A stretch of 55,164 bases of DNA from a virus (lineage: Duplodnaviria; Caudoviricetes), in IMG/VR virus record IMGVR_UViG_3300046466_000192, positions 1 to 55,164 of that record. One strand, written 5' to 3'. This document shows positions 1 to 55,164 of the stretch, one piece after another. Numbering within the stretch: position 1 is the stretch's first letter; the number at the start of each line of letters is the position of its first letter. The notes beneath the pieces are model-generated. The model searched no databases. It was not told the DNA's origin and saw only the letters and a program-made list of their open reading frames with translations. The position numbers and the translations under genes are program-made.

Positions 1-2
1 AT

Positions 3-1346
3 ACTAGTGGCGTAACACAAACAGGTGAAAACTATATAGATGGCTGCACTTTTAGTTCTTATAATTTATCTAGTAACGATAATAGAGACGGTGATGATTA
101 TCCAGCTATATGTATAAGGCATCCATATGGTATGGTAACTAGAAATTTAGTTGTTATTGGAGCTGGAAGAGGCGTGTGGCATTGGAGTAGTCAATACTAC
201 GGTAAATCGCATGGACATATAACAGCGCACTGTGCCTATGCTACTTCACAAATAGAAGCTGGGTATGAAATGCCTAACGAATATTCTTATGGTCAATATT
301 ATAGCTCTGAAGATTACGGCTTAATGCTTTATAATATAGGTAGACAAAATGACCAGGGTAAAGTAATGCACATGCGTATTGAAAATTGTCGTGGTTATGG
401 TTTTTACTTTGGAGGATCTACAATAAGTCCTAATTATAGAAGATTTTTTGCTAATAGATATAAACAATTATGTAACATTGCTGACAGTAATAACAACGTA
501 ATAGTAGATAACTCTAAAGTATACCCTAATGATTGGGATGCTACAATGAGTATATACGGAGAAGGCACGGGTATAATTTACCCAAACACTTTGCAGAATC
601 ACGGTAGTAGTCATTTAAGTCTAAGAAGAGGTGGTACTGGTTGGAAAGGTACTTATTGTTTTACTGAACAAGGTTTTAAAGAAAACGAAAAAGTAACAGT
701 TTATCATAATATGACTAAGTTTGAAGGAGTTAAAAACCTACGTAACAACCTTTGGGTTCCTTCTTGGAGTAGTAATCCTATTGGTATGGGTATCATTAAA
801 GTTCCAGCAAACTGTACAATTAAGATAAAATCTGTAATATATATACCTACAGACGAGCTTGATGGAACAGGATCTAGTTTATCTAGTAGTCACCCTCCTT
901 ATATTGTAGCGTCTTATGCTAACAATATGCTTTATGGCGCAAATGAATATGATGTTAATGATAATAACCATAGATTTCCTCATGATGAATTAGACTTAGA
1001 TGTTGAGGAAGAAAATGCAGATTTAAAAAACAGTACACAAGCTCAAGGTAAATTATATCAAGGTTTTATAGAATACACCCAACATACTACAGCTGCTGAT
1101 GGCGCTTGGGAAACAAAAATATTAACAGTTCAACCACAATATAGAGCTTATTTTTTAAGGTTTGGTTATTATAATTCAAACCATAGTTTAGTTCACGAGG
1201 GGTTTTACGCTAAAGATATACAGGTTGCAATGTCTGTAGCGCCACCAAATGGATTAGAAATGTGGCCTAATAACTTTGCTAAAGTTACAGTTAGACCATC
1301 AGCAAGTTTTGATTCAGGTAAAAAAAGAATATCAGGAAGAATTTAA
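3..1346 (+). CDS. Tail spike/fibre-associated protein, 5'-truncated (beta-helix-like)
   Basis: Frame is open from base 3 (TSGVTQTGENYIDGCTFSS...) into the 132..1346 ORF, so the gene starts before the window. G/N/Y-rich beta-strand pattern; adjacent to the fibre gene. Confidence 0.6.
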   Translation, partial: TSGVTQTGENYIDGCTFSSYNLSSNDNRDGDDYPAICIRHPYGMVTRNLVVIGAGRGVWHWSSQYYGKSHGHITAHCAYATSQIEAGYEMPNEYSYGQYYSSEDYGLMLYNIGRQNDQGKVMHMRIENCRGYGFYFGGSTISPNYRRFFANRYKQLCNIADSNNNVIVDNSKVYPNDWDATMSIYGEGTGIIYPNTLQNHGSSHLSLRRGGTGWKGTYCFTEQGFKENEKVTVYHNMTKFEGVKNLRNNLWVPSWSSNPIGMGIIKVPANCTIKIKSVIYIPTDELDGTGSSLSSSHPPYIVASYANNMLYGANEYDVNDNNHRFPHDELDLDVEEENADLKNSTQAQGKLYQGFIEYTQHTTAADGAWETKILTVQPQYRAYFLRFGYYNSNHSLVHEGFYAKDIQVAMSVAPPNGLEMWPNNFAKVTVRPSASFDSGKKRISGRI

Positions 1347-1356
1347 ATAATAGAAT

Positions 1357-4300
1357 ATGTCAATACCATTTTTAAGTAACATAATAATAGATGACGCTGG
1401 GCACATACAGTTTAAAACCTCAGCAGGCGCTAATGCTGGTAAAATAGACCAAGATGGTGATAATCTAGTTTTAAGCAATGCTGTTGGTGATATTATTATT
1501 GGTAATGGTAGTGATGATGTTTATATTGGTGATGGAACAAACGCTGTAGATATTAGATTTGAACAGAACATGTCTATATATGCAGATTCTAGTTCAACAA
1601 GAACACTAACTCTAGGTGGAGCTAATACTAATTTAATATTAGATAATCCTACTACCGTTGGTGATTTTGTATTAGCAAGTAAATTAAAATTTACTGGCGC
1701 TACTGGTTATATACTATTTGATTACGAACCAACAGGTGATACAGGTCAATACACAACAGAAGTACCTTTATTAAAAGTTGATCGTAGCGGCGAAGAAACA
1801 ACAATACTTGCAAGAATAAGTGAATATAGAGGTGTTGCTCTAGGTGCTGATGATACTGTTTGGTTAAGAGCTGGTGACACTGGATCTGTTATAAGAGCAA
1901 ACGTAGGATTATCGCATGAACAAGTTTTAATGTCAGCTGAAGGTGGTTTTATTGCTTATGGTTTTCCTAGTAACGATACATCTTGGTCAAATAGAGTAGA
2001 GTTTCAGTTTAGAACAGATAGTGGTACAGCTAGTGATAATGGACTATATATAGGTGATGGTGGTAGAACGCAATTTATTGATTTAAGTAGAAACTTAGTA
2101 AATATTGGGACAATAGACTCTGGAGATATAACTTCAACAGGTATTACAATTTCAAATCAAAATCCATCATTAAACTATACAGACTCATCTGGATCTACTT
2201 ATACAGCTCAATGGAGATTTAAAGATAATGATTTACAGTATGTTTGGGGAGGTGGAATAAAAGCCTACTTTACAACAAGTGGTATTGGTATTGGAGATCA
2301 AGGAAATACTAATGATGCTAGAATAGAAAAAACAGGCTCTTCACCTTACGGTCTTACATTTAAAACAAATAATACATCGGCTTTAAGTTTAGACGCTTCA
2401 CAAAACGCAACTTTTGCAGGTACTATAGGATCAGGTGCAATAACGTCTACAGGTAAAATACAAGGTACGGAATTAGAAGGAACAAGTTTAGACATAAATG
2501 GCGATGCTAATATTGATGGTGTTCTCGATGTAAATACTGGCGCAACAAATACTGTAGCTTTATTTGAAAGCACTGATGATAAAGCTTTTATAAGAATTAA
2601 AGATGACGATACAGATACTTATTTAATTACTAAAGACGGTCATTTTTCTATTGGAGATTCTTCTACTGATTACAATAATTTTAAAATTAATATTACAAAT
2701 GGTAATGTTACTACAAACGGTACAATAACAGCAAACGGAACTACTCTTACAGGTGATCAAGATTTAAGCGGGCTTGCTGCTGCTTCACATACTCATGCAG
2801 CTGGTGATATAACATCAGGTACTTTAGCTGTAGCAAGAGGTGGTACAGGTTTAACAGCAAATACAACATATATAAACTCAAACGCATTTGCTAACTTTAC
2901 CGCAACAAATGCTGATTACGACACTTTAACAACAAGAGGTCTTTATAGATTTCAAGGAGGCGCAAATGGCCCTGCTTCAACTAGCCACACAACAGGTTTA
3001 ACACTAACAGAAGACAGTGGTAATTACGGTTGGCAGATGGCTTCTTATAGTAGTGCTAATAATACTGAAGGTTTATATTATAGGTATAGAGCTACTAGTT
3101 GGGGTCCATGGCAATCAATACTTACTAAAACAATTGGTGATGGTAGATATGCTAAAATAGCAAGTCCAACATTTACAGGCACACCTGCCGCACCTACAGC
3201 ATCTGCTGGAACAAACACAACTCAATTAGCAACAACTGCTTTTGTTAGTACAGCTGTATCAAATTTAGTTGACTCAGCACCTGGCACATTAAATACATTA
3301 AACGAATTAGCTGCGGCGTTAGGTGATGATGCTAGTTTTAGTACAACTACCGCAACGGCTTTAGCTAATAGAGTTAGAGTAGATACAGCTAGTCAAGGAT
3401 TAACCTCTACTGAAAAATCAAATGCTAGGACAAATATAGGAGCTGGTACTTCAAGTTTTGATGGTGCTTATGGTTCTTTATCTGGAATACCAACTTCATT
3501 TACACCAGCACAACATACGCAGGCTATATCAACTATAACTAATTTACAAACCGAGTTAGATGCTAAAATGCCTAAAACTGGTGGATCATTTACAGGTGAT
3601 GTAACTATTACTCACGCAGATACTCCTAGATTAAGTATTATTGATACTACTAATGATGTAGATTTCAGAATTAGAGCAGCTAACTCATATGTTTATATAG
3701 AAGCTGATACTGATAATGACGCTGCTTCTACTAGATTTAACTTTAAAGTAGATGGTGGTTTAGTTCATGAGATTTTACCAACTAGCCAAATATCTCATGG
3801 TAATTTTACTATAAGAAAAGATGATGCAACAGCTAAAGCGGTTCTTGATCTTTCAACAAGAAAAGATATTACTGGTAGCGGTAACTTTGGTACTGGTGAC
3901 GATGTTGGTGTAATAAATTTTAAAGCAAGAGATAGTGTTGTTACAAGTGACTTAACAGTTGGTAGTCTTTTAGTAGAAGCAGATAATACATTTGCGGCTA
4001 ACGATAAGAAAACAAGAATGAAAATGCAGGTATACACTGGATCTGCTTTAGAAAATGTTTTGTTTTTAGATTCTGACAAAAGTGCTACTTTTTATGGAAA
4101 TATAATTACTAGTGGTACAGTTGATGGCGTAGATGTAGCAACTTTAAAATCTGATTTTGATGGATTAGGTACTGCTGCTAATTTTGCTTCTAGTGCTTTT
4201 GCAACATCAACACAAGGTACTAAGGCGGATAACGCTCTACCAAAAGCAGGAGGTACTATGACTGGTGATTTAACTTTAGACGATGGCTCAGGTGAATCAC

Positions 4301-7300
4301 CACACATTATATTTCAAGATGATGATGATGTCAAGTTTAGAGTATACAATGCAGACAACAATGATTTTATTATCACAAGAGAAAACAATAGTGGGGCTGA
4401 CTTTGTAATACGCGCTAACTCAACAGCATATACAAGCAGTTACTTAACAATTGGTGGTGCTACTGTTAGTCCAACAGCTATAGGCAACTGGAACACTGCT
4501 TACTCCCATTCTCAAGCAGCACATGCACCATCTAATGCAGAACAAAACGTACAGTCTGATTGGAATGCTACTAGTGGTGACGCGTTTATATTAAATAAAC
4601 CTACAATACCAACAGCTAGTTCTCTTGGCGCTGTCACAAAAACAGGCACGCAAACTATATCAGGCGCTAAAACATTTACAAGTAATAATAATCATTATAA
4701 AGGACATCTTTATTACGATGCTTATGACTCAGGTGGTAACCATTATCCACACTTTTTAGATGGTACTGGTAACACTGGGGCAACTATTAATTGGAGACAG
4801 TATTACGGTTCTACTTATAAAACACACACATGGACGTCAGATAGCTCTGGTAACATGGCGTTTACTTTTCAAGGACAAATCAAAGCTAATGGTGAATTAG
4901 AAGGAACAAGTTTAGATATAAACGGTAATGCAGATGTATCTGGTACTTTAAACATTCACGATGAAATACTAACAACCGCTGCTGGTTCTTTACTTGAGAT
5001 GTATAAAAGTGCCTGGACCAACGCAACTAACCACGATGTACTATATTCTAGCTGGAATACATACGCTGGAGACTATTTATATTTAAAAGCACCTGGCAAT
5101 AGCACCAATGATCACGGTATAGCTCTTATTGGAGACGACGTTATCGCTTTTGGTAGGTCTGATGTTGAAACTGGAAGTCCAGAACTAACATCAGCAGCAG
5201 CTCCACTTAGTGAAAACTGGTTTGTATTAAATAGCTCAAGCGCAACTTTTTCGGGTGATGTAACTGCTAATGGTACTCTTCTCACGGGCGCGCCGACTGG
5301 TGATCAAGTAACTACGGCTTTAGGTTTCACACCTATGAACTCTGTTACAACTACAATATCTTCTGGCCAAGCACAGAAACTAGGTTATATATCAGTATCG
5401 CAAGCTGTAGACTTAGACGATATGGAGACAAAAGCTGCTAATGGTAATACAGCTCATGGTTGGGGTAACCACGCTACAGCTGGTTATTTAACACCATCCT
5501 CTACTCAATCAAAATATTTACGAAGTGATCAAAGTGATACTACTACTGGTAGTTTAACTATTAATGGTGACTTAACTGTTCAAGGTATTAACTACGGTTT
5601 ATATCACGCTGATAACATATCTAGTACTGAAAGTGGTAGTTCTAATAATTACTATCACGATCACTACGGCGGTGTTAGACACTTGTCTACGTTTATAAAA
5701 AACGCCAAATCAGATATTATTAGATATAGAGCTATAGACAACGTTGAATACTGGAATGGTAGTTCTTGGCAAGACGGATCATCTCAATTAGCAAACGTAA
5801 AAAAATTATTAGATGGTAGACAAGATACTAGATGGGATATAACTTCAACTTATTATAAATTTAGGTTTACTGTTACGCCATCCACAGGTTGGCCAACAGA
5901 AACTAAAATAGGTACACAAACAAGCTGGTCAGGCTCTACATATCCTGGTCATAGATTAATGGTTGAAGAGTATAGTAGCGGTTCGTGGAGTACTAGAGTA
6001 ATAGCTAAGTTTGGAGGTAGTAACACAACAATAGAGACAACTGATAACAACTGTGATAACTGGGGAATGAATTTTTATTCAACAAATAGGTTACACACTG
6101 GTAATGGTGCTGCGTCACAAGCTACAAGAATAACAGTTGATTTTTACGGCTGGACGCCTAGTAACTCTAGTTATTTAACAATACCTTTACAGAATATATT
6201 TATAACATCTAACTACTCGGGCACAGAGAATACTGATTATACAAACTTATTAGATTATGATAGAAATGTAAGTATTGCTGGTAATATTGTCATGGCTTCT
6301 GGTAAAACAGTCGATGGCGTAGATATATCTGCCTTACCAACTACTTTTGCACCAACAAATGCTGACGCAACACCATCGTGGGTGCCTAGTTCTGACCCTA
6401 GTTACACTCCAAACGCTTTGCCACTAGCTGGTGGTACTATGACTGGTGACACTTCACACGGAGACAATGTAAAAAGTCATTATGGAACAGGCAGTGATTT
6501 GAGCATATATCACAAAAGTGGTGAATCATTTATTGGTGGTGGTGGGCCTGATGACTTATTTCTTTCGCAAACTAAAGGCTATATTTATATTGGAACAGCA
6601 GACAAGACAACATCTACTTTATATATTGATTCTCAAGCTAAAAAAGTAGGATTTAGAACGCAAACCCCTGGTTCCGCGTTTGATGTTAATGGAACAATGC
6701 GCGTAAGAAACCAATTAAATGTTGGGCACACTTCGGAGCAAAATCTATACGTTCACGGTGATGGTACTGCAGGTGGTCGATACGTAAAAATGGGTGACTA
6801 CGGTAAGGGTAATTATTTCTCAATGTCCAGTACTGAAAATCAACCTAAATATTGTACAGCTTTTGGAAGTGGAGGTAAGTTAGTTGAAGACACGCGTATT
6901 GTAACTATTAAGTTATCAGGTGATGCGTTTAAATTATTAAGTACTACAGGAACAACTTTAATACCAGCGCCAGGAGCTAATAGCTTTATAATACCTTACG
7001 AGTGTATAATACATAATACTGGTGGTACATCTGGTAACTGGAATAGTACCGCACAAACAACAGCGGCTATAGGTTTCTGTGACACTACCAATTGTACTTA
7101 TCCTGGTCAATTTAATAGACTATTTGTTATAAATAACACTTTACTAAACACCAACGCTGCTTGGTATTATGCGGCCGGTATAGGAACAACTGGTAAAGTT
7201 ATGGCACTCAACAAGCCTTTATTGTTAAAAGCTTCTCAAAACCTTACAACAGTACCAACAGGAAATTGGTATATACAAATTAGATACCAAGTAATGAATA

Positions 7301-7350
7301 AAGATTCAGGACTTATACAAAACGTAGATATTACTAAAACCACTAATTAA
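1357..7350 (+). CDS. Long mosaic tail fibre protein
   Basis: 1997 aa, G/T/S-rich, with typical fibre motifs ASPTFTGTPAAPTA..TTQLATTAFV, APGTLNTLNELAAALGDD, ALPxAGGTMTGD (x2), QSDWNATSGDAFILNKP and TVDGVD (x2). Confidence 0.85.
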   Translation: MSIPFLSNIIIDDAGHIQFKTSAGANAGKIDQDGDNLVLSNAVGDIIIGNGSDDVYIGDGTNAVDIRFEQNMSIYADSSSTRTLTLGGANTNLILDNPTTVGDFVLASKLKFTGATGYILFDYEPTGDTGQYTTEVPLLKVDRSGEETTILARISEYRGVALGADDTVWLRAGDTGSVIRANVGLSHEQVLMSAEGGFIAYGFPSNDTSWSNRVEFQFRTDSGTASDNGLYIGDGGRTQFIDLSRNLVNIGTIDSGDITSTGITISNQNPSLNYTDSSGSTYTAQWRFKDNDLQYVWGGGIKAYFTTSGIGIGDQGNTNDARIEKTGSSPYGLTFKTNNTSALSLDASQNATFAGTIGSGAITSTGKIQGTELEGTSLDINGDANIDGVLDVNTGATNTVALFESTDDKAFIRIKDDDTDTYLITKDGHFSIGDSSTDYNNFKINITNGNVTTNGTITANGTTLTGDQDLSGLAAASHTHAAGDITSGTLAVARGGTGLTANTTYINSNAFANFTATNADYDTLTTRGLYRFQGGANGPASTSHTTGLTLTEDSGNYGWQMASYSSANNTEGLYYRYRATSWGPWQSILTKTIGDGRYAKIASPTFTGTPAAPTASAGTNTTQLATTAFVSTAVSNLVDSAPGTLNTLNELAAALGDDASFSTTTATALANRVRVDTASQGLTSTEKSNARTNIGAGTSSFDGAYGSLSGIPTSFTPAQHTQAISTITNLQTELDAKMPKTGGSFTGDVTITHADTPRLSIIDTTNDVDFRIRAANSYVYIEADTDNDAASTRFNFKVDGGLVHEILPTSQISHGNFTIRKDDATAKAVLDLSTRKDITGSGNFGTGDDVGVINFKARDSVVTSDLTVGSLLVEADNTFAANDKKTRMKMQVYTGSALENVLFLDSDKSATFYGNIITSGTVDGVDVATLKSDFDGLGTAANFASSAFATSTQGTKADNALPKAGGTMTGDLTLDDGSGESPHIIFQDDDDVKFRVYNADNNDFIITRENNSGADFVIRANSTAYTSSYLTIGGATVSPTAIGNWNTAYSHSQAAHAPSNAEQNVQSDWNATSGDAFILNKPTIPTASSLGAVTKTGTQTISGAKTFTSNNNHYKGHLYYDAYDSGGNHYPHFLDGTGNTGATINWRQYYGSTYKTHTWTSDSSGNMAFTFQGQIKANGELEGTSLDINGNADVSGTLNIHDEILTTAAGSLLEMYKSAWTNATNHDVLYSSWNTYAGDYLYLKAPGNSTNDHGIALIGDDVIAFGRSDVETGSPELTSAAAPLSENWFVLNSSSATFSGDVTANGTLLTGAPTGDQVTTALGFTPMNSVTTTISSGQAQKLGYISVSQAVDLDDMETKAANGNTAHGWGNHATAGYLTPSSTQSKYLRSDQSDTTTGSLTINGDLTVQGINYGLYHADNISSTESGSSNNYYHDHYGGVRHLSTFIKNAKSDIIRYRAIDNVEYWNGSSWQDGSSQLANVKKLLDGRQDTRWDITSTYYKFRFTVTPSTGWPTETKIGTQTSWSGSTYPGHRLMVEEYSSGSWSTRVIAKFGGSNTTIETTDNNCDNWGMNFYSTNRLHTGNGAASQATRITVDFYGWTPSNSSYLTIPLQNIFITSNYSGTENTDYTNLLDYDRNVSIAGNIVMASGKTVDGVDISALPTTFAPTNADATPSWVPSSDPSYTPNALPLAGGTMTGDTSHGDNVKSHYGTGSDLSIYHKSGESFIGGGGPDDLFLSQTKGYIYIGTADKTTSTLYIDSQAKKVGFRTQTPGSAFDVNGTMRVRNQLNVGHTSEQNLYVHGDGTAGGRYVKMGDYGKGNYFSMSSTENQPKYCTAFGSGGKLVEDTRIVTIKLSGDAFKLLSTTGTTLIPAPGANSFIIPYECIIHNTGGTSGNWNSTAQTTAAIGFCDTTNCTYPGQFNRLFVINNTLLNTNAAWYYAAGIGTTGKVMALNKPLLLKASQNLTTVPTGNWYIQIRYQVMNKDSGLIQNVDITKTTN
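2470..2492 (+). repeat. 23-nt direct repeat within fibre gene (second copy 4894-4916)
   Basis: GAATTAGAAGGAACAAGTTTAGA is identical at both sites and encodes ELEGTSLD. Confidence 0.85.
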
Positions 7351-7385
7351 CATATGACAATAGCTTTTTAATTAAAGCACTATAT

Positions 7386-7395
7386 ATGTAATAAT
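7386..7395 (+). promoter_or_regulatory. Putative middle/late promoter element ATGTAATAAT
   Basis: Intergenic. Related ATGTRATWAT motifs at 25689-25698 (+) and 47893-47902 (-), and a variant at about 16112-16120 (+). Confidence 0.4.
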
Positions 7396-7438
7396 TATAC
7401 TATGCAATAATGCATAAATAACAATTAAATTAAATAAA

Positions 7439-7714
7439 ATGGCAAAAAACGAAAAAATAGTAGATTTAGCGCCTTCAATTAAAGAAGAAGAACTGAAAGA
7501 GCTTCAAGATGTAATTAACAAAATACAACAAGCTCAATCTCAATTAGGTCAAATGGAAACTCAGAAGTTTGGTTTATTAACAATGACTCAAGAGTTACAA
7601 ATGAGCCTTAGACAAATTCAAGGGAATCTAGAAAAAGAATACGGTAATGTATCTATTAATATTAAAGACGGTACTATAAGCGAGATAAAAGATGAAGCTG
7701 ATAAGAAAGATTAG
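7439..7714 (+). CDS. Small coiled-coil protein (chaperone/prefoldin-like)
   Basis: 91 aa Q/E/L heptad pattern ending in a short beta segment; A-rich translation start. Confidence 0.6.
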   Translation: MAKNEKIVDLAPSIKEEELKELQDVINKIQQAQSQLGQMETQKFGLLTMTQELQMSLRQIQGNLEKEYGNVSINIKDGTISEIKDEADKKD

Positions 7715-7910
7715 TATCGGTAAAGATTATAAAAATGAAGCTATGCACTACTCCGTAGGTCAAGAGGTCTACGGAGGGCATACTATTTGTCATATAACAG
7801 AAGAAGACGATAAGTTCAGTATATTTATTAAAAAAAATGACGAGGTTTTACCTTGGAAAGACTTTAATAAAAACATGGCTGTAGCTGTTGAGTATAACTT
7901 AGAGTATTAA
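7692..7910 (+). CDS. Hypothetical protein
   Basis: 72-aa ORF coupled to both neighbours (TAATG junction with next gene). Confidence 0.7.
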   Translation: MKLIRKISIGKDYKNEAMHYSVGQEVYGGHTICHITEEDDKFSIFIKKNDEVLPWKDFNKNMAVAVEYNLEY

Positions 7911-8503
7911 TGAAAAGTATTTTTGACTTTGTTATAGAACCTATTGGATCTAGATATAACAACACTAAAGAGATTGAAGGTAAAAAACTTATACTAAATA
8001 CTCAAATATTTACACATCAAAGCGTTAATAGGCTTGCAAAAGTTAAAAGTGTACCAATAACAGGTGACACTAATATTAAGGTAGGTGATCAAGTTATTGT
8101 TCACCATAACGTTTTTAGAAGGTTTCATGACATAAGAGGTGTTGAAAAAAATAGCAGAAGTTATATAGATGATAAAAATTATCTATGTTCTTTTGATCAA
8201 ATATTTTTATATAAAAACGAAGACGATTGGAAAGCACCTAAAGGCTATTCATTTGTAAAACCTATTGAATCTAATGATATTTTTAATCTTAACAACGAAA
8301 AACCTTATGTAGGAATATTAAAGTTCCTAGATGAAACAATAGATAGTGTTTTTGAAAAAGGTGATTTAGTTGGATTTACGCCTAGTAGCGAATATGAATT
8401 TGTTATAGATGGTGAAAGACTTTATAGAATTAGATCTCAAGCATTAACTATAAAGTATGAATATCAAGGAAACGAAAAAGAATATAATCCAAGCTGGACA
8501 TAA
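7910..8503 (+). CDS. Tandem GroES-like co-chaperonin
   Basis: Two GroES-like halves: FVIEP...IKVGDQVIV and FVKP...FEKGDLVGF...EFVIDGERLYRIR. Confidence 0.65.
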   Translation: MKSIFDFVIEPIGSRYNNTKEIEGKKLILNTQIFTHQSVNRLAKVKSVPITGDTNIKVGDQVIVHHNVFRRFHDIRGVEKNSRSYIDDKNYLCSFDQIFLYKNEDDWKAPKGYSFVKPIESNDIFNLNNEKPYVGILKFLDETIDSVFEKGDLVGFTPSSEYEFVIDGERLYRIRSQALTIKYEYQGNEKEYNPSWT

Positions 8504-8732
8504 GGCTGTTGAAGAGCTAATTAAAGTAGCTAAAGAAGCTATTGTTGATTCAGATGATGATATATCAGCTGATAGACTTAAAAATGCTGCTGCTACTAAA
8601 AAACTAGCTATATTTGATGCTTTTGAAATATTAAACAGAATACAGGAAGAAGAGGATATGTTGAATGAAAAACCTAAAAAAGTAGAAGAAAAGAAGGCTT
8701 TTGGTGGTTTTGCAGAAAGAAGATCTAAATAA
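8457..8732 (+). CDS. Putative terminase small subunit
   Basis: 91-aa helical protein immediately upstream of and coupled (TAATG) to terL; positional inference. Confidence 0.5.
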   Translation: MNIKETKKNIIQAGHKAVEELIKVAKEAIVDSDDDISADRLKNAAATKKLAIFDAFEILNRIQEEEDMLNEKPKKVEEKKAFGGFAERRSK

Positions 8733-10948
8733 TGTACCAGCAATCGCTTTACAAGGTTGTAGAACCTATAAAAATAAATACCGTAAAAAGACTTAATAAG
8801 TCTAAAAGCTGGAAATATGGTTATAACAAAGAGCATGATGTTGTAGTTATAAGCAGAACGGGTCAGATTGGCGAAGTGTATAGCATACAAAACCTGCATA
8901 TAGCTTTACCTAAAAAACCTACAAATGTTTTTAAGTTTAATAAAAATACTTGGGAAAAATCTGAATATCCAAAAGAATTAAGTAAAATAAAAACAGTTTT
9001 TGACTGGAAGGAATATCCAGAAGAATTTAAAGAAAAATGGTATGATTACATCGATAATGAGTTTACTCGTAGGGAAGAAGGTTTTTGGTTTTACAATAAA
9101 AACGTTCCTACTTACGTTACTGGTACTCATTACATGTACTTGCAGTGGAGTAAAATCGACGTTGGAGCACCGGACTTTCGCGAGTCAAATAGATTATTCT
9201 ATATTTTCTGGGAGGCTTGTAAGGCCGATCACAGATCCTATGGGATGTGCTATCTTAAGAATAGGCGATCTGGATTCTCATTTATGGCATCAGGCGAGGT
9301 GGTTAACATGGCAACCATATCCTCTGACTCTAGATATGGAATATTATCTAAGAGTGGACCAGATGCGAAGAAGATGTTTACTGACAAGGTGGTACCAATA
9401 TCCATTAATTACCCCTTCTTTTTCAAGCCCATCCAGGACGGAATGGATCGTCCAAAGACCGAGCTTGCCTTCAGGGTCCCAGCCAGTAAGCTTACCAGAA
9501 GAAAACTTACCAGCAACGAAGCCTTACAGGAACTCGAGGGTCTCGACACCACGATCGACTGGAAGAATACGGGTGACAACTCCTACGACGGTGAGAAGCT
9601 TAAACTCCTCGTCCACGACGAGAGCGGTAAATGGGAGAGGCCGAACAACATCCTCAACAACTGGCGTGTTACGAAAACCACCCTACGACTAGGTAGTAGA
9701 GTAATTGGAAAGTGTATGATGGGTTCAACATCAAATGCTTTAGATAAAGGTGGTGATAATTTTAAAAAATTATATAAAAACTCAGATGTTACAAAAAGAA
9801 ACCGCAATGGACAGACAAGCTCAGGATTATATAGTTTGTTCATACCTATGGAATGGAACTACGAAGGATTCATTGATTCTTATGGCTTACCTGTATTCGA
9901 TACACCCGAGCAAGAAACTTTTGGTCCCTATGGGGAAAATATAGATATAGGAATACTAGAGCATTGGCAAAACGAAGCTGATGGTTTAAAAAATGATGGA
10001 GATGCTTTAAATGAATTTTATAGACAATTTCCACGTACTGAAGAACATGCTTTTAGAGATGAAACTAAAAACAGTATATTTAATTTAGCTAAAATATACG
10101 AACAAATAGATTTTAACGAAGAAGCTAACTATGATAACACTATAACTACTGGTAATTTTCAGTGGGTAAATGGAGTTAAAGATAGTAAAGTTATATTTTA
10201 TCCAGATAAAAATGGTAGATTTAAATTAAGCTGGACACCTCCAGTTCATTTACAAAACAATATTATATTAAAAAATGGATTAAAAAAACCAGGCAATGAA
10301 CACATGGGTTGCTTTGGTTGTGACAGCTACGATATATCAGGAACTGTAGACGGCAAGGGCTCAAAAGGCTCTTTACACGGTTTAACAAAGTTTAGTATGG
10401 AAGATTCTCCAGCTAATCATTTCTTTTTAGAGTATATAGCTAGGCCCCAGACTGCTGAGATATTCTTTGAGGACGTTCTAATGGCACTTGTATTTTACGG
10501 GATGCCTATACTAGCAGAAAATAATAAACCCCGTCTATTGTATTATTTAAGAAGGCGTGGTTATAGAGGTTTTAGTATGAATAGACCTGATAAAGTTTGG
10601 AATAAACTATCTGTTGCTGAAAAAGAAGTAGGTGGTATACCAAACTCAAGCGAAGATATAAAACAATCACACGCTGCTGCTATTGAAATGTATATACAAG
10701 ATCACGTAGGTGTGAAGCAAGACGGAAGCTATGGTACGGTTTATTTTAATGAGCTGTTAAACGACTGGGCTAAGTTTGATATAAATAATAGAACTAAATT
10801 CGATGCTTCTATAAGTTCTGGTTTAGCTATAATGGGCTGTAATAGACATTTATACGCTCCAAATGCTAAAATAGAAAAACAAAAAATAAATATAAGTTTT
10901 GCTAGATATAAACAAGGCGGAACACATTCAAAATTAATAGAAAATTAA
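8732..10948 (+). CDS. terL: Terminase large subunit
   Basis: Walker A-like KNRRSGFS, Walker B LLVHDE, coupling motif GSTSN, RNase H-like FGCDSYD; upstream of portal. Confidence 0.9.
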   Translation: MYQQSLYKVVEPIKINTVKRLNKSKSWKYGYNKEHDVVVISRTGQIGEVYSIQNLHIALPKKPTNVFKFNKNTWEKSEYPKELSKIKTVFDWKEYPEEFKEKWYDYIDNEFTRREEGFWFYNKNVPTYVTGTHYMYLQWSKIDVGAPDFRESNRLFYIFWEACKADHRSYGMCYLKNRRSGFSFMASGEVVNMATISSDSRYGILSKSGPDAKKMFTDKVVPISINYPFFFKPIQDGMDRPKTELAFRVPASKLTRRKLTSNEALQELEGLDTTIDWKNTGDNSYDGEKLKLLVHDESGKWERPNNILNNWRVTKTTLRLGSRVIGKCMMGSTSNALDKGGDNFKKLYKNSDVTKRNRNGQTSSGLYSLFIPMEWNYEGFIDSYGLPVFDTPEQETFGPYGENIDIGILEHWQNEADGLKNDGDALNEFYRQFPRTEEHAFRDETKNSIFNLAKIYEQIDFNEEANYDNTITTGNFQWVNGVKDSKVIFYPDKNGRFKLSWTPPVHLQNNIILKNGLKKPGNEHMGCFGCDSYDISGTVDGKGSKGSLHGLTKFSMEDSPANHFFLEYIARPQTAEIFFEDVLMALVFYGMPILAENNKPRLLYYLRRRGYRGFSMNRPDKVWNKLSVAEKEVGGIPNSSEDIKQSHAAAIEMYIQDHVGVKQDGSYGTVYFNELLNDWAKFDINNRTKFDASISSGLAIMGCNRHLYAPNAKIEKQKINISFARYKQGGTHSKLIEN
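9057..9692 (+). CDS. Candidate overprinted gene in +1 frame of terL (membrane/lipoprotein-like)
   Basis: Stop-free for 230 codons (9000-9692). From ATG 9057: KK, hydrophobic stretch, then TCTCSG. S/T/P/R-rich tail. Coincides with a GC-rich patch. Confidence 0.45.
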   Translation: MSLLVGKKVFGFTIKTFLLTLLVLITCTCSGVKSTLEHRTFASQIDYSIFSGRLVRPITDPMGCAILRIGDLDSHLWHQARWLTWQPYPLTLDMEYYLRVDQMRRRCLLTRWYQYPLITPSFSSPSRTEWIVQRPSLPSGSQPVSLPEENLPATKPYRNSRVSTPRSTGRIRVTTPTTVRSLNSSSTTRAVNGRGRTTSSTTGVLRKPPYD

Positions 10949-10949
10949 T

Positions 10950-13379
10950 ATGGCTGAATCAGTTGTTAAAGGTTATTTTCCAAGTCAAGTCGCTAGCGAT
11001 TTAGAAAAAATGAGTAAAGACTACGGTTTGAAAGTTGCTAAAGCAATTGAAAGCGAGTGGTTTAAAAGAGACTCAGGTACTAATAGGTTTTTTGGTAATC
11101 AAACAGAGTTTCACAAGTTGAGATTATACGCTAGAGGAGAACAATCAATACAAAAATATAAAGACGAGTTGTCAATAAATGGTGACTTAAGTTATTTAAA
11201 CTTAGACTGGAAACCAGTTCCCGTTATACCAAAGTTTGTAGATATAGTTGTAAACGGTATATCTGAAAGAGTTTACGATGTTAAAGCTTATTCTCAAGAC
11301 CCATCAGGTGTTAGTAAAAGAACAGCTTACATGGAATCTATGCTTAGAGATATGCGTAGTAAAGATCTAACAGCTTTTGCGAAAGAAGCTTTTGATATTG
11401 ATTTATCAGAAAATAGTCCTGAAATATTACCAGATTCTCAACAAGAGTTAGATTTACACATGCAGCTTTCTTACAAACAAGCTGTAGAGCTAGCTGAAGA
11501 ACAAGCAATAAACGTAATATTAGACGGTAACAGGTATGACTTAACAAGACGTAGAATAAATTATGATTTAACCGTTTTAGGTATAGGCGCTGTTAAAACA
11601 GTGTATAACAAGTCAGAAGGTATAAAAGTAGAATATGTAGATCCAGCTAATATGGTTTACTCCTACACAGAAGATCCTAATTTTAATGATATTTATTATG
11701 TAGGTGAAGTTAAAAACGTACCTGTAAACGAATTAAAAAAGCAGTTTCCACATTTAAAAGAGGACCAGTTGAATAAAATAACAGGTCAAGGTTTTCAAAA
11801 TAGTGGTTTTTATAATAGAAGCTTAACAGAGTCAAATCAGGTTGATAAAAATCAAGTACAAGTTTTATACTTTAATTACAAGACATACGCTAATGAAGTA
11901 TACAAAGTAAAAGAAACAGCAACAGGAGCTAGTAAAATCATAGTAAAAGACGATACATTTAACCCTGTTGTTGATCAAATGCTTGAGGCTAAGTACGGTA
12001 AAATTTCTAGATCATTAGAGGTTTTATACGAAGGCGCTGTAATATTAGGTACTGATATACTACTTAAATGGGACTTAAGCAAAAACATGATGAGACCTAA
12101 AAGTGATTACACTAAGGTTAAAATGAACTACGCTATATGTGCACCGCGTATGTATAAAGGTAGAATAGAAAGTCTAGTTAGTCGTATAACTGGTTTTGCT
12201 GACATGATACAGTTAACTCATTTAAAACTACAGCAGGTTATGTCTAGAATGACACCAGATGGTATTTATTTAGACGCTGATGGTTTAGCTGAAATAGATC
12301 TTGGCAATGGTACTAACTATAACCCACAAGAAGCGTTGAATATGTTTTTTCAAACAGGTTCAATTATAGGTAGATCTATGACTAGCGAAGGGGATATGAA
12401 TCCTGGTAAGGTTCCTATTCAAGAAATACAAAACGGAGCTGGAGGAGCTAAAATGCAAAGTCTAATAGGAACATATAACTACTATCTACAGATGATACGC
12501 GACGTGACAGGTTTAAATGAAGCATCAGACGCTTCTACTCCTTCAAAAGACGCTTTAGTTGGTGTTCAAAAAATAGCAGCAGCTAATAGTAACACAGCAA
12601 CAAGACATATATTACAGTCTGGTTTATTTTTAACTTCAGAGGTAGCTGAGGCTATATCTCTTAGAGTTTCTGATGTTTTAGAATATTCTGAAACTAAAGA
12701 AGCTTTTATACAAAAAATAGGTATACATAATGTTTCTACTCTTTCAGAAATGTCTAATTTACATTTATGTGATTTTGGTATAACTATAGAATTATCACCT
12801 GATGAAGAGCAGAAGCAAATGCTAGAAAACAATATACAAATGGCTCTTAGTGGTGGTGGTATTGATCTTGAAGACGCTATTGATCTTAGAGAAATAAAAA
12901 ACATAAAGCTAGCTAATCAACTACTTAAAATACGTAGAAAGAAAAAACAAGAAAGAGATCAGCTAATGCAACAACAAAATATACAAGCTCAAGCCGAAGC
13001 TAATGCGCAGGCTCAACAGGTTGCTGCTCAAGCAGAGGTTCAGAAAAACCAAGCTATAACTGAACAAAAAATACAACTAGAGCAAGTAAAAGCTAGAATA
13101 GAAGAGGCTAAAACACAAAAAGAGGTTATGTACAAAAAAGAACTTATGAATCATGAGTTTCAGATTAACATGCGTCTAAAGAGTATGGAGGTTGAAGGTC
13201 TAAGAAATAAAGAACGATACAAAGAAGATCGTAAAGATAAAAGAACTAAGATACAAGCAACTCAACAAAGTGAGATGATTGAGCAAAGAAATAGTGGTAA
13301 ACCACCTAAAAACTTTGAATCTTCAAGTAATGATATACTTGGAGGCGGGTTTGATCTAGGAGCAACAGATCCTAGGTAA
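10950..13379 (+). CDS. Portal protein
   Basis: 809 aa between terL and scaffold; IPKFVDIVVNG motif, C-terminal Q-rich coiled coil. Confidence 0.8.
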   Translation: MAESVVKGYFPSQVASDLEKMSKDYGLKVAKAIESEWFKRDSGTNRFFGNQTEFHKLRLYARGEQSIQKYKDELSINGDLSYLNLDWKPVPVIPKFVDIVVNGISERVYDVKAYSQDPSGVSKRTAYMESMLRDMRSKDLTAFAKEAFDIDLSENSPEILPDSQQELDLHMQLSYKQAVELAEEQAINVILDGNRYDLTRRRINYDLTVLGIGAVKTVYNKSEGIKVEYVDPANMVYSYTEDPNFNDIYYVGEVKNVPVNELKKQFPHLKEDQLNKITGQGFQNSGFYNRSLTESNQVDKNQVQVLYFNYKTYANEVYKVKETATGASKIIVKDDTFNPVVDQMLEAKYGKISRSLEVLYEGAVILGTDILLKWDLSKNMMRPKSDYTKVKMNYAICAPRMYKGRIESLVSRITGFADMIQLTHLKLQQVMSRMTPDGIYLDADGLAEIDLGNGTNYNPQEALNMFFQTGSIIGRSMTSEGDMNPGKVPIQEIQNGAGGAKMQSLIGTYNYYLQMIRDVTGLNEASDASTPSKDALVGVQKIAAANSNTATRHILQSGLFLTSEVAEAISLRVSDVLEYSETKEAFIQKIGIHNVSTLSEMSNLHLCDFGITIELSPDEEQKQMLENNIQMALSGGGIDLEDAIDLREIKNIKLANQLLKIRRKKKQERDQLMQQQNIQAQAEANAQAQQVAAQAEVQKNQAITEQKIQLEQVKARIEEAKTQKEVMYKKELMNHEFQINMRLKSMEVEGLRNKERYKEDRKDKRTKIQATQQSEMIEQRNSGKPPKNFESSSNDILGGGFDLGATDPR

Positions 13380-13407
13380 TTATTTATTAATTTTATAATA
13401 TTATATT

Positions 13408-14598
13408 ATGGCAGAAGAACAAAAACAAGAAGAGCTTCAGGAAGAAGCTGTAGAGCAAAATCAAGAAGTTCAAGCTGAAGCTGTTACAGAGGAACCAGCT
13501 AACGATGTACCAAAAAATGAAGTTTTAGAAGATGGTACAATTAAACTTGATTTATCAACTAAATCAGCTGAAGAAGAAGTTGAACCTGAAAAACAAGAAA
13601 AAACAAGCGAACAGCCGGTTGAAGAGGTTGTTGAACAACAAGAAGTTGTTGAAGAGCAAGAAGAGCCTCAACAAGCATTAGAAGAAATAACAGAGGAGGA
13701 AGTTGAAGAACGAGTTGAGGAACTTACAGAGCAAGTTGAACAAGCTATAGTTGAAGCTGATGCTGGTGTTGAACTACCTGAAAATATTCAAAAAGTTGTA
13801 GACTTTATTAATGACACTGGTGGTACTTTAGAGGATTATGTAAAGCTAAATCAAGATTTTAGTAATTATGATGACAAAGCTTTATTAAGAGAATATTACA
13901 AACAAACTAAACCTCACTTAGAAGAAGAAGAAATAAACTTCTTAATGGAAGATAATTTTTCATTCGACGAAGAAGTCGACGATGAGAGAGATATTAGAAG
14001 AAAAAAATTAGCGCTAAAAGAGCAGGTTGCAAGTGCTAAAAGCCACTTAGACGGGTTAAAGTCTAAATACTATGAAGAGATCAAGGCTGGTAGTAAGTTG
14101 CTCCCAGAGCAACAGAAAGCAGTTGAGTTCTTTAATAGATATAACAAAGAGTCTGAGGAAAATCAGAAATTACAAGATCACTATAAAAATGTGTTTCAAC
14201 AAAAAACAAATAATGTTTTTAACGATCAGTTCAAAGGTTTTGAATATAAGGTTGGTGAAAAGAAATATAGGTTTAATGTAAAAGATTCTAGTAAAGTCAA
14301 AGATACTCAAAGTGACATCAATAATTTTGTCAAGAAGTTCTTGAATGAAAAAAATGAGATGTCGGATGCTTCGGGTTATCACAAAGGCTTATTTACTGCT
14401 ATGAATCCAGATTTAGTAGCTCAACATTTTTACGAACAAGGCAAGGCAGATGCTATAAAAAACAGTATGGCTAAAGCTAAAAACATTGACATGGATCCAA
14501 GGTCTACTCACGAGAAGGCCCCAAGTCCAAATGGCTTTACAGTAAGAACCGTTGACAACGATGTCGGAGACTTTAAGTTTAAAATAAAAACAAGATAA
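13408..14598 (+). CDS. Capsid scaffolding protein
   Basis: Very acidic, low-complexity N-half and helical C-half; lies between portal and capsid. Confidence 0.7.
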   Translation: MAEEQKQEELQEEAVEQNQEVQAEAVTEEPANDVPKNEVLEDGTIKLDLSTKSAEEEVEPEKQEKTSEQPVEEVVEQQEVVEEQEEPQQALEEITEEEVEERVEELTEQVEQAIVEADAGVELPENIQKVVDFINDTGGTLEDYVKLNQDFSNYDDKALLREYYKQTKPHLEEEEINFLMEDNFSFDEEVDDERDIRRKKLALKEQVASAKSHLDGLKSKYYEEIKAGSKLLPEQQKAVEFFNRYNKESEENQKLQDHYKNVFQQKTNNVFNDQFKGFEYKVGEKKYRFNVKDSSKVKDTQSDINNFVKKFLNEKNEMSDASGYHKGLFTAMNPDLVAQHFYEQGKADAIKNSMAKAKNIDMDPRSTHEKAPSPNGFTVRTVDNDVGDFKFKIKTR

Positions 14599-14622
14599 CT
14601 TAACAATTAAAATTAAAAAATT

Positions 14623-16101
14623 ATGGCAAGTGGACAATTTACTGGGAGTAGCTTAGCTCTCTCACACTTAACCCCAAGACCTGTTAAAGATTTATATGGG
14701 TCTAACTACCTGTCTATTACAGGTAACGATTACAACTTTACTAAACAATTCCTACCAGAAGTTTACGAAAAAGAAGTTGAAAGATACGGTAACAGAACTG
14801 TTGCTGGATTTTTAAAAATGGTAGGAGCTGAAATGCCTATGGCTTCTGACCGTGTTGTATGGTCTGAGCAAGGGCGTATTCACGTTGCATTTGACGACTG
14901 TTCTACAGACGCTAACGGTGGTGCTACTAATGAGTTAACTTTTGAATCTGCAGAAAAAGCTTCATTAGTTAACAAACATGACACTATCATTGTTAACACT
15001 GGAGGTACTACAGTAAAATGTTACGTTTCAGATAAGCCAACTGCAACTACTGCTACTGTTATTCCTTACACTGCTGCTACTTTAGCCGCTGCTGGTATTG
15101 CGAATGACACAGCTAATTTAAAAGTATTTGTTTATGGTTCTGAGTACAAAAAAGGATCTAGTTTAGCTGGAAACTCAAAAGACGCGCAGTTTACTACTTT
15201 TAGTAATAAGCCAATTATCTTAAGAGACAAGTACAGTATAAACGGTTCTGATACTGCTAGTATCGGCTGGGTAGAAGTAACTACTGAAGCTGGAACTGGT
15301 GGGTATTTATGGTACTTAAAATCAGAGCACGAAGCACGTTTAAGATTTGAGGATCAATTAGAAATGGCGATGATTGAAGCTGAGCCAGTTTCTTCTACTC
15401 AAATGGATGCTGCTGGTATTTTTGAATCTGCTGCTGTTGTAGGACAACACGGAACTCAAGGTTTATTCTCTGCTATTGAAGCTAGAGGTTTAGTATATAA
15501 CAACCCTGATTTCGGCGCAACTGGAACTGGTGCAGGTGAAGGAATTAATGAGTTTGATGTTATATTACAAGAACTAGACAAGCAAGGAGCTATCGAAGAA
15601 AACATGATGTTCTTAAATAGAGGAACTTCATTAGCTATCGATAACATGCTAGCTAGTCAAAATTCTTACGGAACTGGTGGTACATCTTACGGTGTATTTG
15701 ACAATTCTGAAGATATGGCGCTTAACTTAGGATTCTCAGGATTTAGAAGAGGTTCTTACGATTTTTACAAGTCTGACTGGAAATACCTAAACGATGGTAC
15801 TACAAGAGGATTAATTGGTGATGTACAAGGAGTATTAGTTCCTGCTGGAACAAGTACTGTTTACGATCAGCAATTAGGTAAAAACATCAAAAGACCTTTC
15901 TTACATATTCGTTATAGAGCTTCTGAAGCTGATGACAGACGTATGAAATCTTGGATCACTGGATCTGTTGGTGGTAACTACACTAGCGACGAGGATGCAA
16001 TGAACGTTCACTTCTTATCAGAAAGATGTTTATGTGTTCAAGCTGCTAATAACTTTATCTTATTCAAAGATTCTGATGGTGCTACTGGAGACAGTAACTA
16101 A
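14623..16101 (+). CDS. Major capsid protein
   Basis: 492 aa after scaffold; strongly biased codon usage; LNLGFSGFRRGSYDF motif; followed by a hairpin. Confidence 0.8.
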   Translation: MASGQFTGSSLALSHLTPRPVKDLYGSNYLSITGNDYNFTKQFLPEVYEKEVERYGNRTVAGFLKMVGAEMPMASDRVVWSEQGRIHVAFDDCSTDANGGATNELTFESAEKASLVNKHDTIIVNTGGTTVKCYVSDKPTATTATVIPYTAATLAAAGIANDTANLKVFVYGSEYKKGSSLAGNSKDAQFTTFSNKPIILRDKYSINGSDTASIGWVEVTTEAGTGGYLWYLKSEHEARLRFEDQLEMAMIEAEPVSSTQMDAAGIFESAAVVGQHGTQGLFSAIEARGLVYNNPDFGATGTGAGEGINEFDVILQELDKQGAIEENMMFLNRGTSLAIDNMLASQNSYGTGGTSYGVFDNSEDMALNLGFSGFRRGSYDFYKSDWKYLNDGTTRGLIGDVQGVLVPAGTSTVYDQQLGKNIKRPFLHIRYRASEADDRRMKSWITGSVGGNYTSDEDAMNVHFLSERCLCVQAANNFILFKDSDGATGDSN

Positions 16102-16120
16102 TCAATAACATGTGTAATTC

Positions 16121-16147
16121 TTACCCTCGTTGAACTGACGGGGGTAA
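16121..16147 (+). terminator. Stem-loop after MCP
   Basis: TTACCCTCGT-TGAACTG-ACGGGGGTAA, 10-bp stem with one G:U pair. Confidence 0.65.
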
Positions 16148-16176
16148 TTATTACCCTTATTAAATTATATTATATT

Positions 16177-16938
16177 ATGAAAAAGCAACAAAAAGCTCCT
16201 GTAACTTGGGAGGTTAAAGATAGAGTTTATTTATTAAAAGGTAACAAAACACCTTTATTATTTACAGTACCTGCAAAACACAGTAGAGCAAAAGCTTTAT
16301 TATGGTTTGACGAAGAACAAGGTATTCAAAGAGAATTAAGATACGCAACAAACCAAAACTCACCATTTGTTGATGAGCAAAAAGGTCAGGTAACTTTAGG
16401 TCATATATTTTTTAGAGATGGTAAGCTAGTGGTGCCAAAAGAGAAACAAAACTTACAAAAGTTATTATCGCTTTATCACCCAATGCGAAACAAACATTTT
16501 TTTGAAAAAGATGATCAAATGGAAGCTGAAGTTGATTTAAGCTATTTAGAAATGGAGATTGAAGCTTTAAAAATAGCATCTTCATTAGATATTGATGATG
16601 CTGAAGCAGTATTAAGAGTTGAAAACGGTAGCAATGTATCTTCTATGACTAGTAAAGAAATAAAAAGAGATGTAATTGTTTTTGCTAGAAGTAACCCTAG
16701 ACAATTTTTAGAGCTAATGCAAGATGATGATCTTCACTTAAAAAACATAGCTATGAAAGCTGTTAGATTAAGAGTTATAAAAATGTCACCAGATGGCAGA
16801 GCTTTTCTTTGGGAGAAAAATGGTAAAAAATTAATGAGTGTACCGTTTGATCAAGATCCATATCCAGCTATAGCTAATTGGTTTAAGACAGACGAAGGAA
16901 TGGAAGTTCTAGAAAGTATACAAAAGAAAATGAAATAG
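16177..16938 (+). CDS. Conserved hypothetical protein (post-capsid gene)
   Basis: 253-aa ORF with typical A/T-rich start in the structural block. Confidence 0.75.
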   Translation: MKKQQKAPVTWEVKDRVYLLKGNKTPLLFTVPAKHSRAKALLWFDEEQGIQRELRYATNQNSPFVDEQKGQVTLGHIFFRDGKLVVPKEKQNLQKLLSLYHPMRNKHFFEKDDQMEAEVDLSYLEMEIEALKIASSLDIDDAEAVLRVENGSNVSSMTSKEIKRDVIVFARSNPRQFLELMQDDDLHLKNIAMKAVRLRVIKMSPDGRAFLWEKNGKKLMSVPFDQDPYPAIANWFKTDEGMEVLESIQKKMK

Positions 16939-16949
16939 ATTACCTATAG

Positions 16950-16979
16950 TAGTTAGGCTACTTAACGGTAGCCTAATTA
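16950..16979 (+). terminator. Stem-loop/terminator
   Basis: TTAGGCTAC-TTAACG-GTAGCCTAA perfect 9-bp stem, intergenic. Confidence 0.65.
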
Positions 16980-16996
16980 TTATAAATAAAAAAATT

Positions 16997-17791
16997 ATGG
17001 CAGTAAGCATAGATACAGTATATCAAAGAGTTTTAGCTATAGCTAATAAAGAACAAAGAGGTTACATAACGCCTCAAGAGTTCAACCTGTTAGCTAATCA
17101 AGCTCAAATGGACTTGTTTGAACAATATTTTTTTGATTTAAAACAGTTCTTACAGCAACCAGGTAATGATACTACTCACGGTGATCCTATTGATATTATT
17201 AAAGAAAAAATAGATATATTTGAAAGATATAGACAACCAGTTGTTATGTCTACAAATTCTAGTCAAAACGGCATGGGCACCTTACCTTTGTACTATAGAT
17301 TAGGTGAATTATATTTTTTCCATGCAGAATGTACTGGAGGGGCTAGATTTATTGAGATAGAAAAAATGAATCAAAATGAGGTGCATCATATAATAAACTC
17401 TCCATTAACAGCACCAAACTTAAACCAACCGGTTTATGTTAGAACTAGAGGTGTAGTTCCTAACGATGCTAGTGATCAAGCTCAAACATCGACCACAGCA
17501 AATGAAATAAGTTTGTCAAGATCAATACAAGTTTATCCTACTACAATAACAAGTAATGTTGTTTGTAACTATATAGCTAGGCCAGCGCAAGTAAACTGGG
17601 GTTATACAGTTGTTAACGAACAAGCGCTATATAATTCTGCTACAACCGTTGATTTTGAATTACATCAATCAGAAGAAGTTAATTTAATATTTAAAATATT
17701 AGCTTTAGCGGGTGTGATTATAAAAGATCCTCAGATGTATCAAATAGCTAACACCGAAACTCAAAACGATATTCAAGAAGAAAAACTATAA
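16997..17791 (+). CDS. Head-tail adaptor/ring protein
   Basis: N-terminal NKEQRGYITPQEFNLLANQAQ typical of crAss/phi38:1-like ring proteins; position. Confidence 0.6.
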   Translation: MAVSIDTVYQRVLAIANKEQRGYITPQEFNLLANQAQMDLFEQYFFDLKQFLQQPGNDTTHGDPIDIIKEKIDIFERYRQPVVMSTNSSQNGMGTLPLYYRLGELYFFHAECTGGARFIEIEKMNQNEVHHIINSPLTAPNLNQPVYVRTRGVVPNDASDQAQTSTTANEISLSRSIQVYPTTITSNVVCNYIARPAQVNWGYTVVNEQALYNSATTVDFELHQSEEVNLIFKILALAGVIIKDPQMYQIANTETQNDIQEEKL

Positions 17792-17794
17792 GAT

Positions 17795-18886
17795 ATGCCT
17801 TTATTTACAGGAACACAGCAGCAATATTACAATAACAGTCAGTCATTCACTGGTAATGGTAGTACAACTGCTTTTACTTTAACATTTTCACCTCTACCAG
17901 CAAGTATAAACAACTTTAAAGTATATTTTAATGGATCAGAGGTAAACACAAGCTTATACGATGCAACTCCTTACAACAGTAGTACAGGTGTATTAACGTT
18001 TGATAGTGCTCCTGCTAATGGTGTTATCATACTTGTTCAACAATTTAACTTTGAAGAAAAACTAGGTAACTATCAATTTATAGGATTAAATGATATTGTA
18101 AATAATTTTATTATATCCTATGTTGGTGAAGATAAAATAATACCAAAAATCAGAAGAGCAGACGTTGCTTTTCATGCGCAAAGAGGTATTCAAGAACTTA
18201 CTTACGACACGTTCAAGTGCACTAAATCCCAAGAAATAGAAATACCACCTTCATTAACAATGAAACTACCACACGACTATGTTAACTATGTTAAACTTGC
18301 TTGGTCGGATAGCTCTGGCGTAGAACACGTTATATATCCTAGTGGTAAAACTAGTAATCCTACTGCTGTTTTGCAAGCTGAAGATTATAATTATTTGTTT
18401 GATCAAGACGGTAGTTTACTCACAGCGCAAGATTCAGACTCTTGGATAAAATATAGATCTAACTCTGAGTCACCTTCAGCGGATCCAAGTGCTAGTTTAT
18501 ATGACTATTTAACTGATGCTGGAAGAAGATACGGTATAAACCCAGAAACAGCTCAATCAAATGGTATATTTTATATAGATGCGTTAAGAGGTTTAATACA
18601 TTTTAGCTCAGATTTAAACGGTAAAACAGTTGTATTAAAATACATAAGTGATAGTTTAGGAACAGATGCTGAAATGATTGTTCATAAATTTGCTGAAGAA
18701 GCCATGTATAAATATATGGCTCATGCTATTTTATCAGCTAGAGCAAATGTTCAAGAGTATATAATAAACAGATTTAAAAGAGAAAAGTTCAACGCTATAA
18801 GAACTGCTAAAATTAGATTATCTAATTTAAAATCAGAAGAGCTGACACAAATAATGAGAGGCAAGTCTAAGCAAATAAAACACTAA
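17795..18886 (+). CDS. Tail ring/tubular protein with N-terminal fibre-adaptor-like domain
   Basis: LPHDYVNYVKL ring motif; N-terminal FTGNGSTTAFTL...TFDSAPANG domain. Confidence 0.6.
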   Translation: MPLFTGTQQQYYNNSQSFTGNGSTTAFTLTFSPLPASINNFKVYFNGSEVNTSLYDATPYNSSTGVLTFDSAPANGVIILVQQFNFEEKLGNYQFIGLNDIVNNFIISYVGEDKIIPKIRRADVAFHAQRGIQELTYDTFKCTKSQEIEIPPSLTMKLPHDYVNYVKLAWSDSSGVEHVIYPSGKTSNPTAVLQAEDYNYLFDQDGSLLTAQDSDSWIKYRSNSESPSADPSASLYDYLTDAGRRYGINPETAQSNGIFYIDALRGLIHFSSDLNGKTVVLKYISDSLGTDAEMIVHKFAEEAMYKYMAHAILSARANVQEYIINRFKREKFNAIRTAKIRLSNLKSEELTQIMRGKSKQIKH

Positions 18887-18889
18887 AGT

Positions 18890-21800
18890 ATGCCAGAAAT
18901 TAAACACCACTTTCGCGCAGGTAAAATGAATAAAGACCTGGACGAAAGATTAGTTCCTAATGGTGAATATAGACACGCATTGAATGTGCAGGTAGCAACA
19001 TCTGAAGGTGATGATGTTGGAGCTTTACAAAACGTGCTTGGAAATCAACAAGCGAGTAATGTTATGCCTACCGGCGCTAAGTGTATAGGCACTATAGCGG
19101 ACGAGGAAAACGATAAAATATACTGGTTTGTTCAAAGAACAAATCAAGTAAACGCAATACTGGAGTATCACAACGGTGCTGTAAACCCTGTCTTAATAGA
19201 TACTAATAACGTATTGCAATTTAGACCGTCAACATTAATAACTGGAATAAACATAATAGACGGTTTATTATTCTTCACAGATGACAACTCAGAACCTAAG
19301 GTTATAAACATAGAAAAATTTAAAGAGGGTTGTACAGATTTCTCAACACACACACAATTAATAGATCAAAACGGAGCAGCTTATAACTTCGTAGAAGAAG
19401 ATGTTACTGTTATTAAAAAAGGACCAACAACTGCTCCTGTTCTGTTCATGTCACCCACAAAAAGATTTAAACCTTTTCCACAAAACCAAGATAGTAATGG
19501 TAATCCAGTCCCTGGCGTAGTTGAAACAACAGCTACATTTAACGTTACTAATAGTGATGGTTTAGTAGAAATAGGTAGTCAAATTCAAATAACCGTTTAT
19601 GGCACGAATTGGCAAACAGGTGATACTGTTATAGCTACAGCTGGTGAAGACGGTGATGTTTTTGATGACGAGTATGGTGTTAGCTTTATTGTAAACAACG
19701 TAATAGCTGAAGATGATGACGAGCAATTAGTTGTATTAATAGTTCAATCAGCTACTAATACACAACCAACAACATCGGTTTCTTGGAACTTAAAACTTAA
19801 ACAAGATGATCCTTTGTTTGAAAAAGATCTTGTTAGGTTTGCTTATAGATATAAATATAAAGATGGTGAATATTCTTGTTTTTCTCCATTTACTCAAGTT
19901 GCTTTTTTACCAGGAACTTTTGAATATGACCCAGCACAAGGATATAATATCGGTATGGTTAACAATTTAAGATATTTAAAAATATCTGGATTTAGACCAA
20001 GCGACATACCAAAGCAGGTTGTTGAAACAGAGTTGTTATTTAAAAAAGAAGAAAGTACCAATATATACAGTGTTAAAAGTTTTAAAACAACTAGTGAAGG
20101 TTGGGGTAATAATTCTTACATAATAGAGTCTGAAATAATATATAAGATTCTTCCTTCTATGCAGTTATTAAGACCTTTTGACAACGTGCCGTTAAAAGCA
20201 AAATCGCAAGAGTTGGTTGCTAATAGAATAGTCTACGGAAACTACTTACAACAGTTTGATTTAGTTGACTCGCAGAATAGTGAAATAGACATGGATTTTA
20301 CTAGCTTTTTAGATCCACTGGGTTTTACTAGTTTAACAACAGTAGAACAAGACTCTTTACCACCACCTGAAAAATCTATAAAATCAATGAGAACATATCA
20401 GTTAGGCGTTGTTTATAGAGATGAGTATGGTAGAGAAACACCTGTGCAAACAGATCAAACTGGAAGTATAGTTGTCAATAAAGCGTCAGCTGCTAGCTTT
20501 AGTAGATTAAATGTAAAAGTTAATAATAGTGCTCCTGCCTTTGCAAGTAGTTTTAAGTTTTTTGTAAAAGACACATCTAACCAATATTACAACTTAGCTC
20601 AAGATAGATGGTATGACGCAGAAGATGGAAACGTATGGTTATCTTTTCCTTCTTCAGAAAGAAACAAAGTCGACGAAGAAACTTTTTTGATACTAAAAAA
20701 GAAACACGACGATGATGGACTTGTAACAGATTCTGCTAAGTATAAAATTATAGATATATCCAACGAGGCGCCTGTAGAGTTGAAAGAAATAAAAGCTTCT
20801 TATGGTGTGGCTACACATAGCTTTGCAGCACTTTATGGTGGTCCAAATGAAAGTGGCTTTCCTAGGCCCGAAGCTACTTATTTTTCTTTCAAACTTAGCG
20901 ATTGGAAAGCTAATCGTGGAGACGACGGTAGTACATCTGGTGGTTCTGAAATATTATCTACGTCTAATTTAGTTGTTAGAATAGTTGCTCCTGGTAAAAA
21001 AAGTAGATGGTATGATGTAGGAAATATATCTCTTACAGGTGCACATGGTACAACCAAAGATCTTCAAATTAACTTACAAGGAAGATTCGAAAATGATGTA
21101 GTGCAGTTTTACCCGGACGGCACTTTAAGTAGTGAAGTAAGCAACATTGGTTATGAAATAGCTAGAATAGAAACAAAAAACAAGCCAGAGTTTACTGGTA
21201 GGTTTTTTGTGAAAGTATATAAAGACGCTGCTTTAATAAAAAACATTTTAGAAGGAAACGCTACTGAAGAGTATGCTATAGTTAATTCAACACCTGTTAG
21301 TATACCAAGAAAAGATTGTGGCGGAAGACGTAACAAAGGTCACTGGGAACACAATGGCCAAAACGAAACAAGACAATTAAAATGGCACATGACTGGTTGT
21401 GGTCCTAATAGAATAAAAAACGATCTTGAAGGATCTGGTATGGGTCAAAGTTGGGCTGTTCCTCTTACGTCTAAAAGTGCTTGGAACTCTTCAGATGAAA
21501 AAATAGCACCTATAAGAATAGGTAGAGATACTGTTCAAATTGGTTTTGCCGCTGAAAGAAGCTTGTCTGGAATAAGAGGTAATGATAATGGTTTATATAG
21601 AGACTTTTTAGATAGAATAACTAGCGCTGGAACTAAAATAAGGTTTGCTGATGACCCAAACCAAAATGTGTACGAAATAAAATCACATGTAAGTAGAAGT
21701 TTCCGTAACTTCTTTTATGGTAGTAATAACCCTCAAGATAGTTGGTGGACAAACAAAAGAAGAGTTTTTATAATTAAATTAGATAGACCAGTTCAAGACT

Positions 21801-23206
21801 GGGATATTTTTACAGATGATCCCAACGGTATAAACCCTACATCTTCAAGAAGAACGGTTTGGGAAATTGTAGAAGACTATCAATCTGAAGCTTACAGAAC
21901 AAAAAACCCGGCTATATGGGAGACTGAGCCTAAAGAACAAGCTGAGTTAGATATATATTACGAAGCTAGTAATTCTATACCTATTTCTCAACACAATAAC
22001 AACCACGCTTTAGAATATCACAACTGTTTTAGTTTTGGTAATGGCGTAGAATCAAATAGAGTTAGAGATGATTTTAATCAACCGTTTATTAAAAAAGGTG
22101 TAAAAGCATCTGCACCACTAGCAGAACAATACAACCAAGAAAGAAGAAAAAATGGTTTAATATATTCTCAAATATATAATTCTATATCTGGTTTAAATGG
22201 AACTAATCAGTTTATAATGGCTGATAAAATAACGAAAGATTTAAACCCTGAGTATGGTAGTATACAAAAACTACATGTTAGAGGTACAGATATTTTAGCT
22301 TTGTGTGAAGACAAAGTTGTTAAAATACTAGCTAATAAGGATGCTTTGTTTAATGCAGACGGTAATGCAAACGTTACGGCGTCAAGCAACGTTTTAGGTC
22401 AAGCTATAATACCACCTACTTTTGGAGAGTTTGGTATAAGTAAAAACCCTGAAAGTTTTGCTGCAGATGGATATAGATGTTACTTCACAGACAGAGCTAG
22501 AGGAGCTGTATTAAGATTATCTATGAACGGTATTGTTAAAATATCTGACTATGGTATGTCAGACTATTTTAGTGATTCTTTAAAAAATATAACATCAGCT
22601 ATAGGTTGTATTAATGTTCAACAAGGTGTTTATTCTTTAACTTTAAATAGAAAGCCAGGTTACCAAGAGGTTGGTGGTGAAACTATAAACTTTAAAGAAG
22701 ATGTACAGGGTTGGACTAGCTTTGCTTCTTACATACCAGAACAGGGTGTATCTATAAACGACGAGTTTTACACTTTTAAAAATGGTGAAATATACTCACA
22801 TGATAATGATACTAGAAATAACTACTACGGTGTTCAATATCAAAGTAGTGTTAAGTTACTATTTAATGATATGCCTGATCAAGTGAAAACATTTAGAACT
22901 TTAAACTATGAAGGATCACAGGCTAAGTGGAATCAAAATTTAAATGATAATCAATATTATAATAATGTTGCTAAAAATGGTTGGTTTGCTAGTTCTGTAG
23001 AAACAGACATGCAGTCTGGCTTTGTAAAAGAGTTTGTTAAAAAAGAAGGTAAGTGGTTTAATTATATACATGGAACTAGAACAGATTTATCAAATATAGA
23101 TACTTCAGAGTTTTCTGTTCAAGGTATAGGTCAATTAAGCGGATCTGTAACTGGTGATACTACTCCAACTCAAGTAACAATAACAATTGTAGAAAATAAC
23201 GATTAA
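18890..23206 (+). CDS. Tail nozzle/muzzle (stabilization) protein
   Basis: 1438 aa; GKMNKDLDERLVPNGEYR start, RFAYRYKYxDGEYS, FGISKNPESFA, KEGKWFNYI; beta-propeller-like. Confidence 0.7.
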   Translation: MPEIKHHFRAGKMNKDLDERLVPNGEYRHALNVQVATSEGDDVGALQNVLGNQQASNVMPTGAKCIGTIADEENDKIYWFVQRTNQVNAILEYHNGAVNPVLIDTNNVLQFRPSTLITGINIIDGLLFFTDDNSEPKVINIEKFKEGCTDFSTHTQLIDQNGAAYNFVEEDVTVIKKGPTTAPVLFMSPTKRFKPFPQNQDSNGNPVPGVVETTATFNVTNSDGLVEIGSQIQITVYGTNWQTGDTVIATAGEDGDVFDDEYGVSFIVNNVIAEDDDEQLVVLIVQSATNTQPTTSVSWNLKLKQDDPLFEKDLVRFAYRYKYKDGEYSCFSPFTQVAFLPGTFEYDPAQGYNIGMVNNLRYLKISGFRPSDIPKQVVETELLFKKEESTNIYSVKSFKTTSEGWGNNSYIIESEIIYKILPSMQLLRPFDNVPLKAKSQELVANRIVYGNYLQQFDLVDSQNSEIDMDFTSFLDPLGFTSLTTVEQDSLPPPEKSIKSMRTYQLGVVYRDEYGRETPVQTDQTGSIVVNKASAASFSRLNVKVNNSAPAFASSFKFFVKDTSNQYYNLAQDRWYDAEDGNVWLSFPSSERNKVDEETFLILKKKHDDDGLVTDSAKYKIIDISNEAPVELKEIKASYGVATHSFAALYGGPNESGFPRPEATYFSFKLSDWKANRGDDGSTSGGSEILSTSNLVVRIVAPGKKSRWYDVGNISLTGAHGTTKDLQINLQGRFENDVVQFYPDGTLSSEVSNIGYEIARIETKNKPEFTGRFFVKVYKDAALIKNILEGNATEEYAIVNSTPVSIPRKDCGGRRNKGHWEHNGQNETRQLKWHMTGCGPNRIKNDLEGSGMGQSWAVPLTSKSAWNSSDEKIAPIRIGRDTVQIGFAAERSLSGIRGNDNGLYRDFLDRITSAGTKIRFADDPNQNVYEIKSHVSRSFRNFFYGSNNPQDSWWTNKRRVFIIKLDRPVQDWDIFTDDPNGINPTSSRRTVWEIVEDYQSEAYRTKNPAIWETEPKEQAELDIYYEASNSIPISQHNNNHALEYHNCFSFGNGVESNRVRDDFNQPFIKKGVKASAPLAEQYNQERRKNGLIYSQIYNSISGLNGTNQFIMADKITKDLNPEYGSIQKLHVRGTDILALCEDKVVKILANKDALFNADGNANVTASSNVLGQAIIPPTFGEFGISKNPESFAADGYRCYFTDRARGAVLRLSMNGIVKISDYGMSDYFSDSLKNITSAIGCINVQQGVYSLTLNRKPGYQEVGGETINFKEDVQGWTSFASYIPEQGVSINDEFYTFKNGEIYSHDNDTRNNYYGVQYQSSVKLLFNDMPDQVKTFRTLNYEGSQAKWNQNLNDNQYYNNVAKNGWFASSVETDMQSGFVKEFVKKEGKWFNYIHGTRTDLSNIDTSEFSVQGIGQLSGSVTGDTTPTQVTITIVENND

Positions 23207-23207
23207 T

Positions 23208-25340
23208 ATGGCACTAACAAATTGTACAATAACATCAGCATCTTTAACTGTAACAGCGGGTCAAGATTTAGGTAGTACTCCTGATCAAGTTTTAGTAATA
23301 ACCCCAAACACAGGTTATGTTGTTAGCGCTGCTGATTTCACAAATAACAGTGGTAGTGTTAACGGTATTACTAGTATTACACTAACTAATAGTGGCAGCG
23401 CTTACGAAGCTAGCAATAAGGTGTTAGTAACGTGTAATGTTGATGATAATTTTTCTACTAGTTCTAACGTTACATTAACAATAGATATAGACGGTGAAGC
23501 TAAGCTTGCTGAAGCACTTGAATACACTATAGCGGGTTCTTTAGTGCAGACTATATGTAGCACCAGTCTTAAAGAAAACACTACTTTTAATGGTAGTGGT
23601 GCTGAGGGTGATACAAGTTTATTGTTTACAAAGGTAGTTACTGTGTCTAACACATCAACACATTTTTTTCCAACAACACCTTCAATAGTATTACATAGCG
23701 TTGGTAATTACGCGAGTAACTACACTAGAGAAGCTGTTAATCAAGTTTACACTAACGGTAGATTAACTTCTGTTACATTGAAACTATATTGGACTCATCC
23801 AGCGGAAAACGTTGCTGGCCATACAATTACGATTGACTGTCCACAAGTAACTATACCAACACCTAAAACACTAATAACAGATTTATTTGTAGATGAGTCA
23901 GCAATAGACTCTAAAGGCGGTAGAAGATCTATTACTATAACCGGTAACAGTGGCGCTACTTTTTCTCTTACAATAACAAGAACTAGTAATAGTGATACTT
24001 ATGATTTTACAACAAACACTTTTACTTCATCGTCAACTGTTTTAACAGGCACAATACCAGCATCTGGATCAGTTGGTGCTTTTGTAATAATACCAACTAA
24101 TTCTTCAGGTGATACTTATAATTTTAGTTGCGTTGGTACTGGTAGCACAACAACATCTGCTGGTTCAACAAGTGACAACACAGCTTTTACAGCTTCAATA
24201 TCTCAGGGAACACCTATATCTTTAGTAGTTAACTCTACACAAGAAAACAACCCTGCTTTTTTTAGTATTGCATCAGCTAATAACACTTGTAGTTTGACAT
24301 CTGGTGGAGTTTATACAACCGTAAACGGTGAACCTCAGTACCCTAAAGCTTTATCTATAGCTATATCTAGAGTTGGTGGTGGTAATATTAAAATAAGAAA
24401 ACAACCAGAATTTATTGACTTAAATGGTAATGCTGTTGATTTTACAAATATAGATAGTGGTTCAAATGGTGGTACAGAGTGGAGCATTAGTGATTTAGCT
24501 GCTACTGGTGATGGAACATCAACTGTTACTGTTGCTGGTAGTTTTTACGCTATAGAGGCTGGAACTTCAAGTGTTACCTCTGTTTTTAATATAAACAACG
24601 TGGTTAACACGCCTCCAGTTGCGTCATCTATAACTTCACAAGTATCAATAGCAAATAACACAGCAACTACTATTAGTTTAACAGCTGTAGATCACGATAA
24701 TGATCCGTTAACATATAGTGTTGTTTCAGCGCCAAGTAAAGGATCTGCTACAATAAACACATTAGGAGTAGCAACATACACACCAGCAGGTGCTTTGTCT
24801 TCTGGTGCTGATTCTTTTACATATAAAGTAAATGATGGTTATCAAGATAGTAACACCGCTACAGTAAATGTATACATACAAGGCTCTGGACAAGGAGGTA
24901 GTACATACTCTACCCCACAGGTTAGATGGTACCAAATGGACACAGAGGCAAGTTCACCTGCTTATGGATTAATTACAAACTCGTCTTACCAAGGAACAGC
25001 CGCTATAGGTAATTTTGGTAACGGTAGCTCTTCGTTTAATGTTCAGATTACAGATTGGACTGTTACTATTGGGTCTGGTACTATGCCTAGCTACGTTGAT
25101 AACATGGGTGATATAACAATTAAATACGTATTAAAACTTGTTAGTAACAACTCAGTCGTTGCTGGGCCAACAGTTATGAATAAACTAAGTGGAAACATCA
25201 GTGGAACTAATTACAGTGTTGGTGCTATGGGCGCAACAATAGGAACTTCTATTACTCAAATATCAGTACCAGGTAATATAAACACAAGTCAAGAATATAG
25301 ATTAGAATTCATGGTAGAATACGATAACATACAACAATAA
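23208..25340 (+). CDS. Virion protein with Ig/cadherin-like (Big_9) domain
   Basis: S/T-rich beta sandwich sequence with NTPPVA...DHDNDPLTYSVV..PSKG...DSFTYKVNDG. Confidence 0.65.
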   Translation: MALTNCTITSASLTVTAGQDLGSTPDQVLVITPNTGYVVSAADFTNNSGSVNGITSITLTNSGSAYEASNKVLVTCNVDDNFSTSSNVTLTIDIDGEAKLAEALEYTIAGSLVQTICSTSLKENTTFNGSGAEGDTSLLFTKVVTVSNTSTHFFPTTPSIVLHSVGNYASNYTREAVNQVYTNGRLTSVTLKLYWTHPAENVAGHTITIDCPQVTIPTPKTLITDLFVDESAIDSKGGRRSITITGNSGATFSLTITRTSNSDTYDFTTNTFTSSSTVLTGTIPASGSVGAFVIIPTNSSGDTYNFSCVGTGSTTTSAGSTSDNTAFTASISQGTPISLVVNSTQENNPAFFSIASANNTCSLTSGGVYTTVNGEPQYPKALSIAISRVGGGNIKIRKQPEFIDLNGNAVDFTNIDSGSNGGTEWSISDLAATGDGTSTVTVAGSFYAIEAGTSSVTSVFNINNVVNTPPVASSITSQVSIANNTATTISLTAVDHDNDPLTYSVVSAPSKGSATINTLGVATYTPAGALSSGADSFTYKVNDGYQDSNTATVNVYIQGSGQGGSTYSTPQVRWYQMDTEASSPAYGLITNSSYQGTAAIGNFGNGSSSFNVQITDWTVTIGSGTMPSYVDNMGDITIKYVLKLVSNNSVVAGPTVMNKLSGNISGTNYSVGAMGATIGTSITQISVPGNINTSQEYRLEFMVEYDNIQQ

Positions 25341-25342
25341 TT

Positions 25343-25687
25343 ATGCCAAGTATAACATTAACATTTGATAACCCAGTTCAAGATTCAGTACAAGTTGGAG
25401 ACATAGCTTATTATACAAGCACAGGTACAACTGGAGGTTTTTTAACAGGAGGATCAATAGTTGAAATGGGTAGTATAACAGCTATAGGTGAATATTCTAT
25501 AACTTGTAATATTAGCGCATCAACAACTAGGCCCTCAGCAAACGACTTTATACTTTTCAGTAAAGACAATAGAGTAAACGTAGCTAGTATAACTGGTTAT
25601 TTTGCTGAAGTGAACTTAACAAACGACTCTACTACTGAGGCAGAGGTTTTCCATGTTAGTGGAGAGATAGTTATAAGTAGTCAATAA
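25343..25687 (+). CDS. Small virion structural protein
   Basis: 114-aa beta-rich ORF (SVQVGDIAYY, FILFSKD) in the tail block. Confidence 0.6.
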   Translation: MPSITLTFDNPVQDSVQVGDIAYYTSTGTTGGFLTGGSIVEMGSITAIGEYSITCNISASTTRPSANDFILFSKDNRVNVASITGYFAEVNLTNDSTTEAEVFHVSGEIVISSQ

Positions 25688-25688
25688 C

Positions 25689-25698
25689 ATGTAATTAT
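25689..25698 (+). promoter_or_regulatory. Putative late promoter element ATGTAATTAT
   Basis: Upstream of ejection genes; TCAATAACATGT is shared exactly with 16102-16113. Confidence 0.4.
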
Positions 25699-25726
25699 AA
25701 TATTAACAATATAAAAATTTAAGAAT

Positions 25727-26350
25727 ATGGCAATACCACCACAGTTAATAGTAGGAGGCGTAAAGGCCCTTAGCAGTATAGCCGGGGGTATAATCGGTTC
25801 TAAGAAAAGAAAAAAAGAGCAAAAACAAGCTCAAGCAAACTACGATAAACAGTTACAAAGATTAGAGGGCATGGACACATCAAATCCATATGCTAATCAA
25901 GAAAACGTGTATGAAGATCTAACTGTTAATACACAGCAAGCTGATATGCTTGCTCAGCAGCAGCAGCAATCGCTAGCTAACACAATGGGTAGCTTACAAG
26001 GAGCTGCTGGGGGTAGTGGTATAGCTGCTTTGGCTCAATCAATGGCTAACCAACAATCACAAAACCTACAAGCTGCCACAGCTAGCATAGGTCAACAAGA
26101 GGCTCAAAACCAACAGATGCAGGCTAGACAAGCTGGTGTTATGCAAGAGAATATGGTTAAAGGCGACATGATGTCTAGACAAATGGAAGCTAGTAAAGTT
26201 TCAGGTATGCTAGGTAGAGCAGAGCAAAGACTTTCCGCGGCAAATCAAGCTAGGCAAGCTGCCACTAATAGCATAATGGGTGGTGCTGGAGAAATAGCTG
26301 GTATGGCCGCTAGCTTTTTACCAGGAGGTGGTATGAACAGACCAGGATAG
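25727..26350 (+). CDS. Ejection/pilot protein 1
   Basis: Q/A/G/M-rich, amphipathic glycine-rich termini, position typical of podoviral internal proteins. Confidence 0.6.
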   Translation: MAIPPQLIVGGVKALSSIAGGIIGSKKRKKEQKQAQANYDKQLQRLEGMDTSNPYANQENVYEDLTVNTQQADMLAQQQQQSLANTMGSLQGAAGGSGIAALAQSMANQQSQNLQAATASIGQQEAQNQQMQARQAGVMQENMVKGDMMSRQMEASKVSGMLGRAEQRLSAANQARQAATNSIMGGAGEIAGMAASFLPGGGMNRPG

Positions 26351-26373
26351 ATTAAAAAAATTAAAAACAAAAT

Positions 26374-27654
26374 ATGAGAATTCCAGATTATTCAGGCGGA
26401 GATTCGCCAATGGGAAGAGACGTAGAGGTTTCTAGCCAATTGGCAGCACAAGACAGAGAGCTTCAAGCTAAGATGGATAAAGTCATTCAGCTTAGAAGAG
26501 AGGCTAAAGCTGAAGAAGCTAGGTCTAACGCTAAAATAGAGAAATATCTAAGTCAAATGCCTGATGGTGTTGACACTAGTAAAGTACCTAGTTCAGCTAG
26601 AGGAGAATTGCAGGGTTGGGCTAAAAGCAAACATATAGAGTTTGGTAACTACGCACAACAAGCAGCTGTCGCTGAGTCTCAAGGTGATTATTCTACAGCT
26701 ATAAGCTACAAGCAAAAGATGGCTCAAGTTGAACAACAATTTAAAAACTTAGACTCTCAGCTAAGTAACTTTAAGCAGTATAAAGACACTTTTTTGAAAG
26801 ATGCTGAAGACGGAGCGATAAGCAATGCTTTAAACCCTAAGAAAAGAGCCTTACTTTCCTCAGTATATACCGATGATATGATAATGGAGTTTACAGACGA
26901 AGGAACTATAATGTTTACTGATGAAACTGGTTATTTAAAGTTTGATGATATTCCTGATTATACTGTTAAAAATAACAAAGGCGCTAGTGAAATATTAAAA
27001 ATGAACGACAGTCTTTTCAATAGCGGTTCTAGAATAAGTTCAAGTAAAGAAAGGTTGCTTAAAATGAAGCTGCAAAACATAACTAAGTCAAGAGATGAGG
27101 TTTTATCATTGGCTACAGACGACTTTATAACAGAAGGTGGTTTAGGTATACTAGACCAAGACTTGTTATACAACGTTGAAAGAACAGACGAATTAAGGAA
27201 TAAAGTAATAGACTCTTACATGCAGATGTTTAAAGAGACTGCAAATCTTTCTTATAGTCAAAAACAATCAAGAGCTAATAATGGATCTGCTTTGAGTGAA
27301 AGAGATGCAATGGCGCAAATAAAAGGATTAGCTGATGCTATGAAAACAGGTGATCCAGAAGCTATAAATGAAGTTCTTGGAAAAGGTTTTGATGTCATGC
27401 AGTCAGATATAGAAAAAGGTAAAATAGAGATATTTAACAGCAAAGATGAAATGGTCGTTATTGATCCAACAGATATTAACGAGCTTACTAAGTTGTTTAA
27501 ATTAAAGAATATACCAGAAAGAATGTGGCCAGATTTGAGCTTAATAGATAAAATGAAATTAGCAAAAGACGCTAACGACATTTATGAAAATAAAGAGATA
27601 AAAGATCCTTCTTACTATATAGACAAGTACAAACACACAGTACAAAAATCGTAA
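26374..27654 (+). CDS. Ejection/internal virion protein 2
   Basis: 426 aa helical protein between pilot and giant protein. Confidence 0.55.
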   Translation: MRIPDYSGGDSPMGRDVEVSSQLAAQDRELQAKMDKVIQLRREAKAEEARSNAKIEKYLSQMPDGVDTSKVPSSARGELQGWAKSKHIEFGNYAQQAAVAESQGDYSTAISYKQKMAQVEQQFKNLDSQLSNFKQYKDTFLKDAEDGAISNALNPKKRALLSSVYTDDMIMEFTDEGTIMFTDETGYLKFDDIPDYTVKNNKGASEILKMNDSLFNSGSRISSSKERLLKMKLQNITKSRDEVLSLATDDFITEGGLGILDQDLLYNVERTDELRNKVIDSYMQMFKETANLSYSQKQSRANNGSALSERDAMAQIKGLADAMKTGDPEAINEVLGKGFDVMQSDIEKGKIEIFNSKDEMVVIDPTDINELTKLFKLKNIPERMWPDLSLIDKMKLAKDANDIYENKEIKDPSYYIDKYKHTVQKS

Positions 27655-27658
27655 TTTT

Positions 27659-30600
27659 ATGGAAGAATTAGAATTAATTGTTGACCGAATGATAAAAGCC
27701 GGTGAGCCAGAAGAGGCTATTGCTGGAGTAGTTAAGAGTTACACATCGGGAAAGACATCAGACCCAGTAATAAAGGAGGCGAGTACCGGGTCAAAAGAAG
27801 ATACGGCCTCACAATCGGAAGATACTTTTTCGGAATCACCGTTTTGGAACCACGATGAGACCCAAGAAAAACAAGGTTATTTTGAAGAAACTTTTGGTAA
27901 AGGGCTTTTAACAAACTTAGCAGATGACTTTACAAGAATCATTGGTGGTGGTAATGCTCAGGGAGCTGGTGTAAATGAAGCTTTTGATTTATACAAGTTT
28001 GGTCCTGAAATGACAGACGAACAATATCAAGATTTAATTGACGCGTCTAGAAGATTAGAAGAGTATGGTCAAACAGATGAGATGATATACGCTAGCCAGC
28101 AGTATGAAAAATACAAAAAAGAAGGAGATGGTGGTGTTAAAGCTTGGTTAAAAGCTTATATTACTTTAGACAACCCAACAGCTCTACCTCAATACATGGT
28201 TCAGTCTCTTGTTGGTATGGGTAGGTCTTTAGTAGATTCAGAAGAGGTTGCTGGTTTTGCCGCAGCAGGTGCTGGAACTGGTGCTGGTTTAGGCGCAGGT
28301 GGTGGAGCTGCTGTTGGATCTGTTTTTGCGGGAGTAGGTGCTGTTCCCGGTGCTGCGATTGGTGCTAAACTTGGTGCTGTGTCTGGTTTTATGGGTGGTT
28401 TATCAGGTGCTATGGAAACTTCATTAACAACAATGGATCTAGTTAGAGAGAAAGCAATTGAAAACGGTGTTGATTGGAGTAATTCTACAGACGAGCAAAG
28501 AATACAAGCTATAAAAGACATAACAAACAACAAAGAATCTTTTGATGATTTAAAAAGCAAAGCATTAGCAAGAGGTGTAACCATAGGTGTTATAGATGCC
28601 GCAACTGGTGTTGTTACAATGGGTGCTGCAAAAGGTGTTGGAGGACTTACTACTAAAAGCGTTTTAAGCTCAGCTACTAAGCCTTTATCCGCCACAGCTG
28701 CTGCTATAACTGAATCTGGTGGTGGTATAGCTAGTGAGTATTACGGTCAAAAAGCAGCGGGTCAAGAGTTCAATCTTGAAGAAATAATGATAGAAGGCTT
28801 CGCGGATAAAACATTTACAACCGTAGGCATAGCAAAAGGAGCTTTCACTGGTTCACCCAAGTATTCTATAAACGGTGAAACAATGAATGGTAAAAAGTTT
28901 CACGATGCCATAAAGCTAATGGATGACGAGGCTTATGTATCTGCTGATATAAAAGTAGAAAATTCTCCAGCTGTAGAAAGAGTTGTAAATAACAGGCGTA
29001 GTAATATAAATTTAGATCAAAAGGTAGATAGTAGAATAAATAACAGCGATGATAGATCAACGGTTATAAAGTTGATGAAAGAACAAAAGTCTTTAAATAA
29101 AAATAAAGAAGGTAACGCTAGTAGATTAGCTGAGATACAAGAAGAGATAAATACTATAAATGAAAAATACAAAGGCAACAAGGTAGATGTTACTATAGAA
29201 CAAAGAAAACAAGCTGTAGCAAAAGCTATAGATGATAAATTTGAAGCATCGTTTAATAAAAACTTAAAAGCTGTCAAAGAAGCCGCGGCTAAAAAAGATA
29301 CAACCATAGATGTATTTGAAGATGATGACGCTTACTATAATAAGATAGCGGAAAATCAAAATATTACTCCACAAGAGGCTAAAACAAAAGCAAAAGGTAG
29401 TGACGGTGTTTTTGTAGGTAAAGGTCAGATATTCATAAATAAAGCTCAAGCTAAAAAAGTTGGAGCTGTTGGAGTAGCAAGTCATGAATTTTTACACCCT
29501 GTGTTGAACGCCGCTATAGGCAATAGTAAACAACAGGGTAAAATTGTTTCTGATTTTAAAAAATCATTAACTAGCAAACAAAGAGCTTATGTAGATAAAA
29601 AGCTTAAAGCAAACTACGATCCTTCACAGTGGGACACTGAGTATTTAAATATATTTTCTGATGGTATACAAAATGGTGATATAAACTATGATCAAACGTT
29701 GTTTGAAAAGATAGGTGAATCAATAAAAAGATTTTTTGTAGGTCAAGGTTTTGATAATATATCATTTGATAGTGGTAGAGACGTATACAACTTCTTAAAA
29801 GAGTACAATACTAGTATTAAAAAGGAGGGTAAAGTTAGCAAAAAAGCTATGGATGCTATAACAGCAGCTGAGCAAAAGACTGGTAGAAAAGTTGGCAGCG
29901 TTGAAACCGTTGGTAACATGCAGATGTCAAGAACAGAAGACGTTGCTGAGGTAAATAGAATATACGAGGCAAACGAAAATAAAGATATTGCTGGTTTTGA
30001 AATAGCTGATAAGTATAGAGGTATGGCTGAGTCTACTTTTAAATCACTAAGAGATGGTTCTAACTACACTAACGATCAAAAAGATGTACTAGATCAGAAT
30101 AAAGAAGATATAATAGCTATGATGCTTTATGATAAAATACCTAGTCAAAAAGAAACATCAAAAGCTAGAAACGTAGTTGGTTTAGTTAAAGACTTTGTAA
30201 AAGAAAAGCAAAAATATAGAAACGTTGCGGCTTATATAAATACATTTTTTAAAGAAAGATCAAAAGAAGCTTTTAAATACTATGTTAAGGATGCTGTATT
30301 AGAAGGTATGACAACTGAAGATGGTACTCTTAAATCATCTGTTGCTAAAAAAACATCAAAACAGAGTAGTGTAAACCAGGGTAAAGAAGCTAGGAAGTTA
30401 ACCAGCTTTGACAAATTAAAATCTAAAAAAGAATCTTTTTTAACACCAGCTTTAAAAAAATCTATATTTAACGAAGTATCAAAAAATATAAAACTAGTTG
30501 TAGCTAAAACAGGAACTAACCTACAATCAGCTATTAACTCTATGGAAAGCATAGTTAATAACGAGGTTAGAAAAATAGTAACTAAAGACTTAGGTAATAT

Positions 30601-33600
30601 AAGTAAAAAGAAAGGTGAAGTTGTTATTGACGCTAATTATGAATTACATCTTAGAGAAAACTATGATATAAGTATAGCCGCTTTACCTCTTGATGTTATA
30701 AAAAAGTCTTACGGAAAGCTTTTTAATTTAACTAAAACTGGTAGAGAAAAAACAGCTGTAGGTAAAGGTACTTTTCAAATGACAAAGCCTAGTAAAATAG
30801 ACTGGATAAAACATCACACGGTTGGAGGTTACACTACTTTGTTAGCTAGACAAAAAACATATGCTACAAGTATATCTAATGAGTTTGTTAAAAACGAACT
30901 TATAAAACTAAAAAGTGATCCTGTCTTTATGAACGAATTAGCTGATATTGCTAATTTAAGTCAGTCAGATGTAAACGTGACAGCAATAGAAGCTTCTATA
31001 GATAAACTAATAAATGCTTTAGATAGAAAAAAAGGAGAAGCAAAAGGTTTTGACACAACACTTCAGTTTTCAATAACAGAAAATCAAGCTCAAGATATAA
31101 TACAAAACAAAGAGGCTATATTAGAAGGTATAAGACAACTAGGTGATTCTATTACAAGTAGTACGGTTGGCTTAATGCTTAATAAAACCCTAGACCCAGG
31201 TGTTTGGACGTCTAAAGATGTAGCTAACTACAGAGCGGCAATAACAAAAGCTATAACAAAGTTTGTTAAATATGAAGATCAAAATGTTGATTTAAGTAAA
31301 ATGATACTTGAAGAGGTTGCTACAGATTCAGTGGCAACTAATTTGTCTAGAATATTTAATCTAAATTCATTAGATATAGTTGTAAATGGTATTACTCAAA
31401 AGTTTAAAAACTTTGGTCAAATATTTACACTTAAAAAATACGTTTCAAGACAAAGAAATCATTACTTATCTTATGCCGATGAAACTATAAACAGTGTAGA
31501 TGATGTAATAAATCATTTAAAACACTTTAGAGGCCACATGACTAGTGCTGGTAAAAAATATTTTTTAGTAAAAAGAAACCAAATATTTTCAGGAAACCAA
31601 GATTATATAGATAGTTTAAATAAAATATTAGAGCCTAAAAGTATTCGTATAAATGCAGTAACTAAAGGTAATGGAACAAGTATTTTAAGCATAACAGATT
31701 TAGATGGTAATATACTTGAAATTACTGATTCAGAAGGAAACGCTACTGTTTTAAATGAAAAAGGTGTAAAAGCAGCTATAACAACACCGGCTCAATCTGG
31801 TTATGTAGGCAGTGGTAAAACTAAAAGGGTTAAGAGTAAACAAGCTTTTAAAGATGAACTTGATATTAGAAAAAAATCTGCGGACGAAGCTTGGAATAAT
31901 CTAATAAGTTTATTAACCTATATAAAGAAAAACGGTAGTCCACTTGATTTTGCTATGACCATGATGAGTTTAAAATCTAATATGGCTAGTATGTTAAAGG
32001 CTGCGGCGCCTGTAGAATATTATTTTGTTGGGCCAAATGTTGATACTGTTGTTTACGAGCATATAATACCTACTGAATATATAGTGTTAAAACTAACTCA
32101 GCATTTTTATGGCGCTCCTATAGACTTAAACGCTTTAAAAGATAGATATAAAGTGGCTATAGTTCCAGAAATTATGGATAACAACATAAATATACAAAGA
32201 CAAAAGGTCATGCCTGCTTACTGGAACGAGTCTATGCACGAAACTTTAAGGTATTTTGATGAGTTAACTCTTGGTATGAACAACATGTTTGTTATAGAGT
32301 CTTTAACTGATGGTGTTAAATATGGCGAAAATCATGCTAAAGTGTCTAGCTTGCAGTTTTCTAGAACAAATTTAGAAAAACAAACAATGTTAAATAAAGC
32401 AATACAGATAGCTAGAAATCCTTTTGCACCTGAAAAAGGTATTAGTGTATTTGATTTTGACGACACTATAGCTAGATCAAATAGCAAAGTTAGTTATACT
32501 CTTCCTGATGGAACTCAAGGTAAGATAAATGCTACTGAGTTTGCTTTACAGTCTGCGGATCTTGAAGCTGCTGGTGCTACGTTTGATTTTAGCGAGTTTA
32601 ACAAAGTTGTAGAAGGTAAAAAAGGTCCTTTATTTGACCTTGCTATGAGACGACAAGATAAGTTTACAAGTAAAGACATTTTTATATTAACAGCAAGACC
32701 ACAAGAAGCCGCGATAGCAATACACGCTTTTCTAAAAGGATTAGGTCTTACTATACCTATAGAGAATATAACAGGTTTGGCAGATGGTAGGCCATCAGCT
32801 AAGTCTGATTGGATAATAAGTAAGGCGGCTGAAGGTTATAATAATTTTTATTTTGCTGACGACGCTTATAAAAACGTGAAAGCTGTTCAAGATGTTTTAG
32901 ATGTAATAGATGTAAAAAGAGATGTTCAACAAGCTAAACTACAGTTTTCTAGAACAATGGAAGAACAGTTTAACGACATACTAGAACAAACAAAAGGAGT
33001 TAAGTCTGAAAAAAGATTTTCCGACGCAGCAGCTAGATCAAGAGGTAAAGACATTGGTAAGTGGAAGTTTTTCTTACCACCATCAGCAGAAGACTTTGTA
33101 GGTTTAATATATAGCTTTTTAGGAAAAGGCAAAGTTGGTGAAGCTCAAATGGAGTTTTTTAATAAAACTCTTGTTAAACCATTTGCTAGAGCAATGGACG
33201 AGTTGAATAGAACTAAACAAGCTTTAGCTAATAACTTTAGAGCTCTTAAAAAAGCGTATCCAGAGGCTGCTAAAAAATTATCTAAGATAACACCTTATAA
33301 CAATTTTACCTATAGTACAGCTGTTAGAGTTTACATATGGACTAAAGCAGGTATTACGATACCAGGATTATCTAAAACAGATATAAAAAGATTAAATGAA
33401 ATAGTACAAAACGATAAAGAGCTTAAACAGTTTGCTGATGCTATTGATTTAATGACAAAGGAAAGAGGTTTTCCTGCGCCTGGTGAAAACTGGTTAGTGG
33501 GTAACTTAGCAACAGATATAAAAGATATAACCGATAAAGTAGGTAGAAAAGAGTTTTTAGCAGAGTGGATAGCAAATAAAGAAGTTATATTTAGCAAAGA

Positions 33601-35017
33601 AAATTTAAACAAAATAGAGGCTATATATGGTAGTAATTTTAGAGAAGCACTTGAAGATATGCTCTATCGTATGGAAAATGGCACAAATAGGAACTTTGGT
33701 AAGAACAGATTAGTTAATTCTTTCTCAAATTGGGTGAATAATAGTGTAGGTGCTATAATGTTTTTTAACATGAGATCAGCTATACTTCAAACTATATCTT
33801 TTGTTAACTTTATAAACTGGAGTGACAACAACCCTTTGAATTTTGCTAAAGCTATATTAAACACTAAACAGTTTTCTAAAGATTTCGTAACTTTATTTAA
33901 CTCAGACATGCTTAAGCAAAGAAGATCTGGTATTGGTAGAGATGTAAACGAATCTGAGATAGCCGAGGCAATGAGCGGTGCTAGAAACAAACCTCAAGCT
34001 ATATTAAATTATTTGCTCAGAATAGGTTTTACACCAACGCAAATAGCGGATAGCTTTGCAATATCTATGGGTGGAGCTGCTTTTTATAGAAACAGAATAA
34101 ATACATACCTAAAACAAGGTATGACACAGGAGCAAGCTTTAGATCAAGCTTTTAAAGACTTTCAAGAAACTACTGAAGTTTCTCAGCAGTCTTCAAGACC
34201 TGATATGATTAGCCAGCAGCAAGCTGGTCCACTAGGTAGATTAATATTAGCTTTTCAGAATACACCTATGCAGTACACTAGATTAATAAAGAAGGCTTTT
34301 CTTGATTTAATGGCTGGTAGAGGCGATGCTAAAACTAATATGTCTAAAATTTTATACTACGGAGCTGTGCAAAACTTTATATTTGCAGCAATGCAATCAG
34401 CTTTATTTGCAATGCTATTTGACGACGATGAAGATGAAGATAAGTATGGTAAAAAGAAAACTAGAATAGCAAACACAATGACAGATTCTATACTTAGAGG
34501 TTCTGGTATATTTGGAGCTGGTATTTCAACTATGAAAAATATGATATTAAAATTCATGGAACAAGAAGAAAAAGGTTGGAATGCTGATCACGCTTACACG
34601 GTGATAGAAGCGGCTAACTTATCACCACCTATTGGTTCTAAACTAAGAAAATTATATTCTGGTATACAAACATATAAATTTAATAAAGACGTAATATCAC
34701 ATAAAGGTTTTAGCTTAGACAATCCTATATTGCAAACAGGTGGTAATGTGGTTTCAGCTATAACAAATATACCTTTAGATAGAGTTGTTAACAAATACAA
34801 TAATTTAAGAGGAGTTGCTAATAGTAAAAACGAGAGCTGGCAAAGACTAGCCATGCTGCTAGGTTGGAACTCTTGGGATGTTGACGCTGAAATAGATCCT
34901 GAACTTGAAGGTTTAAAAAAGAGATTAAAAAAGAGAAAAAAGTTAAAGAAAAAAATATCAGCTTCTGAAAAAGCTAGAAGAGACGCTATAAGAAAAAAAT
35001 ACTACCAAAATAACTAA
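27659..35017 (+). CDS. Giant multidomain ejection (polyvalent) protein
   Basis: 2452 aa: G/A-rich hydrophobic N-region, zincin HEFLH (aa 609), EHIIP motif, HAD domain DFDDT/TAR/K/DD, LPD38-like helical C-terminus (AFQNTPMQY). Confidence 0.8.
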   Translation: MEELELIVDRMIKAGEPEEAIAGVVKSYTSGKTSDPVIKEASTGSKEDTASQSEDTFSESPFWNHDETQEKQGYFEETFGKGLLTNLADDFTRIIGGGNAQGAGVNEAFDLYKFGPEMTDEQYQDLIDASRRLEEYGQTDEMIYASQQYEKYKKEGDGGVKAWLKAYITLDNPTALPQYMVQSLVGMGRSLVDSEEVAGFAAAGAGTGAGLGAGGGAAVGSVFAGVGAVPGAAIGAKLGAVSGFMGGLSGAMETSLTTMDLVREKAIENGVDWSNSTDEQRIQAIKDITNNKESFDDLKSKALARGVTIGVIDAATGVVTMGAAKGVGGLTTKSVLSSATKPLSATAAAITESGGGIASEYYGQKAAGQEFNLEEIMIEGFADKTFTTVGIAKGAFTGSPKYSINGETMNGKKFHDAIKLMDDEAYVSADIKVENSPAVERVVNNRRSNINLDQKVDSRINNSDDRSTVIKLMKEQKSLNKNKEGNASRLAEIQEEINTINEKYKGNKVDVTIEQRKQAVAKAIDDKFEASFNKNLKAVKEAAAKKDTTIDVFEDDDAYYNKIAENQNITPQEAKTKAKGSDGVFVGKGQIFINKAQAKKVGAVGVASHEFLHPVLNAAIGNSKQQGKIVSDFKKSLTSKQRAYVDKKLKANYDPSQWDTEYLNIFSDGIQNGDINYDQTLFEKIGESIKRFFVGQGFDNISFDSGRDVYNFLKEYNTSIKKEGKVSKKAMDAITAAEQKTGRKVGSVETVGNMQMSRTEDVAEVNRIYEANENKDIAGFEIADKYRGMAESTFKSLRDGSNYTNDQKDVLDQNKEDIIAMMLYDKIPSQKETSKARNVVGLVKDFVKEKQKYRNVAAYINTFFKERSKEAFKYYVKDAVLEGMTTEDGTLKSSVAKKTSKQSSVNQGKEARKLTSFDKLKSKKESFLTPALKKSIFNEVSKNIKLVVAKTGTNLQSAINSMESIVNNEVRKIVTKDLGNISKKKGEVVIDANYELHLRENYDISIAALPLDVIKKSYGKLFNLTKTGREKTAVGKGTFQMTKPSKIDWIKHHTVGGYTTLLARQKTYATSISNEFVKNELIKLKSDPVFMNELADIANLSQSDVNVTAIEASIDKLINALDRKKGEAKGFDTTLQFSITENQAQDIIQNKEAILEGIRQLGDSITSSTVGLMLNKTLDPGVWTSKDVANYRAAITKAITKFVKYEDQNVDLSKMILEEVATDSVATNLSRIFNLNSLDIVVNGITQKFKNFGQIFTLKKYVSRQRNHYLSYADETINSVDDVINHLKHFRGHMTSAGKKYFLVKRNQIFSGNQDYIDSLNKILEPKSIRINAVTKGNGTSILSITDLDGNILEITDSEGNATVLNEKGVKAAITTPAQSGYVGSGKTKRVKSKQAFKDELDIRKKSADEAWNNLISLLTYIKKNGSPLDFAMTMMSLKSNMASMLKAAAPVEYYFVGPNVDTVVYEHIIPTEYIVLKLTQHFYGAPIDLNALKDRYKVAIVPEIMDNNINIQRQKVMPAYWNESMHETLRYFDELTLGMNNMFVIESLTDGVKYGENHAKVSSLQFSRTNLEKQTMLNKAIQIARNPFAPEKGISVFDFDDTIARSNSKVSYTLPDGTQGKINATEFALQSADLEAAGATFDFSEFNKVVEGKKGPLFDLAMRRQDKFTSKDIFILTARPQEAAIAIHAFLKGLGLTIPIENITGLADGRPSAKSDWIISKAAEGYNNFYFADDAYKNVKAVQDVLDVIDVKRDVQQAKLQFSRTMEEQFNDILEQTKGVKSEKRFSDAAARSRGKDIGKWKFFLPPSAEDFVGLIYSFLGKGKVGEAQMEFFNKTLVKPFARAMDELNRTKQALANNFRALKKAYPEAAKKLSKITPYNNFTYSTAVRVYIWTKAGITIPGLSKTDIKRLNEIVQNDKELKQFADAIDLMTKERGFPAPGENWLVGNLATDIKDITDKVGRKEFLAEWIANKEVIFSKENLNKIEAIYGSNFREALEDMLYRMENGTNRNFGKNRLVNSFSNWVNNSVGAIMFFNMRSAILQTISFVNFINWSDNNPLNFAKAILNTKQFSKDFVTLFNSDMLKQRRSGIGRDVNESEIAEAMSGARNKPQAILNYLLRIGFTPTQIADSFAISMGGAAFYRNRINTYLKQGMTQEQALDQAFKDFQETTEVSQQSSRPDMISQQQAGPLGRLILAFQNTPMQYTRLIKKAFLDLMAGRGDAKTNMSKILYYGAVQNFIFAAMQSALFAMLFDDDEDEDKYGKKKTRIANTMTDSILRGSGIFGAGISTMKNMILKFMEQEEKGWNADHAYTVIEAANLSPPIGSKLRKLYSGIQTYKFNKDVISHKGFSLDNPILQTGGNVVSAITNIPLDRVVNKYNNLRGVANSKNESWQRLAMLLGWNSWDVDAEIDPELEGLKKRLKKRKKLKKKISASEKARRDAIRKKYYQNN
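32354..32957 (+). repeat. 16-nt direct repeats flanking HAD domain
   Basis: CAGTTTTCTAGAACAA at 32354-32369 and 32942-32957, both in frame (QFSRT). Confidence 0.8.
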
Positions 35018-35019
35018 TA

Positions 35020-36255
35020 ATGAAAAAAATATTAATTACCATTTTAACGCTGTTTACATTTGCAATAAACGCGCAAGAAAAAGAAAAGAAAAACTTTTTT
35101 AAAGGTTTTTATGAAGACTTTTTTAAGTACGCTACAGTATACGCTGCTGGAGACTACAGAGCTGCTTATGAGTCGTCTGATAAAAAATATTTAATAAGAC
35201 AACCTGATGGCGCTGGTTTATACGATGTCCCTGAGGTTGTTGATGTGACAGAGTATTTTCCATCAGATTATAGAATAGGTTTTGGTATACGTAAACTAGG
35301 TAGATTTGATTATGAAAGAAAACCAGGTAATTTTTGGACTGGTGATCAAAATGTAGAAAGACAAAATGCTTTAATAGCGCCTACATCTGCTGTAAAAGGT
35401 TGGGAATATTTATTTCATTTTGAAAAAGAAAGACGTAGAGGTGAAGAGTGGAATAATCAAAGATATTTTTTAAGACATACGGGTAAGTATCACATTGTAA
35501 AATTAGAATCAAGATACCAAGGTGCTTTTGATTTTAATTACAACGCTGTAGACGTAAGAGCTAGATTACCTATTGGTAAAAAGTTTAGTATATCTGCTGG
35601 TGCAGCATTTAGAACACATGAAAGAGTTTACGGTGTTAATCCTTATGAAATATGGGTTAGCGCGTTAGACGCTAATGGTAATCAAGAAAATTACTGGTAT
35701 GAACTAGCTTATGAGTATGGTTATCAAGACGCTTATTACACTACTGAAATTTATAACCCTATAACTGGTGAAGAAGAAAACGTTGGTGGTTATTTTTGGT
35801 GGAACCCAGAAGGACAAATAGTAGCTTCATCTGATCCTCAGTTTAGAGATGGTCCTTATAAACAACTAATATCACGATATAATAACGATATTTTAGGTAA
35901 CACAGGAACTTTTGGTTTAGTTAGCCCGGTTGTAGGTTTTGACTGGTATCATTATAAGTCTAAGTTCTGGGCTCATGTATATGGATCTGCTTTCTTACCT
36001 TACCACAAATACGTCATGGGTGACGAAGATGATCAAGGTAGAATACCATTATCGTATTTATATAGAAACAGTTGGGACCAATATGGTTTAGCTGATGACG
36101 CTGATGGCGAGCAATGGTGGGATTATCAAGCTGGTGCTAACATTGGGTGGAAGCTTAGTAAATCAATAGGTGTATTTGCGGAAGGTGAATATACTAAAAT
36201 GTGGGATTCAGAATTTTTTATAACAACGTTTGGGATAAACTTTACATTCAAATAA
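35020..36255 (+). CDS. Putative outer-membrane beta-barrel protein
   Basis: Sec signal peptide MKKILITILTLFTFAINA|QE, alternating aromatic beta-strands, C-terminal FGINFTFK beta-signal-like end. Confidence 0.65.
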   Translation: MKKILITILTLFTFAINAQEKEKKNFFKGFYEDFFKYATVYAAGDYRAAYESSDKKYLIRQPDGAGLYDVPEVVDVTEYFPSDYRIGFGIRKLGRFDYERKPGNFWTGDQNVERQNALIAPTSAVKGWEYLFHFEKERRRGEEWNNQRYFLRHTGKYHIVKLESRYQGAFDFNYNAVDVRARLPIGKKFSISAGAAFRTHERVYGVNPYEIWVSALDANGNQENYWYELAYEYGYQDAYYTTEIYNPITGEEENVGGYFWWNPEGQIVASSDPQFRDGPYKQLISRYNNDILGNTGTFGLVSPVVGFDWYHYKSKFWAHVYGSAFLPYHKYVMGDEDDQGRIPLSYLYRNSWDQYGLADDADGEQWWDYQAGANIGWKLSKSIGVFAEGEYTKMWDSEFFITTFGINFTFK

Positions 36256-36257
36256 TT

Positions 36258-36545
36258 ATGGCAGCACCAGAAATAGGAGAGAACACAAAGGTAACTCTAG
36301 ATTTAAAAACAATAGGATTAATAATAGGTGGAGTAGTTTCACTAGCTAGTATGTATTTTATAATGCAAGCAGATATTGCTCTTGCTATGGAAATGCCTAA
36401 ACCTGTTATTGATAGAGTAGAATATGATTTAAAAGACGAGTTGATACGTCAAACAATTATGGACACTCAAGATGATGTAGAGGAGATAAAAGAGACTATA
36501 GATAAAATAGATCAAAGACTTTACGAAATACAAAAAAATAGATAA
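36258..36545 (+). CDS. Single-TM coiled-coil protein (holin/XhlA- or i-spanin-like)
   Basis: Likely start ATG 36258 after A/T-rich leader; TM IGLIIGGVVSLASMYFIM followed by coiled coil. Confidence 0.6.
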   Translation: MAAPEIGENTKVTLDLKTIGLIIGGVVSLASMYFIMQADIALAMEMPKPVIDRVEYDLKDELIRQTIMDTQDDVEEIKETIDKIDQRLYEIQKNR

Positions 36546-36958
36546 TGAAATACTTAATTTTACTTTTTACGGTACCACTGCTTTCAATTAGTCAAGTAGA
36601 CGTGCCAGAGGAATACTGGATAAATGATTCTAATTTTGAAGAGTCTATAAGCAAAAAATCAGCTTTTGGTGACGAAGATAACAAACCTGTTTTAGTAGAG
36701 TTTTGGGCAGAGTTTAATAAAGCAAATTGTTTTTCTGATTGGGAAAAGGTTGAAAATGTTACGTATTACAGAGTAAATATAGCTGAGGCACCTGAGGCAA
36801 AAAAGAAATACAGAGTACGTATGGCACCTACTCTTATAATATTTAAAAACGGTATTAAAGAAAAAGTTTTTAAAGCAGGTTTAGATCTTGTGTTGCCTGC
36901 AGATTTAAAAGAAATACAAGATAGTATAGACGAAATAAATACAGCAAATAAATTTTAA
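36545..36958 (+). CDS. Secreted thioredoxin-fold protein lacking CxxC
   Basis: Signal peptide; KPVLVEFWAEFN in place of FWAxWCxxC; cis-Pro loop MAPTLIIFKNG. Confidence 0.7.
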   Translation: MKYLILLFTVPLLSISQVDVPEEYWINDSNFEESISKKSAFGDEDNKPVLVEFWAEFNKANCFSDWEKVENVTYYRVNIAEAPEAKKKYRVRMAPTLIIFKNGIKEKVFKAGLDLVLPADLKEIQDSIDEINTANKF

Positions 36959-36961
36959 ATT

Positions 36962-37195
36962 ATGTGGAAATTAACTAAACAGTACTGGAAGGACATGTGG
37001 AAAGCTTTATGGAGCAAAACAACTATAGATGAAAAAGCAATAGCTACAGTACAAGAAATTAAAAAAAGATATAAACTCACAGCTGCGGAACTAGCTGACG
37101 TAGCAGACGCTATTAAAGAAGTTGGTAATCAAATTGGAGACATAGATGACGCTGTAAAAGGCAAGGCTAGAAAAGGTAGAAAAACAAAAAAATAA
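36962..37195 (+). CDS. Hypothetical amphipathic protein
   Basis: 77 aa, Trp-rich amphipathic N-helix, basic tail. Confidence 0.65.
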   Translation: MWKLTKQYWKDMWKALWSKTTIDEKAIATVQEIKKRYKLTAAELADVADAIKEVGNQIGDIDDAVKGKARKGRKTKK

Positions 37196-37549
37196 ATGAA
37201 AAAAATTATAGCTTTATTACTTATCCCGTATTTTTCAATGGCTCAACTAGATATATACGGTTGGGAAGTTCAAGAAGATAAAGCTATGCATTATTTAGCT
37301 GGTGCTGCTATAACTAGTATATCTCACGATTTAATTTTTGAGCATACTAAAAGTAAAGAAAAAGCTATAATGTATTCTATCGCTACTACTTTAGCTGTAG
37401 CGACTTTTAAAGAAGTTTTTATAGATAGAGGGCATGGTGATGGTCAAGATATAGCGGCTAGTATGTATGGCGCAATAACTGTAGGCGTCGCGATAGAGCT
37501 TGATGGTTTATTTAGAAAAAAAAGAAATAAAATAAAATGGAAAAAATAA
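37196..37549 (+). CDS. YfiM/VanZ-like membrane protein
   Basis: Signal peptide, DKxxH...KE..D...D.AA...G motif with hydrophobic helices. Confidence 0.55.
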   Translation: MKKIIALLLIPYFSMAQLDIYGWEVQEDKAMHYLAGAAITSISHDLIFEHTKSKEKAIMYSIATTLAVATFKEVFIDRGHGDGQDIAASMYGAITVGVAIELDGLFRKKRNKIKWKK

Positions 37550-37998
37550 GCAAACACGTAAGTTACCGTGAAGGTGTGTATAGCAGAACAGCGGAGAGAC
37601 TTGGTTTGAAAAATGATCCTACTGATGAGCATCTAGCTAATATGAAGCTTATTGCAGAAAAAGTGTTTGAACCTCTTAGAGTACACGTAGGTGGTCCTAT
37701 AAAGATTAATTCCTTTTATCGTGGTCCAGAATTAAACAAAGCTGTCGGTGGATCTTCAAAATCACAACATTGTCACGGTCAAGCAATTGATATTGATGAT
37801 ACTTTTGGTCATGCAACTAATGCTGAAATGTATAAATACATAAAAGAAAACTTAAACTTTGATCAGATGATATGGGAATTTGGTACAGATGAGAATCCTA
37901 ATTGGGTTCACGTGAGCTACGTTAGCGAAGACAAAAATAGAAACAGATGCTTAAAAGCTTATAAAGAAAATAACAAAACTAAATACATGATAATATGA
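37537..37998 (+). CDS. Endolysin, peptidase M15 family
   Basis: SFYR...N..VGG..SQHCHGQAIDI...WVHVSY with Zn ligands H/D/H. Confidence 0.85.
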   Translation: MEKISKHVSYREGVYSRTAERLGLKNDPTDEHLANMKLIAEKVFEPLRVHVGGPIKINSFYRGPELNKAVGGSSKSQHCHGQAIDIDDTFGHATNAEMYKYIKENLNFDQMIWEFGTDENPNWVHVSYVSEDKNRNRCLKAYKENNKTKYMII

Positions 37999-38219
37999 GT
38001 ACACCATTTAAAAGAAAAGGATGTGGACCTAGAGGCTTAGGAGCTCCAAAAGGATCACCACTTAAGAAAAACCTAGACGAAACTGATCCTTGGCAGGGTG
38101 TACCTTTTAAAGGTGCAAACTCTAGTAACTCTAGCTGTTGGAAAGGCTACAAAAAAGTAGGTACTAAAAAATCACCCACAAATCCAGGGGTAACCGTAAA
38201 CGATTGTAAAAAAATATAA
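37995..38219 (+). CDS. Small basic protein with CWKGY motif
   Basis: 74 aa; CWKGYKKVGTKK...VNDC. Confidence 0.6.
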   Translation: MSTPFKRKGCGPRGLGAPKGSPLKKNLDETDPWQGVPFKGANSSNSSCWKGYKKVGTKKSPTNPGVTVNDCKKI

Positions 38220-38220
38220 T

Positions 38221-38508
38221 ATGACTTGGTTAGCTAGACAAAGATCAGCAAGTCCCTTTAAAGAAATAAAGAAAACTACTAAGGGTGAAGGTAGAAACTT
38301 TAGGTCTACCGAAGAGGGCGCTGGTATGACATCAAAAGGTGTTAAAGCTTATAAAGCTCAAAACCCAGGTAGTAATCTGCAAACAGCTGTTACAGGTGAT
38401 GTGGAGCCAGGTAGTAAAGATGCTAGAAGAAGAAAAGCATTTTGCGCTAGATCAAAAGGCTGGACAGGTGAAAGAGGTAGAGCTGCTAGAAAAAGATGGA
38501 GATGTTAA
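38221..38508 (+). CDS. Small basic protein (DUF6321-like)
   Basis: GAGMTSKGVKAY..NPGS.L...ARRRKAFCARS...RWRC pattern. Confidence 0.6.
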   Translation: MTWLARQRSASPFKEIKKTTKGEGRNFRSTEEGAGMTSKGVKAYKAQNPGSNLQTAVTGDVEPGSKDARRRKAFCARSKGWTGERGRAARKRWRC

Positions 38509-38535
38509 AAAAAAGGGGCTTTCGCCCCTTTCTTT
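38507..38535. terminator. Bidirectional rho-independent terminator at convergence of the two gene blocks
   Basis: A-tract, AAAGGGGC-TTTC-GCCCCTTT hairpin, T-rich tail. Confidence 0.8.
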
Positions 38536-38571
38536 AACTAACAAACTAACCATCACACATAAATTATTGAA

Positions 38572-38607
38572 TTTTTTATACACACTAGTTTTTATATGTA
38601 TAAAAAA
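38572..38607. repeat. AT-rich inverted repeat downstream of nrdA
   Basis: TTTTTTATACA-n14-TGTATAAAAAA perfect 11-bp arms. Confidence 0.6.
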
Positions 38608-38624
38608 GTCATAACTTCTATCAT

Positions 38625-40343
38625 TTAGCCATCACACGCAATACAATCTTCATTCATCGCTTGCTGTGCAATATCTCCACGTAAGACAGATTCTGTCCTC
38701 GTATAATATAAGGTTTTAACACCCTTTTTCCATGCTTCAAAATGAACTTTGTTTATCCATTTTGGTGTAGCTACACTAGGAAAAGCTAAGTTTAAACTAA
38801 CTGACTGATCTACATATTGCTGTCTCAGTCCAGCTTGATTAACTAATTCTAGTTGATTAATTTCCTTAAAAGTTTTAAATACCTCTTTTGCTGGCGTGTC
38901 ATGGGCCATGATAATATCATCAAGCTCACTAATGTTTTGTACACTACCACCATCAGCCATGATCTTGTCCCATGTTTCATTTGTGTTTATTTTAAGTTTT
39001 CTTAACAACTTTACTAGTGTAGGATTTTTTCGTATAAACGTACCTTTAGCAGACTGTTCCGTAAATACATTAGCAGCCCAAGGTTCTATTCCTGGCGAAA
39101 CATTTCCCGAAAGCTTGCTATTGCTAACAGTGGGAGCAACAGCACGCAAATGAGTATTACGATAACCAGAGCCGCTACACCACAGAGGTTCACCGTATGT
39201 TTCAGCAAGAGCCATAGAAGCTCTTTCGCTTTCAATTTTAATTTGACTAAAAATTTTCCTAGTTTCAAACTGAGCGAGTAAACCCTCGAAACTGATCCCT
39301 TTTTCTTGTAAGTACGTGTGCCAGCCCAAAACTCCAAGGCCAAGCGCTCTTCCTTTGGTAGCTGAGCGGACCGCGTTTTCAAATCCTCGTAAACCTTTAG
39401 CTCTTTGTATAAACTCTTCCATGACTCCGTCAAGAAACCATATACTATCATAAATAAGGTTTGTACCCTTCCATTCTTCATATTTTGCTAGATTTAATGA
39501 TGATAAACAACAAACAAAGCTGTGGTTTTCATCTGTGTGTAATGTTATCTCTGAACATATATTTGTCATGTGTACTTTGAGACCGTTGTCTTTATAGGCT
39601 TTTGGGTTATTCTTATTTGTATTCCCTTTAAATAAGATATAAGGTTCTCCAGTAGCTTTACGTTTTTGAAGAAGCTTTCCCCAACGTTTTCTTGCTTGTT
39701 TATCTCCAGCTTCAAGTCTTCGCATGAATTTATCGCCGACAACAGCACATTGGTGCAGGTTGAGAGATTGACGGTTAACGTCTCCTTTGGGTTCACGTAT
39801 TTCAAGCCACTCATCGAAATCGGCGTGATCAATATTGATATTAACTGACGCTGCTCCTCGTCTGACAGATCCTTGATTAGTGGCAAGTATAGTTGAGTCG
39901 TATATTTTACAAAACGGCACAACTCCATCACTTGTTCCATTTCCAGTTATTTTAGCTCCGGCGGGTCTAATTTGATTTATACCGACACCAACTCCACCGC
40001 CGTGCTTAGCGAGTAGCATCATCTCTAAATTTTTTTGTCCTATGTCCTGTATCGAGTCTGCAACATCAATGCCAAAGCAAGATATAGGTAAACCGCGATC
40101 AGTCCCTGTATTTGATAAAACAGGACTAGCCAGACACAGCCAACCATTCCAAATATAATCAAAGAACGTTCCGGCCATTTCAGGTTTGTAAAGTCTACGC
40201 GCAACCGTTTTAGCAACTCGCATGTATGCATCACGAGGTGTTTCATCTTGTAATAAATATCCACCAGATATAGTTTTTTTATAAACATCTGTATCACCCC
40301 ATTTAGGGTAATCTTCTCCTTTTTTCCATTCATTATTCCACAT
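38625..40343 (-). CDS. nrdA: Class I ribonucleotide reductase alpha subunit (no ATP cone)
   Basis: PISCF, TNICSE, CCLSS, TLYY and C-terminal CIAC motifs. Confidence 0.95.
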   Translation of the reverse strand: MWNNEWKKGEDYPKWGDTDVYKKTISGGYLLQDETPRDAYMRVAKTVARRLYKPEMAGTFFDYIWNGWLCLASPVLSNTGTDRGLPISCFGIDVADSIQDIGQKNLEMMLLAKHGGGVGVGINQIRPAGAKITGNGTSDGVVPFCKIYDSTILATNQGSVRRGAASVNINIDHADFDEWLEIREPKGDVNRQSLNLHQCAVVGDKFMRRLEAGDKQARKRWGKLLQKRKATGEPYILFKGNTNKNNPKAYKDNGLKVHMTNICSEITLHTDENHSFVCCLSSLNLAKYEEWKGTNLIYDSIWFLDGVMEEFIQRAKGLRGFENAVRSATKGRALGLGVLGWHTYLQEKGISFEGLLAQFETRKIFSQIKIESERASMALAETYGEPLWCSGSGYRNTHLRAVAPTVSNSKLSGNVSPGIEPWAANVFTEQSAKGTFIRKNPTLVKLLRKLKINTNETWDKIMADGGSVQNISELDDIIMAHDTPAKEVFKTFKEINQLELVNQAGLRQQYVDQSVSLNLAFPSVATPKWINKVHFEAWKKGVKTLYYTRTESVLRGDIAQQAMNEDCIACDG

Positions 40344-40610
40344 TTATATTCCGTTTATTAAGTGTATGATCCATGCTATTAAACCATTAATGTTTAAAGC
40401 AACTAAGTTCCATTGTTTACGTGATGACGTTTGGACGATAATACATATAAAACCTATAATAAATAATATAGGTTCAATAGTCCATTGCCCAGCTATCACA
40501 AAGCCTGCGCCCATGTACCCTACACGTGACGCAAACTTTTGCCAAGACGTAAGTTTATTTGTGTAAGCTAAAATCTTTAATAGCTTTCTTTTATTAACAA
40601 AGGTCTTCAT
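40344..40610 (-). CDS. Small 3-TM membrane protein
   Basis: Three hydrophobic segments; fills the gap between nrdB and nrdA exactly. Confidence 0.6.
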   Translation of the reverse strand: MKTFVNKRKLLKILAYTNKLTSWQKFASRVGYMGAGFVIAGQWTIEPILFIIGFICIIVQTSSRKQWNLVALNINGLIAWIIHLINGI

Positions 40611-40636
40611 ATATATCTTCTTTTGTTATTTTAATA

Positions 40637-41605
40637 TTACCAAATGTCTTCAAAGTCTTCTCCTTCGTTTGCCTTTGAGTAATCAGTCGGCCTAATAGCG
40701 AAAAAATCAGTATGAGTGACGCCCCCGGTAAGATGATAAAACCAATCAAGATTAGCTGCTGCTTTTTTGTCATAAGTAAAATATGATGAAAGGTCGATAT
40801 AACCAAGTTCCAAAAGTTTTTCATTTGTTCTTTTTCTTATAAATTGTTTTAAGTCATTTGCTTTAATGCCTTCAATGTCACCCATCTCAAACATTTTGTC
40901 TATATATTTTTCTTCTAGCTCAACCATAGATTCAGCTGCTTGCACAACGTCTGATCTACAAGCCTCTAATAAGCTATTGTCTTCTTGACACATATGTCTA
41001 AATAACTGACAACCCATTTTACTGTGTAAGCTTTCATCTCTTACACTCCACTTCATTTGTTGCCCGATACCTTTAAGTAAATTTCGAAGCTGAAAACTAT
41101 AAAGCACTGCAAAAGCACTATACAAACTAACTCCTTCAGCGAAGGCTGAAAATACAGCCAAGCTTTTACCAATACCAACTGGATCACTACCGTTATAAGC
41201 AACCAAATTATCAAATCTAGCAGCCGTTGCTGGTTCGTGTAAAAACGCTTCATAATCTTCTAATTTTAATGTTTCATTTAAATAGCTATATGCGACTGCG
41301 TGGATAGTCTCTTGACTTCCAAACATCATCGCCATTTGCTGTATCTCGTGCTTAGGGAACCAAGATACAACTTTTTGCGTCCAATAGTCGGAGACAGCGC
41401 ATTCGGTCTGTGCGAAGCCGAGTAGTATGTTTCCAACAAGGTTTTTTTCTTTGTCATTTAATTTTTCTGTCCAATCTTTTACATCTCCACTCATAGGTAT
41501 TTCAGTGTGTAACCAAAATGCTTGAGCTTGTTTTAGCCAACCCTCAGTATAATACTCAGGGTATTCAAACGGTTTGTACGCTACGCGCTCATTAAATAAG
41601 CCCAT
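40637..41605 (-). CDS. nrdB: Class I ribonucleotide reductase beta subunit
   Basis: Metal ligands E68, E99xxH102, EG, DExxH; radical Tyr106; C-terminal DFF...Y. Confidence 0.95.
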   Translation of the reverse strand: MGLFNERVAYKPFEYPEYYTEGWLKQAQAFWLHTEIPMSGDVKDWTEKLNDKEKNLVGNILLGFAQTECAVSDYWTQKVVSWFPKHEIQQMAMMFGSQETIHAVAYSYLNETLKLEDYEAFLHEPATAARFDNLVAYNGSDPVGIGKSLAVFSAFAEGVSLYSAFAVLYSFQLRNLLKGIGQQMKWSVRDESLHSKMGCQLFRHMCQEDNSLLEACRSDVVQAAESMVELEEKYIDKMFEMGDIEGIKANDLKQFIRKRTNEKLLELGYIDLSSYFTYDKKAAANLDWFYHLTGGVTHTDFFAIRPTDYSKANEGEDFEDIW

Positions 41606-41748
41606 TATTTATATATTTCTAATGCTAGGTCTATAAGCGGTATGTATAGCACGTGAGTGGTCTGGTTTTCTTCCTCGTAAGATCTAAACCCAAGTAAAAT
41701 ACCTGGGTAAAAACCTAAAGACAAGCTCCAGCTTGTTTGTTTTTTCAT
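41605..41748 (-). CDS. Small hypothetical protein (47 aa, not in ORF track)
   Basis: MKKQTSWSLSLGFYPGILLGFRSY...LEIYK; its TAA overlaps the nrdB ATG. Confidence 0.6.
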   Translation of the reverse strand: MKKQTSWSLSLGFYPGILLGFRSYEEENQTTHVLYIPLIDLALEIYK

Positions 41749-41906
41749 AAATTATATTTTTTACATTGTTCTACTAAGTTTTTGTATCTTATAGCGCCGA
41801 ACTGATCCCATCTCCATTTAATCCATTTATCAAGTTGACGTTCAGCATATTTTTGTCTAGCTATCCTTTTATTTTGTTTAGGATCAACCTTACTGTTTCG
41901 TCGCAT
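41745..41906 (-). CDS. Small basic hypothetical protein (53 aa, not in ORF track)
   Basis: MRRNSKVDPKQNKRIARQKYAERQLDKWIKW...; ATGA coupling to the next ORF. Confidence 0.5.
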   Translation of the reverse strand: MRRNSKVDPKQNKRIARQKYAERQLDKWIKWRWDQFGAIRYKNLVEQCKKYNL

Positions 41907-42319
41907 TCTTTTTGATTTTGTGGTTTATATAGTGTGTAATTAGGAAACTGATTCATAACAAGTCTTTTAAATAACTTCCAACGCATTGGAAAAGACTCGT
42001 TAGCCCTACCTTTTGTTTCAATTATAAAATCATCACCAATGAAATCTGGCGTATACTTAATAGGTAATATGCGTTTGCAGCCTCTATTTTTGTAATCACC
42101 TTTACCATTAGAGCATCTTTCATAAACTTCGTTTTCTATGTGGAAGCCATTTAATAAAACAAAAGTTTCTCCTTCGTATTTAGCTTTTATTTTTGATTTT
42201 TTTAAAGCCATATACATATAACGCTCAAGACCAGATGCAAAGTTAATACCATCATATGATACTTTCTTTGACTGTACCGGCCCGCGTTTTCTTTTACGTT
42301 TATAAGATCTCTTCTTCAT
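41861..42319 (-). CDS. T7 endonuclease I-like Holliday junction resolvase
   Basis: FASGLE...KYE...YTPDF...IETKG PD-(D/E)xK motifs. Confidence 0.8.
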   Translation of the reverse strand: MKKRSYKRKRKRGPVQSKKVSYDGINFASGLERYMYMALKKSKIKAKYEGETFVLLNGFHIENEVYERCSNGKGDYKNRGCKRILPIKYTPDFIGDDFIIETKGRANESFPMRWKLFKRLVMNQFPNYTLYKPQNQKECDETVRLILNKIKG

Positions 42320-42614
42320 TTATTTCTATGTCGTGATAATGTAATCCGTCATTTCCATTTTGACCTATTACGTTTATCCTGTTTAACATTGCCTCTTCGA
42401 TTTCATCGCTTAAGCAACGCTTAGCAGCTTCAATATAAAGTAAAGCATCCATTAGTTCTTCTTGCACATCAACTAAAAAACGATTAAGATCTTTTTCTTG
42501 ACCTTCGATTTCTTGCATCATTGTAGCTCCATATTTCTTTTGACCTATTAAGCTACGTTCGTCCATCTTCCTTAGTACAGCTTGTACTATCTTGTCTTCA
42601 GTTTTAATCTTCAT
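42300..42614 (-). CDS. MazG-like all-alpha NTP pyrophosphatase-fold protein
   Basis: G.KKYG.T...QEELMDALLY motif; probable start at MKIK. Confidence 0.5.
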   Translation of the reverse strand: MKIKTEDKIVQAVLRKMDERSLIGQKKYGATMMQEIEGQEKDLNRFLVDVQEELMDALLYIEAAKRCLSDEIEEAMLNRINVIGQNGNDGLHYHDIEINEEEIL

Positions 42615-43392
42615 CTTTCTCTCTAATATAAGTTCCATCAACCATCTTACCTTTACGATCTTTTATTTCGTTGTAAGCAGCGTCAATACATTGTTCTATA
42701 GTTACTCCCTGCAAATGAGCTAGACTTGTCAATACAACAACACAGTCACCAATACCATCCACAGTACCATCATAGCTGCCATCTAATATAGAGGAGCATG
42801 TTTCACCAACCTCTTCCATTAGTTTTAAACATTGTGTTTTAATGTCTCCTTTATCGTAAATACCTCTTTCTTCTGCCCAGTCTCTTATTAAATCAAATCT
42901 ATTAGGTACTTTATCTACACTTGTTTTGTATTTAAGTTTAGGATTATGTAGTTTATTAACAAAAGCTTCGTAAAAAGCTTTATTATAGACGTAAGATCTT
43001 TTACTGTTGTACATTGACTCTTTTACGTTAGCCATTATCCAATTAACACTTTCTTTTGTTATTTCAAACTGGCCAAATGTTGTTTTCCATTTTAAACCTA
43101 TGTTATCCATTAGTTGTCCTTTTAATTTATTAACTGGACAAGGGAATGTTGAGGTTTGTTCTGTTGCGTTTATTTTCATTTTATTAAATAAGTGTTTATA
43201 TAATTTTCTATCGACCTTATAGCCGTAAGACTTTTGAAGTTCTATTTCACGGTCTGATATATAATCTATATCTTCTGACTGTTCAAGAACTTCATACTCA
43301 TTCTCCTTATAGCCTTGCATAAGGGTTACTCTGGTATTAAGATCACGTGTAACACCAATCTTTTTACCTGGTATGTGGTATAAATAATACAT
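42604..43392 (-). CDS. mazG: GIY-YIG-like domain fused to MazG-type NTP pyrophosphohydrolase
   Basis: N-term YYLYH..KKIGVTRDLNTR; C-term WAEERGI...KLMEEVGE...DGIGD...AYNEIKDRKG. Confidence 0.75.
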   Translation of the reverse strand: MYYLYHIPGKKIGVTRDLNTRVTLMQGYKENEYEVLEQSEDIDYISDREIELQKSYGYKVDRKLYKHLFNKMKINATEQTSTFPCPVNKLKGQLMDNIGLKWKTTFGQFEITKESVNWIMANVKESMYNSKRSYVYNKAFYEAFVNKLHNPKLKYKTSVDKVPNRFDLIRDWAEERGIYDKGDIKTQCLKLMEEVGETCSSILDGSYDGTVDGIGDCVVVLTSLAHLQGVTIEQCIDAAYNEIKDRKGKMVDGTYIREKDED

Positions 43393-43395
43393 AAT

Positions 43396-44037
43396 TTATA
43401 ATTTATCGTTATACAGGTGCATGTTGTGAGCATGGTGGTAATACCAACCAATTTCAATATTTAATCTCTCTGCGATCATTTTTTGCAATGATGAAAACTG
43501 ATACTGATCATTACAGAAACCGTACCAGATGTCATTAGAACGCATATAAACAGACATATTTAGTTTGTTGTTTATAATTGTAAATTGAACGGCATATGTA
43601 CAGGGTGTATCTTTAGTATATTGTTTCCACTCTTTAGCATCATATATACTTATTGCAGCGTGCCTAGTATTAGGATTGTCTTTTAGTTTAGCTACAACAT
43701 AATCTATTTGATTATTTCGTTTCCATTGATAACCATAATTACTATTTACATTACCTTTACTATCTGCCATACGTTCCCATATTGGTGGTATTTTACCATA
43801 CAGTTGTCCTAGTTTAACAATATTAGGATCACCTGATAAATACCATTGCCATTCAGCTTCAGCATACTCTAGTTTCCAGTTACGTTGTTTATTGGTTATG
43901 TGATTATCCAAAGGGTTACGCATATAAAACCCACAGTTAAACAAAGCTTTAGTATTATCAAAATCAACACCATTTATTATGACTGCGTCTAATAATGCTT
44001 CATAAGCTTCGTTTGCGTTGTTATAACTATTTAGCAT
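43396..44037 (-). CDS. Thymidylate-synthase-fold enzyme, dCMP (hydroxy)methylase-like
   Basis: TPC catalytic Cys, MRSNDIWYGFCND, NMHLY; Asp at the ThyA Asn177 position. Probable start at MLNS. Confidence 0.8.
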   Translation of the reverse strand: MLNSYNNANEAYEALLDAVIINGVDFDNTKALFNCGFYMRNPLDNHITNKQRNWKLEYAEAEWQWYLSGDPNIVKLGQLYGKIPPIWERMADSKGNVNSNYGYQWKRNNQIDYVVAKLKDNPNTRHAAISIYDAKEWKQYTKDTPCTYAVQFTIINNKLNMSVYMRSNDIWYGFCNDQYQFSSLQKMIAERLNIEIGWYYHHAHNMHLYNDKL

Positions 44038-44272
44038 ATTTATTATAATAATATTTATAAAACTCATACATCTTAATCCATATCGTGTCTTTGCTATACA
44101 CGTCAGGTGATCTATTAGTTTTTTTATTAATCTCTATATCTAGATGCCACGTTGCGTTTCCAGTTGCAAACGGGGATATATATATTCCATTGTTTATACA
44201 CCACCGATATGCCGTTAGTTCTTCCGACGTAGGCAAATAGCTTCCCATTGATTGTTTCTTTATTCTTGGCAT
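44027..44272 (-). CDS. Hypothetical protein
   Basis: 81-aa ORF abutting the helicase stop. Confidence 0.65.
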   Translation of the reverse strand: MPRIKKQSMGSYLPTSEELTAYRWCINNGIYISPFATGNATWHLDIEINKKTNRSPDVYSKDTIWIKMYEFYKYYYNKYAK

Positions 44273-45997
44273 TTATTCCCACGGCATTGGTTCATCGTTA
44301 ATACTTATAGGTTCAAAAGGGATAAAACAACCCGATTTGTGCTCCCATTTAAAATGAGCTTCAGCTCCGTTTTCTCCGAGATTTTGAAACTTAACTTTAA
44401 GGACTTTTGCCTTGACAGTTTTTGCATCATAATCGCGGTGTACGAGAAGGCCATGATAGCTCGCGTCATACCATTCGCCGCCCCCTTTAATATTGTACAT
44501 CGTTGGTTCTTCAATTTTACCATCTTTATCTTTATACATTTTAGTTGGGTGAGCCACAATAAACACTAGTACGTCAAACTTTTTTGCAAATGTTTCAATC
44601 TTAGTTAAGTATTCCATTGTGTACCTGTTAACGTCCTCTGTTTTACAATCTACATCTCTAACTTTATTAAAAGGATCAATAACTAAACATTTAATACCTT
44701 TACGTTTAACTAGCTCAGCGCCTTTACGTAACACTGATTCTAATGTATAACGCTCCATGTCTATAAAAAAGTAATTATCGTTTACATGATTAGATATATT
44801 GTTCCATTTATCGCCGTGAATATCTGCTGACGTTGGCATACCTTCCCATGTCTTACGCATTAGCTTATGAGCATGTAAATACGTAGGTGCATTTTCTGGT
44901 GATGCAAAAGCTGTTTTCCAACCATAGTTACGGTTATAACCTACAACCATTTGGTCAACAAAATCAGACTTACCGCTACTAGGTATGCCAGTAACAGTAA
45001 TAAACTGACCGGTATATGTACTAAAAATGTTGTCAAAGTTTTCCAACCCGACTTGATAACCTTTTTTAAATCCGTTACGTACAAAATCAGTGACCTCGTC
45101 TTCGATGTCTTTGAATGTTGTAACGTTTTCGAGCGGTACTGGCCTTGCTTGGGTAATACGCTCTGCCAATTTTTCTTTGCCATATTTTATTAAGTATTCG
45201 TTAGCATCTTTACAATCATCAAACGATGCCAGGTAACAAACTTCAGCTCCAAGTCTACGGACTAATTCTGATTGTAGTGCTTGCCCTGCTTCATCTGAAT
45301 CAACAGCTAGTATTATTTTTTCTTTATCTTCAAAATAATCTATACAATTGTCAAGATAATCTAAGTTATTACTATTAAGTGTAGCGCCGTTAGGAACTGA
45401 TATAGCGTTTGGTATACCAGCTTCGTGTAGTGCTAACACATCCATTTCTCCTTCAGTTATAATACAATACTCGTAACCTACAATACTATTTATATTGTAA
45501 AATACTTTTTCAGCACCTTTATATAACTTAAAGTTTTTACGACCATCTCTATATTTAATATTAATAAGTTGATCGCCCATAAAGTAATTAAACTTTATAG
45601 TATTCTCGGTCTTACCGGTCTGAGGCATATATTCAGCACCCTCACCAACTTGTAAGTCGATGAGAGTTTGTGCTGATATACCTCTTGTTTTAAACCATTT
45701 CAAGACTTTTTGTTCTGGATCACCAGTTATATTATAGTCTTCAACTCTATCAACAGGTCTAACATATTCTTTTTCGCTAGCTCCTTTGCGTTGATAAGTA
45801 TGTAACTGAAATGATGTGTTACAATTATGACAAGTACCGAGACCCCGTTCCCAATCATAAGACGCGCACTTTGCCTTTTGATTCTTGGGTTTTCTAGTAT
45901 GAGAGCAAAGAGGGCATATACCCTGCTTTTTCCCTTCTTCTAGCTTATGTTGATTGAATTCGTCAATCAAAAATCCATTGATCTCTACTGTCTGCAT
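44273..45997 (-). CDS. T7 gp4/Twinkle-like primase-helicase
   Basis: Zn finger CPLC...CHNC, TOPRIM TEGEMD/DSD, Walker A GIPSSGKS, VIDP, VAHP. Confidence 0.92.
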   Translation of the reverse strand: MQTVEINGFLIDEFNQHKLEEGKKQGICPLCSHTRKPKNQKAKCASYDWERGLGTCHNCNTSFQLHTYQRKGASEKEYVRPVDRVEDYNITGDPEQKVLKWFKTRGISAQTLIDLQVGEGAEYMPQTGKTENTIKFNYFMGDQLINIKYRDGRKNFKLYKGAEKVFYNINSIVGYEYCIITEGEMDVLALHEAGIPNAISVPNGATLNSNNLDYLDNCIDYFEDKEKIILAVDSDEAGQALQSELVRRLGAEVCYLASFDDCKDANEYLIKYGKEKLAERITQARPVPLENVTTFKDIEDEVTDFVRNGFKKGYQVGLENFDNIFSTYTGQFITVTGIPSSGKSDFVDQMVVGYNRNYGWKTAFASPENAPTYLHAHKLMRKTWEGMPTSADIHGDKWNNISNHVNDNYFFIDMERYTLESVLRKGAELVKRKGIKCLVIDPFNKVRDVDCKTEDVNRYTMEYLTKIETFAKKFDVLVFIVAHPTKMYKDKDGKIEEPTMYNIKGGGEWYDASYHGLLVHRDYDAKTVKAKVLKVKFQNLGENGAEAHFKWEHKSGCFIPFEPISINDEPMPWE

Positions 45998-46015
45998 TTA
46001 ATTTAATTTAAGTCA

Positions 46016-46087
46016 TTAATCTTCTATTAATGTTATATTACCGTCTTCATTTCTAACTATATTTATATAGTCTCCTTCGTCCCACAT
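46016..46087 (-). CDS. Possible 23-aa peptide
   Basis: MWDEGDYINIVRNEDGNITLIED, TAATG-coupled to the ssb stop. Confidence 0.35.
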   Translation of the reverse strand: MWDEGDYINIVRNEDGNITLIED

Positions 46088-46401
46088 TAAAAAGGAAGAT
46101 CATCTGCAGGTGCAACCTCAGCTACTGGTGTAGCTTGTACAGGTTGGTCTTGCCTTGGCGCAACTTCAACGTTTGTACCATTTGTCCACACTACTTGAAC
46201 GTTACCTAAATATGTCTTAGCAACTTTAGATTCACGTTCTTCTTTTGTTTGCGCAACTACTACAGGTCCTTGATTACCGAACTGATCGACTTCATCATTT
46301 AAGGTTATAGTAATTGGTAAGTATTTACCTTTCTTACCATCAATAACTTTTGATTTATCAATGTTAGACAGGTTAATACTAGTTTTAATTATACTTGCCA
46401 T
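46087..46401 (-). CDS. ssb: Single-stranded DNA-binding protein-like
   Basis: Small beta protein with acidic DDLPF C-terminal tail, next to ERF/exonuclease and helicase. Confidence 0.65.
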   Translation of the reverse strand: MASIIKTSINLSNIDKSKVIDGKKGKYLPITITLNDEVDQFGNQGPVVVAQTKEERESKVAKTYLGNVQVVWTNGTNVEVAPRQDQPVQATPVAEVAPADDLPF

Positions 46402-46402
46402 A

Positions 46403-46582
46403 TTATGCGTATTGATTTATCTGATTAAACATCCTTGATAGTTGTTCTTTAGTAGCATTTGTATTTCTTCTTAAGTTGTCAACAGCTTTTACATGTGTTT
46501 GATTCTTATAAAAATTGTTTGTTGAAGTTTCTAATCCTGTTACTGAACAAACTTTTGTTTGGTTTTTTCTGGTTCTTGCCAT
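46403..46582 (-). CDS. Small hypothetical protein (59 aa, not in ORF track)
   Basis: MARTRKNQTKVCSVTG...QINQYA fills the gap between exonuclease and ssb. Confidence 0.6.
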   Translation of the reverse strand: MARTRKNQTKVCSVTGLETSTNNFYKNQTHVKAVDNLRRNTNATKEQLSRMFNQINQYA

Positions 46583-46584
46583 AA

Positions 46585-47316
46585 TTAAAGGGTTTTATTA
46601 ATAAAATATTGTGTAGGATCAAAGCCTTCAGACTTATAAAATAATTCATAAGCCTGCACCGCTCTTTCAACTTTGTCCTTACCACGTTCATAAAATTGCG
46701 GTGAACAGTCAAAAATACCTATTTGGCCTGTGTTCTTGTCAATGGCAATAAATACCATTTCATAGCCAAATAGTTTACTATAAATATAAGCTTGTGAGTC
46801 GTAGTTGTATTTAGAAGCTGAGTATTTAAATTTATTTAGATCTGCTGTAGTCTTCAAATCAACTACAAGTTTTTCTTCATGATTTACAATATCAGCTTTA
46901 CCTTTCCACATTTGACCTTCAAGCTCTGTAACGCCAGGTTTCTCATACTCATTTGTTGAGTTTCTAATCAAGTCATAACATATTTTATTAGCCAACATTT
47001 TATCTGTTAGTTTTTCTATATTATCAACCTCATGTTGTAGTAAACATAGTTCACCACCTGACATCTCTTTGTATGCCTTTGTATTTCTAGTTGTAGCTTC
47101 TATGATCTTAAACTTTTTAAGTTTATCAGGTTCTAGTATAGCCGTGTGGAAGTAACCACCAACTAAAAACGCTGGTCTAGCTTCAGAAGCTTTACCAAGG
47201 TTTAAAGGATTTGTAAGTAAAGTACCAATGTCTGAGTTACTAAGATATTTCTTACCGAAATCACCATAATAATGCTCATCATCACGTAACTTTTGAATTA
47301 CTTTTTCTTTATTCAT
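46585..47316 (-). CDS. PD-(D/E)xK exonuclease (RecE/DUF3799-like)
   Basis: YLSNSD, G..FH.AILEP, KGKAD...DLKTT, YDSQAYIY. Confidence 0.85.
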   Translation of the reverse strand: MNKEKVIQKLRDDEHYYGDFGKKYLSNSDIGTLLTNPLNLGKASEARPAFLVGGYFHTAILEPDKLKKFKIIEATTRNTKAYKEMSGGELCLLQHEVDNIEKLTDKMLANKICYDLIRNSTNEYEKPGVTELEGQMWKGKADIVNHEEKLVVDLKTTADLNKFKYSASKYNYDSQAYIYSKLFGYEMVFIAIDKNTGQIGIFDCSPQFYERGKDKVERAVQAYELFYKSEGFDPTQYFINKTL

Positions 47317-47317
47317 A

Positions 47318-47866
47318 TTATAGCGTGTTTAATGCTCCTTCTATTTCTTTAGATAGTGCATATTTGGCTTTTATAGCCGATACTTTACCACCTGCTGTTA
47401 CATATTGAACCGCTTTTCCATAAGCTGGATCTGTTTTAGAGGTTAAAGTTGGTTTTTTAGGCTCGAACTTTTTCTTGCCATGATCGTTCGTAGCATCACT
47501 GTCCGCTGTGTCGTCAATTAGAAATAAATTACCCAGCGCATACTTTTTTGCATACGAAGACGCTGAGCCAAATTGTTGAGGTACATTCATACCTTTTTGA
47601 TTTAGATCAACACCGACGATAGCAGTAGCGTGTATAGCATTGTCGCCGTCACTTACGGAAGCAGTAGACTGCATCATAGGTAATGGTTCAACACTAATCA
47701 TTTCTTCATTAATCGTTACTGTTACTCCTAACTCTAATAGAAAGGGTTTTGTTGCTTCGAGAATGTCTTCGGCACTACGGAAGTGATATTTGCCGAACGA
47801 ATTAAATCTTGATTTTTTAGATTTAAATTTTGTCTGGATCGTTGCCAGTTTTTCATTTATGGTCAT
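47318..47866 (-). CDS. erf: ERF-family ssDNA annealing protein
   Basis: GSASSYAKKYALGNLFLIDD..DSD ERF signature. Confidence 0.85.
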   Translation of the reverse strand: MTINEKLATIQTKFKSKKSRFNSFGKYHFRSAEDILEATKPFLLELGVTVTINEEMISVEPLPMMQSTASVSDGDNAIHATAIVGVDLNQKGMNVPQQFGSASSYAKKYALGNLFLIDDTADSDATNDHGKKKFEPKKPTLTSKTDPAYGKAVQYVTAGGKVSAIKAKYALSKEIEGALNTL

Positions 47867-47892
47867 ATGGTTTATTCTTTTGGTCTATATAT

Positions 47893-47902
47893 ATAATCAC
47901 AT
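47893..47902 (-). promoter_or_regulatory. Putative middle promoter element ATGTGATTAT
   Basis: Intergenic between sigma gene and erf; matches the + strand late motifs. Confidence 0.4.
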
Positions 47903-47939
47903 ATAAACGTTAATAATTAAATTTAAATTTTCACTTAAC

Positions 47940-48698
47940 TTACAGATAATCAAGCACTTGCGAGTGGTCTACACTTTCTATTAATTTATCTACAGCTTGC
48001 TTTTTTATCTGTGAAACTCTAACGTAAGAACTACTACCTTTTATACCTAGTTTAGAAGCTATGTCTTTAGCAGAATGTTTATCGCAGTCTAAACCATAAC
48101 TTAATCTTAGTATATTGTATTCAAGCTCTGACAAATGTTTTTTCAACAATCCGGTTAAATATACGTTTAATATTTCTTGATTGTATGGCTCCGATTTATC
48201 AGGTATATCATACATAGAATTTTCATCCATTAAAGGTTTATCATCTATGCTTAAAAATATGCTATTAAAAAACATAGCAACCATCTTTTCGTCTTTACCA
48301 AAGTTCTTACGTATCTCGTTAAGTTTGTGTTCTGGTATTCGTATGTCACCTCTGTTCATATCAATGGATCTTCTTATTGCTCCTTTAATACGTTTACTAA
48401 AAAAAGATTTTAATGTTTTTTCATAATCCTCTGATTTTTCTAAAGTAGGCCAGTCAAGTCTGTCAACTGCTTTAGTTAACCCACTACTACCTGATTGTAT
48501 TAAATCCATTATTGTCTGCACACCTGAAGCCTGTTGGCTTGTTGAAAATTTTCTAGCTAAAGACTCTACTAAAGGCATAAACTTAGTTATTAATTGGTCT
48601 CTATTACAATCCTTCCAGGATAAATGTTCTATTCTAGCTAAAGCTTGTTTTAAGTCTTGCTTATACCTTATATAATTCTGTATGTTATATTTCTTCAT
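47940..48698 (-). CDS. Phage sigma70-family RNA polymerase sigma factor
   Basis: Region 2 LVESLARKF..DLIQSGSSGLTKAVDR..RIKGAI, IRIP; region 4 ILRLSYGL...DIA..LG..RVSQI. Confidence 0.88.
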   Translation of the reverse strand: MKKYNIQNYIRYKQDLKQALARIEHLSWKDCNRDQLITKFMPLVESLARKFSTSQQASGVQTIMDLIQSGSSGLTKAVDRLDWPTLEKSEDYEKTLKSFFSKRIKGAIRRSIDMNRGDIRIPEHKLNEIRKNFGKDEKMVAMFFNSIFLSIDDKPLMDENSMYDIPDKSEPYNQEILNVYLTGLLKKHLSELEYNILRLSYGLDCDKHSAKDIASKLGIKGSSSYVRVSQIKKQAVDKLIESVDHSQVLDYL

Positions 48699-49308
48699 TT
48701 AATATTGCTTTTTCTTTTCTCAGGCAATCATTTAGATTACGCTGTATTGTTCTAGTAGAACAGTTTAATAAACCAGCTATTCTACTCCATGTTATTGTTT
48801 TACCCATATCGTTTAAATCTAACATGCATTGATAAATTGATTCACCATCTACACGACTAGATCTACCGATAAGCTTGCCAACGATACTCATCTTCTCGCT
48901 GGGTGTTAAACCGCTATAGTCTTTAAATATTATCTTGCGTTTTTTATTAACAGGTGGTTCGCCACCAGTTTTAAAAACATCTTCAATCATTTCATTTAAC
49001 TTTTTATCACTAATAAAAAATGTAACAAATCCATTTTCTTTATTAGCTATAAATCTAAATACGTTTGGTAAATTATTAATAGGCAAACCATCATGATTGT
49101 TTAGATAATATAAAACATAAAAATGCCACTTCAAAGATTTATATGTTGTAATCTTTGCTTTACTACGAAACAAGTGATAACATTCGTACGTACCATTTTC
49201 ATAGTAACTATACAATGCGGTATCAATCGTAGGTTTATCATTAACAGGATTACACCTGTAATTTACTCTACGATCATTTAACCATTTCATGTTTCTTTCA
49301 TATGACAT
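48685..49308 (-). CDS. DNA-binding protein with C-terminal HTH
   Basis: ITWSRIAGLLNCSTRTIQRNL helix-turn-helix. Confidence 0.65.
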   Translation of the reverse strand: MSYERNMKWLNDRRVNYRCNPVNDKPTIDTALYSYYENGTYECYHLFRSKAKITTYKSLKWHFYVLYYLNNHDGLPINNLPNVFRFIANKENGFVTFFISDKKLNEMIEDVFKTGGEPPVNKKRKIIFKDYSGLTPSEKMSIVGKLIGRSSRVDGESIYQCMLDLNDMGKTITWSRIAGLLNCSTRTIQRNLNDCLRKEKAILNEEI

Positions 49309-49345
49309 TAGCCCCTTACTTTATTATCTTTACGGGCTTTTGTCA
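49303..49345. promoter_or_regulatory. Inverted repeat TGACAnnAGCCC-n19-GGGCTnnTGTCA over the HTH gene start
   Basis: Arms 49303-49314 and 49334-49345; related half-site TATGACAATAGC at 7353-7364. Confidence 0.5.
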
Positions 49346-49433
49346 GCCTCGGTTTAACAAAATTCTTAATTTTGGTACGAATACCAAATGCGTCTGTTTG
49401 CATTAAATGTTTGTATAATTTATTTCTACTCAT
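49308..49433 (-). CDS. Small basic hypothetical protein (41 aa, not in ORF track)
   Basis: MSRNKLYKHLMQTDAFGIRTK...VRG; TAATG-coupled to the HTH gene. Confidence 0.5.
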   Translation of the reverse strand: MSRNKLYKHLMQTDAFGIRTKIKNFVKPRLTKARKDNKVRG

Positions 49434-49761
49434 TTATAATTGTTATTTTTACGTTATTCCATCTACCGCCTTTTACATCTTTGTTCACAAGAAAGTCAAT
49501 GCGGTTTGTCCATCGTTTATTCATACGATCTTCAACAGTCCATATTCCATCTAACTGTCCTGCTCCTTGAACACAAACTTTAGCGCCAAACACAAATCCG
49601 TGTTGCTCTAAATCTCTAGATACGGCTATCCACCGGTGACCTTGAGGATCAGCTTCATTTATAGTTTTAAGCGAAGCTGTAGTTAAATAGTCTGCATTGC
49701 ATTGAGCAGGATCAGCATGGTATATTGTTGCTGTTACTAGTATTGATATTAAAAAATTCAT
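49426..49761 (-). CDS. 3D-domain (MltA-like) cell-wall enzyme-like protein
   Basis: Hydrophobic N-terminus, ATIYH..QC..TA...WIAVSRD..FG.KV...VEDRM...RIDF. Confidence 0.65.
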   Translation of the reverse strand: MNFLISILVTATIYHADPAQCNADYLTTASLKTINEADPQGHRWIAVSRDLEQHGFVFGAKVCVQGAGQLDGIWTVEDRMNKRWTNRIDFLVNKDVKGGRWNNVKITIINE

Positions 49762-50242
49762 CTGGTCTTGTTATTAATTGTTCTGTTTTACCTGCGATTA
49801 AGTATTTTTCTTGTTCATAATAATTCCAGTAAGCAGTAATGCTGCAACCTTCTACTTTATATTCATCAGGCATACACTGTGGTGGTTCATTAAAATCACC
49901 GTCAGGCATACCAAACGGACAAAGGTCTAATGGTTCTTTACATTTAGTAATAGTAAGATGCTCTTTGCCGTATCGTTTAGTATACTCTTTACCAAGCGCT
50001 ATCATATGATTATATAACCAATAATATTGCTTGACATTTTGTCTACACCATATAGTTGACGGATGATTATAGTGTGCCTTTTTGTAAGGTACATAATCAG
50101 GTTTATAATCTAACAACTCAGCGTAATGATGATGAGCTGTACAAAGCATCTGGGCTGATTCTAAGATCATTTTAACCACATGCTTATTATATTGTATCTG
50201 CGCAGCTTTAACTGGGTCAGAATGTAAATAAAATATATTCAT
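49712..50242 (-). CDS. Pyrimidine-dimer DNA glycosylase-like (endonuclease V family)
   Basis: MNIFYL..KHVVKMILESAQML...HYNHPSTIW...EY..RYGK.H. Confidence 0.75.
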   Translation of the reverse strand: MNIFYLHSDPVKAAQIQYNKHVVKMILESAQMLCTAHHHYAELLDYKPDYVPYKKAHYNHPSTIWCRQNVKQYYWLYNHMIALGKEYTKRYGKEHLTITKCKEPLDLCPFGMPDGDFNEPPQCMPDEYKVEGCSITAYWNYYEQEKYLIAGKTEQLITRPDEFFNINTSNSNNIPC

Positions 50243-50349
50243 CTGTATCTTTTATTACTTAATCTATTATAGTGTGCGTCTAATAATATATGAGCAACTT
50301 CTTCGCTGATCATATTATCATTATATAATTTCCATATTACTTTACTCAT
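50239..50349 (-). CDS. Small hypothetical protein (36 aa)
   Basis: Probable start MSKVIW overlapping the ligase stop; ATGA coupling downstream. Confidence 0.5.
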   Translation of the reverse strand: MSKVIWKLYNDNMISEEVAHILLDAHYNRLSNKRYR

Positions 50350-51181
50350 AGTTTCTAATACATTTAAATAGCGGGTGTCTGTAAGAACCTGCTTGTGTTC
50401 GTTGAAAATAAGTAAAGGTAGCACGCTGACCTATGTAGTCATGAACGTTATTGAGCATAGCCGCTAAATCCTTGTAGGAATAACCTTTGCCTGGTGGACA
50501 ACCAAACTGTATACCTTCGTCATCTAGCATAATGAACTTACCGAGCGTGCCTTGTCGCTTACCTTTACCTGCTTCATAACCAATGATAGTTGCTTCAGTA
50601 TCGCTGAAGTCTTTGAACTTCATAAGATCGTAAGACCTACCGTGTTTGTATAGACCATCTAGCCTGATAATAGAGCCTTCGTAACCTTGATCAAGAAAAT
50701 CAGCGTGTATATCTCTAGCATAATTATAACTGTCAACAAGTTTTGCAGGTACATACATAACCGTGTGATCAGGAGTATATATACCTGACGTTACAAGTTG
50801 TTGCATACGAGTTTTGTAGCTGTCATACTTGACACCATCAAAGTAATCGTATACGTGAAATTGCACAAGATGTTGAGCATCTAGTCTATCATCTGCGGTA
50901 GGCTTTTGCTTACGAACTAATGATATAATTTTTTCGAAGTCATTTTTAAGCTTGTGATTGTATAACTCGCCATCGAGTATAACATCTGGGTTTTGCTTAA
51001 AAAATGGTATAAGTGCTAACTCGATATGAGCTAGGTTTTTAAAATGTTTGCCTGTACGAGAGTACGCGCCATCTTTAGTAAAGAGGCAACGAACACCGTC
51101 AAGCTTAGCTTGTATATACACAGGTTGAGACCAGTCAACTCTTGACTCGTCAAACTTGTGTGCTAGCATTGGTTTTTGCAT
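50342..51181 (-). CDS. ATP-dependent DNA ligase
   Basis: PMLA, KLDGVR, LDGELY, EGSIIR, MKFK motifs plus OB domain. Confidence 0.92.
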   Translation of the reverse strand: MQKPMLAHKFDESRVDWSQPVYIQAKLDGVRCLFTKDGAYSRTGKHFKNLAHIELALIPFFKQNPDVILDGELYNHKLKNDFEKIISLVRKQKPTADDRLDAQHLVQFHVYDYFDGVKYDSYKTRMQQLVTSGIYTPDHTVMYVPAKLVDSYNYARDIHADFLDQGYEGSIIRLDGLYKHGRSYDLMKFKDFSDTEATIIGYEAGKGKRQGTLGKFIMLDDEGIQFGCPPGKGYSYKDLAAMLNNVHDYIGQRATFTYFQRTQAGSYRHPLFKCIRNYE

Positions 51182-51182
51182 A

Positions 51183-51425
51183 TTATTTAAATTTTTTAAG
51201 TTTATTTTCTATTATTTTTATTTTATCTTGCAATTCTTTGCATTTTTCATAATTTTCTTTTTGAAGATTATAGTCTAGTGCAGTCATAGTTTGAGCTAAT
51301 TCTGTTAATAGATCTTGTTCTTCATCTTCGCTAAAAGTGTTTGTTACAATAGCCCCATCAAGTATACCGTCTAATACTAGTTCTGCTACTCTTTGAGCTA
51401 TTTTTTCAATTTCGTCGTTTGTCAT
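51183..51425 (-). CDS. Small protein with C-terminal UVR (UvrB/C) motif
   Basis: ENYEKCKELQDKI; probable start MTNDE, since the TTG at 51440 lies inside the promoter motif. Confidence 0.6.
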   Translation of the reverse strand: MTNDEIEKIAQRVAELVLDGILDGAIVTNTFSEDEEQDLLTELAQTMTALDYNLQKENYEKCKELQDKIKIIENKLKKFK

Positions 51426-51430
51426 ATTGT

Positions 51431-51462
51431 TATTATCCAAATGTATTCGTATTTAGTTTGTA
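51431..51462 (-). promoter_or_regulatory. Early promoter repeat copy 1
   Basis: TACAAACTAAATACGAATACATTTGGATAATA. Confidence 0.75.
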
Positions 51463-51909
51463 TTAATATCTAGTTTCACCATTTGCAAAATCAGTATACT
51501 CCATAGGATCTTTTTCGTCCATATACCTAGATATAATCTTTTCAGGTTTTAATACAAATACTGGTTCGCTTCTGTATTGATCGTAGCAGCTTACGTATAT
51601 GTCTTTTTTACCTGTCCATATAATATAAGTATATTGGTGATCTATTCTATTTGGTGATTGATATAAGTAGCAACTGTCATAGTACATATCGTGTACAAGT
51701 TTAGCGGCTAAGGCGCTACCGTCTTGTCTACCGTTAGCATGAAGCCAGTTTGCTATTTCTACACCTTGCCACTCAGGATAACCATCGTGATGTAAATACA
51801 TGTTTACATAGCTTTTGTCAGCAAAGAAATCAGGAGGTGCTGCAAAGCCCAACTCGTGATGTTCTGCGTGTTCTCGGTCTACGACCATTGTTAAGTTTCT
51901 TGTGCTCAT
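51463..51909 (-). CDS. Conserved phage hypothetical protein (YxHxDGYP motif)
   Basis: MSTR...YLHHDGYP...YTYII. Confidence 0.7.
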   Translation of the reverse strand: MSTRNLTMVVDREHAEHHELGFAAPPDFFADKSYVNMYLHHDGYPEWQGVEIANWLHANGRQDGSALAAKLVHDMYYDSCYLYQSPNRIDHQYTYIIWTGKKDIYVSCYDQYRSEPVFVLKPEKIISRYMDEKDPMEYTDFANGETRY

Positions 51910-51924
51910 AATTTATAATTTTTG

Positions 51925-51998
51925 GTGCGCAGGGTGGATTCGAACCACCGACCTCTAGCTTATGAGGCTAGCGAGCTGGCCAACTGCTCTACCGCGCA
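51925..51998 (-). tRNA. tRNA with CAT anticodon (Met/fMet or Ile2)
   Basis: Cloverleaf: TGCGCGG/CTGCGCA acceptor, GAGC/GCTC D-stem, CTAGC-CTCATAA-GCTAG anticodon arm, GGTGG-TTCGAAT-CCACC T arm. Confidence 0.9.
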
Positions 51999-52010
51999 AT
52001 GTGTATAGCA

Positions 52011-52274
52011 TTAATCAAGTAATACCATGTATGCTTTAGGATTATTAACTCTAAACCACGTTAAAGCTAAATCAAATTCATTAACAGTTTGTTTAGTAGG
52101 CTTTAGTCCCATGCCCCATATGTGGTTACAACCCATAATAAAATCATATATAGATAATTCTTTAGCGTTTAACTCATATGTATCGCCACTAAAAGGATTT
52201 CTTACAGTGTCACCTTTGGTATATACTGTACCGTTGAACCATTTAGGTATTTTTTGTTCTTTAGTTTCCGACAT
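52011..52274 (-). CDS. Hypothetical early protein
   Basis: 87-aa ORF in co-oriented array. Confidence 0.7.
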   Translation of the reverse strand: MSETKEQKIPKWFNGTVYTKGDTVRNPFSGDTYELNAKELSIYDFIMGCNHIWGMGLKPTKQTVNEFDLALTWFRVNNPKAYMVLLD

Positions 52275-52422
52275 TTTTTCCTAGTATTAATGGTGATTCG
52301 TCTTTGTTTGATGTTATAAAGTAACAAGCTTCACCTTCGTTTATATTTATTTCTTTGTTTTTAAATCTTTTTGGATAGTTATCCAATACATATTGTTTAA
52401 TCTTTTGATTTTTCGTACTCAT
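52261..52422 (-). CDS. Small hypothetical protein (53 aa, not in ORF track)
   Basis: MSTKNQKIKQYVLDNYPKRF...GKNVGN bridges the gap between neighbours. Confidence 0.5.
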   Translation of the reverse strand: MSTKNQKIKQYVLDNYPKRFKNKEININEGEACYFITSNKDESPLILGKNVGN

Positions 52423-52846
52423 ATCCTTCTTCTATTAATTCGTTTTCAACTTCTTGTTTTATATCACCTACGTACTCGTCATATACTGCCATAATAGCCT
52501 CTTCTACATAATAAGAATCTAGATCATCTACATATATCTGTTCATTGTAATCAGTCATAGCTTCAGCTAGTTTATCTGCTAAATCATTTTCATAGTAATG
52601 TACGTCTTCACATATACACACGTTTCTGCCATCACCATTTGTAGCAACCCATACTTCATAGCCATCTGCTGTAGTTTCTGTGTATATACTATAATCTGGT
52701 GTACCATTCCAATCATCTACTAGTTTAAACTCAAAGTGATCTTGTATTACTTTAAGTGCTTCGTCTTGTTCAATATCAAAGTTAACGCCTTTAGCTTCTA
52801 ATCTTTTATCTATTAAGTCTTCTGTTATTATTTTTTTAATTGCCAT
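52397..52846 (-). CDS. Highly acidic early protein (possible DNA mimic)
   Basis: About 41 D/E versus 12 K/R in 149 aa (manual count). Confidence 0.65.
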   Translation of the reverse strand: MAIKKIITEDLIDKRLEAKGVNFDIEQDEALKVIQDHFEFKLVDDWNGTPDYSIYTETTADGYEVWVATNGDGRNVCICEDVHYYENDLADKLAEAMTDYNEQIYVDDLDSYYVEEAIMAVYDEYVGDIKQEVENELIEEGYEYEKSKD

Positions 52847-53198
52847 ATTCTATTTTATTATTATTAGTTACCATCCATTCACAGTCATTTACGCTGTGAC
52901 CTGCTCCATATAAAAACGCTTCACAAGATTCTGTGTCTGGATTCCATTTGTTATCTTCGTTACATAACGAGCTAATGTCATATCTGTATACTTTACCATC
53001 TACAAAATCTAGTAAAAATATATATTTAGCCGACTCATCTGCTGTTATTATTTCTTTAGGTTCAGCACCTTTATGAGGTATATAATATTCACCACCTTGA
53101 TCGCTGAGTTTCATAGCTTTTGCTATTGCTTCATCTGCTTTTAATGAAGCTAGTTTTTCTTCTTGCATTTCATGCCATGCTTTTACTGAATCACTCAT
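52836..53198 (-). CDS. Hypothetical early protein
   Basis: 120-aa ORF overlapping its neighbours. Confidence 0.65.
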   Translation of the reverse strand: MSDSVKAWHEMQEEKLASLKADEAIAKAMKLSDQGGEYYIPHKGAEPKEIITADESAKYIFLLDFVDGKVYRYDISSLCNEDNKWNPDTESCEAFLYGAGHSVNDCEWMVTNNNKIEYGN

Positions 53199-53439
53199 AG
53201 TCTTTAGATATTAAAATGTTATCACCATATTTAAAATCCCAAGCAGTAACTCTAATAAGTTCTATATCTGAAAATGTATATAATGAGCTAATGTCACTGA
53301 TTTTTAAGTTAGAATAAAAATATTCATTACTTAATAACTCAATAATACTTGTTACACTGCTTTCGTAGTTAACTGTGTTTGCTAACAAAGCCTCTTTAAC
53401 CTCAGGCTTTAGTCTTTCGTAAATTGATAGTCTTTTCAT
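53191..53439 (-). CDS. Hypothetical early protein
   Basis: 82-aa ORF directly downstream of promoter copy 2. Confidence 0.65.
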   Translation of the reverse strand: MKRLSIYERLKPEVKEALLANTVNYESSVTSIIELLSNEYFYSNLKISDISSLYTFSDIELIRVTAWDFKYGDNILISKDYE

Positions 53440-53455
53440 GTTTATTATTTAATTA

Positions 53456-53487
53456 TATTATCCAATTGTATTCGTATTTAGTTTGTA
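53456..53487 (-). promoter_or_regulatory. Early promoter repeat copy 2
   Basis: TACAAACTAAATACGAATACAATTGGATAATA (31/32 identical to copy 1). Confidence 0.75.
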
Positions 53488-53491
53488 ATAG

Positions 53492-53570
53492 TGGACGTGG
53501 CAGGAATCGAACCTGCGTTACCGGGTTTAGGTGACATTTCTCCCGCTTCCGGTCTAACCATTTCACGCCC
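53492..53570 (-). ncRNA. tmRNA tRNA-like-domain-only RNA (alanine identity)
   Basis: GGGCGTG/CACGTCC acceptor with G3:U70 and A73; stemless D-loop AAATGGTTAGAC; CCGG/CCGG helix; GCAGG-TTCGATT-CCTGC T arm; no anticodon arm and no tag ORF. Confidence 0.65.
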
Positions 53571-53573
53571 ATA

Positions 53574-53777
53574 AAGCAGTAATAAGATGCACGTCATTTA
53601 CCGGTGTGTACCCTGACTTATACTTACTACTGCTTATGCTAGCAATTCACTTATGTGTTAAAGTTACAAGGTGTCTGTTCTCGCCTACTTTAACCTAATT
53701 AAGCTACTCGTCTAGTTATTTTAAGTAAACCAAACCGGCCTCAATTGTAACACTTGCCGGAAGTATTAAAGTTACTT
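53574..53777 (-). ncRNA. Cluster of three stem-loops (candidate small RNAs)
   Basis: Stems 53574-53586/53623-53635, 53657-53664/53687-53694 and 53735-53739/53756-53760 in a 200-nt non-coding gap. Confidence 0.35.
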
Positions 53778-53787
53778 GAGTGTAGGT

Positions 53788-53976
53788 TTACTTACGCCGC
53801 CAAGCTCTGTGCACAGATGCGCTAACTTCTTGGCTGACAATTTGTATTGTATTGCCCGTTTTGTGCTCAATGATAGGGACATACGAGTATGTTTTAGTTG
53901 TTGAACACTTCACACAAGTTTTATATCCCAGTTCTAAACGGACAGGGTGTACGGTTTTACCACATCTACAATACAT
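53788..53976 (-). CDS. DksA/TraR-type C4 zinc-finger-like protein
   Basis: CRCG...RLELG..TCVKC. Confidence 0.6.
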   Translation of the reverse strand: MYCRCGKTVHPVRLELGYKTCVKCSTTKTYSYVPIIEHKTGNTIQIVSQEVSASVHRAWRRK

Positions 53977-54003
53977 AGTTATTTATTTTATTTGTTACGT
54001 ATA

Positions 54004-54035
54004 TATTATCCAATAGTGTTCGTATTACTTTTGTA
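54004..54035 (-). promoter_or_regulatory. Early promoter repeat copy 3
   Basis: TACAAAAGTAATACGAACACTATTGGATAATA. Confidence 0.7.
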
Positions 54036-54201
54036 ATAATTTGTTTAACGCTACATTGATAACATACTCTTTCATTTCTTGATAGTCATCGCCATCAAGT
54101 GGTTGGTCAGCTAGTTGCCAATCAACACTATCATCAATAATTTCCATCATGTGATCTGCTACGCCTTGCGCTATAAGATCTAGTTCTTTCATTTTACTCA
54201 T
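54025..54201 (-). CDS. Small acidic hypothetical protein
   Basis: Probable start MSKMKELD, just after the stop of the upstream 44-aa ORF. Confidence 0.6.
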   Translation of the reverse strand: MSKMKELDLIAQGVADHMMEIIDDSVDWQLADQPLDGDDYQEMKEYVINVALNKLLQK

Positions 54202-54202
54202 A

Positions 54203-54337
54203 TTATTTAAATTTAGCTGCGACTTCACGTATTTCTTCTTTGTCTTCTGAATCTAATCCAGGTGTTTGTGTAGCGTACATACGTAGTACATAGTGTACAA
54301 AAGTACAATCGTTTTCTGTTAGTTTAAGTGTTCTCAT
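54203..54337 (-). CDS. Small hypothetical protein (44 aa, not in ORF track)
   Basis: MRTLKLTENDCTFVHYVLRMYA...AAKFK fits exactly between neighbours. Confidence 0.6.
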   Translation of the reverse strand: MRTLKLTENDCTFVHYVLRMYATQTPGLDSEDKEEIREVAAKFK

Positions 54338-54338
54338 A

Positions 54339-54701
54339 TTATTTTGCATAGTTTTTAAGGTAATATTTTAATATAAAGTTTAGTCTAGCTAGTCTAGAAT
54401 ATATAATAGCTCTCGCCCATGTATCATATTCTTTAGTTTCTAAGCCATTTTCTGTTAGAAATACCCATCTAGTCTTAGTTTTATACTTAGGATTTAGTTG
54501 ATATACTCTATCGCTACTGTCACATCTACGTACCATACCTGATTTGTATGACGCTAGTATTTGACCTGTAGGCATTTTAAATGCTCTTGTATCATTTTTA
54601 GCTTGTCGCTGTGTAGTAATTTCTTGTATGCCATATTTAGTTAGCATATTGAAAACAAAGTCTGCTTCGAGGTATCTTTGTTCTAATTCATATCTAGTCA
54701 T
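54339..54701 (-). CDS. Hypothetical early protein
   Basis: 120 aa, ATGA-coupled. Confidence 0.65.
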   Translation of the reverse strand: MTRYELEQRYLEADFVFNMLTKYGIQEITTQRQAKNDTRAFKMPTGQILASYKSGMVRRCDSSDRVYQLNPKYKTKTRWVFLTENGLETKEYDTWARAIIYSRLARLNFILKYYLKNYAK

Positions 54702-54949
54702 AGTGTTTTTATTAATTTTAATTGTTCTACTGTAAATTTCTTAGTTGTTTCTCGCCACATACGGTTGTGAGTGAACTTACGTGATTTGCTGAACGTAGAT
54801 TTTTGTGAGTGCTTAACTCTATTGTATTCTGCATCAGTAAGTCCACTACATTTACCGCTGTATAAGGTTAGACGCCTATGCTCGTCTGCCTTAATTTTAC
54901 GTTGTGCTTTTGCATAAGCGCACAGTTCTTTCATGTTAGTTACTACCAT
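54698..54949 (-). CDS. Basic hypothetical early protein
   Basis: 83-aa ORF; start could be 54949 or 54934. Confidence 0.6.
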   Translation of the reverse strand: MVVTNMKELCAYAKAQRKIKADEHRRLTLYSGKCSGLTDAEYNRVKHSQKSTFSKSRKFTHNRMWRETTKKFTVEQLKLIKTL

Positions 54950-55128
54950 GGTAATATAGTTTTTTCTATATAAGTTAAACCTTTGTAGTTAAACCATTGT
55001 GATTTACCTTGTTTTTCGTTTTGAAAAATAAAGCCGAATGAGTTAGGTATATTGCCTATTGAATAACCTTTGTAAGTTGTTTTGTTAAGGCGAATGTGAT
55101 TGTTAGGTAAGAATTTAATTGATTGCAT
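54943..55128 (-). CDS. Hypothetical early protein
   Basis: 61-aa ORF downstream of promoter copy 4. Confidence 0.6.
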   Translation of the reverse strand: MQSIKFLPNNHIRLNKTTYKGYSIGNIPNSFGFIFQNEKQGKSQWFNYKGLTYIEKTILPW

Positions 55129-55154
55129 AGTATATTATTTATGTTTTACATTGT

Positions 55155-55164
55155 TATTATCCAA
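55155..55164 (-). promoter_or_regulatory. Early promoter repeat copy 4 (truncated by window end)
   Basis: TTGGATAATA followed by ACAAT, as in copy 1. Confidence 0.6.

What the first reader, a model, noticed from the sequence alone, without database searches (positions are those of the whole stretch)
9000..9692. Candidate gene overprinted on the terminase ATPase domain
Seen: the +1 frame of terL is stop-free for 230 codons. terL codons here switch to C/G-ending (63/120 GC at 9541-9660 versus 14/60 at 9721-9780, manual counts) and revert right after the overlapping TAG at 9692. From ATG 9057 the product has KK, a hydrophobic stretch and TCTCSG (imperfect lipobox), an aromatic middle and an S/T/P/R-rich tail. 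Known: lambda Rz1 is a lipoprotein nested in the +1 frame of Rz. Inference: a hidden membrane/lipoprotein gene such as the otherwise missing o-spanin. Caveat: T-ending codons give hydrophobic residues in +1 automatically, and a recombined GC-rich patch could also open the frame.
Basis: partly seen in the sequence, partly recalled or inferred. Interest (0 to 1): 0.75.

Follow-up and report, generated by a model that had tools for sequence, protein, structure and literature searches.

The report
Hidden gene inside phage terminase gene
A marine phage carries a second, previously unannotated gene of about 216 codons written in another reading frame inside its DNA-packaging (terminase) gene, and many diverged relatives keep it open, so it is very probably a real protein, a membrane-anchored one of unknown role.

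Summary

It is more than chance. 13 of 78 relatives chosen by terL similarity keep the same frame open to the same stop, and so do 85 of 150 distinct loci overall. Synonymous-codon shuffles expect 5-7 stops against 0-1 observed, in this frame and this interval only. TA-ending Leu/Ile/Val codons are 3% before purines and 54% before pyrimidines; relatives without the ORF show no such gap.

Third bases shift in opposite directions, to T in a hydrophobic N-terminal segment and to C/G in the tail. A plain GC patch does not explain that.

The likely gene is ATG 9042..TAG 9692 (216 aa). It encodes an N-terminal membrane helix ending in an invariant CTCSG, then about 180 residues of basic, Pro/Ser/Thr/Arg-rich, predicted-disordered tail.

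It has been lost about ten times, and GC3 then relaxes to background.

The lipoprotein/o-spanin reading is not supported: 0 of 87 have a canonical lipobox. Function is unknown. No translation data exist.

The parts
8732..10948 (+). terL (large terminase), 738 aa; host gene of the overlap
   Evidence: ORF list; PHROG 6681 E 3.3e-169
9042..9692 (+). Nested gene in the +1 frame of terL, 216 aa (ATG 9042 to TAG 9690-9692). The open frame reaches back to TTG 9000; a second ATG lies at 9057
   Evidence: (ATG in 87 of 87 ORF-bearers, mostly at this position)
9102..9149 (+). Hydrophobic segment TFLLTLLVLITCTCSG (residues 21-36), the predicted membrane helix. It is made by T-ending terL codons and ends in the invariant CTCSG (9135-9149)
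   Evidence: T3 0.64 vs 0.46; z +3.7; TAC/TTG/CAG fixed in 99-100% of ORF-bearers vs 30-34% of the others; AF2 helix 2-34
9150..9689 (+). Basic Pro/Ser/Thr/Arg-rich tail of 180 residues (window: K+R 25, D+E 12, P 17, S 22, T 21), predicted disordered
9092..9692 (+). Stretch of raised GC3 of terL codons (0.4-0.7 in ORF-bearers, 0.2-0.3 in relatives without the ORF). It ends at the nested stop
9690..9692 (+). TAG stop of the nested gene. Relatives share this position; 50 of 85 distinct ORF-bearers stop two codons earlier

Best explanation
A real protein-coding gene has been overprinted in the +1 frame on the N-terminal (ATPase) part of terL. It occurs in a lineage of uncultured marine podophages related to phages of Flavobacteriia. 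Shown: the frame is kept open by selection, its codon choices are position-specific, and it is old, diverse and repeatedly lost. Inferred: it is translated by internal initiation at AUG 9042 on the late terL message; Bacteroidota do not use Shine-Dalgarno sites. Inferred: the N-terminal K-rich stretch plus a 16-residue hydrophobic helix acts as an uncleaved signal-anchor in the inner membrane. The orientation would be N-in/C-out, because the N flank carries +3 charges and the C flank about +1. Inferred: the 180-residue polycationic, Pro/Ser/Thr/Arg-rich disordered tail lies in the periplasm. My best guess at its role is a dispensable late accessory protein acting on the cell envelope at or near lysis, for example outer-membrane destabilisation or lysis timing. 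Odds: real selected coding gene about 0.85; membrane-anchored about 0.6; envelope or lysis role about 0.35-0.4; o-spanin in the strict sense about 0.05.
For: (1) Conservation. 13 of 78 distinct terL-selected relatives and 85 of 150 distinct loci overall have at most 1 stop over the 212-codon interval. In 50 of them that stop is the terminator two codons early. Their median pairwise synonymous codon difference is 0.42.
(2) Shuffles. Synonymous-codon shuffles that keep the terL protein and the local codon usage expect 4.6-7.1 stops; 0-1 are observed. The fraction of shuffles with no stop is at most 0.001 in each of the 14 fully open sequences, out of 17 tested. Eight relatives without the ORF have observed about equal to expected.
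(3) Specificity. Only the +1 frame is depleted (mean z -3.6; other frames +0.4 to +0.9). Only codons 108-319 are depleted (z -3.56; elsewhere -0.3 to -1.25).
(4) Codon context. TA-ending L/I/V codons are 50/1579 before a purine-starting codon, which would give +1 TAA/TAG, against 683/1256 before a pyrimidine. In relatives without the ORF the figures are 516/938 and 448/647.
(5) Boundaries. GC3 is 0.51 inside and 0.28 in the next 100 codons in ORF-bearers. It is 0.24-0.28 inside in the others.
(6) Opposite third-base shifts. T3 is 0.64 vs 0.46 in the membrane segment, but 0.14 vs 0.35 in the tail, where C3 is 0.40 vs 0.10.
(7) Fixed codons. 27 of 217 codons have a third base fixed in at least 85% of ORF-bearers and used by at most 50% of the others. 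These include choices unrelated to stops, which create CTCSG.
(8) Replacements. +1 replacements caused by terL-synonymous changes are more conservative than expected: z 5.3 over 44 independent pairs and 702 sites, against 1.8 in the control.
(9) Start codon. An ATG is present in 87 of 87.
(10) Family size. 62 called proteins at 41-69% identity, and 152 representatives of 50%-identity clusters.
(11) Structure. AF2 gives one N-terminal helix (residues 2-34) and the rest below pLDDT 50.
(12) RNA. Short contigs from RNA libraries, identical to the window, cover 9022-9249, 9208-9366, 9390-9540 and 9548-9754.
Against: Synonymous divergence of terL is not reduced over the ORF as a whole: 0.46 inside vs 0.40 outside in 91 pairs. 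It dips only at the membrane segment (ratio 0.56-0.75) and slightly near codons 290-305. The classic overlap signature is therefore weak.
49 of 78 terL-selected relatives carry 8 or more +1 stops, including L004 at 82% terL identity. A rooted tree needs 11 state changes, so the gene is dispensable.
The 80 loci of the second search were picked with +1-frame motifs and are biased towards ORF-bearers.
Sequences are related, and recombination could spread the patch; the statistics are not phylogenetically corrected beyond independent pairs.
There is no evidence of translation. RNA contigs cannot show the frame and could be DNA carry-over.
The start context has G at -3 in 67 of 87, whereas A at -3 favours initiation in F. 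johnsoniae (abstract of PMC6847099).
No family, fold or Atlas match gives a function.
The host is inferred only from terL relatives at 45% identity or less.
The tail's high positive charge argues against easy export.
Confidence: 0.8

Rival explanations
1. Untranslated by-product. A G+C-rich patch, acquired by recombination or kept for a DNA or RNA-level reason, opens the +1 frame by composition alone.
For: G+C-rich DNA has fewer off-frame stops. GC3 rises to 0.5-0.7 here. Synonymous divergence is not reduced overall. The product is predicted mostly disordered and has no known relatives.
Against: Shuffles that preserve the patch's own codon usage still expect 5-7 stops. The depletion is frame-specific and interval-specific. 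TA-ending codons are avoided only where they would make a +1 stop. Third bases shift towards T, not G/C, in the hydrophobic segment. The raised GC3 ends at the nested stop.
Confidence: 0.07
2. The +1 frame is read by programmed ribosomal frameshifting from terL. This would give a fusion of the TerL N-terminus (about 100 residues) to the hydrophobic and basic +1 sequence, not an independent protein.
For: In 44 of 87 ORF-bearers the +1 frame is open for 10-20 codons upstream of the first ATG, and in 4 more no stop lies within the 30 codons examined. Frameshift products are known in phage structural genes (general knowledge).
Against: An ATG is present in 87 of 87 between the last upstream stop and the hydrophobic segment. 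In 9 of 87 a stop lies 0-1 codons before that ATG, and in 30 it lies 3-6 codons before, leaving almost no room for a shift site. I did not look for a slippery motif, so none is known.
Confidence: 0.05
3. One reading: the product is an outer-membrane lipoprotein, the o-spanin missing from this phage.
For: It is nested in a +1 frame like lambda Rz1. It has an N-terminal K-rich and hydrophobic stretch followed by Cys. It has a Pro-rich unstructured tail and a conserved Cys pair. I saw no spanin pair beside the endolysin 37537..37998.
Against: 0 of 87 have G/A/S at position -1 of either Cys. The host gene is terL, not an i-spanin, and lies 27.8 kb from the endolysin. No i-spanin partner was seen. 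The mature part would be about 180 residues against 40 in Rz1 (PMC6139136, passages read). About ten independent losses have occurred.
Confidence: 0.05
4. The gene is real but the product is not an envelope protein. It would be a basic, DNA-binding or virion-internal protein made together with the packaging motor, with the hydrophobic helix serving assembly rather than membrane insertion.
For: Net charge after the helix is +16 on average, range +9 to +27. Such a charge disfavours export. The product is co-encoded with terL and so would be made at packaging time (inference).
Against: The hydrophobic run scores a mean of 2.36 (Kyte-Doolittle, best 17-residue window), is flanked by K/R and is strongly selected. 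That is typical of a membrane anchor. There is no DNA-binding fold or family match.
Confidence: 0.12

Closest known systems
Lambda Rz1 nested in Rz (embedded o-spanin)
   Same: A complete gene nested in the +1 frame of a late phage gene. The product is Pro-rich and unstructured, with an N-terminal export-like signal and conserved Cys (PMC6139136, passages read).
   Different: The host gene is terL, not an i-spanin. There is no canonical lipobox (0 of 87). The product is about 4 times longer and polycationic. The gene lies far from the lysis genes.
phiX174 E (lysis protein nested in the +1 frame of scaffold gene D); recalled from general knowledge, no call
   Same: A gene overprinted in +1 on an assembly gene, encoding an N-terminal transmembrane helix followed by a basic tail.
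   Different: E is 91 aa and is the sole lysis gene of a small ssDNA phage. This phage has an M15 endolysin. No sequence similarity was sought or found.
phiKT gp28 'disruptin' (bioRxiv 10.1101/515445, abstract read)
   Same: A cationic, membrane-associated phage product that could act on the outer membrane in a phage without spanins.
   Different: gp28 is a 56-aa amphipathic helix encoded as a free-standing gene. This product is 216 aa with a transmembrane-type helix and a disordered tail. No homology.
T4 holin T / antiholin RI class (one N-terminal TMD and a large periplasmic domain); recalled, no call
   Same: Size (T is 218 aa), a single N-terminal membrane segment, late expression.
   Different: T has a folded periplasmic domain and sits among lysis functions. 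Here the tail is predicted disordered and the gene lies in terL.

Membership tests
Overprinted (overlapping) viral gene | Alternative-frame ORF kept open in diverged relatives beyond what composition gives | tested here: met
   85 of 150 distinct loci are open. Shuffles expect 5-7 stops against 0-1 observed. The depletion is specific to the frame and the interval.
Overprinted (overlapping) viral gene | Reduced synonymous variability of the older gene across the overlap | tested here: inconclusive
   Overall not reduced: 0.46 inside vs 0.40 outside. It is reduced only at the membrane segment, ratio 0.56-0.75. 27 of 217 third bases are fixed.
Overprinted (overlapping) viral gene | Demonstrated translation of the second frame | not testable with these tools
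   Only short contigs from RNA libraries are available, and they cannot show the frame.
o-spanin (Rz1-like) | Lipoprotein signal with lipobox [LVI][ASTVI][GAS]C | tested here: not met
   Residue -1 is T 46, I 37, L 3, M 1 of 87. Before the second Cys it is T or S, with Cys at -2. The consensus is as quoted in PMC6139136.
o-spanin (Rz1-like) | Gene embedded in, overlapping or adjacent to an i-spanin gene in the lysis cassette | tested here: not met
   It is nested in terL. The endolysin is at 37537..37998, and none of its neighbours has an N-terminal TMD followed by a coiled coil.
i-spanin (Rz-like) | N-terminal TMD followed by periplasmic coiled-coil helices | tested here: not met
   An N-terminal helix is present, but residues 36-216 are below pLDDT 50, with only two short low-confidence helices. 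A weak model is not proof.
u-spanin (T1 gp11-like) | N-terminal lipobox and C-terminal TMD | tested here: not met
   No lipobox. In shuffle tests the highest hydropathy outside the N-terminus is below expectation, z -1.0.
Disruptin (phiKT gp28-like) | Short cationic amphipathic helical peptide | tested here: not met
   Cationic, yes: mean net charge +16. But it is 216 aa with a uniformly hydrophobic helix and a disordered tail. The functional analogy is not excluded.
Holin | Small membrane protein with at least one TMD and a charged C-terminus, encoded with the endolysin, that forms lethal membrane lesions | not tested
   A TMD and a charged tail are present, but the gene is not next to the endolysin. 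The 117-aa multi-hydrophobic ORF 37196..37549 directly upstream of the endolysin is a more ordinary holin candidate. Function cannot be tested here.

The most novel reading that the evidence does not exclude
The nested gene encodes a new class of envelope-disrupting lysis protein: an inner-membrane-tethered, polycationic, intrinsically disordered chain long enough to cross the periplasm and destabilise the outer membrane. It would do the job of spanins or disruptins in phages of Bacteroidota, where none have been recognised. Writing it inside terL would tie its dose and timing to DNA packaging.
Probability: 0.15. Interest if true: 0.85.

Novelty: new variant of a known kind. Interest (0 to 1): 0.68.

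Why it matters
terL is the most conserved gene of tailed phages and the standard marker for their phylogeny and for metagenomic surveys. It is treated as single-coding. A 650-base second gene inside its ATPase domain means that 'synonymous' sites there are not neutral, which affects dN/dS, codon-usage and GC-based analyses.

The gene is present in hundreds of marine viral contigs: 580 tblastn-confirmed stretches in IMG/VR and 152 clusters at 50% identity.

It also offers an unusually clean natural experiment on overprinting. There appears to be one origin and about ten independent losses, each followed by relaxation of GC3 to background. The new protein is shaped almost only through third-base choices: T gives a membrane helix, and C/G give a disordered basic tail.

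Gene callers that forbid nested genes miss it. In the three literature searches I ran I found no description of a gene nested in a large-terminase gene.

Tried and rejected
- Family and fold look-ups for the +1 product gave nothing usable. Pfam and PHROGs had no match and PADLOC none. NCBIfam gave only a 16-bit match (cut-off 625) of residues 12-52 to the N-terminal end of a beta-lactamase model; this is far below threshold and at most reflects a signal-peptide-like character. The PDB profile search gave nothing, and the ESM Atlas gave no usable hit.
- AF2 with 47 sequences gave pLDDT 40 and pTM 0.15. I ran no fold search because the model is too poor.
- tblastn of the +1 product against 50,697 deposited phage genomes gave no match. 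The nearest deposited relative, MW202828.1 (62% TerL identity), has 13 stops in the interval.
- I looked for a gene that replaces it in relatives without the ORF. I compared called proteins of 5 ORF-bearing records (the window plus 4) with 5 records lacking the ORF. No family was present in 4 or more of one set and at most 1 of the other in the direction that matters. The one family found in 3 of 5 non-bearers is a 250-275 aa protein with no hydrophobic segment. The non-bearer records are 58-75% complete fragments without the lysis and replication ends, so the comparison is weak.
- RNA fold of 9000-9090: -10 kcal/mol, z +1.1. This is unremarkable, though compatible with an unstructured start region.
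- RNA-library contigs show presence only; parts without cover mean nothing.
- One script call returned no answer; I repeated it with a lighter method.
- Supplementary tables of PMC6139136 (spanin and lipobox lists) could not be seen. They might list rarer lipobox variants.
Full report
**What is there**

The window is an IMG/VR virus record of 55,164 bases, linear and estimated 85% complete. ORF 8732..10948 (738 aa) matches PHROG 6681 'terminase large subunit' over its whole length (E 3.3e-169). A portal gene follows it, and a GroES-like gene and a 91-aa ORF precede it.

In the +1 frame of terL the ORF list gives 9000..9692, 230 aa from TTG, with ATGs at 9042 and 9057 and TAG at 9690-9692.

Against whole-gene synonymous shuffles of all 150 gene-frame combinations in the window, this ORF is the strongest outlier. 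It has 233 open codons, against a shuffle mean of 59 and a maximum of 104.

**Relatives**

A TerL search of IMG/VR found at least 600 related stretches, and the best 80 were kept (76-88% identity). In a codon alignment, 13 of them keep the +1 frame open for 210 or more codons over the same interval and end at the same stop. 43 have 10 or more stops there.

A search of 5.8 billion predicted proteins with the +1 product found 62 unnamed proteins, mostly 210-218 aa, at 41-69% identity. A profile search of 1.84 billion representatives found 152 clusters at 50% identity, 82 of them at E <= 1e-30.

A second IMG/VR scan used +1-frame motifs. It confirmed 580 stretches and kept 80; this set is biased towards ORF-bearers.

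In all, 154 loci cover the interval, and 150 are distinct (four pairs are duplicates). Of the 150, 85 have at most 1 stop, 16 have 2-7 and 49 have 8 or more. In 50 of the 85 the single stop is the terminator two codons early.

No deposited phage genome holds the ORF. TerL relatives among cultured phages infect Flavobacterium (45% identity), Cellulophaga (38%), Tenacibaculum and Maribacter. The closest deposited record, MW202828.1 (62%), has 13 stops in the interval.

**Is the open frame selected?**

I shuffled synonymous codons within the interval, keeping the TerL protein and the interval's own codon usage, and hence its GC3. The shuffles give 4.6-7.1 expected stops (sd about 1.5), against 0-1 observed. 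Of 17 sequences tested, each of the 14 fully open ones had no stop in at most 0.001 of 2000 shuffles. Eight relatives without the ORF show observed about equal to expected.

- The depletion is confined to the +1 frame: mean z is -3.6, against +0.8, +0.4 and +0.9 in the other frames that can vary.
- It is confined to codons 108-319: z is -3.56, against -0.7, -1.25 and -0.3 in three other parts of the same genes.
- The cleanest figure concerns Leu/Ile/Val codons ending in TA. In distinct ORF-bearers they are used 50 times in 1579 when the next codon starts with a purine, which would create TAA or TAG in +1. All 50 are the early terminator. They are used 683 times in 1256 when the next codon starts with a pyrimidine. 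In relatives without the ORF the figures are 516/938 and 448/647.

The ORF-bearers are not near-copies of each other. Their median pairwise synonymous codon difference is 0.42, and 11 of them differ mutually by 0.40 or more.

**Is it just a G+C-rich patch?**

No. In ORF-bearers GC3 is 0.51 inside the interval and 0.28 in the next 100 codons. In the others it is 0.24-0.28 inside and 0.28 after. The rise begins near codon 120 and ends at the nested stop.

More telling, third bases shift in opposite directions along the ORF.

| Segment | Base | ORF-bearers | Others |
|---|---|---|---|
| Hydrophobic segment | T3 | 0.64 | 0.46 |
| Hydrophobic segment | A3 | 0.06 | 0.24 |
| Tail | T3 | 0.14 | 0.35 |
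| Tail | C3 | 0.40 | 0.10 |

Because the third base of a terL codon is the middle base of the +1 codon, T gives hydrophobic residues and C/G give Ser/Pro/Thr/Ala/Arg/Gly. The pattern is what selection on the +1 protein would produce.

- The TerL peptide PTYITGTHYMYLQWS is near-invariant in all 81 sequences. Yet only ORF-bearers read LLxLLVLITCTCSG in +1; the others read strings such as NQHI*QVHIICIYNG.
- Hydropathy of that segment is z +3.7 against shuffles (40 of 88 ORF-bearers tested). It is z 0.1 in 30 of 50 non-bearers tested.
- 27 of 217 codons have a third base fixed in at least 85% of ORF-bearers and used by at most 50% of the others. These include TAC, TTG and CAG at codons 135-137, which have nothing to do with stops and which create Thr-Cys-Ser of the invariant CTCSG.
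- +1 replacements caused by terL-synonymous differences are more conservative than expected: z 5.3 over 44 independent pairs and 702 sites. In the control z is 1.8, probably from transition bias.

**What speaks against**

- Over the whole ORF, synonymous divergence is not lower than outside: 0.46 vs 0.40 in 91 pairs. In non-bearers it is 0.44 vs 0.43. It dips only at the membrane segment (ratio 0.56-0.75) and mildly at codons 290-305, and it is higher in the middle. Most of the +1 protein therefore evolves fast and is constrained in composition rather than in sequence, as expected of a disordered chain.
- Close relatives without the ORF exist.
- There are no translation data.

**History**

A TerL tree was built from the parts outside the overlap and rooted with MW202828.1. 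It shows a 54-tip clade that is all ORF-bearing and a mixed grade. Nested inside that grade is a 51-tip clade that wholly lacks the ORF. Parsimony needs 11 changes among 141 tips. Well-supported sister pairs differ in state: L076/L062, L011/L027 and L133/L055 (support 0.99-1.0).

In such pairs the third-base differences inside the interval are lopsided: GC to AT 49-71, AT to GC 11-21. Between two ORF-bearers they are balanced. The simplest reading is one origin followed by about ten losses, with GC3 relaxing to background after each loss. Spread by recombination is not excluded.

**The product**

87 of 87 ORF-bearers analysed have an ATG 20-31 codons before the Cys-x-Cys, most at the position of 9042. 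The commonest lengths are 216 and 214 aa.

The sequence upstream of the ATG is A-rich (AAAGAAAAA at -13 to -5) with G at -3 in 67 of 87, and it is not structured. Bacteroidota initiate without Shine-Dalgarno pairing, and A at -3 is favourable there (abstract of PMC6847099). The context is therefore permissive but not strong.

The protein begins with a K-rich stretch. Then comes a 16-residue hydrophobic run ending in CTCSG, followed by [VLPA][KR]. The remaining roughly 180 residues have P 9%, S 11%, T 11.5%, R 9.7% and a net charge of +16, range +9 to +27. AF2 with 47 sequences gives one helix (residues 2-34, pLDDT 52-70) and everything after residue 36 below 50.

By the positive-inside rule, applied to the flanks (+3 vs about +1), I infer N-in/C-out. 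The very basic tail makes this uncertain.

**Lipoprotein or o-spanin?**

The lipobox consensus is [LVI][ASTVI][GAS]C, and the variants verified in spanins still have G or A at -1 (PMC6139136, passages read). Here -1 is T, I, L or M in 87 of 87.

The gene sits in terL, 27.8 kb from the M15 endolysin (37537..37998). The endolysin's upstream neighbour, 37196..37549 (117 aa, several hydrophobic segments), is an ordinary holin candidate. I saw no i-spanin-like gene. The strict o-spanin reading therefore fails two defining tests.

A looser analogy remains open: an envelope-acting cationic protein in a phage with no recognised spanin, as with the phiKT disruptin (abstract read).

**Occurrence**

17 seawater DNA runs hold at least half of the sampled words of this terL. 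In RNA libraries from two studies, short contigs identical to the window cover 9022-9249, 9208-9366, 9390-9540 and 9548-9754. This is compatible with transcription in the sea, but it says nothing about the frame, and DNA carry-over is possible.

**Verdict**

It is very probably a real overprinted gene (about 0.85) encoding a membrane-anchored, basic, disordered protein, in a place where no second gene is expected. Three literature searches found no earlier description. Function is unknown. My best guess is a dispensable late envelope or lysis accessory. The specific lipoprotein/o-spanin idea is not supported.

Noticed in passing
window 38625..40343 (-), +1 frame: The ribonucleotide reductase large-subunit gene (Pfam PF02867) has the second most unusual alternative frame in the window. 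Its +1 frame has 133 open codons, against a shuffle mean of 69 and a maximum of 109. Three consecutive +1 ORFs of 97, 124 and 131 aa lie in it. Local G+C is 0.40-0.415.
   Followed up: partly
window 9752..9870 (terL codons 340-375): Among the 14 ORF-bearers of the first set, synonymous diversity of terL drops to 0.17-0.30 just downstream of the nested stop (ratio 0.46-0.69 to non-bearers). GC3 is somewhat raised there in both groups. A 64-aa +1 ORF, 9750..9944, lies there. Unexplained.
   Followed up: no
window 28201..28800: This is the second-highest G+C bin of the window (0.430, GC skew 0.30). It lies inside the 2452-aa gene 27659..35017 and coincides with a 164-aa antisense ORF, 28201..28695. 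It was not among the top 15 outliers in the shuffle scan.
   Followed up: partly
window 36962..38508: Lysis region: an M15 peptidase endolysin at 37537..37998 (Pfam PF08291, PHROG 894). It is preceded by a 117-aa ORF with an N-terminal signal-like stretch and further hydrophobic segments, which weakly matches PHROG 26616 'lipoprotein' but has no Cys lipobox. A thioredoxin-like secreted protein lies at 36545..36958. No spanin pair was recognised.
   Followed up: partly
window 8457..8732: A 91-aa helical, charged ORF ends exactly at the terL start and overlaps the end of the GroES-like gene 7910..8503 by 47 bases. It has no family match. By position it is a possible small terminase.
   Followed up: no
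P0031, P0062: Two database proteins switch between the TerL frame and the +1 frame along their length. These are probably contigs with indel errors, not natural fusions. They were left out of alignment A2.
   Followed up: no

Follow-up and report, generated by a model that had tools for sequence, protein, structure and literature searches.

The giant open reading frame (ORF) in the structural gene block of the window, as the whole 55,164-base stretch analysed here is called, carries four copies of the motif [LM]Q[FM]S[RI]T at exactly the positions where an earlier reading of the sequence (the original prediction) had placed them (Table 1). Related motifs recur at equivalent junctions across a large marine protein family, and we suggest that the ORF encodes a polyvalent protein that is delivered from the virion and follows a defined processing code, being cut probably by its own gluzincin. 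Judged from patterns in sequence, this is a tentative reading, close to evenly balanced between right and wrong, and the alternatives are weighed below alongside the evidence that bears on them.

Table 1. Features of the giant ORF and of its product, with the basis for each.
Feature	Nucleotides	Strand	Residues	Basis or character
Giant ORF, candidate virion-delivered polyvalent protein	27659..35017	+		Open for 2452 aa
Gly/Ala-rich hydrophobic segment	28289..28381	+	211-241	Kyte-Doolittle, 19-residue window at least 1.4
Predicted gluzincin-type metallopeptidase domain	29276..29893	+	540-745	Invariant HExxH...E; AlphaFold2 small sheet then helices
Junction motif 1, MQMSRT	29918..29935	+	754-759 (Q755)	Pattern search
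Sigma-factor region-2-like helical domain, start of module B (aa 760-1134)	29939..30304	+	761-882	VIA-align fold
Junction motif 2, LQFSIT	31061..31078	+	1135-1140 (Q1136)	Pattern search
Module C	31079..32350	+	1141-1564	Variable N-part and better conserved alpha/beta domain with EHIIP
Junction motif 3, LQFSRT	32351..32368	+	1565-1570 (Q1566)	Pattern search
HAD-superfamily phosphatase domain (predicted), module D	32429..32929	+	1591-1757	VIA-align and motifs
Junction motif 4, LQFSRT	32939..32956	+	1761-1766 (Q1762)	Pattern search
Conserved C-terminal helical domain	32957..35014	+	1767-2452	Many invariant polar residues

The gene follows terminase, portal, capsid-like and virion-structural genes and precedes an endolysin gene. 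Its product is probably a giant polyvalent protein from a marine podophage of Bacteroidota type, and the gene position suggests that the protein is carried in the capsid and leaves it together with the DNA. The junctions divide the chain of 273 kDa into five modules of 81, 43, 48, 22 and 79 kDa (from the N- to the C-terminus), and the product thus shares with polyvalent proteins the trait of many dissimilar domains in one giant chain within a phage structural module, here beside terminase, portal and virion genes. Homologues are plentiful in marine metagenomes (2043 for the ORF; 712 representatives for the zincin domain), and tblastn with the whole protein, its N-terminal part or its C-terminal part found no match in the cultured-phage collection. 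Annotation resources had little to offer: Pfam and NCBIfam models returned nothing above cut-off for five segments of the protein, no Pfam polyvalent-protein model matched (none of the LPD models at E up to 10), and the sole PHROGs match was phrog_32588, a family without assigned function. Profile and sequence searches of the PDB with the whole family, the HAD module, the zincin and module B gave nothing significant, and Foldseek found no PDB match for either of two AlphaFold2 models at E up to 0.001. Split-gene forms among the shorter homologues were considered and set aside: most such records are truncated where a contig stops or have a called start at an internal Met, and are therefore uninformative on natural gene splits.

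Within the protein, composition predicts 3.0e-4 matches to the degenerate hexamer, and five of 20,000 shuffles held one match and none held two or more, figures that apply to a pattern defined post hoc, after the data had been seen. Beyond the four copies, [LM]Q[FM]S[RI]T is absent from all six frames of the window, and no other ORF of at least 90 aa in the structural module carries the junction motif. The tripeptide QFS occurs four times against 0.33 expected (p 3.6e-4) and is only fifth among the enriched short patterns of the protein, which is too little to establish the motif from this one sequence. A further QFS lies at aa 2071 (QFSKDF), a copy that has no hydrophobic residue ahead of its Q, falls within the conserved C-terminal domain and probably does not mark a junction.

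The modest rank of QFS leaves room for repeats that have no function of their own, arising by chance, as leftovers of shared ancestry or as DNA-level recombination joints between shuffled modules. Codon usage at first pointed the same way, towards a signal in the nucleotides: all five QFS glutamines in the window are encoded by CAG, though CAA makes up 72 of the 100 Q codons of the ORF. The excess of CAG proved, however, to be a general context effect, glutamine before Phe being encoded by CAG in 51% of cases without a following Ser and 59% with it, against 14% elsewhere. The Ser codons at junction sites are divided between the two families (89 TCN, 82 AGY), a mixture that indicates selection on the amino acid, and on these two grounds a nucleotide-level signal was rejected. 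Against functionless repeats stand, besides the low hexamer expectation, the retention of the motif in homologues of 16–65% identity and at junctions whose flanks can no longer be aligned. We consider this explanation very unlikely; it is conservation across the family that takes the motif beyond chance.

The original prediction held that the motifs fall at domain borders, in predicted linkers, and two kinds of evidence bear this out. Firstly, all four sites lie in coil in the AlphaFold2 models, three of them in segments with pLDDT below 50, a class comprising 121 of 861 residues in one model and 167 of 1052 in the other: motif 2 sits within model residues 589-602, motif 3 is at residues 167-170, in coil between two helices, and motif 4 is within residues 357-365. 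Motif 1 occupies coil between helices in a block of pLDDT ~62; residues 755-756 are assigned to strand in the model. Secondly, breakpoints in BLASTP alignments with 201 homologues cluster at 725-775, 1125-1150, 1550-1600 and 1750-1775. Alignment ends make up the cluster at site 1; at site 2, 59 alignments end between 1125 and 1150 and coverage drops from 88 to 33 of the 201 homologues; at site 3, 61 alignments start between 1550 and 1600. Other long disordered loops (e.g. aa 881-908) lack the motif, so that being a linker does not equate to carrying it, which also fits specific sites.

A linker motif need not be a cleavage site. It could stay uncut as a linear element, either a hinge combined with a helix N-cap or a docking motif that a single partner (the portal or tail channel, the capsid interior or a chaperone) recognises while the long chain is being packaged or threaded. 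Here a helix begins after the motif at all four sites, two of which have an S-x-x-E that would suit a capping box; the S-x-T/x-E part of the motif could merely cap the following helix. There is also a precedent in phage N4, whose virion RNA polymerase of 3500 aa has a zincin domain and yet enters the capsid without being processed, according to Iyer et al. (2017; PMC5512222). A helix cap, however, would leave unexplained both the conserved hydrophobic-x-F and the residue x shared among the sites of one protein, features that emerge when the family is compared.

Across homologues the general form of the motif is hydrophobic-x-[F/M/L]-S-[K/R]-[T/N/S], with x being Q in this protein, and a logo over 243 distinct sites reads [ILVM]-Q-[F/M]-S-[KR]-[TNS]. 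Three serines (Ser757, Ser1138 and Ser1764) reach 90% conservation or more across 43 diverse homologues, in linkers that otherwise vary. Among the 120 homologues listed, each protein holds zero to six copies at equivalent junctions, the best conserved being junction 4 (consensus QAK-hydrophobic-x-F-S-K). One homologue (P0070) has an inserted module of ~190 aa with a motif copy on either side, and three others (P0035, P0064 and P0087) have tandem copies 11 aa apart. Equivalent junctions, breakpoints and inserted modules together uphold the expectation that the motif would persist in homologues with different cargo, and tandem and flanking copies, typical of a polyprotein grammar, argue against an uncut element. 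Three unrelated giant proteins of the same genome position or class (those of the elemo phage, MW202828 and phage 24B) yielded no repeated motif in de novo searches, a point against the reading proposed here.

The residue x differs between lineages (Q, K, D, N and others) and yet is common to the sites of one protein. Across 155 homologues assigned a type, the last junction's tripeptide has a mean of 1.79 further copies upstream, where 0.32 would be expected. When proteins are typed by the residue at that junction, their upstream xFS[KRQ] sites follow suit: 23 K and one Q in K-types, 164 Q and one K in Q-types, and ten D and no Q in D-types. Agreement within proteins is 0.47 against 0.21 after shuffling (maximum 0.33 in 2000 shuffles; 53 representatives clustered at 50% identity). 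Tree-corrected tests of this concerted variation, on independent pairs from a FastTree phylogeny of the C-terminal domain, were non-significant, with 3–14 pairs and median p of 0.22–0.69; there were too few independent transitions, and the strong raw tables could therefore rest on few lineages. Concerted variation requires only a common reader, which need not be a protease. It is the zincin conserved with intact catalytic residues beside site 1 that further weighs against an uncut motif, an explanation that we regard as doubtful, albeit one to be taken seriously.

That zincin was expected from the original prediction to have an intact HEFLH with a downstream Glu, and it does. HEFLH occupies aa 609-613 (29483-29497) and DTEYL aa 659-663, with the codon of Glu661 at 29639-29641, 48 residues past H613 and on a predicted helix. 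In 58 diverse segments of the domain (16–65% identity) the only invariant columns are H609, E610, H613 and E661, the first three being invariant also in 43 full-length homologues; E661 would be the third zinc ligand. No Pfam, NCBIfam or PDB sequence match was found for the domain; the one return of the PDB profile search was snapalysin, aligned with the HExxH region at E 0.31. A zincin fold is absent among the VIA-align matches listed, which are filled by the sigma-like and other helical parts, the domain having been searched as part of a larger model.

Whether this zincin or a different protease, from the phage or the host, would cut at the motifs is a separate question, as the embedded zincin could instead serve, for example, in degrading the cell wall or host proteins. 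The retention of HExxH in 190 of 191 full-length homologues favours the resident enzyme. One homologue, L080 (2806 aa), speaks for an outside enzyme: it keeps three KFSK sites and has neither HExxH nor H-x3-H anywhere in the protein, nothing zincin-like occurs in its 22.6-kb locus, and no Pfam peptidase matches its first 1503 aa. Lineage-specific variants of the motif could follow a host enzyme equally well, and a peptidoglycan role has been proposed for the metallopeptidase of the giant virion protein of phi24B in a recent preprint (bioRxiv 10.64898/2026.04.10.717836). Conversely, the scanned ORFs of the window, several of which have no assignment, yielded no recognisable protease family and no recognisable prohead protease, and confinement of the motif to one structural-module protein is unlike the distribution of prohead-protease targets. 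On balance a different protease is unlikely. A search by mutual information for a zincin column that tracks motif type gave no clear column and was confounded by phylogeny. The charge of the helix that follows HExxH differs with type, being basic in Q- and D-types and neutral or acidic in K-types (position 640 is basic in 0.74, 1.0 and 0.14 of Q-, D- and K-types, respectively), a trend that is suggestive only of a link to motif type. Prediction of a complex between the zincin with Zn and a 50-residue linker around site 1762, run without controls, scored 0.00 and is evidence neither way.

The domain order given in the original prediction holds for the hydrophobic N-terminal region and the HAD phosphatase and, tentatively and as regards fold only, for the sigma-like domain. 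The N-terminal region has, besides the segment in Table 1, a second hydrophobic Gly/Ala-rich segment at aa 306-324, and aa 202-329 match DUF6861 weakly (E 7.2e-5, under the Pfam cut-off). For module B, sigma factors account for 28 of the 50 VIA-align matches listed, the best having 93 aligned residues, an rmsd of 3.9 A and a Z of 7.6, within the range that VIA-align calls common for helical domains. Of 15 module-B sequences none matches a Pfam sigma family (E up to 1), nor did a PDB profile search find a sigma factor, and module B is therefore described as sigma-2-like in fold only and not filed as a sigma factor. In module C the N-part (aa ~1151-1400) is common to about 25 of 201 homologues; EHIIP lies at aa 1467, in a stretch (aa 1401-1510) with pLDDT of 84–93.

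Module D, in its predicted structure, clearly belongs to the HAD phosphatase superfamily, and phosphatase activity is predicted. Nearly all of the 50 VIA-align matches listed are HAD enzymes, led by phosphatase domains of T4 Pnkp and Pnkp1: the T4 Pnkp 3'-phosphatase 5uj0_B (Z 12.1, rmsd 2.3 A, 122 aligned residues), 4xrp_A (Z 11.7) and 1ltq_A (Z 11.4). HAD motif I, FDFDDT (DxDxT; aa 1598-1603, 32450-32467), is on a predicted strand and conserved in the family consensus, and is followed by ILTAR (32684-32698), the Lys in SAKSDW (32795-32812) and the DD in FADDA (32852-32866); Pfam HAD models did not match. The module thus resembles T4 Pnkp in its capless HAD phosphatase fold with DxDxT, and differs from it in sequence (about 12% identity). 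Some homologues add a P-loop kinase in this module (Pfam AAA_33/Zeta_toxin in three of 19), placed after HAD motif I, whereas the kinase of T4 Pnkp is N-terminal to the phosphatase.

The C-terminal domain, which includes a hydrophobic helix at aa 2236-2254, is present in 195–199 of 201 homologues. It had been described as LPD38-like; the Pfam LPD38 model does not match, and what stands is a resemblance to the C-terminal parts of proteins labelled polyvalent. Its language-model neighbours in the Atlas are LPD39 (score 0.95; on 28% of cluster members) and LPD38 (score 0.93; on 88%), and Foldseek against BFVD gave 47 matches at E up to 0.001, several of them labelled PolyVal, LPD or MuF-C (E 1e-5 to 5e-4). 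As no Pfam polyvalent model matches, the link to polyvalent proteins rests on fold and on these language-model neighbours.

MARTX toxins are very long delivered chains in which an internal cysteine protease domain frees effector modules by cuts in unstructured linkers. The marine protein would share with them the long delivered chain, the embedded protease and the inter-module linkers, processing being proven in MARTX and predicted here; the toxins differ in using a cysteine protease and a eukaryotic cofactor, are made by bacteria against eukaryotic cells, and are unrelated in sequence. In T4, phiKZ and SPN3US the prohead protease cuts short consensus sites in proteins that are packaged and later ejected, and those of T4 and phiKZ also trim capsid or scaffold proteins. 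Those phages thus use a separate head protease, whereas here none was recognised and the motif occurs in only one protein.

Closely comparable are the polyvalent proteins of Iyer, Burroughs, Anand, de Souza and Aravind (2017; PMC5512222), whose zincin-like metallopeptidases were proposed to process them in the head or after injection. As far as that paper's available text goes, they share with the marine protein a giant multi-domain chain, a virion module, an HExxH peptidase, variable effectors and a C-terminus resembling the LPD38/LPD39 kind, and no cleavage-site motif is named, in contrast to the junction motif with lineage-specific variants found here. Searches of the open-access and bioRxiv literature found no description of a cleavage motif in polyvalent proteins. 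Zincin self-processing is an idea already present in the 2017 study, and the junction motif is the new part. The phi24B protein gp47 (2811 aa, with LPD5, LPD1, LPD38 and MuF-C metallopeptidase domains) is likewise a giant polyvalent podophage protein, virion-associated and proposed to be an ejection protein in the preprint (bioRxiv 10.64898/2026.04.10.717836); its sequence is not significantly similar to that of the marine protein, and no junction motif recurs in the homologous gene of record HM208303.

The processing that we propose would run as follows. The delivered chain would consist of a membrane-active N-terminal region with the gluzincin, a module started by the sigma-2-like domain, a variable module, a Pnkp-like HAD phosphatase and the helical C-terminal domain, joined by disordered linkers in which the motif would serve as the proteolytic processing site. 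The embedded zincin may act initially in cis, on the site that borders its own C-terminus (755), before it turns to the other junctions, either in the capsid or, as the original prediction had it, after injection. The scissile bond would be Q|F, ahead of the conserved hydrophobic residue, a choice that fits the usual S1' preference of gluzincins. A further-reaching version, which we think possible but rather doubtful, extends this to the whole marine family as a protease-programmed delivery chain: the gluzincin would read hydrophobic-x|F-S-K/R in every linker, the code at x (Q, K, D, N and others) would co-evolve with the protease, and the cargo, acting before phage gene expression, would include a sigma-like factor as well as an end-healing phosphatase of the Pnkp type, joined by a kinase in some relatives.

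Polyvalent proteins are thought to bring into the cell the tools that a phage needs in its first minutes, and how a single chain would be turned into separate functional proteins has so far been a matter of proposal. With a conserved junction motif that can be read from sequence, that proposal becomes directly testable. It also supplies a rule for splitting such giants into modules in metagenomes, and applying the rule here has brought out candidate delivered effectors that sequence searches miss, namely the sigma-2-like domain and the Pnkp-like phosphatase. Should the reading of a co-evolving code be true, phage polyvalent proteins would have their first defined processing grammar.

The repeated junction motif of the giant ORF is real and more general than was visible from one sequence, and the claim is carried by the family rather than by the single protein. 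Four copies of [LM]Q[FM]S[RI]T, an HEFLH, a DTEYL and an EHIIP were all found exactly where the original prediction had placed them. The six frames of the window contain no further match to the hexamer pattern, which is expected from composition 3.0e-4 times and reached at least two copies in 0 of 20,000 shuffles; as the pattern was defined post hoc, after the data had been seen, and as QFS ranked only fifth (p 3.6e-4) among enriched short patterns in an unbiased scan of the giant protein, a single sequence is insufficient. Homologues of the giant protein number 2043 among 7999 candidates scored, nearly all from marine metagenomes, and querying with only the protease domain, without a profile, gave 712 representatives at 50% clustering. 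In the 120 homologues listed, the motif recurs zero to six times at equivalent places; 243 distinct sites give the logo [ILVM]-Q-[F/M]-S-[K/R]-[T/N/S], and when 43 diverse members are aligned, conservation reaches at least 90% at Ser757, Ser1138 and Ser1764 amid variable surroundings. BLASTP alignments to 201 homologues preferentially end or start at residues 725-775, 1125-1150, 1550-1600 and 1750-1775 (59 ends at 1125-1150, 61 starts at 1550-1600), which argues that the motifs mark places of cargo exchange; residues 1151-1400 are common to only about 25 of the 201. In one homologue (P0070) an extra module of ~190 aa bears a motif copy at both ends. The expectation that the motif would persist in homologues with different cargo was thus borne out, as was its predicted placement in linkers: in AlphaFold2 models of aa 540-1400 and 1401-2452 (43-row alignments each; mean pLDDT 71.5 and 68.8), all four copies lie in coil, and segments with pLDDT <50 make up only 14-16% of both models. 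A fifth QFS (TKQFSKDF), within the conserved C-terminal domain, has no hydrophobic residue at position -1, and its Q2071 is invariant among 43 homologues; it is probably a fold element rather than a junction.

The residue x before the aromatic position varies among lineages and agrees within one protein. Counts at the last junction of 167 full-length proteins are 84 for QFS, 24 for KFS, 7 for DFS, 5 for NFS and 4 for EFS, and 4-5 for each of QLS, QMS and QTS. Sites of the form xFS[KRQ] further upstream match this type, with 164 Q and 1 K in Q-type, 23 K and 1 Q in K-type, and 10 D and 0 Q in D-type proteins; in the L036 protein MFS, present five times, is the most enriched tripeptide. Across 53 representatives (<50% identity), 0.47 of the within-protein site pairs have the same x, against 0.21 when shuffled (maximum 0.33 in 2000 shuffles). 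Concerted change of x is visible in alignments, with modest statistical weight after correction for relatedness: anchor type changes 22 times on the C-terminal-domain tree, which offers only 3-14 independent contrasts, and sign tests were not significant (median p 0.22-0.69). Every glutamine of a QFS in the window is encoded by CAG, the minority codon. In the AT-rich giant genes of the window and loci L004-L087, Gln or Lys directly before Phe takes a G-ending codon in 51-62% of cases versus 14-19% elsewhere. A DNA-level signal is rejected: the CAG excess reflects a general influence of the Phe that follows (51% without Ser, 59% with Ser and 14% elsewhere in 85 genes), Lys before Phe shows the same effect, and the serines at the sites are split between two unrelated codon families (89 TCN, 82 AGY), so selection acts on the peptide.

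The original prediction held that the zincin cuts the protein at these motifs after injection, a reasonable but unproven interpretation. In MARTX toxins an internal protease cuts inter-domain linkers and frees effector modules; this is the closest known working analogy, proven there and only proposed here. Invariance across 58 segments of the predicted protease domain (16-65% identity) is confined to H609, E610, H613 and E661, a gluzincin signature at the level of sequence. Of 191 full-length homologues 190 contain HExxH, and the first junction motif lies ~10 residues past the predicted domain end. Other structural-module ORFs of at least 90 aa lack the motif, and the scanned ORFs include no recognisable head protease. 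Within the motif, F and S are conserved most and x less, and the position ahead of x is hydrophobic; since gluzincins tend to prefer a hydrophobic residue at P1', this would fit a scissile bond directly before Phe. On balance we favour the motifs as cleavage sites, and uncut docking or hinge elements in the same linkers are a less likely alternative. That the protein's own predicted zincin makes the cuts is a more tentative proposition than cleavage itself. Proteins of Q- and D-type have a basic helix following HExxH and K-type ones a neutral or acidic one, loosely tying the domain to motif type. Against the zincin as cutter, its fold is unconfirmed by Pfam, PDB sequence or structure searches (the structure lists being filled by other domains), and a mutual-information scan of zincin columns versus motif type, confounded by phylogeny, gave no clear column. 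Furthermore, a homologue in locus L080, whose N-terminal half is unrelated, retains three KFSK junction motifs and the conserved C-terminal domain but has neither HExxH nor any H-x3-H, no Pfam peptidase in its first 1503 aa and no zincin-like sequence elsewhere in its 22.6-kb locus. Iyer et al. 2017 (PMC5512222) defined phage polyvalent proteins; in its main-text passages a zincin-like peptidase is proposed to process these proteins prior to packaging, inside the head or post-injection, P1 DdrB is cited as processed and N4 virion RNA polymerase as unprocessed, and no site motif is named. Searches of the main text of open-access papers and bioRxiv yielded no cleavage-site motif for such proteins. 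A 2026 preprint (bioRxiv 10.64898/2026.04.10.717836) describes a 2811-aa virion polyvalent protein of phi24B, and in its gene no comparable motif was found here.

Features of the window and of related loci
Feature	Position	Strand	Remark
GroES-like co-chaperonin gene	window 7910-8503		directly ahead of terminase
Giant ORF	window 27659-35017	+	2452 aa
Module B start	window 29939-30304 (aa 761-882)		directly after junction 1
Module D	window 32429-32929 (aa 1591-1757)		DxDxT and other three HAD motifs
Junction site 755	aa 755		coil between helices; block pLDDT ~62
Junction site 1136	aa 1136		coil; segment pLDDT <50
Junction site 1566	aa 1566		coil; segment pLDDT <50
Junction site 1762	aa 1762		coil; segment pLDDT <50
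Fifth QFS	window 33869-33877 (aa 2071-2073)
Thioredoxin gene	window 36545-36958		3' of giant gene
Endolysin gene	window 37537-37998		3' of giant gene
tRNA-Met (CAT)	window 51924-51998	-	amid early or replication genes
Syntenic giant gene, 3859 aa	L002:741-12320 (MW202828.1)		two HEFGH motifs
Syntenic giant gene, 3694 aa	L003:18852-29936 (NC_055854.1)		one HEIFH
Homologue, 2806 aa	L080:4289-12706		three KFSK

In the window (55,164 bases, G+C 34%, CheckV completeness 85%), the giant ORF closes a structural block with tail-fibre-like, GroES-like, large terminase, portal, capsid-like and several PHROG 'virion structural' genes, followed by thioredoxin and then endolysin. By terminase similarity, its nearest cultured relatives are podophages of Flavobacterium, Cellulophaga, Tenacibaculum and Maribacter, in which still larger genes fill the same slot; the products in MW202828.1 and NC_055854.1 have no alignable similarity to the window ORF and no repeated junction motif, and the ORF had no match in the cultured-phage collection searched. 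The slot is kept across relatives and its content replaced.

Much of the proposed domain order stood: Gly/Ala-rich hydrophobic stretches at the N-terminus, a HAD phosphatase as module D, and a C-terminus whose 690 residues are the most conserved part and resemble the C-terminal parts of viral proteins annotated as polyvalent, ART-PolyVal or MuF-C, and clusters carrying LPD38/LPD39. The sigma-like module found support in fold but not in sequence. Sigma-factor region 2 is the nearest solved fold among the matches listed for the start of module B, and sigma factors supply 28 of the 50 structure matches listed (best Z 7.6), whilst 15 module-B sequences against Pfam and a PDB profile search gave no sigma-family match; the likeness is therefore a lead rather than an assignment, and the modelled domain may represent either a sigma-like factor delivered with the virion or simply a helical arrangement of a common kind. 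Tandem motifs exactly 11 residues apart occur in P0035 (aa 1555/1566), P0064 (1696/1707), P0087 (1702/1713) and P0040 (1578/1589), and if these are cleavage sites a small spacer peptide would come off. Among the matches listed, the nearest fold to module D is that of the 3'-phosphatase domain in T4 Pnkp (polynucleotide kinase/phosphatase; Z 12.1). Two homologues, P0105 (aa 2204-2578) and P0109 (aa 1551-1929), have a P-loop kinase directly downstream of DxDxT within this module, and Pfam AAA_33/Zeta_toxin matches 3 of 19 diverse members scanned, P0105 included. This pairing suggests that some homologues carry a Pnkp-like end-healing enzyme, which would arrive with the virion.

What the first reader, a model, noticed from the sequence alone, without database searches (positions are those of the whole stretch)
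53492..53570. Mini-tmRNA: tRNA-like domain only, no mRNA domain
Seen (- strand): GGGCGTG AAATGGTTAGA CCGG-n24-CCGG TAAC GCAGG TTCGATT CCTGC CACGTCC A (CTA). It has G3:U70 and A73, a stemless D-loop ending GG..AGAC, a P2-like helix with a short connector and a perfect T arm. Known: these are the hallmarks of the tmRNA TLD recognised by AlaRS and SmpB; bacterial tmRNAs have about 250 extra nt with a tag ORF, while some mitochondrial ones lack it. Inference: an early phage RNA acting as an SmpB/EF-Tu decoy that disables trans-translation, a tag-free ribosome rescuer, or a decoy for tRNA-targeting defences. CCA would need to be added by the host.
Basis: partly seen in the sequence, partly recalled or inferred. 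Interest (0 to 1): 0.8.

Follow-up and report, generated by a model that had tools for sequence, protein, structure and literature searches.

The report
Phage gene for tag-less mini-tmRNA
A marine phage carries a small RNA gene that copies only the tRNA-like end of the bacterial ribosome-rescue RNA (tmRNA) and lacks its coding part; this kind of RNA was known from one other phage, and here it turns out to belong to a large, conserved phage family.

Summary
Window 53492-53570 (- strand) encodes a 79-nt RNA. It has a 7-bp acceptor stem with G3:U70 and A73, a stemless GG D-loop, a 5-bp P2 helix capped by a 24-nt hairpin, a perfect T arm and a CUA trailer. There is no room for a tag ORF.

- **Family match:** Rfam's tmRNA model matches both ends (35.6 bits, below the cut-off of 47). 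ARAGORN calls nothing there.
- **Context:** The window is a 55-kb marine phage contig related to Flavobacteriia podophages.
- **Conservation:** A model built here finds the element in 51 of 80 ligase-anchored relatives, on the same strand 1-3 kb upstream of the ligase. G3:U70 is kept in 44 of 48 distinct copies and the helices covary.
- **Origin:** Viral full-length tmRNAs share the same acceptor stem. Five complete relatives have only the mini form.
- **Precedent:** Mycobacteriophage DS6A has the same architecture (checked here), and published work reports that it inhibits tmRNA in E. coli.

So this is a new member, and a large new family, of a known kind. Function is inferred, not shown: most likely it is alanylated, binds SmpB and competes with host trans-translation. 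One further finding: the internal region is a mosaic of mobile structured modules.

The parts
53564..53570 (-). Acceptor stem, 5' strand GGGCGUG (G1-G7); G3 lies at 53568
   Evidence: It pairs 7/7 with 53493-53499. In relatives, 3:70 is G:U in 44 of 48 distinct copies and 4:69 covaries (CG/AU/GC/UA).
53554..53563 (-). D-loop analogue AAAUGGUUAG, with no D stem; it holds A8, the GG pair and a G that aligns with the last G of the Rfam tmRNA consensus 'GGaUUCG'
   Evidence: alignment. Among 106 unique family members, GG is present in 98 and A8 in 100.
53549..53553 (-). P2 helix, 5' strand ACCGG
   Evidence: All P2 pairs show changes on both sides in relatives.
53525..53548 (-). 24-nt cap of P2 (AAGCGGGAGAAAUGUCACCUAAAC), an irregular hairpin that stands where a tmRNA has its pseudoknots and tag ORF
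   Evidence: The same module occurs in L135 inside a TLD and in L238 in another context. It is too short and too structured for a resume codon plus tag.
53520..53524 (-). P2 helix, 3' strand CCGGU
53517..53519 (-). Junction AAC before the T stem; the A is invariant in alignment A1
   Evidence: A53 invariant. 'AC' precedes the T stem in 97 of 106 unique members. It matches 'AC' of the Rfam tmRNA consensus.
53500..53516 (-). T arm GCAGG-UUCGAUU-CCUGC
   Evidence: It is 100% paired in relatives, and 3 of 5 pairs covary.
53493..53499 (-). Acceptor stem, 3' strand CACGUCC; U70 lies at 53495
53492..53492 (-). Discriminator A73
   Evidence: A is the discriminator in all 39 rows of A1.
53489..53491 (-). 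3' trailer CUA; CCA is not encoded
   Evidence: The trailer is CTA in 80 of 106 unique members. The phage tRNA-Met genes and DS6A's element end the same way.

Best explanation
The element is a real phage gene for a CDS-less, TLD-only tmRNA. It descends from the full-length tmRNAs that related phages carry. It keeps the acceptor stem with the alanine identity pair G3:U70 and A73, the stemless GG D-loop, the base of helix P2 and the T arm. The pseudoknots and tag reading frame are replaced by a short hairpin. The rest is inferred. The RNA is probably cut out of a longer transcript by the host's tRNA-processing enzymes (RNase P at G1, 3' trimming, CCA addition) and then charged with alanine by host AlaRS. 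It is then probably bound by host SmpB, and EF-Tu with it. With no template to resume on, it would compete with host tmRNA for SmpB and for stalled ribosomes. That would damp SsrA tagging, and the mRNA and protein decay that goes with it, during infection. I put identity as a selected TLD-only tmRNA homologue at about 0.9. I put the competitor mechanism specifically at about 0.45.
For: - **Anatomy and model match:**
- **Conservation with synteny:** model R1 finds the element in 51 of 80 ligase-anchored viral loci at E<=1e-5. All are on the ligase strand, 0.9-2.8 kb upstream, as in the window.
- **Selection on structure:** 93.9% of cells are paired, against 36-57% with partners slid. 0 of 500 shuffles reach the covariation score.
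- **G3:U70:** it is kept in 44 of 48 distinct copies and is never G:C, while neighbour 4:69 varies (CG 35, AU 6, GC 3, UA 1, UG 1). Among 106 unique short members it is kept in 101.
- **Not a tRNA:** ARAGORN of 51 as tRNA.
- **tmRNA ancestry:** viral contigs hold full-length tmRNAs with the identical acceptor GGGCGUG/CACGUCC and normal tags (L093 ANKNQFALAA, L103 GNYNLALAA). The 360-nt tmRNA of Cellulophaga phage phi38:1 has a 5' end close to the mini form of L003 and the same ...CCA-CUAA end.
- **Only tmRNA-like gene:** five relatives rated 100% complete have only the mini form, with no RF00023 match over the cut-off.
- **Precedent checked here:** DS6A 28478-28560 has the same plan (G3:U70, GG..GAC loop, 5-bp P2, ~20-nt cap, T arm, A73, CUA) and scores 43.2 bits.
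- **Literature (passages read):** a TLD-only molecule like DS6A's strongly inhibits tmRNA, perhaps by titrating SmpB (PMC4131195), and does so when expressed in E. coli (PMC11915505). A passage in PMC3895274 implies peptidyl transfer to a TLD-only tmRNA in vitro. SmpB contacts the D-loop and variable-loop elbow, including G19 and A334 (PMC8363625).
Against: - **No expression evidence:** the RNA-library contigs laid on the region cover only 53489-53527, from a relative.
- **Sub-threshold score:** the RF00023 score is below the gathering score, and such sub-threshold matches also occur in archaea in the tool's control.
- **CCA** is not encoded.
- **Exceptions to G3:U70:** 4 of 48 copies (5 of 106 unique) have A3:U70, which should abolish alanine identity. 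Alanylation is therefore not universally required.
- **SmpB-contact region:** it is only partly tmRNA-like. 'GG..GAC' occurs in 35 of 106 members.
- **Signs of a function beyond the TLD:** the internal region is built from conserved, mobile, structured modules that also occur outside TLDs. Neighbouring anticodon-less tRNA-like elements have non-alanine acceptor stems.
- **No partner gene:** the window has no SmpB gene, and 10 neighbouring ORFs match no Pfam family.
- **Host:** it is only inferred.
- **Source paper:** the experimental paper behind the inhibition claim (Mao et al. 2009) is not held, so I rely on two citing papers.
Confidence: 0.6

Rival explanations
1. Tag-free ribosome rescuer. 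The alanyl mini-tmRNA with SmpB enters stalled ribosomes and takes over the nascent chain. The peptidyl-RNA is then released (drop-off with Pth, or an ArfB-type factor). Ribosomes are freed without marking phage proteins for proteolysis, as proposed for CDS-less mitochondrial tmRNAs.
For: It rests on the same TLD features and G3:U70 conservation. A passage in PMC3895274 implies peptidyl transfer to a TLD-only tmRNA in vitro. PMC11915505 argues that CDS-less mitochondrial tmRNA, conserved together with SmpB, still helps cells deal with incomplete mRNAs. The complete relatives carry no full-length tmRNA.
Against: The only experimental report cited for this kind of molecule is inhibition, not rescue (PMC4131195, PMC11915505). 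No release factor, Pth or ArfB-like gene was seen among the 10 neighbours scanned. The host already has its own tmRNA.
Confidence: 0.2
2. tRNA-like chassis. The TLD mainly serves as a processing and stability scaffold (RNase P, CCA enzyme, exonuclease protection). It carries interchangeable structured RNA modules, which are the real effectors. Alanine identity would be inherited baggage or a secondary feature.
For: Internal regions range from 0 to about 110 nt and are mosaics of recurring modules, sometimes nested inside each other's loops. Each of 9 modules tested occurs inside TLDs in some loci and outside them in others (some loci are duplicates of one contig). The pseudoknot module at window 53735-53781 lies outside the TLD here but inside it in L100 and L019, and its loop-to-tail pairing covaries (CCGGC/GCCGG, CCAGC/GCUGG, GCUGC/GCAGC). 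Other anticodon-less tRNA-like elements with non-alanine acceptors sit nearby. Five of 106 unique members have A3:U70.
Against: G3:U70, A73, the GG loop and the 'AC' junction are far better conserved than a mere scaffold needs. The window's own insert is only 24 nt. DS6A's TLD-only molecule is reported to act on trans-translation.
Confidence: 0.13
3. Decoy for host nucleases or defences. The small tRNA/tmRNA-like RNA soaks up RNase R, tRNA-targeting nucleases or CRISPR-associated nucleases.
For: PMC11662646 (passages read) shows that a phage anti-CRISPR works through fragments of host tRNAs and tmRNA of about 90 nt that bind RNase R and Cas10-Csm. The element sits among small unknown ORFs upstream of the replication genes.
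Against: It has no anticodon loop for anticodon nucleases to cut. Nothing in the window links it to a defence system. There is no test.
Confidence: 0.05
4. Non-functional remnant: either an attP-type fragment of a host tmRNA gene or a decaying tRNA or tmRNA pseudogene.
For: Phages often carry the 3' parts of tmRNA genes as attachment sites (PMC9004378, PMC11590407, passages). The neighbouring tRNA-like 'element U' really is truncated in the window.
Against: Both halves of the acceptor stem are present and pair perfectly. The window has no tyrosine integrase (PF00589). Among 185,579 species genomes, the 3' end sequence gives 29 stretches. The mini forms lie only on MAG contigs, so it is not a host tmRNA end. 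The helices covary across relatives whose ligase is 58-98% identical.
Confidence: 0.02

Closest known systems
TLD-only (CDS-less) tmRNA of Mycobacterium phage DS6A (tmRNA Website entry; Hudson, Lau & Williams 2014, PMC4131195; PMC11915505; Mao et al. 2009, not seen)
   Same: Checked here. It is about 80 nt, with a 7-bp acceptor carrying G3:U70, a stemless loop with GG...GAC, a 5-bp P2 closed by a ~20-nt cap, 'AC' before a 5-bp T stem with loop UUCGAUU, A73 and then CUA. Its RF00023 match spans model 1-374 below the cut-off (43.2 bits against 35.6 here). It is phage-encoded and not annotated in the GenBank record.
   Different: There is no sequence relationship beyond the TLD consensus. DS6A is a high-GC actinobacteriophage and this is a 34% GC marine podophage-like contig. 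DS6A stands alone in the literature I saw. This one belongs to a family of at least 106 distinct sequences with variable, modular inserts and a fixed genomic position.
Full-length phage tmRNAs (Cellulophaga phages phi38:1 and Calle; viral contigs L093, L096, L099, L103, L128)
   Same: They share the acceptor stem (GGGCGUG/CACGUCC in the viral contigs), the T arm, the GG-U-rich D-loop, the 'GAC' junction and the CUAA trailer. These are probably the ancestors.
   Different: They are 244-401 nt, and ARAGORN predicts a tag ORF in each, some with a normal ...ALAA end. The window's RNA has 24 nt in that place.
CDS-less organellar tmRNAs (jakobid and oomycete mitochondria; ~65-bp Mallomonadaceae plastid genes), PMC11915505
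   Same: They are reduced to little more than the TLD, with no tag frame, and are presumed to still work with SmpB.
   Different: They are organellar, mostly permuted two-piece genes, and arose by genome reduction. Here the reduction happened in a virus that infects a host with a complete system. I made no sequence comparison.
tRNA-Ala and alanine minihelices
   Same: They share G3:U70, A73, the acceptor stem and the T arm.
   Different: The element has no D stem and no anticodon arm. ARAGORN and the Rfam tRNA model do not call it, and the tmRNA model outscores the other clan members.
Stable tRNA-like small RNAs of phage tRNA clusters (T4 species 1 and 2 RNAs), and RNase P-released tRNA-like RNAs such as mascRNA (both recalled from memory, not checked)
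   Same: They are small tRNA-like RNAs without decoding function, made by tRNA-processing enzymes from longer transcripts.
   Different: Neither is a tmRNA TLD homologue as far as I recall. This is only an analogy for the 'scaffold/processing' rival.

Membership tests
tmRNA (Rfam RF00023), tRNA-like domain | 7-bp acceptor stem with G3:U70 and discriminator A73 (alanine identity) | tested here: met
   G:U occurs at 3:70 in 44 of 48 distinct relatives and in 101 of 106 unique sequences.
tmRNA (Rfam RF00023), tRNA-like domain | T arm (5 bp, 7-nt loop) directly stacked on the acceptor, preceded by 'AC' | tested here: met
   'AC' is present in 97 of 106 members. The T stem is 100% paired with covariation.
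tmRNA (Rfam RF00023), tRNA-like domain | D-loop analogue without a D stem, holding GG and the SmpB-contact G (G19 in E. coli numbering, PMC8363625) | tested here: inconclusive
   The GG and a following G align with the Rfam consensus in the window. Across the family, GG is present in 98 of 106 members but 'GG..GAC' in only 35 of 106. My mapping to E. coli G19 is an inference.
tmRNA (Rfam RF00023), tRNA-like domain | Helix P2 leaving the TLD between the D-loop and the T arm | tested here: met
   It is 5 bp in the window. All modelled P2 pairs change on both sides in relatives.
tmRNA (Rfam RF00023), whole molecule | Score at or above the curated gathering score (47 bits) | tested here: not met
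   The score is 35.6 bits. This is expected when 326 of 374 model positions are absent. DS6A's accepted TLD-only form also falls short, at 43.2 bits.
tmRNA (Rfam RF00023), whole molecule | mRNA-like domain with a resume codon and a tag reading frame ending in a stop | tested here: not met
   Only 24 nt lie between the P2 strands. ARAGORN finds no tmRNA here and of 51 relatives, with an implausible tag.
tmRNA (Rfam RF00023), whole molecule | Pseudoknots PK1-PK4 | tested here: not met
   The window's element has none. A separate pseudoknot-like module lies upstream at 53735-53781.
tmRNA (functional definition) | Charged with alanine by AlaRS; bound by SmpB and EF-Tu; enters stalled ribosomes | not testable with these tools
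   This needs biochemistry. No SmpB gene is present in the window, so a host SmpB would have to serve.
CDS-less / TLD-only tmRNA (DS6A type) | Complete TLD, under about 100 nt, no tag frame, phage-encoded | tested here: met
   Side-by-side reading with DS6A 28478-28560.
CDS-less / TLD-only tmRNA (DS6A type) | Inhibits endogenous trans-translation when expressed | not testable with these tools
   This is reported for the DS6A-like molecule in passages of PMC4131195 and PMC11915505. The original paper is not held.
tRNA (RF00005) | Cloverleaf with D stem and anticodon arm | tested here: not met
Phage attP fragment of a tmRNA gene | Only the 3' part of the host gene, next to an integrase, identical to the host sequence | tested here: not met
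   Both halves are present. There is no PF00589 match. The sequence is rare in bacterial genomes and occurs there in MAG contigs or unrelated phyla.

The most novel reading that the evidence does not exclude
The TLD is a chassis. These phages may use a tmRNA-derived, alanine-identity tRNA-like shell to mature, stabilise and perhaps deliver a swappable set of small structured RNA modules (hairpins and at least one covarying pseudoknot). Delivery could be to SmpB, EF-Tu or the ribosome. The modules recombine between TLDs, other anticodon-less tRNA-like shells and free-standing positions in the same region upstream of the replication genes. That would be a natural 'tRNA-scaffold' system for an exchangeable arsenal of RNA effectors, with the window's 24-nt hairpin as one cassette.
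Probability: 0.15. Interest if true: 0.8.

Novelty: new member of a known kind. Interest (0 to 1): 0.55.

Why it matters
The largest current tmRNA database lists only 9 'standard, no CDS' sequences among 97,179, and 79 phage sequences in all. It screened RefSeq viruses only (PMC11915505). Here one marine phage lineage alone yields at least 106 distinct CDS-less forms. They hold a fixed genomic position, and complete genomes in the lineage have no full-length tmRNA. ARAGORN misses almost all of them, calling 1 of 51. This shows that losing the coding part of tmRNA is a recurrent and selected viral strategy, not a curiosity of one mycobacteriophage. It also provides a natural series for study, from 47 to 185 nt and on to full-length forms of 244-401 nt. 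That series could be used to ask what a TLD alone does to trans-translation during infection. The modular inserts hint at a wider repertoire of phage small RNAs that has not been studied.

Tried and rejected
- **Ordinary or decaying tRNA:** rejected.
- **Hidden tag ORF:** the 24-nt insert can be read as a 6-codon frame ending in TAA. That frame lies inside the predicted hairpin, far too close to the TLD, and is seen only in near-identical copies. Rejected.
- **Permuted or two-piece tmRNA:** the RF04321 match is weak (10.7 bits, E 8.5), and P2 is closed by a hairpin. Rejected.
- **attP fragment or lysogeny:** there is no PF00589 match and both halves are present. Rejected.
- **Phage-encoded SmpB:** none found.
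- **Neighbouring proteins as clues:** 10 ORFs had no meaningful Pfam family; the only match is below its cut-off. Four of them also had no PHROG.
- **Cultured relatives:** R1 gave only 19-26-bit matches in 3 of 5 records and none in the other 2 (MW202828.1, elemoE_6-9C, phi13:2, phi38:1, Calle_3). The three I read were a tRNA-Asp, the 3' end of phi38:1's full tmRNA and an odd tRNA-like stretch. blastn of the 82 nt against 50,697 phage records gave 108 records, none covering 80% or more of the query; the 40 listed cover 34-48% and lie on tRNA genes, attP sites or unannotated DNA. The ligase was useless as an anchor in that collection, with every match under 60% identity.
- **Expression:** the only RNA-library data are assembled contigs. 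They cover 53489-53527 (one 270-nt contig of a relative, oligo-dT library) and leave 53528-53601 uncovered. This says nothing either way.
- **Rfam on a relative's whole RNA region (L004 4500-9400):** it found only the tRNA-Met and the mini-tmRNA, and no family for 'element U' or the modules.
- **Tools and papers not available:** Mao et al. 2009 is not held. Supplements of the tmRNA database paper, which might list further CDS-less phage forms, could not be seen.
- **Prior description:** searches found no description of this family. The one TLD-only phage case in print that they turned up is DS6A.

Full report
**What is there.** On the - strand, window 53570-53492 reads GGGCGUG / AAAUGGUUAG / ACCGG / 24 nt / CCGGU / AAC / GCAGG-UUCGAUU-CCUGC / CACGUCC / A, followed by CUA. 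The acceptor stem has seven pairs with G3:U70, and the discriminator is A. There is no D stem and no anticodon arm. ARAGORN and Rfam at curated thresholds report only a tRNA-Met(CAU) at 51924-51998. At E-value thresholds the Rfam tmRNA model matches from its first to its last position, replacing 326 internal positions with 35 nt. It scores 35.6 bits against a gathering score of 47 (E 1.3e-12 for the 701 nt searched) and beats 3 overlapping matches to families of the same clan. The single-sequence fold gives the expected acceptor, P2 plus hairpin, and T arm, with a modest z-score of -2.1.

**Where it sits.** The window is an IMG/VR virus record of 55,164 bp, rated 85% complete, with about 34% GC. 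Its terminase, portal and virion proteins belong to families of Flavobacteriia podophages. The terminase is 62% identical to an uncultured freshwater podovirus, 45% to Flavobacterium 'elemo' phages and 38% to Cellulophaga phages. DNA runs that hold the stretch are labelled seawater metagenomes. The element lies in the minus-strand block that holds ribonucleotide reductase, primase-helicase, exonuclease, a sigma-like factor and a DNA ligase. It sits among small ORFs with no family. Upstream is a 62-aa Cys-rich ORF (53976-53788), followed by 217 nt of non-coding sequence. A 25-nt motif (AATACGAAyACwATTGGATAATATA) occurs before that ORF (54002-54026) and again 11 nt after the CUA trailer (53454-53478). 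Its 12-nt core occurs exactly at these two places only. I read this as two promoter-like sites bracketing a transcription unit whose last feature is the mini-tmRNA. That reading, and 'early' timing, are inferences.

**Relatives.** The ligase 2.3 kb downstream recovered 80 viral loci with 58-98% identity. A covariance model (R1) was built from 39 short members using the acceptor, four P2 pairs and the T arm. It finds one strong match (38-80 bits, E<=1e-5) in 51 of these 80 loci. All matches are on the ligase strand and, where the flank is complete, 0.9-2.8 kb upstream of the ligase. About ten of the 29 loci without a match have too little upstream sequence to judge.

In the 48 distinct sequences, 93.9% of cells pair, against 36-57% when partners are slid, and 0 of 500 shuffles reach the covariation score. 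Position 3:70 is G:U in 44 and A:U in 4, and never G:C. The neighbouring pair 4:69 is C:G 35, A:U 6, G:C 3, U:A 1 and U:G 1. That alignment is fitted to the model, and the sequences are related, so these numbers lean towards the structure. The independent MAFFT alignment gives the same picture.

An exact-pattern scan for the 3' end found 110 further viral stretches. R1 gives 90 matches in the first 100 of these and 28 matches in the remaining 9 plus 29 bacterial stretches. A script with an explicit definition was run over all loci: G1, G2, 7/7 acceptor pairing, a 5-bp T stem, loop TTCRANN and A73. It yields 131 unique sequences.
- 18 are tRNAs by ARAGORN.
- 7 are longer than 200 nt.
- 106 are short (47-185 nt) and are not tRNAs.

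Among the 106 short forms:
- G3:U70 is present in 101.
- The trailer is CUA in 80.
- 'AC' precedes the T stem in 97.
- GG is present in the loop in 98.

Many of these came from a pattern that fixed the 3' strand, so their acceptor uniformity is partly by construction. ARAGORN calls none of the 51 ligase-anchored elements a tRNA, and calls one a tmRNA with an implausible tag.

**Descent from tmRNA.** Viral contigs with the identical acceptor stem carry full-length tmRNAs that ARAGORN calls with normal tags: L093 (244 nt, ANKNQFALAA) and L103 (GNYNLALAA), plus L096, L099 and L128. Cellulophaga phages phi38:1 and Calle_3 have a 360-nt tmRNA. Its 5' end (acceptor plus GG-U-rich loop plus GAC) closely resembles the mini form of L003, and it ends ...CCA-CUAA like the mini forms; PMC8776804 mentions one tmRNA in Calle. 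Five relatives rated 100% complete (64-72 kb) each have the mini form (27.5-37.2 bits with RF00023) and nothing over the tmRNA cut-off. So in these phages the mini form is the only tmRNA-like gene. Among one genome for each of 185,579 prokaryote species, the 3' end pattern occurs in 29 stretches. Mini-type matches there (67 bits or more) lie only on MAG contigs labelled Bacteroidetes (2) or on small contigs of one 'Aliivibrio' MAG (4). The others I checked are full-length tmRNAs of Chloroflexi-type and other MAGs, or tRNAs. The sequence is therefore viral, not a copy of the host's tmRNA end. With no integrase in the window, an attachment-site origin is excluded.

**Comparison with what is known.** Hudson, Lau and Williams list 'Mycobacterium phage DS6A (TLD only)'. 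They write that a similar molecule, chargeable or not, strongly inhibits tmRNA, perhaps by titrating SmpB (PMC4131195, passages). The 2025 tmRNA database paper repeats that the DS6A form inhibits endogenous tmRNA in E. coli. It counts 9 'standard, no CDS' sequences among 97,179, with 79 from phages, after screening RefSeq viruses only. It also describes CDS-less mitochondrial and plastid forms (PMC11915505, passages). I located DS6A's element at 28478-28560 (43.2 bits, also below the cut-off and unannotated) and read it. It has the same plan as the window's RNA, down to the CUA trailer. The window's element is thus a new member of a known kind. What appears new is the size, synteny and diversity of this marine family. 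Five literature searches found no description of it. Supplementary tables that I could not open might list more.

**How it probably works.** What the data show is a conserved, structure-constrained TLD with alanine identity elements. The rest is inferred. The phage tRNA-Met genes have the same non-CCA trailer, so the RNA is probably matured by the same host enzymes and given CCA. G3:U70 and A73 should then allow alanylation. The elbow (GG loop, following G, junction A) corresponds to the surface that SmpB contacts in E. coli tmRNA (A15, U17, G19, A334; PMC8363625), although only the junction A and the GG are well conserved here. A passage in PMC3895274 implies that a TLD alone can receive the nascent peptide in vitro. 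With no template, the most economical outcome is competition with host tmRNA for SmpB and for stalled ribosomes, which matches the reported behaviour of the DS6A-type molecule. A productive, tag-free rescue is the main rival.

**What does not fit neatly.** The region between the P2 strands ranges from nothing (a 47-nt form in L032) to about 110 nt. It is built from recurring modules that can be nested in one another's loops. Each of nine modules tested is found inside TLDs in some loci and outside them, nearby on the same strand, in others (some loci duplicate one contig). The window's own 24-nt cap recurs in L135 and, in a different shell, in L238. A pseudoknot-like module lies upstream of the TLD in the window (53735-53781) but inside the TLD in L100 and L019, and its loop-to-tail pairing covaries. 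The same region in relatives also holds other anticodon-less tRNA-like elements with non-alanine acceptors:
- a roughly 90-180-nt 'element U', whose 5' part survives as a remnant at window 53694-53714;
- 47-nt acceptor-plus-T-arm minihelices.

Four of 48 copies have A3:U70. These facts leave room for the bolder reading that the TLD is a chassis for exchangeable RNA cassettes.

**Expression.** Only assembled contigs of RNA libraries were available. One 270-nt contig of a relative covers the 3' half (53489-53527), and the rest of the element is uncovered. This neither supports nor refutes transcription.

**Verdict.** Identity as a TLD-only tmRNA is well supported. Function is inferred by analogy. 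It is a new member of a known kind, and of moderate to high interest because of the scale of the family and the modular inserts.

Noticed in passing
window 53454-53478 (-) and 54002-54026 (-): A 25-nt repeat, AATACGAAyACwATTGGATAATATA. Its 12-nt core occurs exactly at these two places only (26 matches at up to 2 mismatches, against 15 expected). One copy lies about 25 nt before the Cys-rich ORF and the other lies 11 nt after the mini-tmRNA trailer and 14 nt before the next ORF. It may be a phage promoter. The phage also encodes a sigma-like protein at 47940-48698.
   Followed up: partly
window 53735-53781 (-), with a closing stem to about 53725-53789: A stand-alone pseudoknot-like module (ACUCAAG...UUGAGGCCGG). 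The loop CCGGC can pair with the downstream GCCGG. In L100 and L019 the same module sits inside a mini-tmRNA, and this pairing covaries (CCAGC/GCUGG, GCUGC/GCAGC).
   Followed up: partly
window 53694-53714 (-); intact copies at L004 7285-7462, L008 7502-7668 and L027 2470-2749: The 5' remnant (UAGACGAGUAGCUUAAUUAGG, present in 14 loci) of a second anticodon-less tRNA-like element ('element U'). Intact copies have a T arm and a CUAGUUA acceptor strand. In the window its 3' half is deleted. It matches no Rfam family.
   Followed up: partly
L017 7662-7708, L019 7930-7976, L018 7467-7513, L051 7096-7142, L061 6151-6197, L012 7847-7893, L032 4065-4111: 47-nt 'minihelix' genes: a 7-bp acceptor, the conserved linker CUACGGUACUAARGN and a T arm. 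They have varied acceptor sequences. Only the L032 copy has the mini-tmRNA's G3:U70 stem.
   Followed up: partly
window 51924-51998 (-): A tRNA-Met(CAU) with an unusual U1:A72 first pair, discriminator C and no encoded CCA. A tRNA-Met(CAU) is the only canonical tRNA in 30 of 51 related loci. Whether it acts as an initiator, an elongator or an Ile2-type tRNA was not examined.
   Followed up: no
window 53792-53868: Very short metatranscriptome contigs with high word depth (about 90-390) in two runs of two studies. They cover the 3' end of the 62-aa Cys-rich ORF (53788-53976). The cause is unknown. It could be an abundant relative's transcript or a conserved RNA.
   Followed up: no
L159, L119, L179, L181, L157, L191, L232: Some contigs carry two mini-tmRNA paralogues with different internal modules, sometimes in tandem within about 100-500 nt.
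   Followed up: no
window 1357-7350, 18890-23206 and 27659-35017 (+): Three giant ORFs of 1997, 1438 and 2452 aa. The first has tail-fibre domains, the second matches a virion structural protein family, and the third was not scanned.
   Followed up: partly
JN698994.1 28478-28560 (L236 1501-1583): DS6A's published TLD-only tmRNA lies in the gap between gp33 and gp34 and carries no feature in the GenBank record. It also ends A-CUA.
   Followed up: yes
MW202828.1 532-630 (L198): The closest GenBank relative by terminase has an odd 99-nt tRNA-like sequence right after a small zinc-ribbon gene. It has an acceptor stem, a D arm, a T arm and a long internal insert. ARAGORN does not call it, and it is not a mini-tmRNA (24 bits with R1).
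   Followed up: partly
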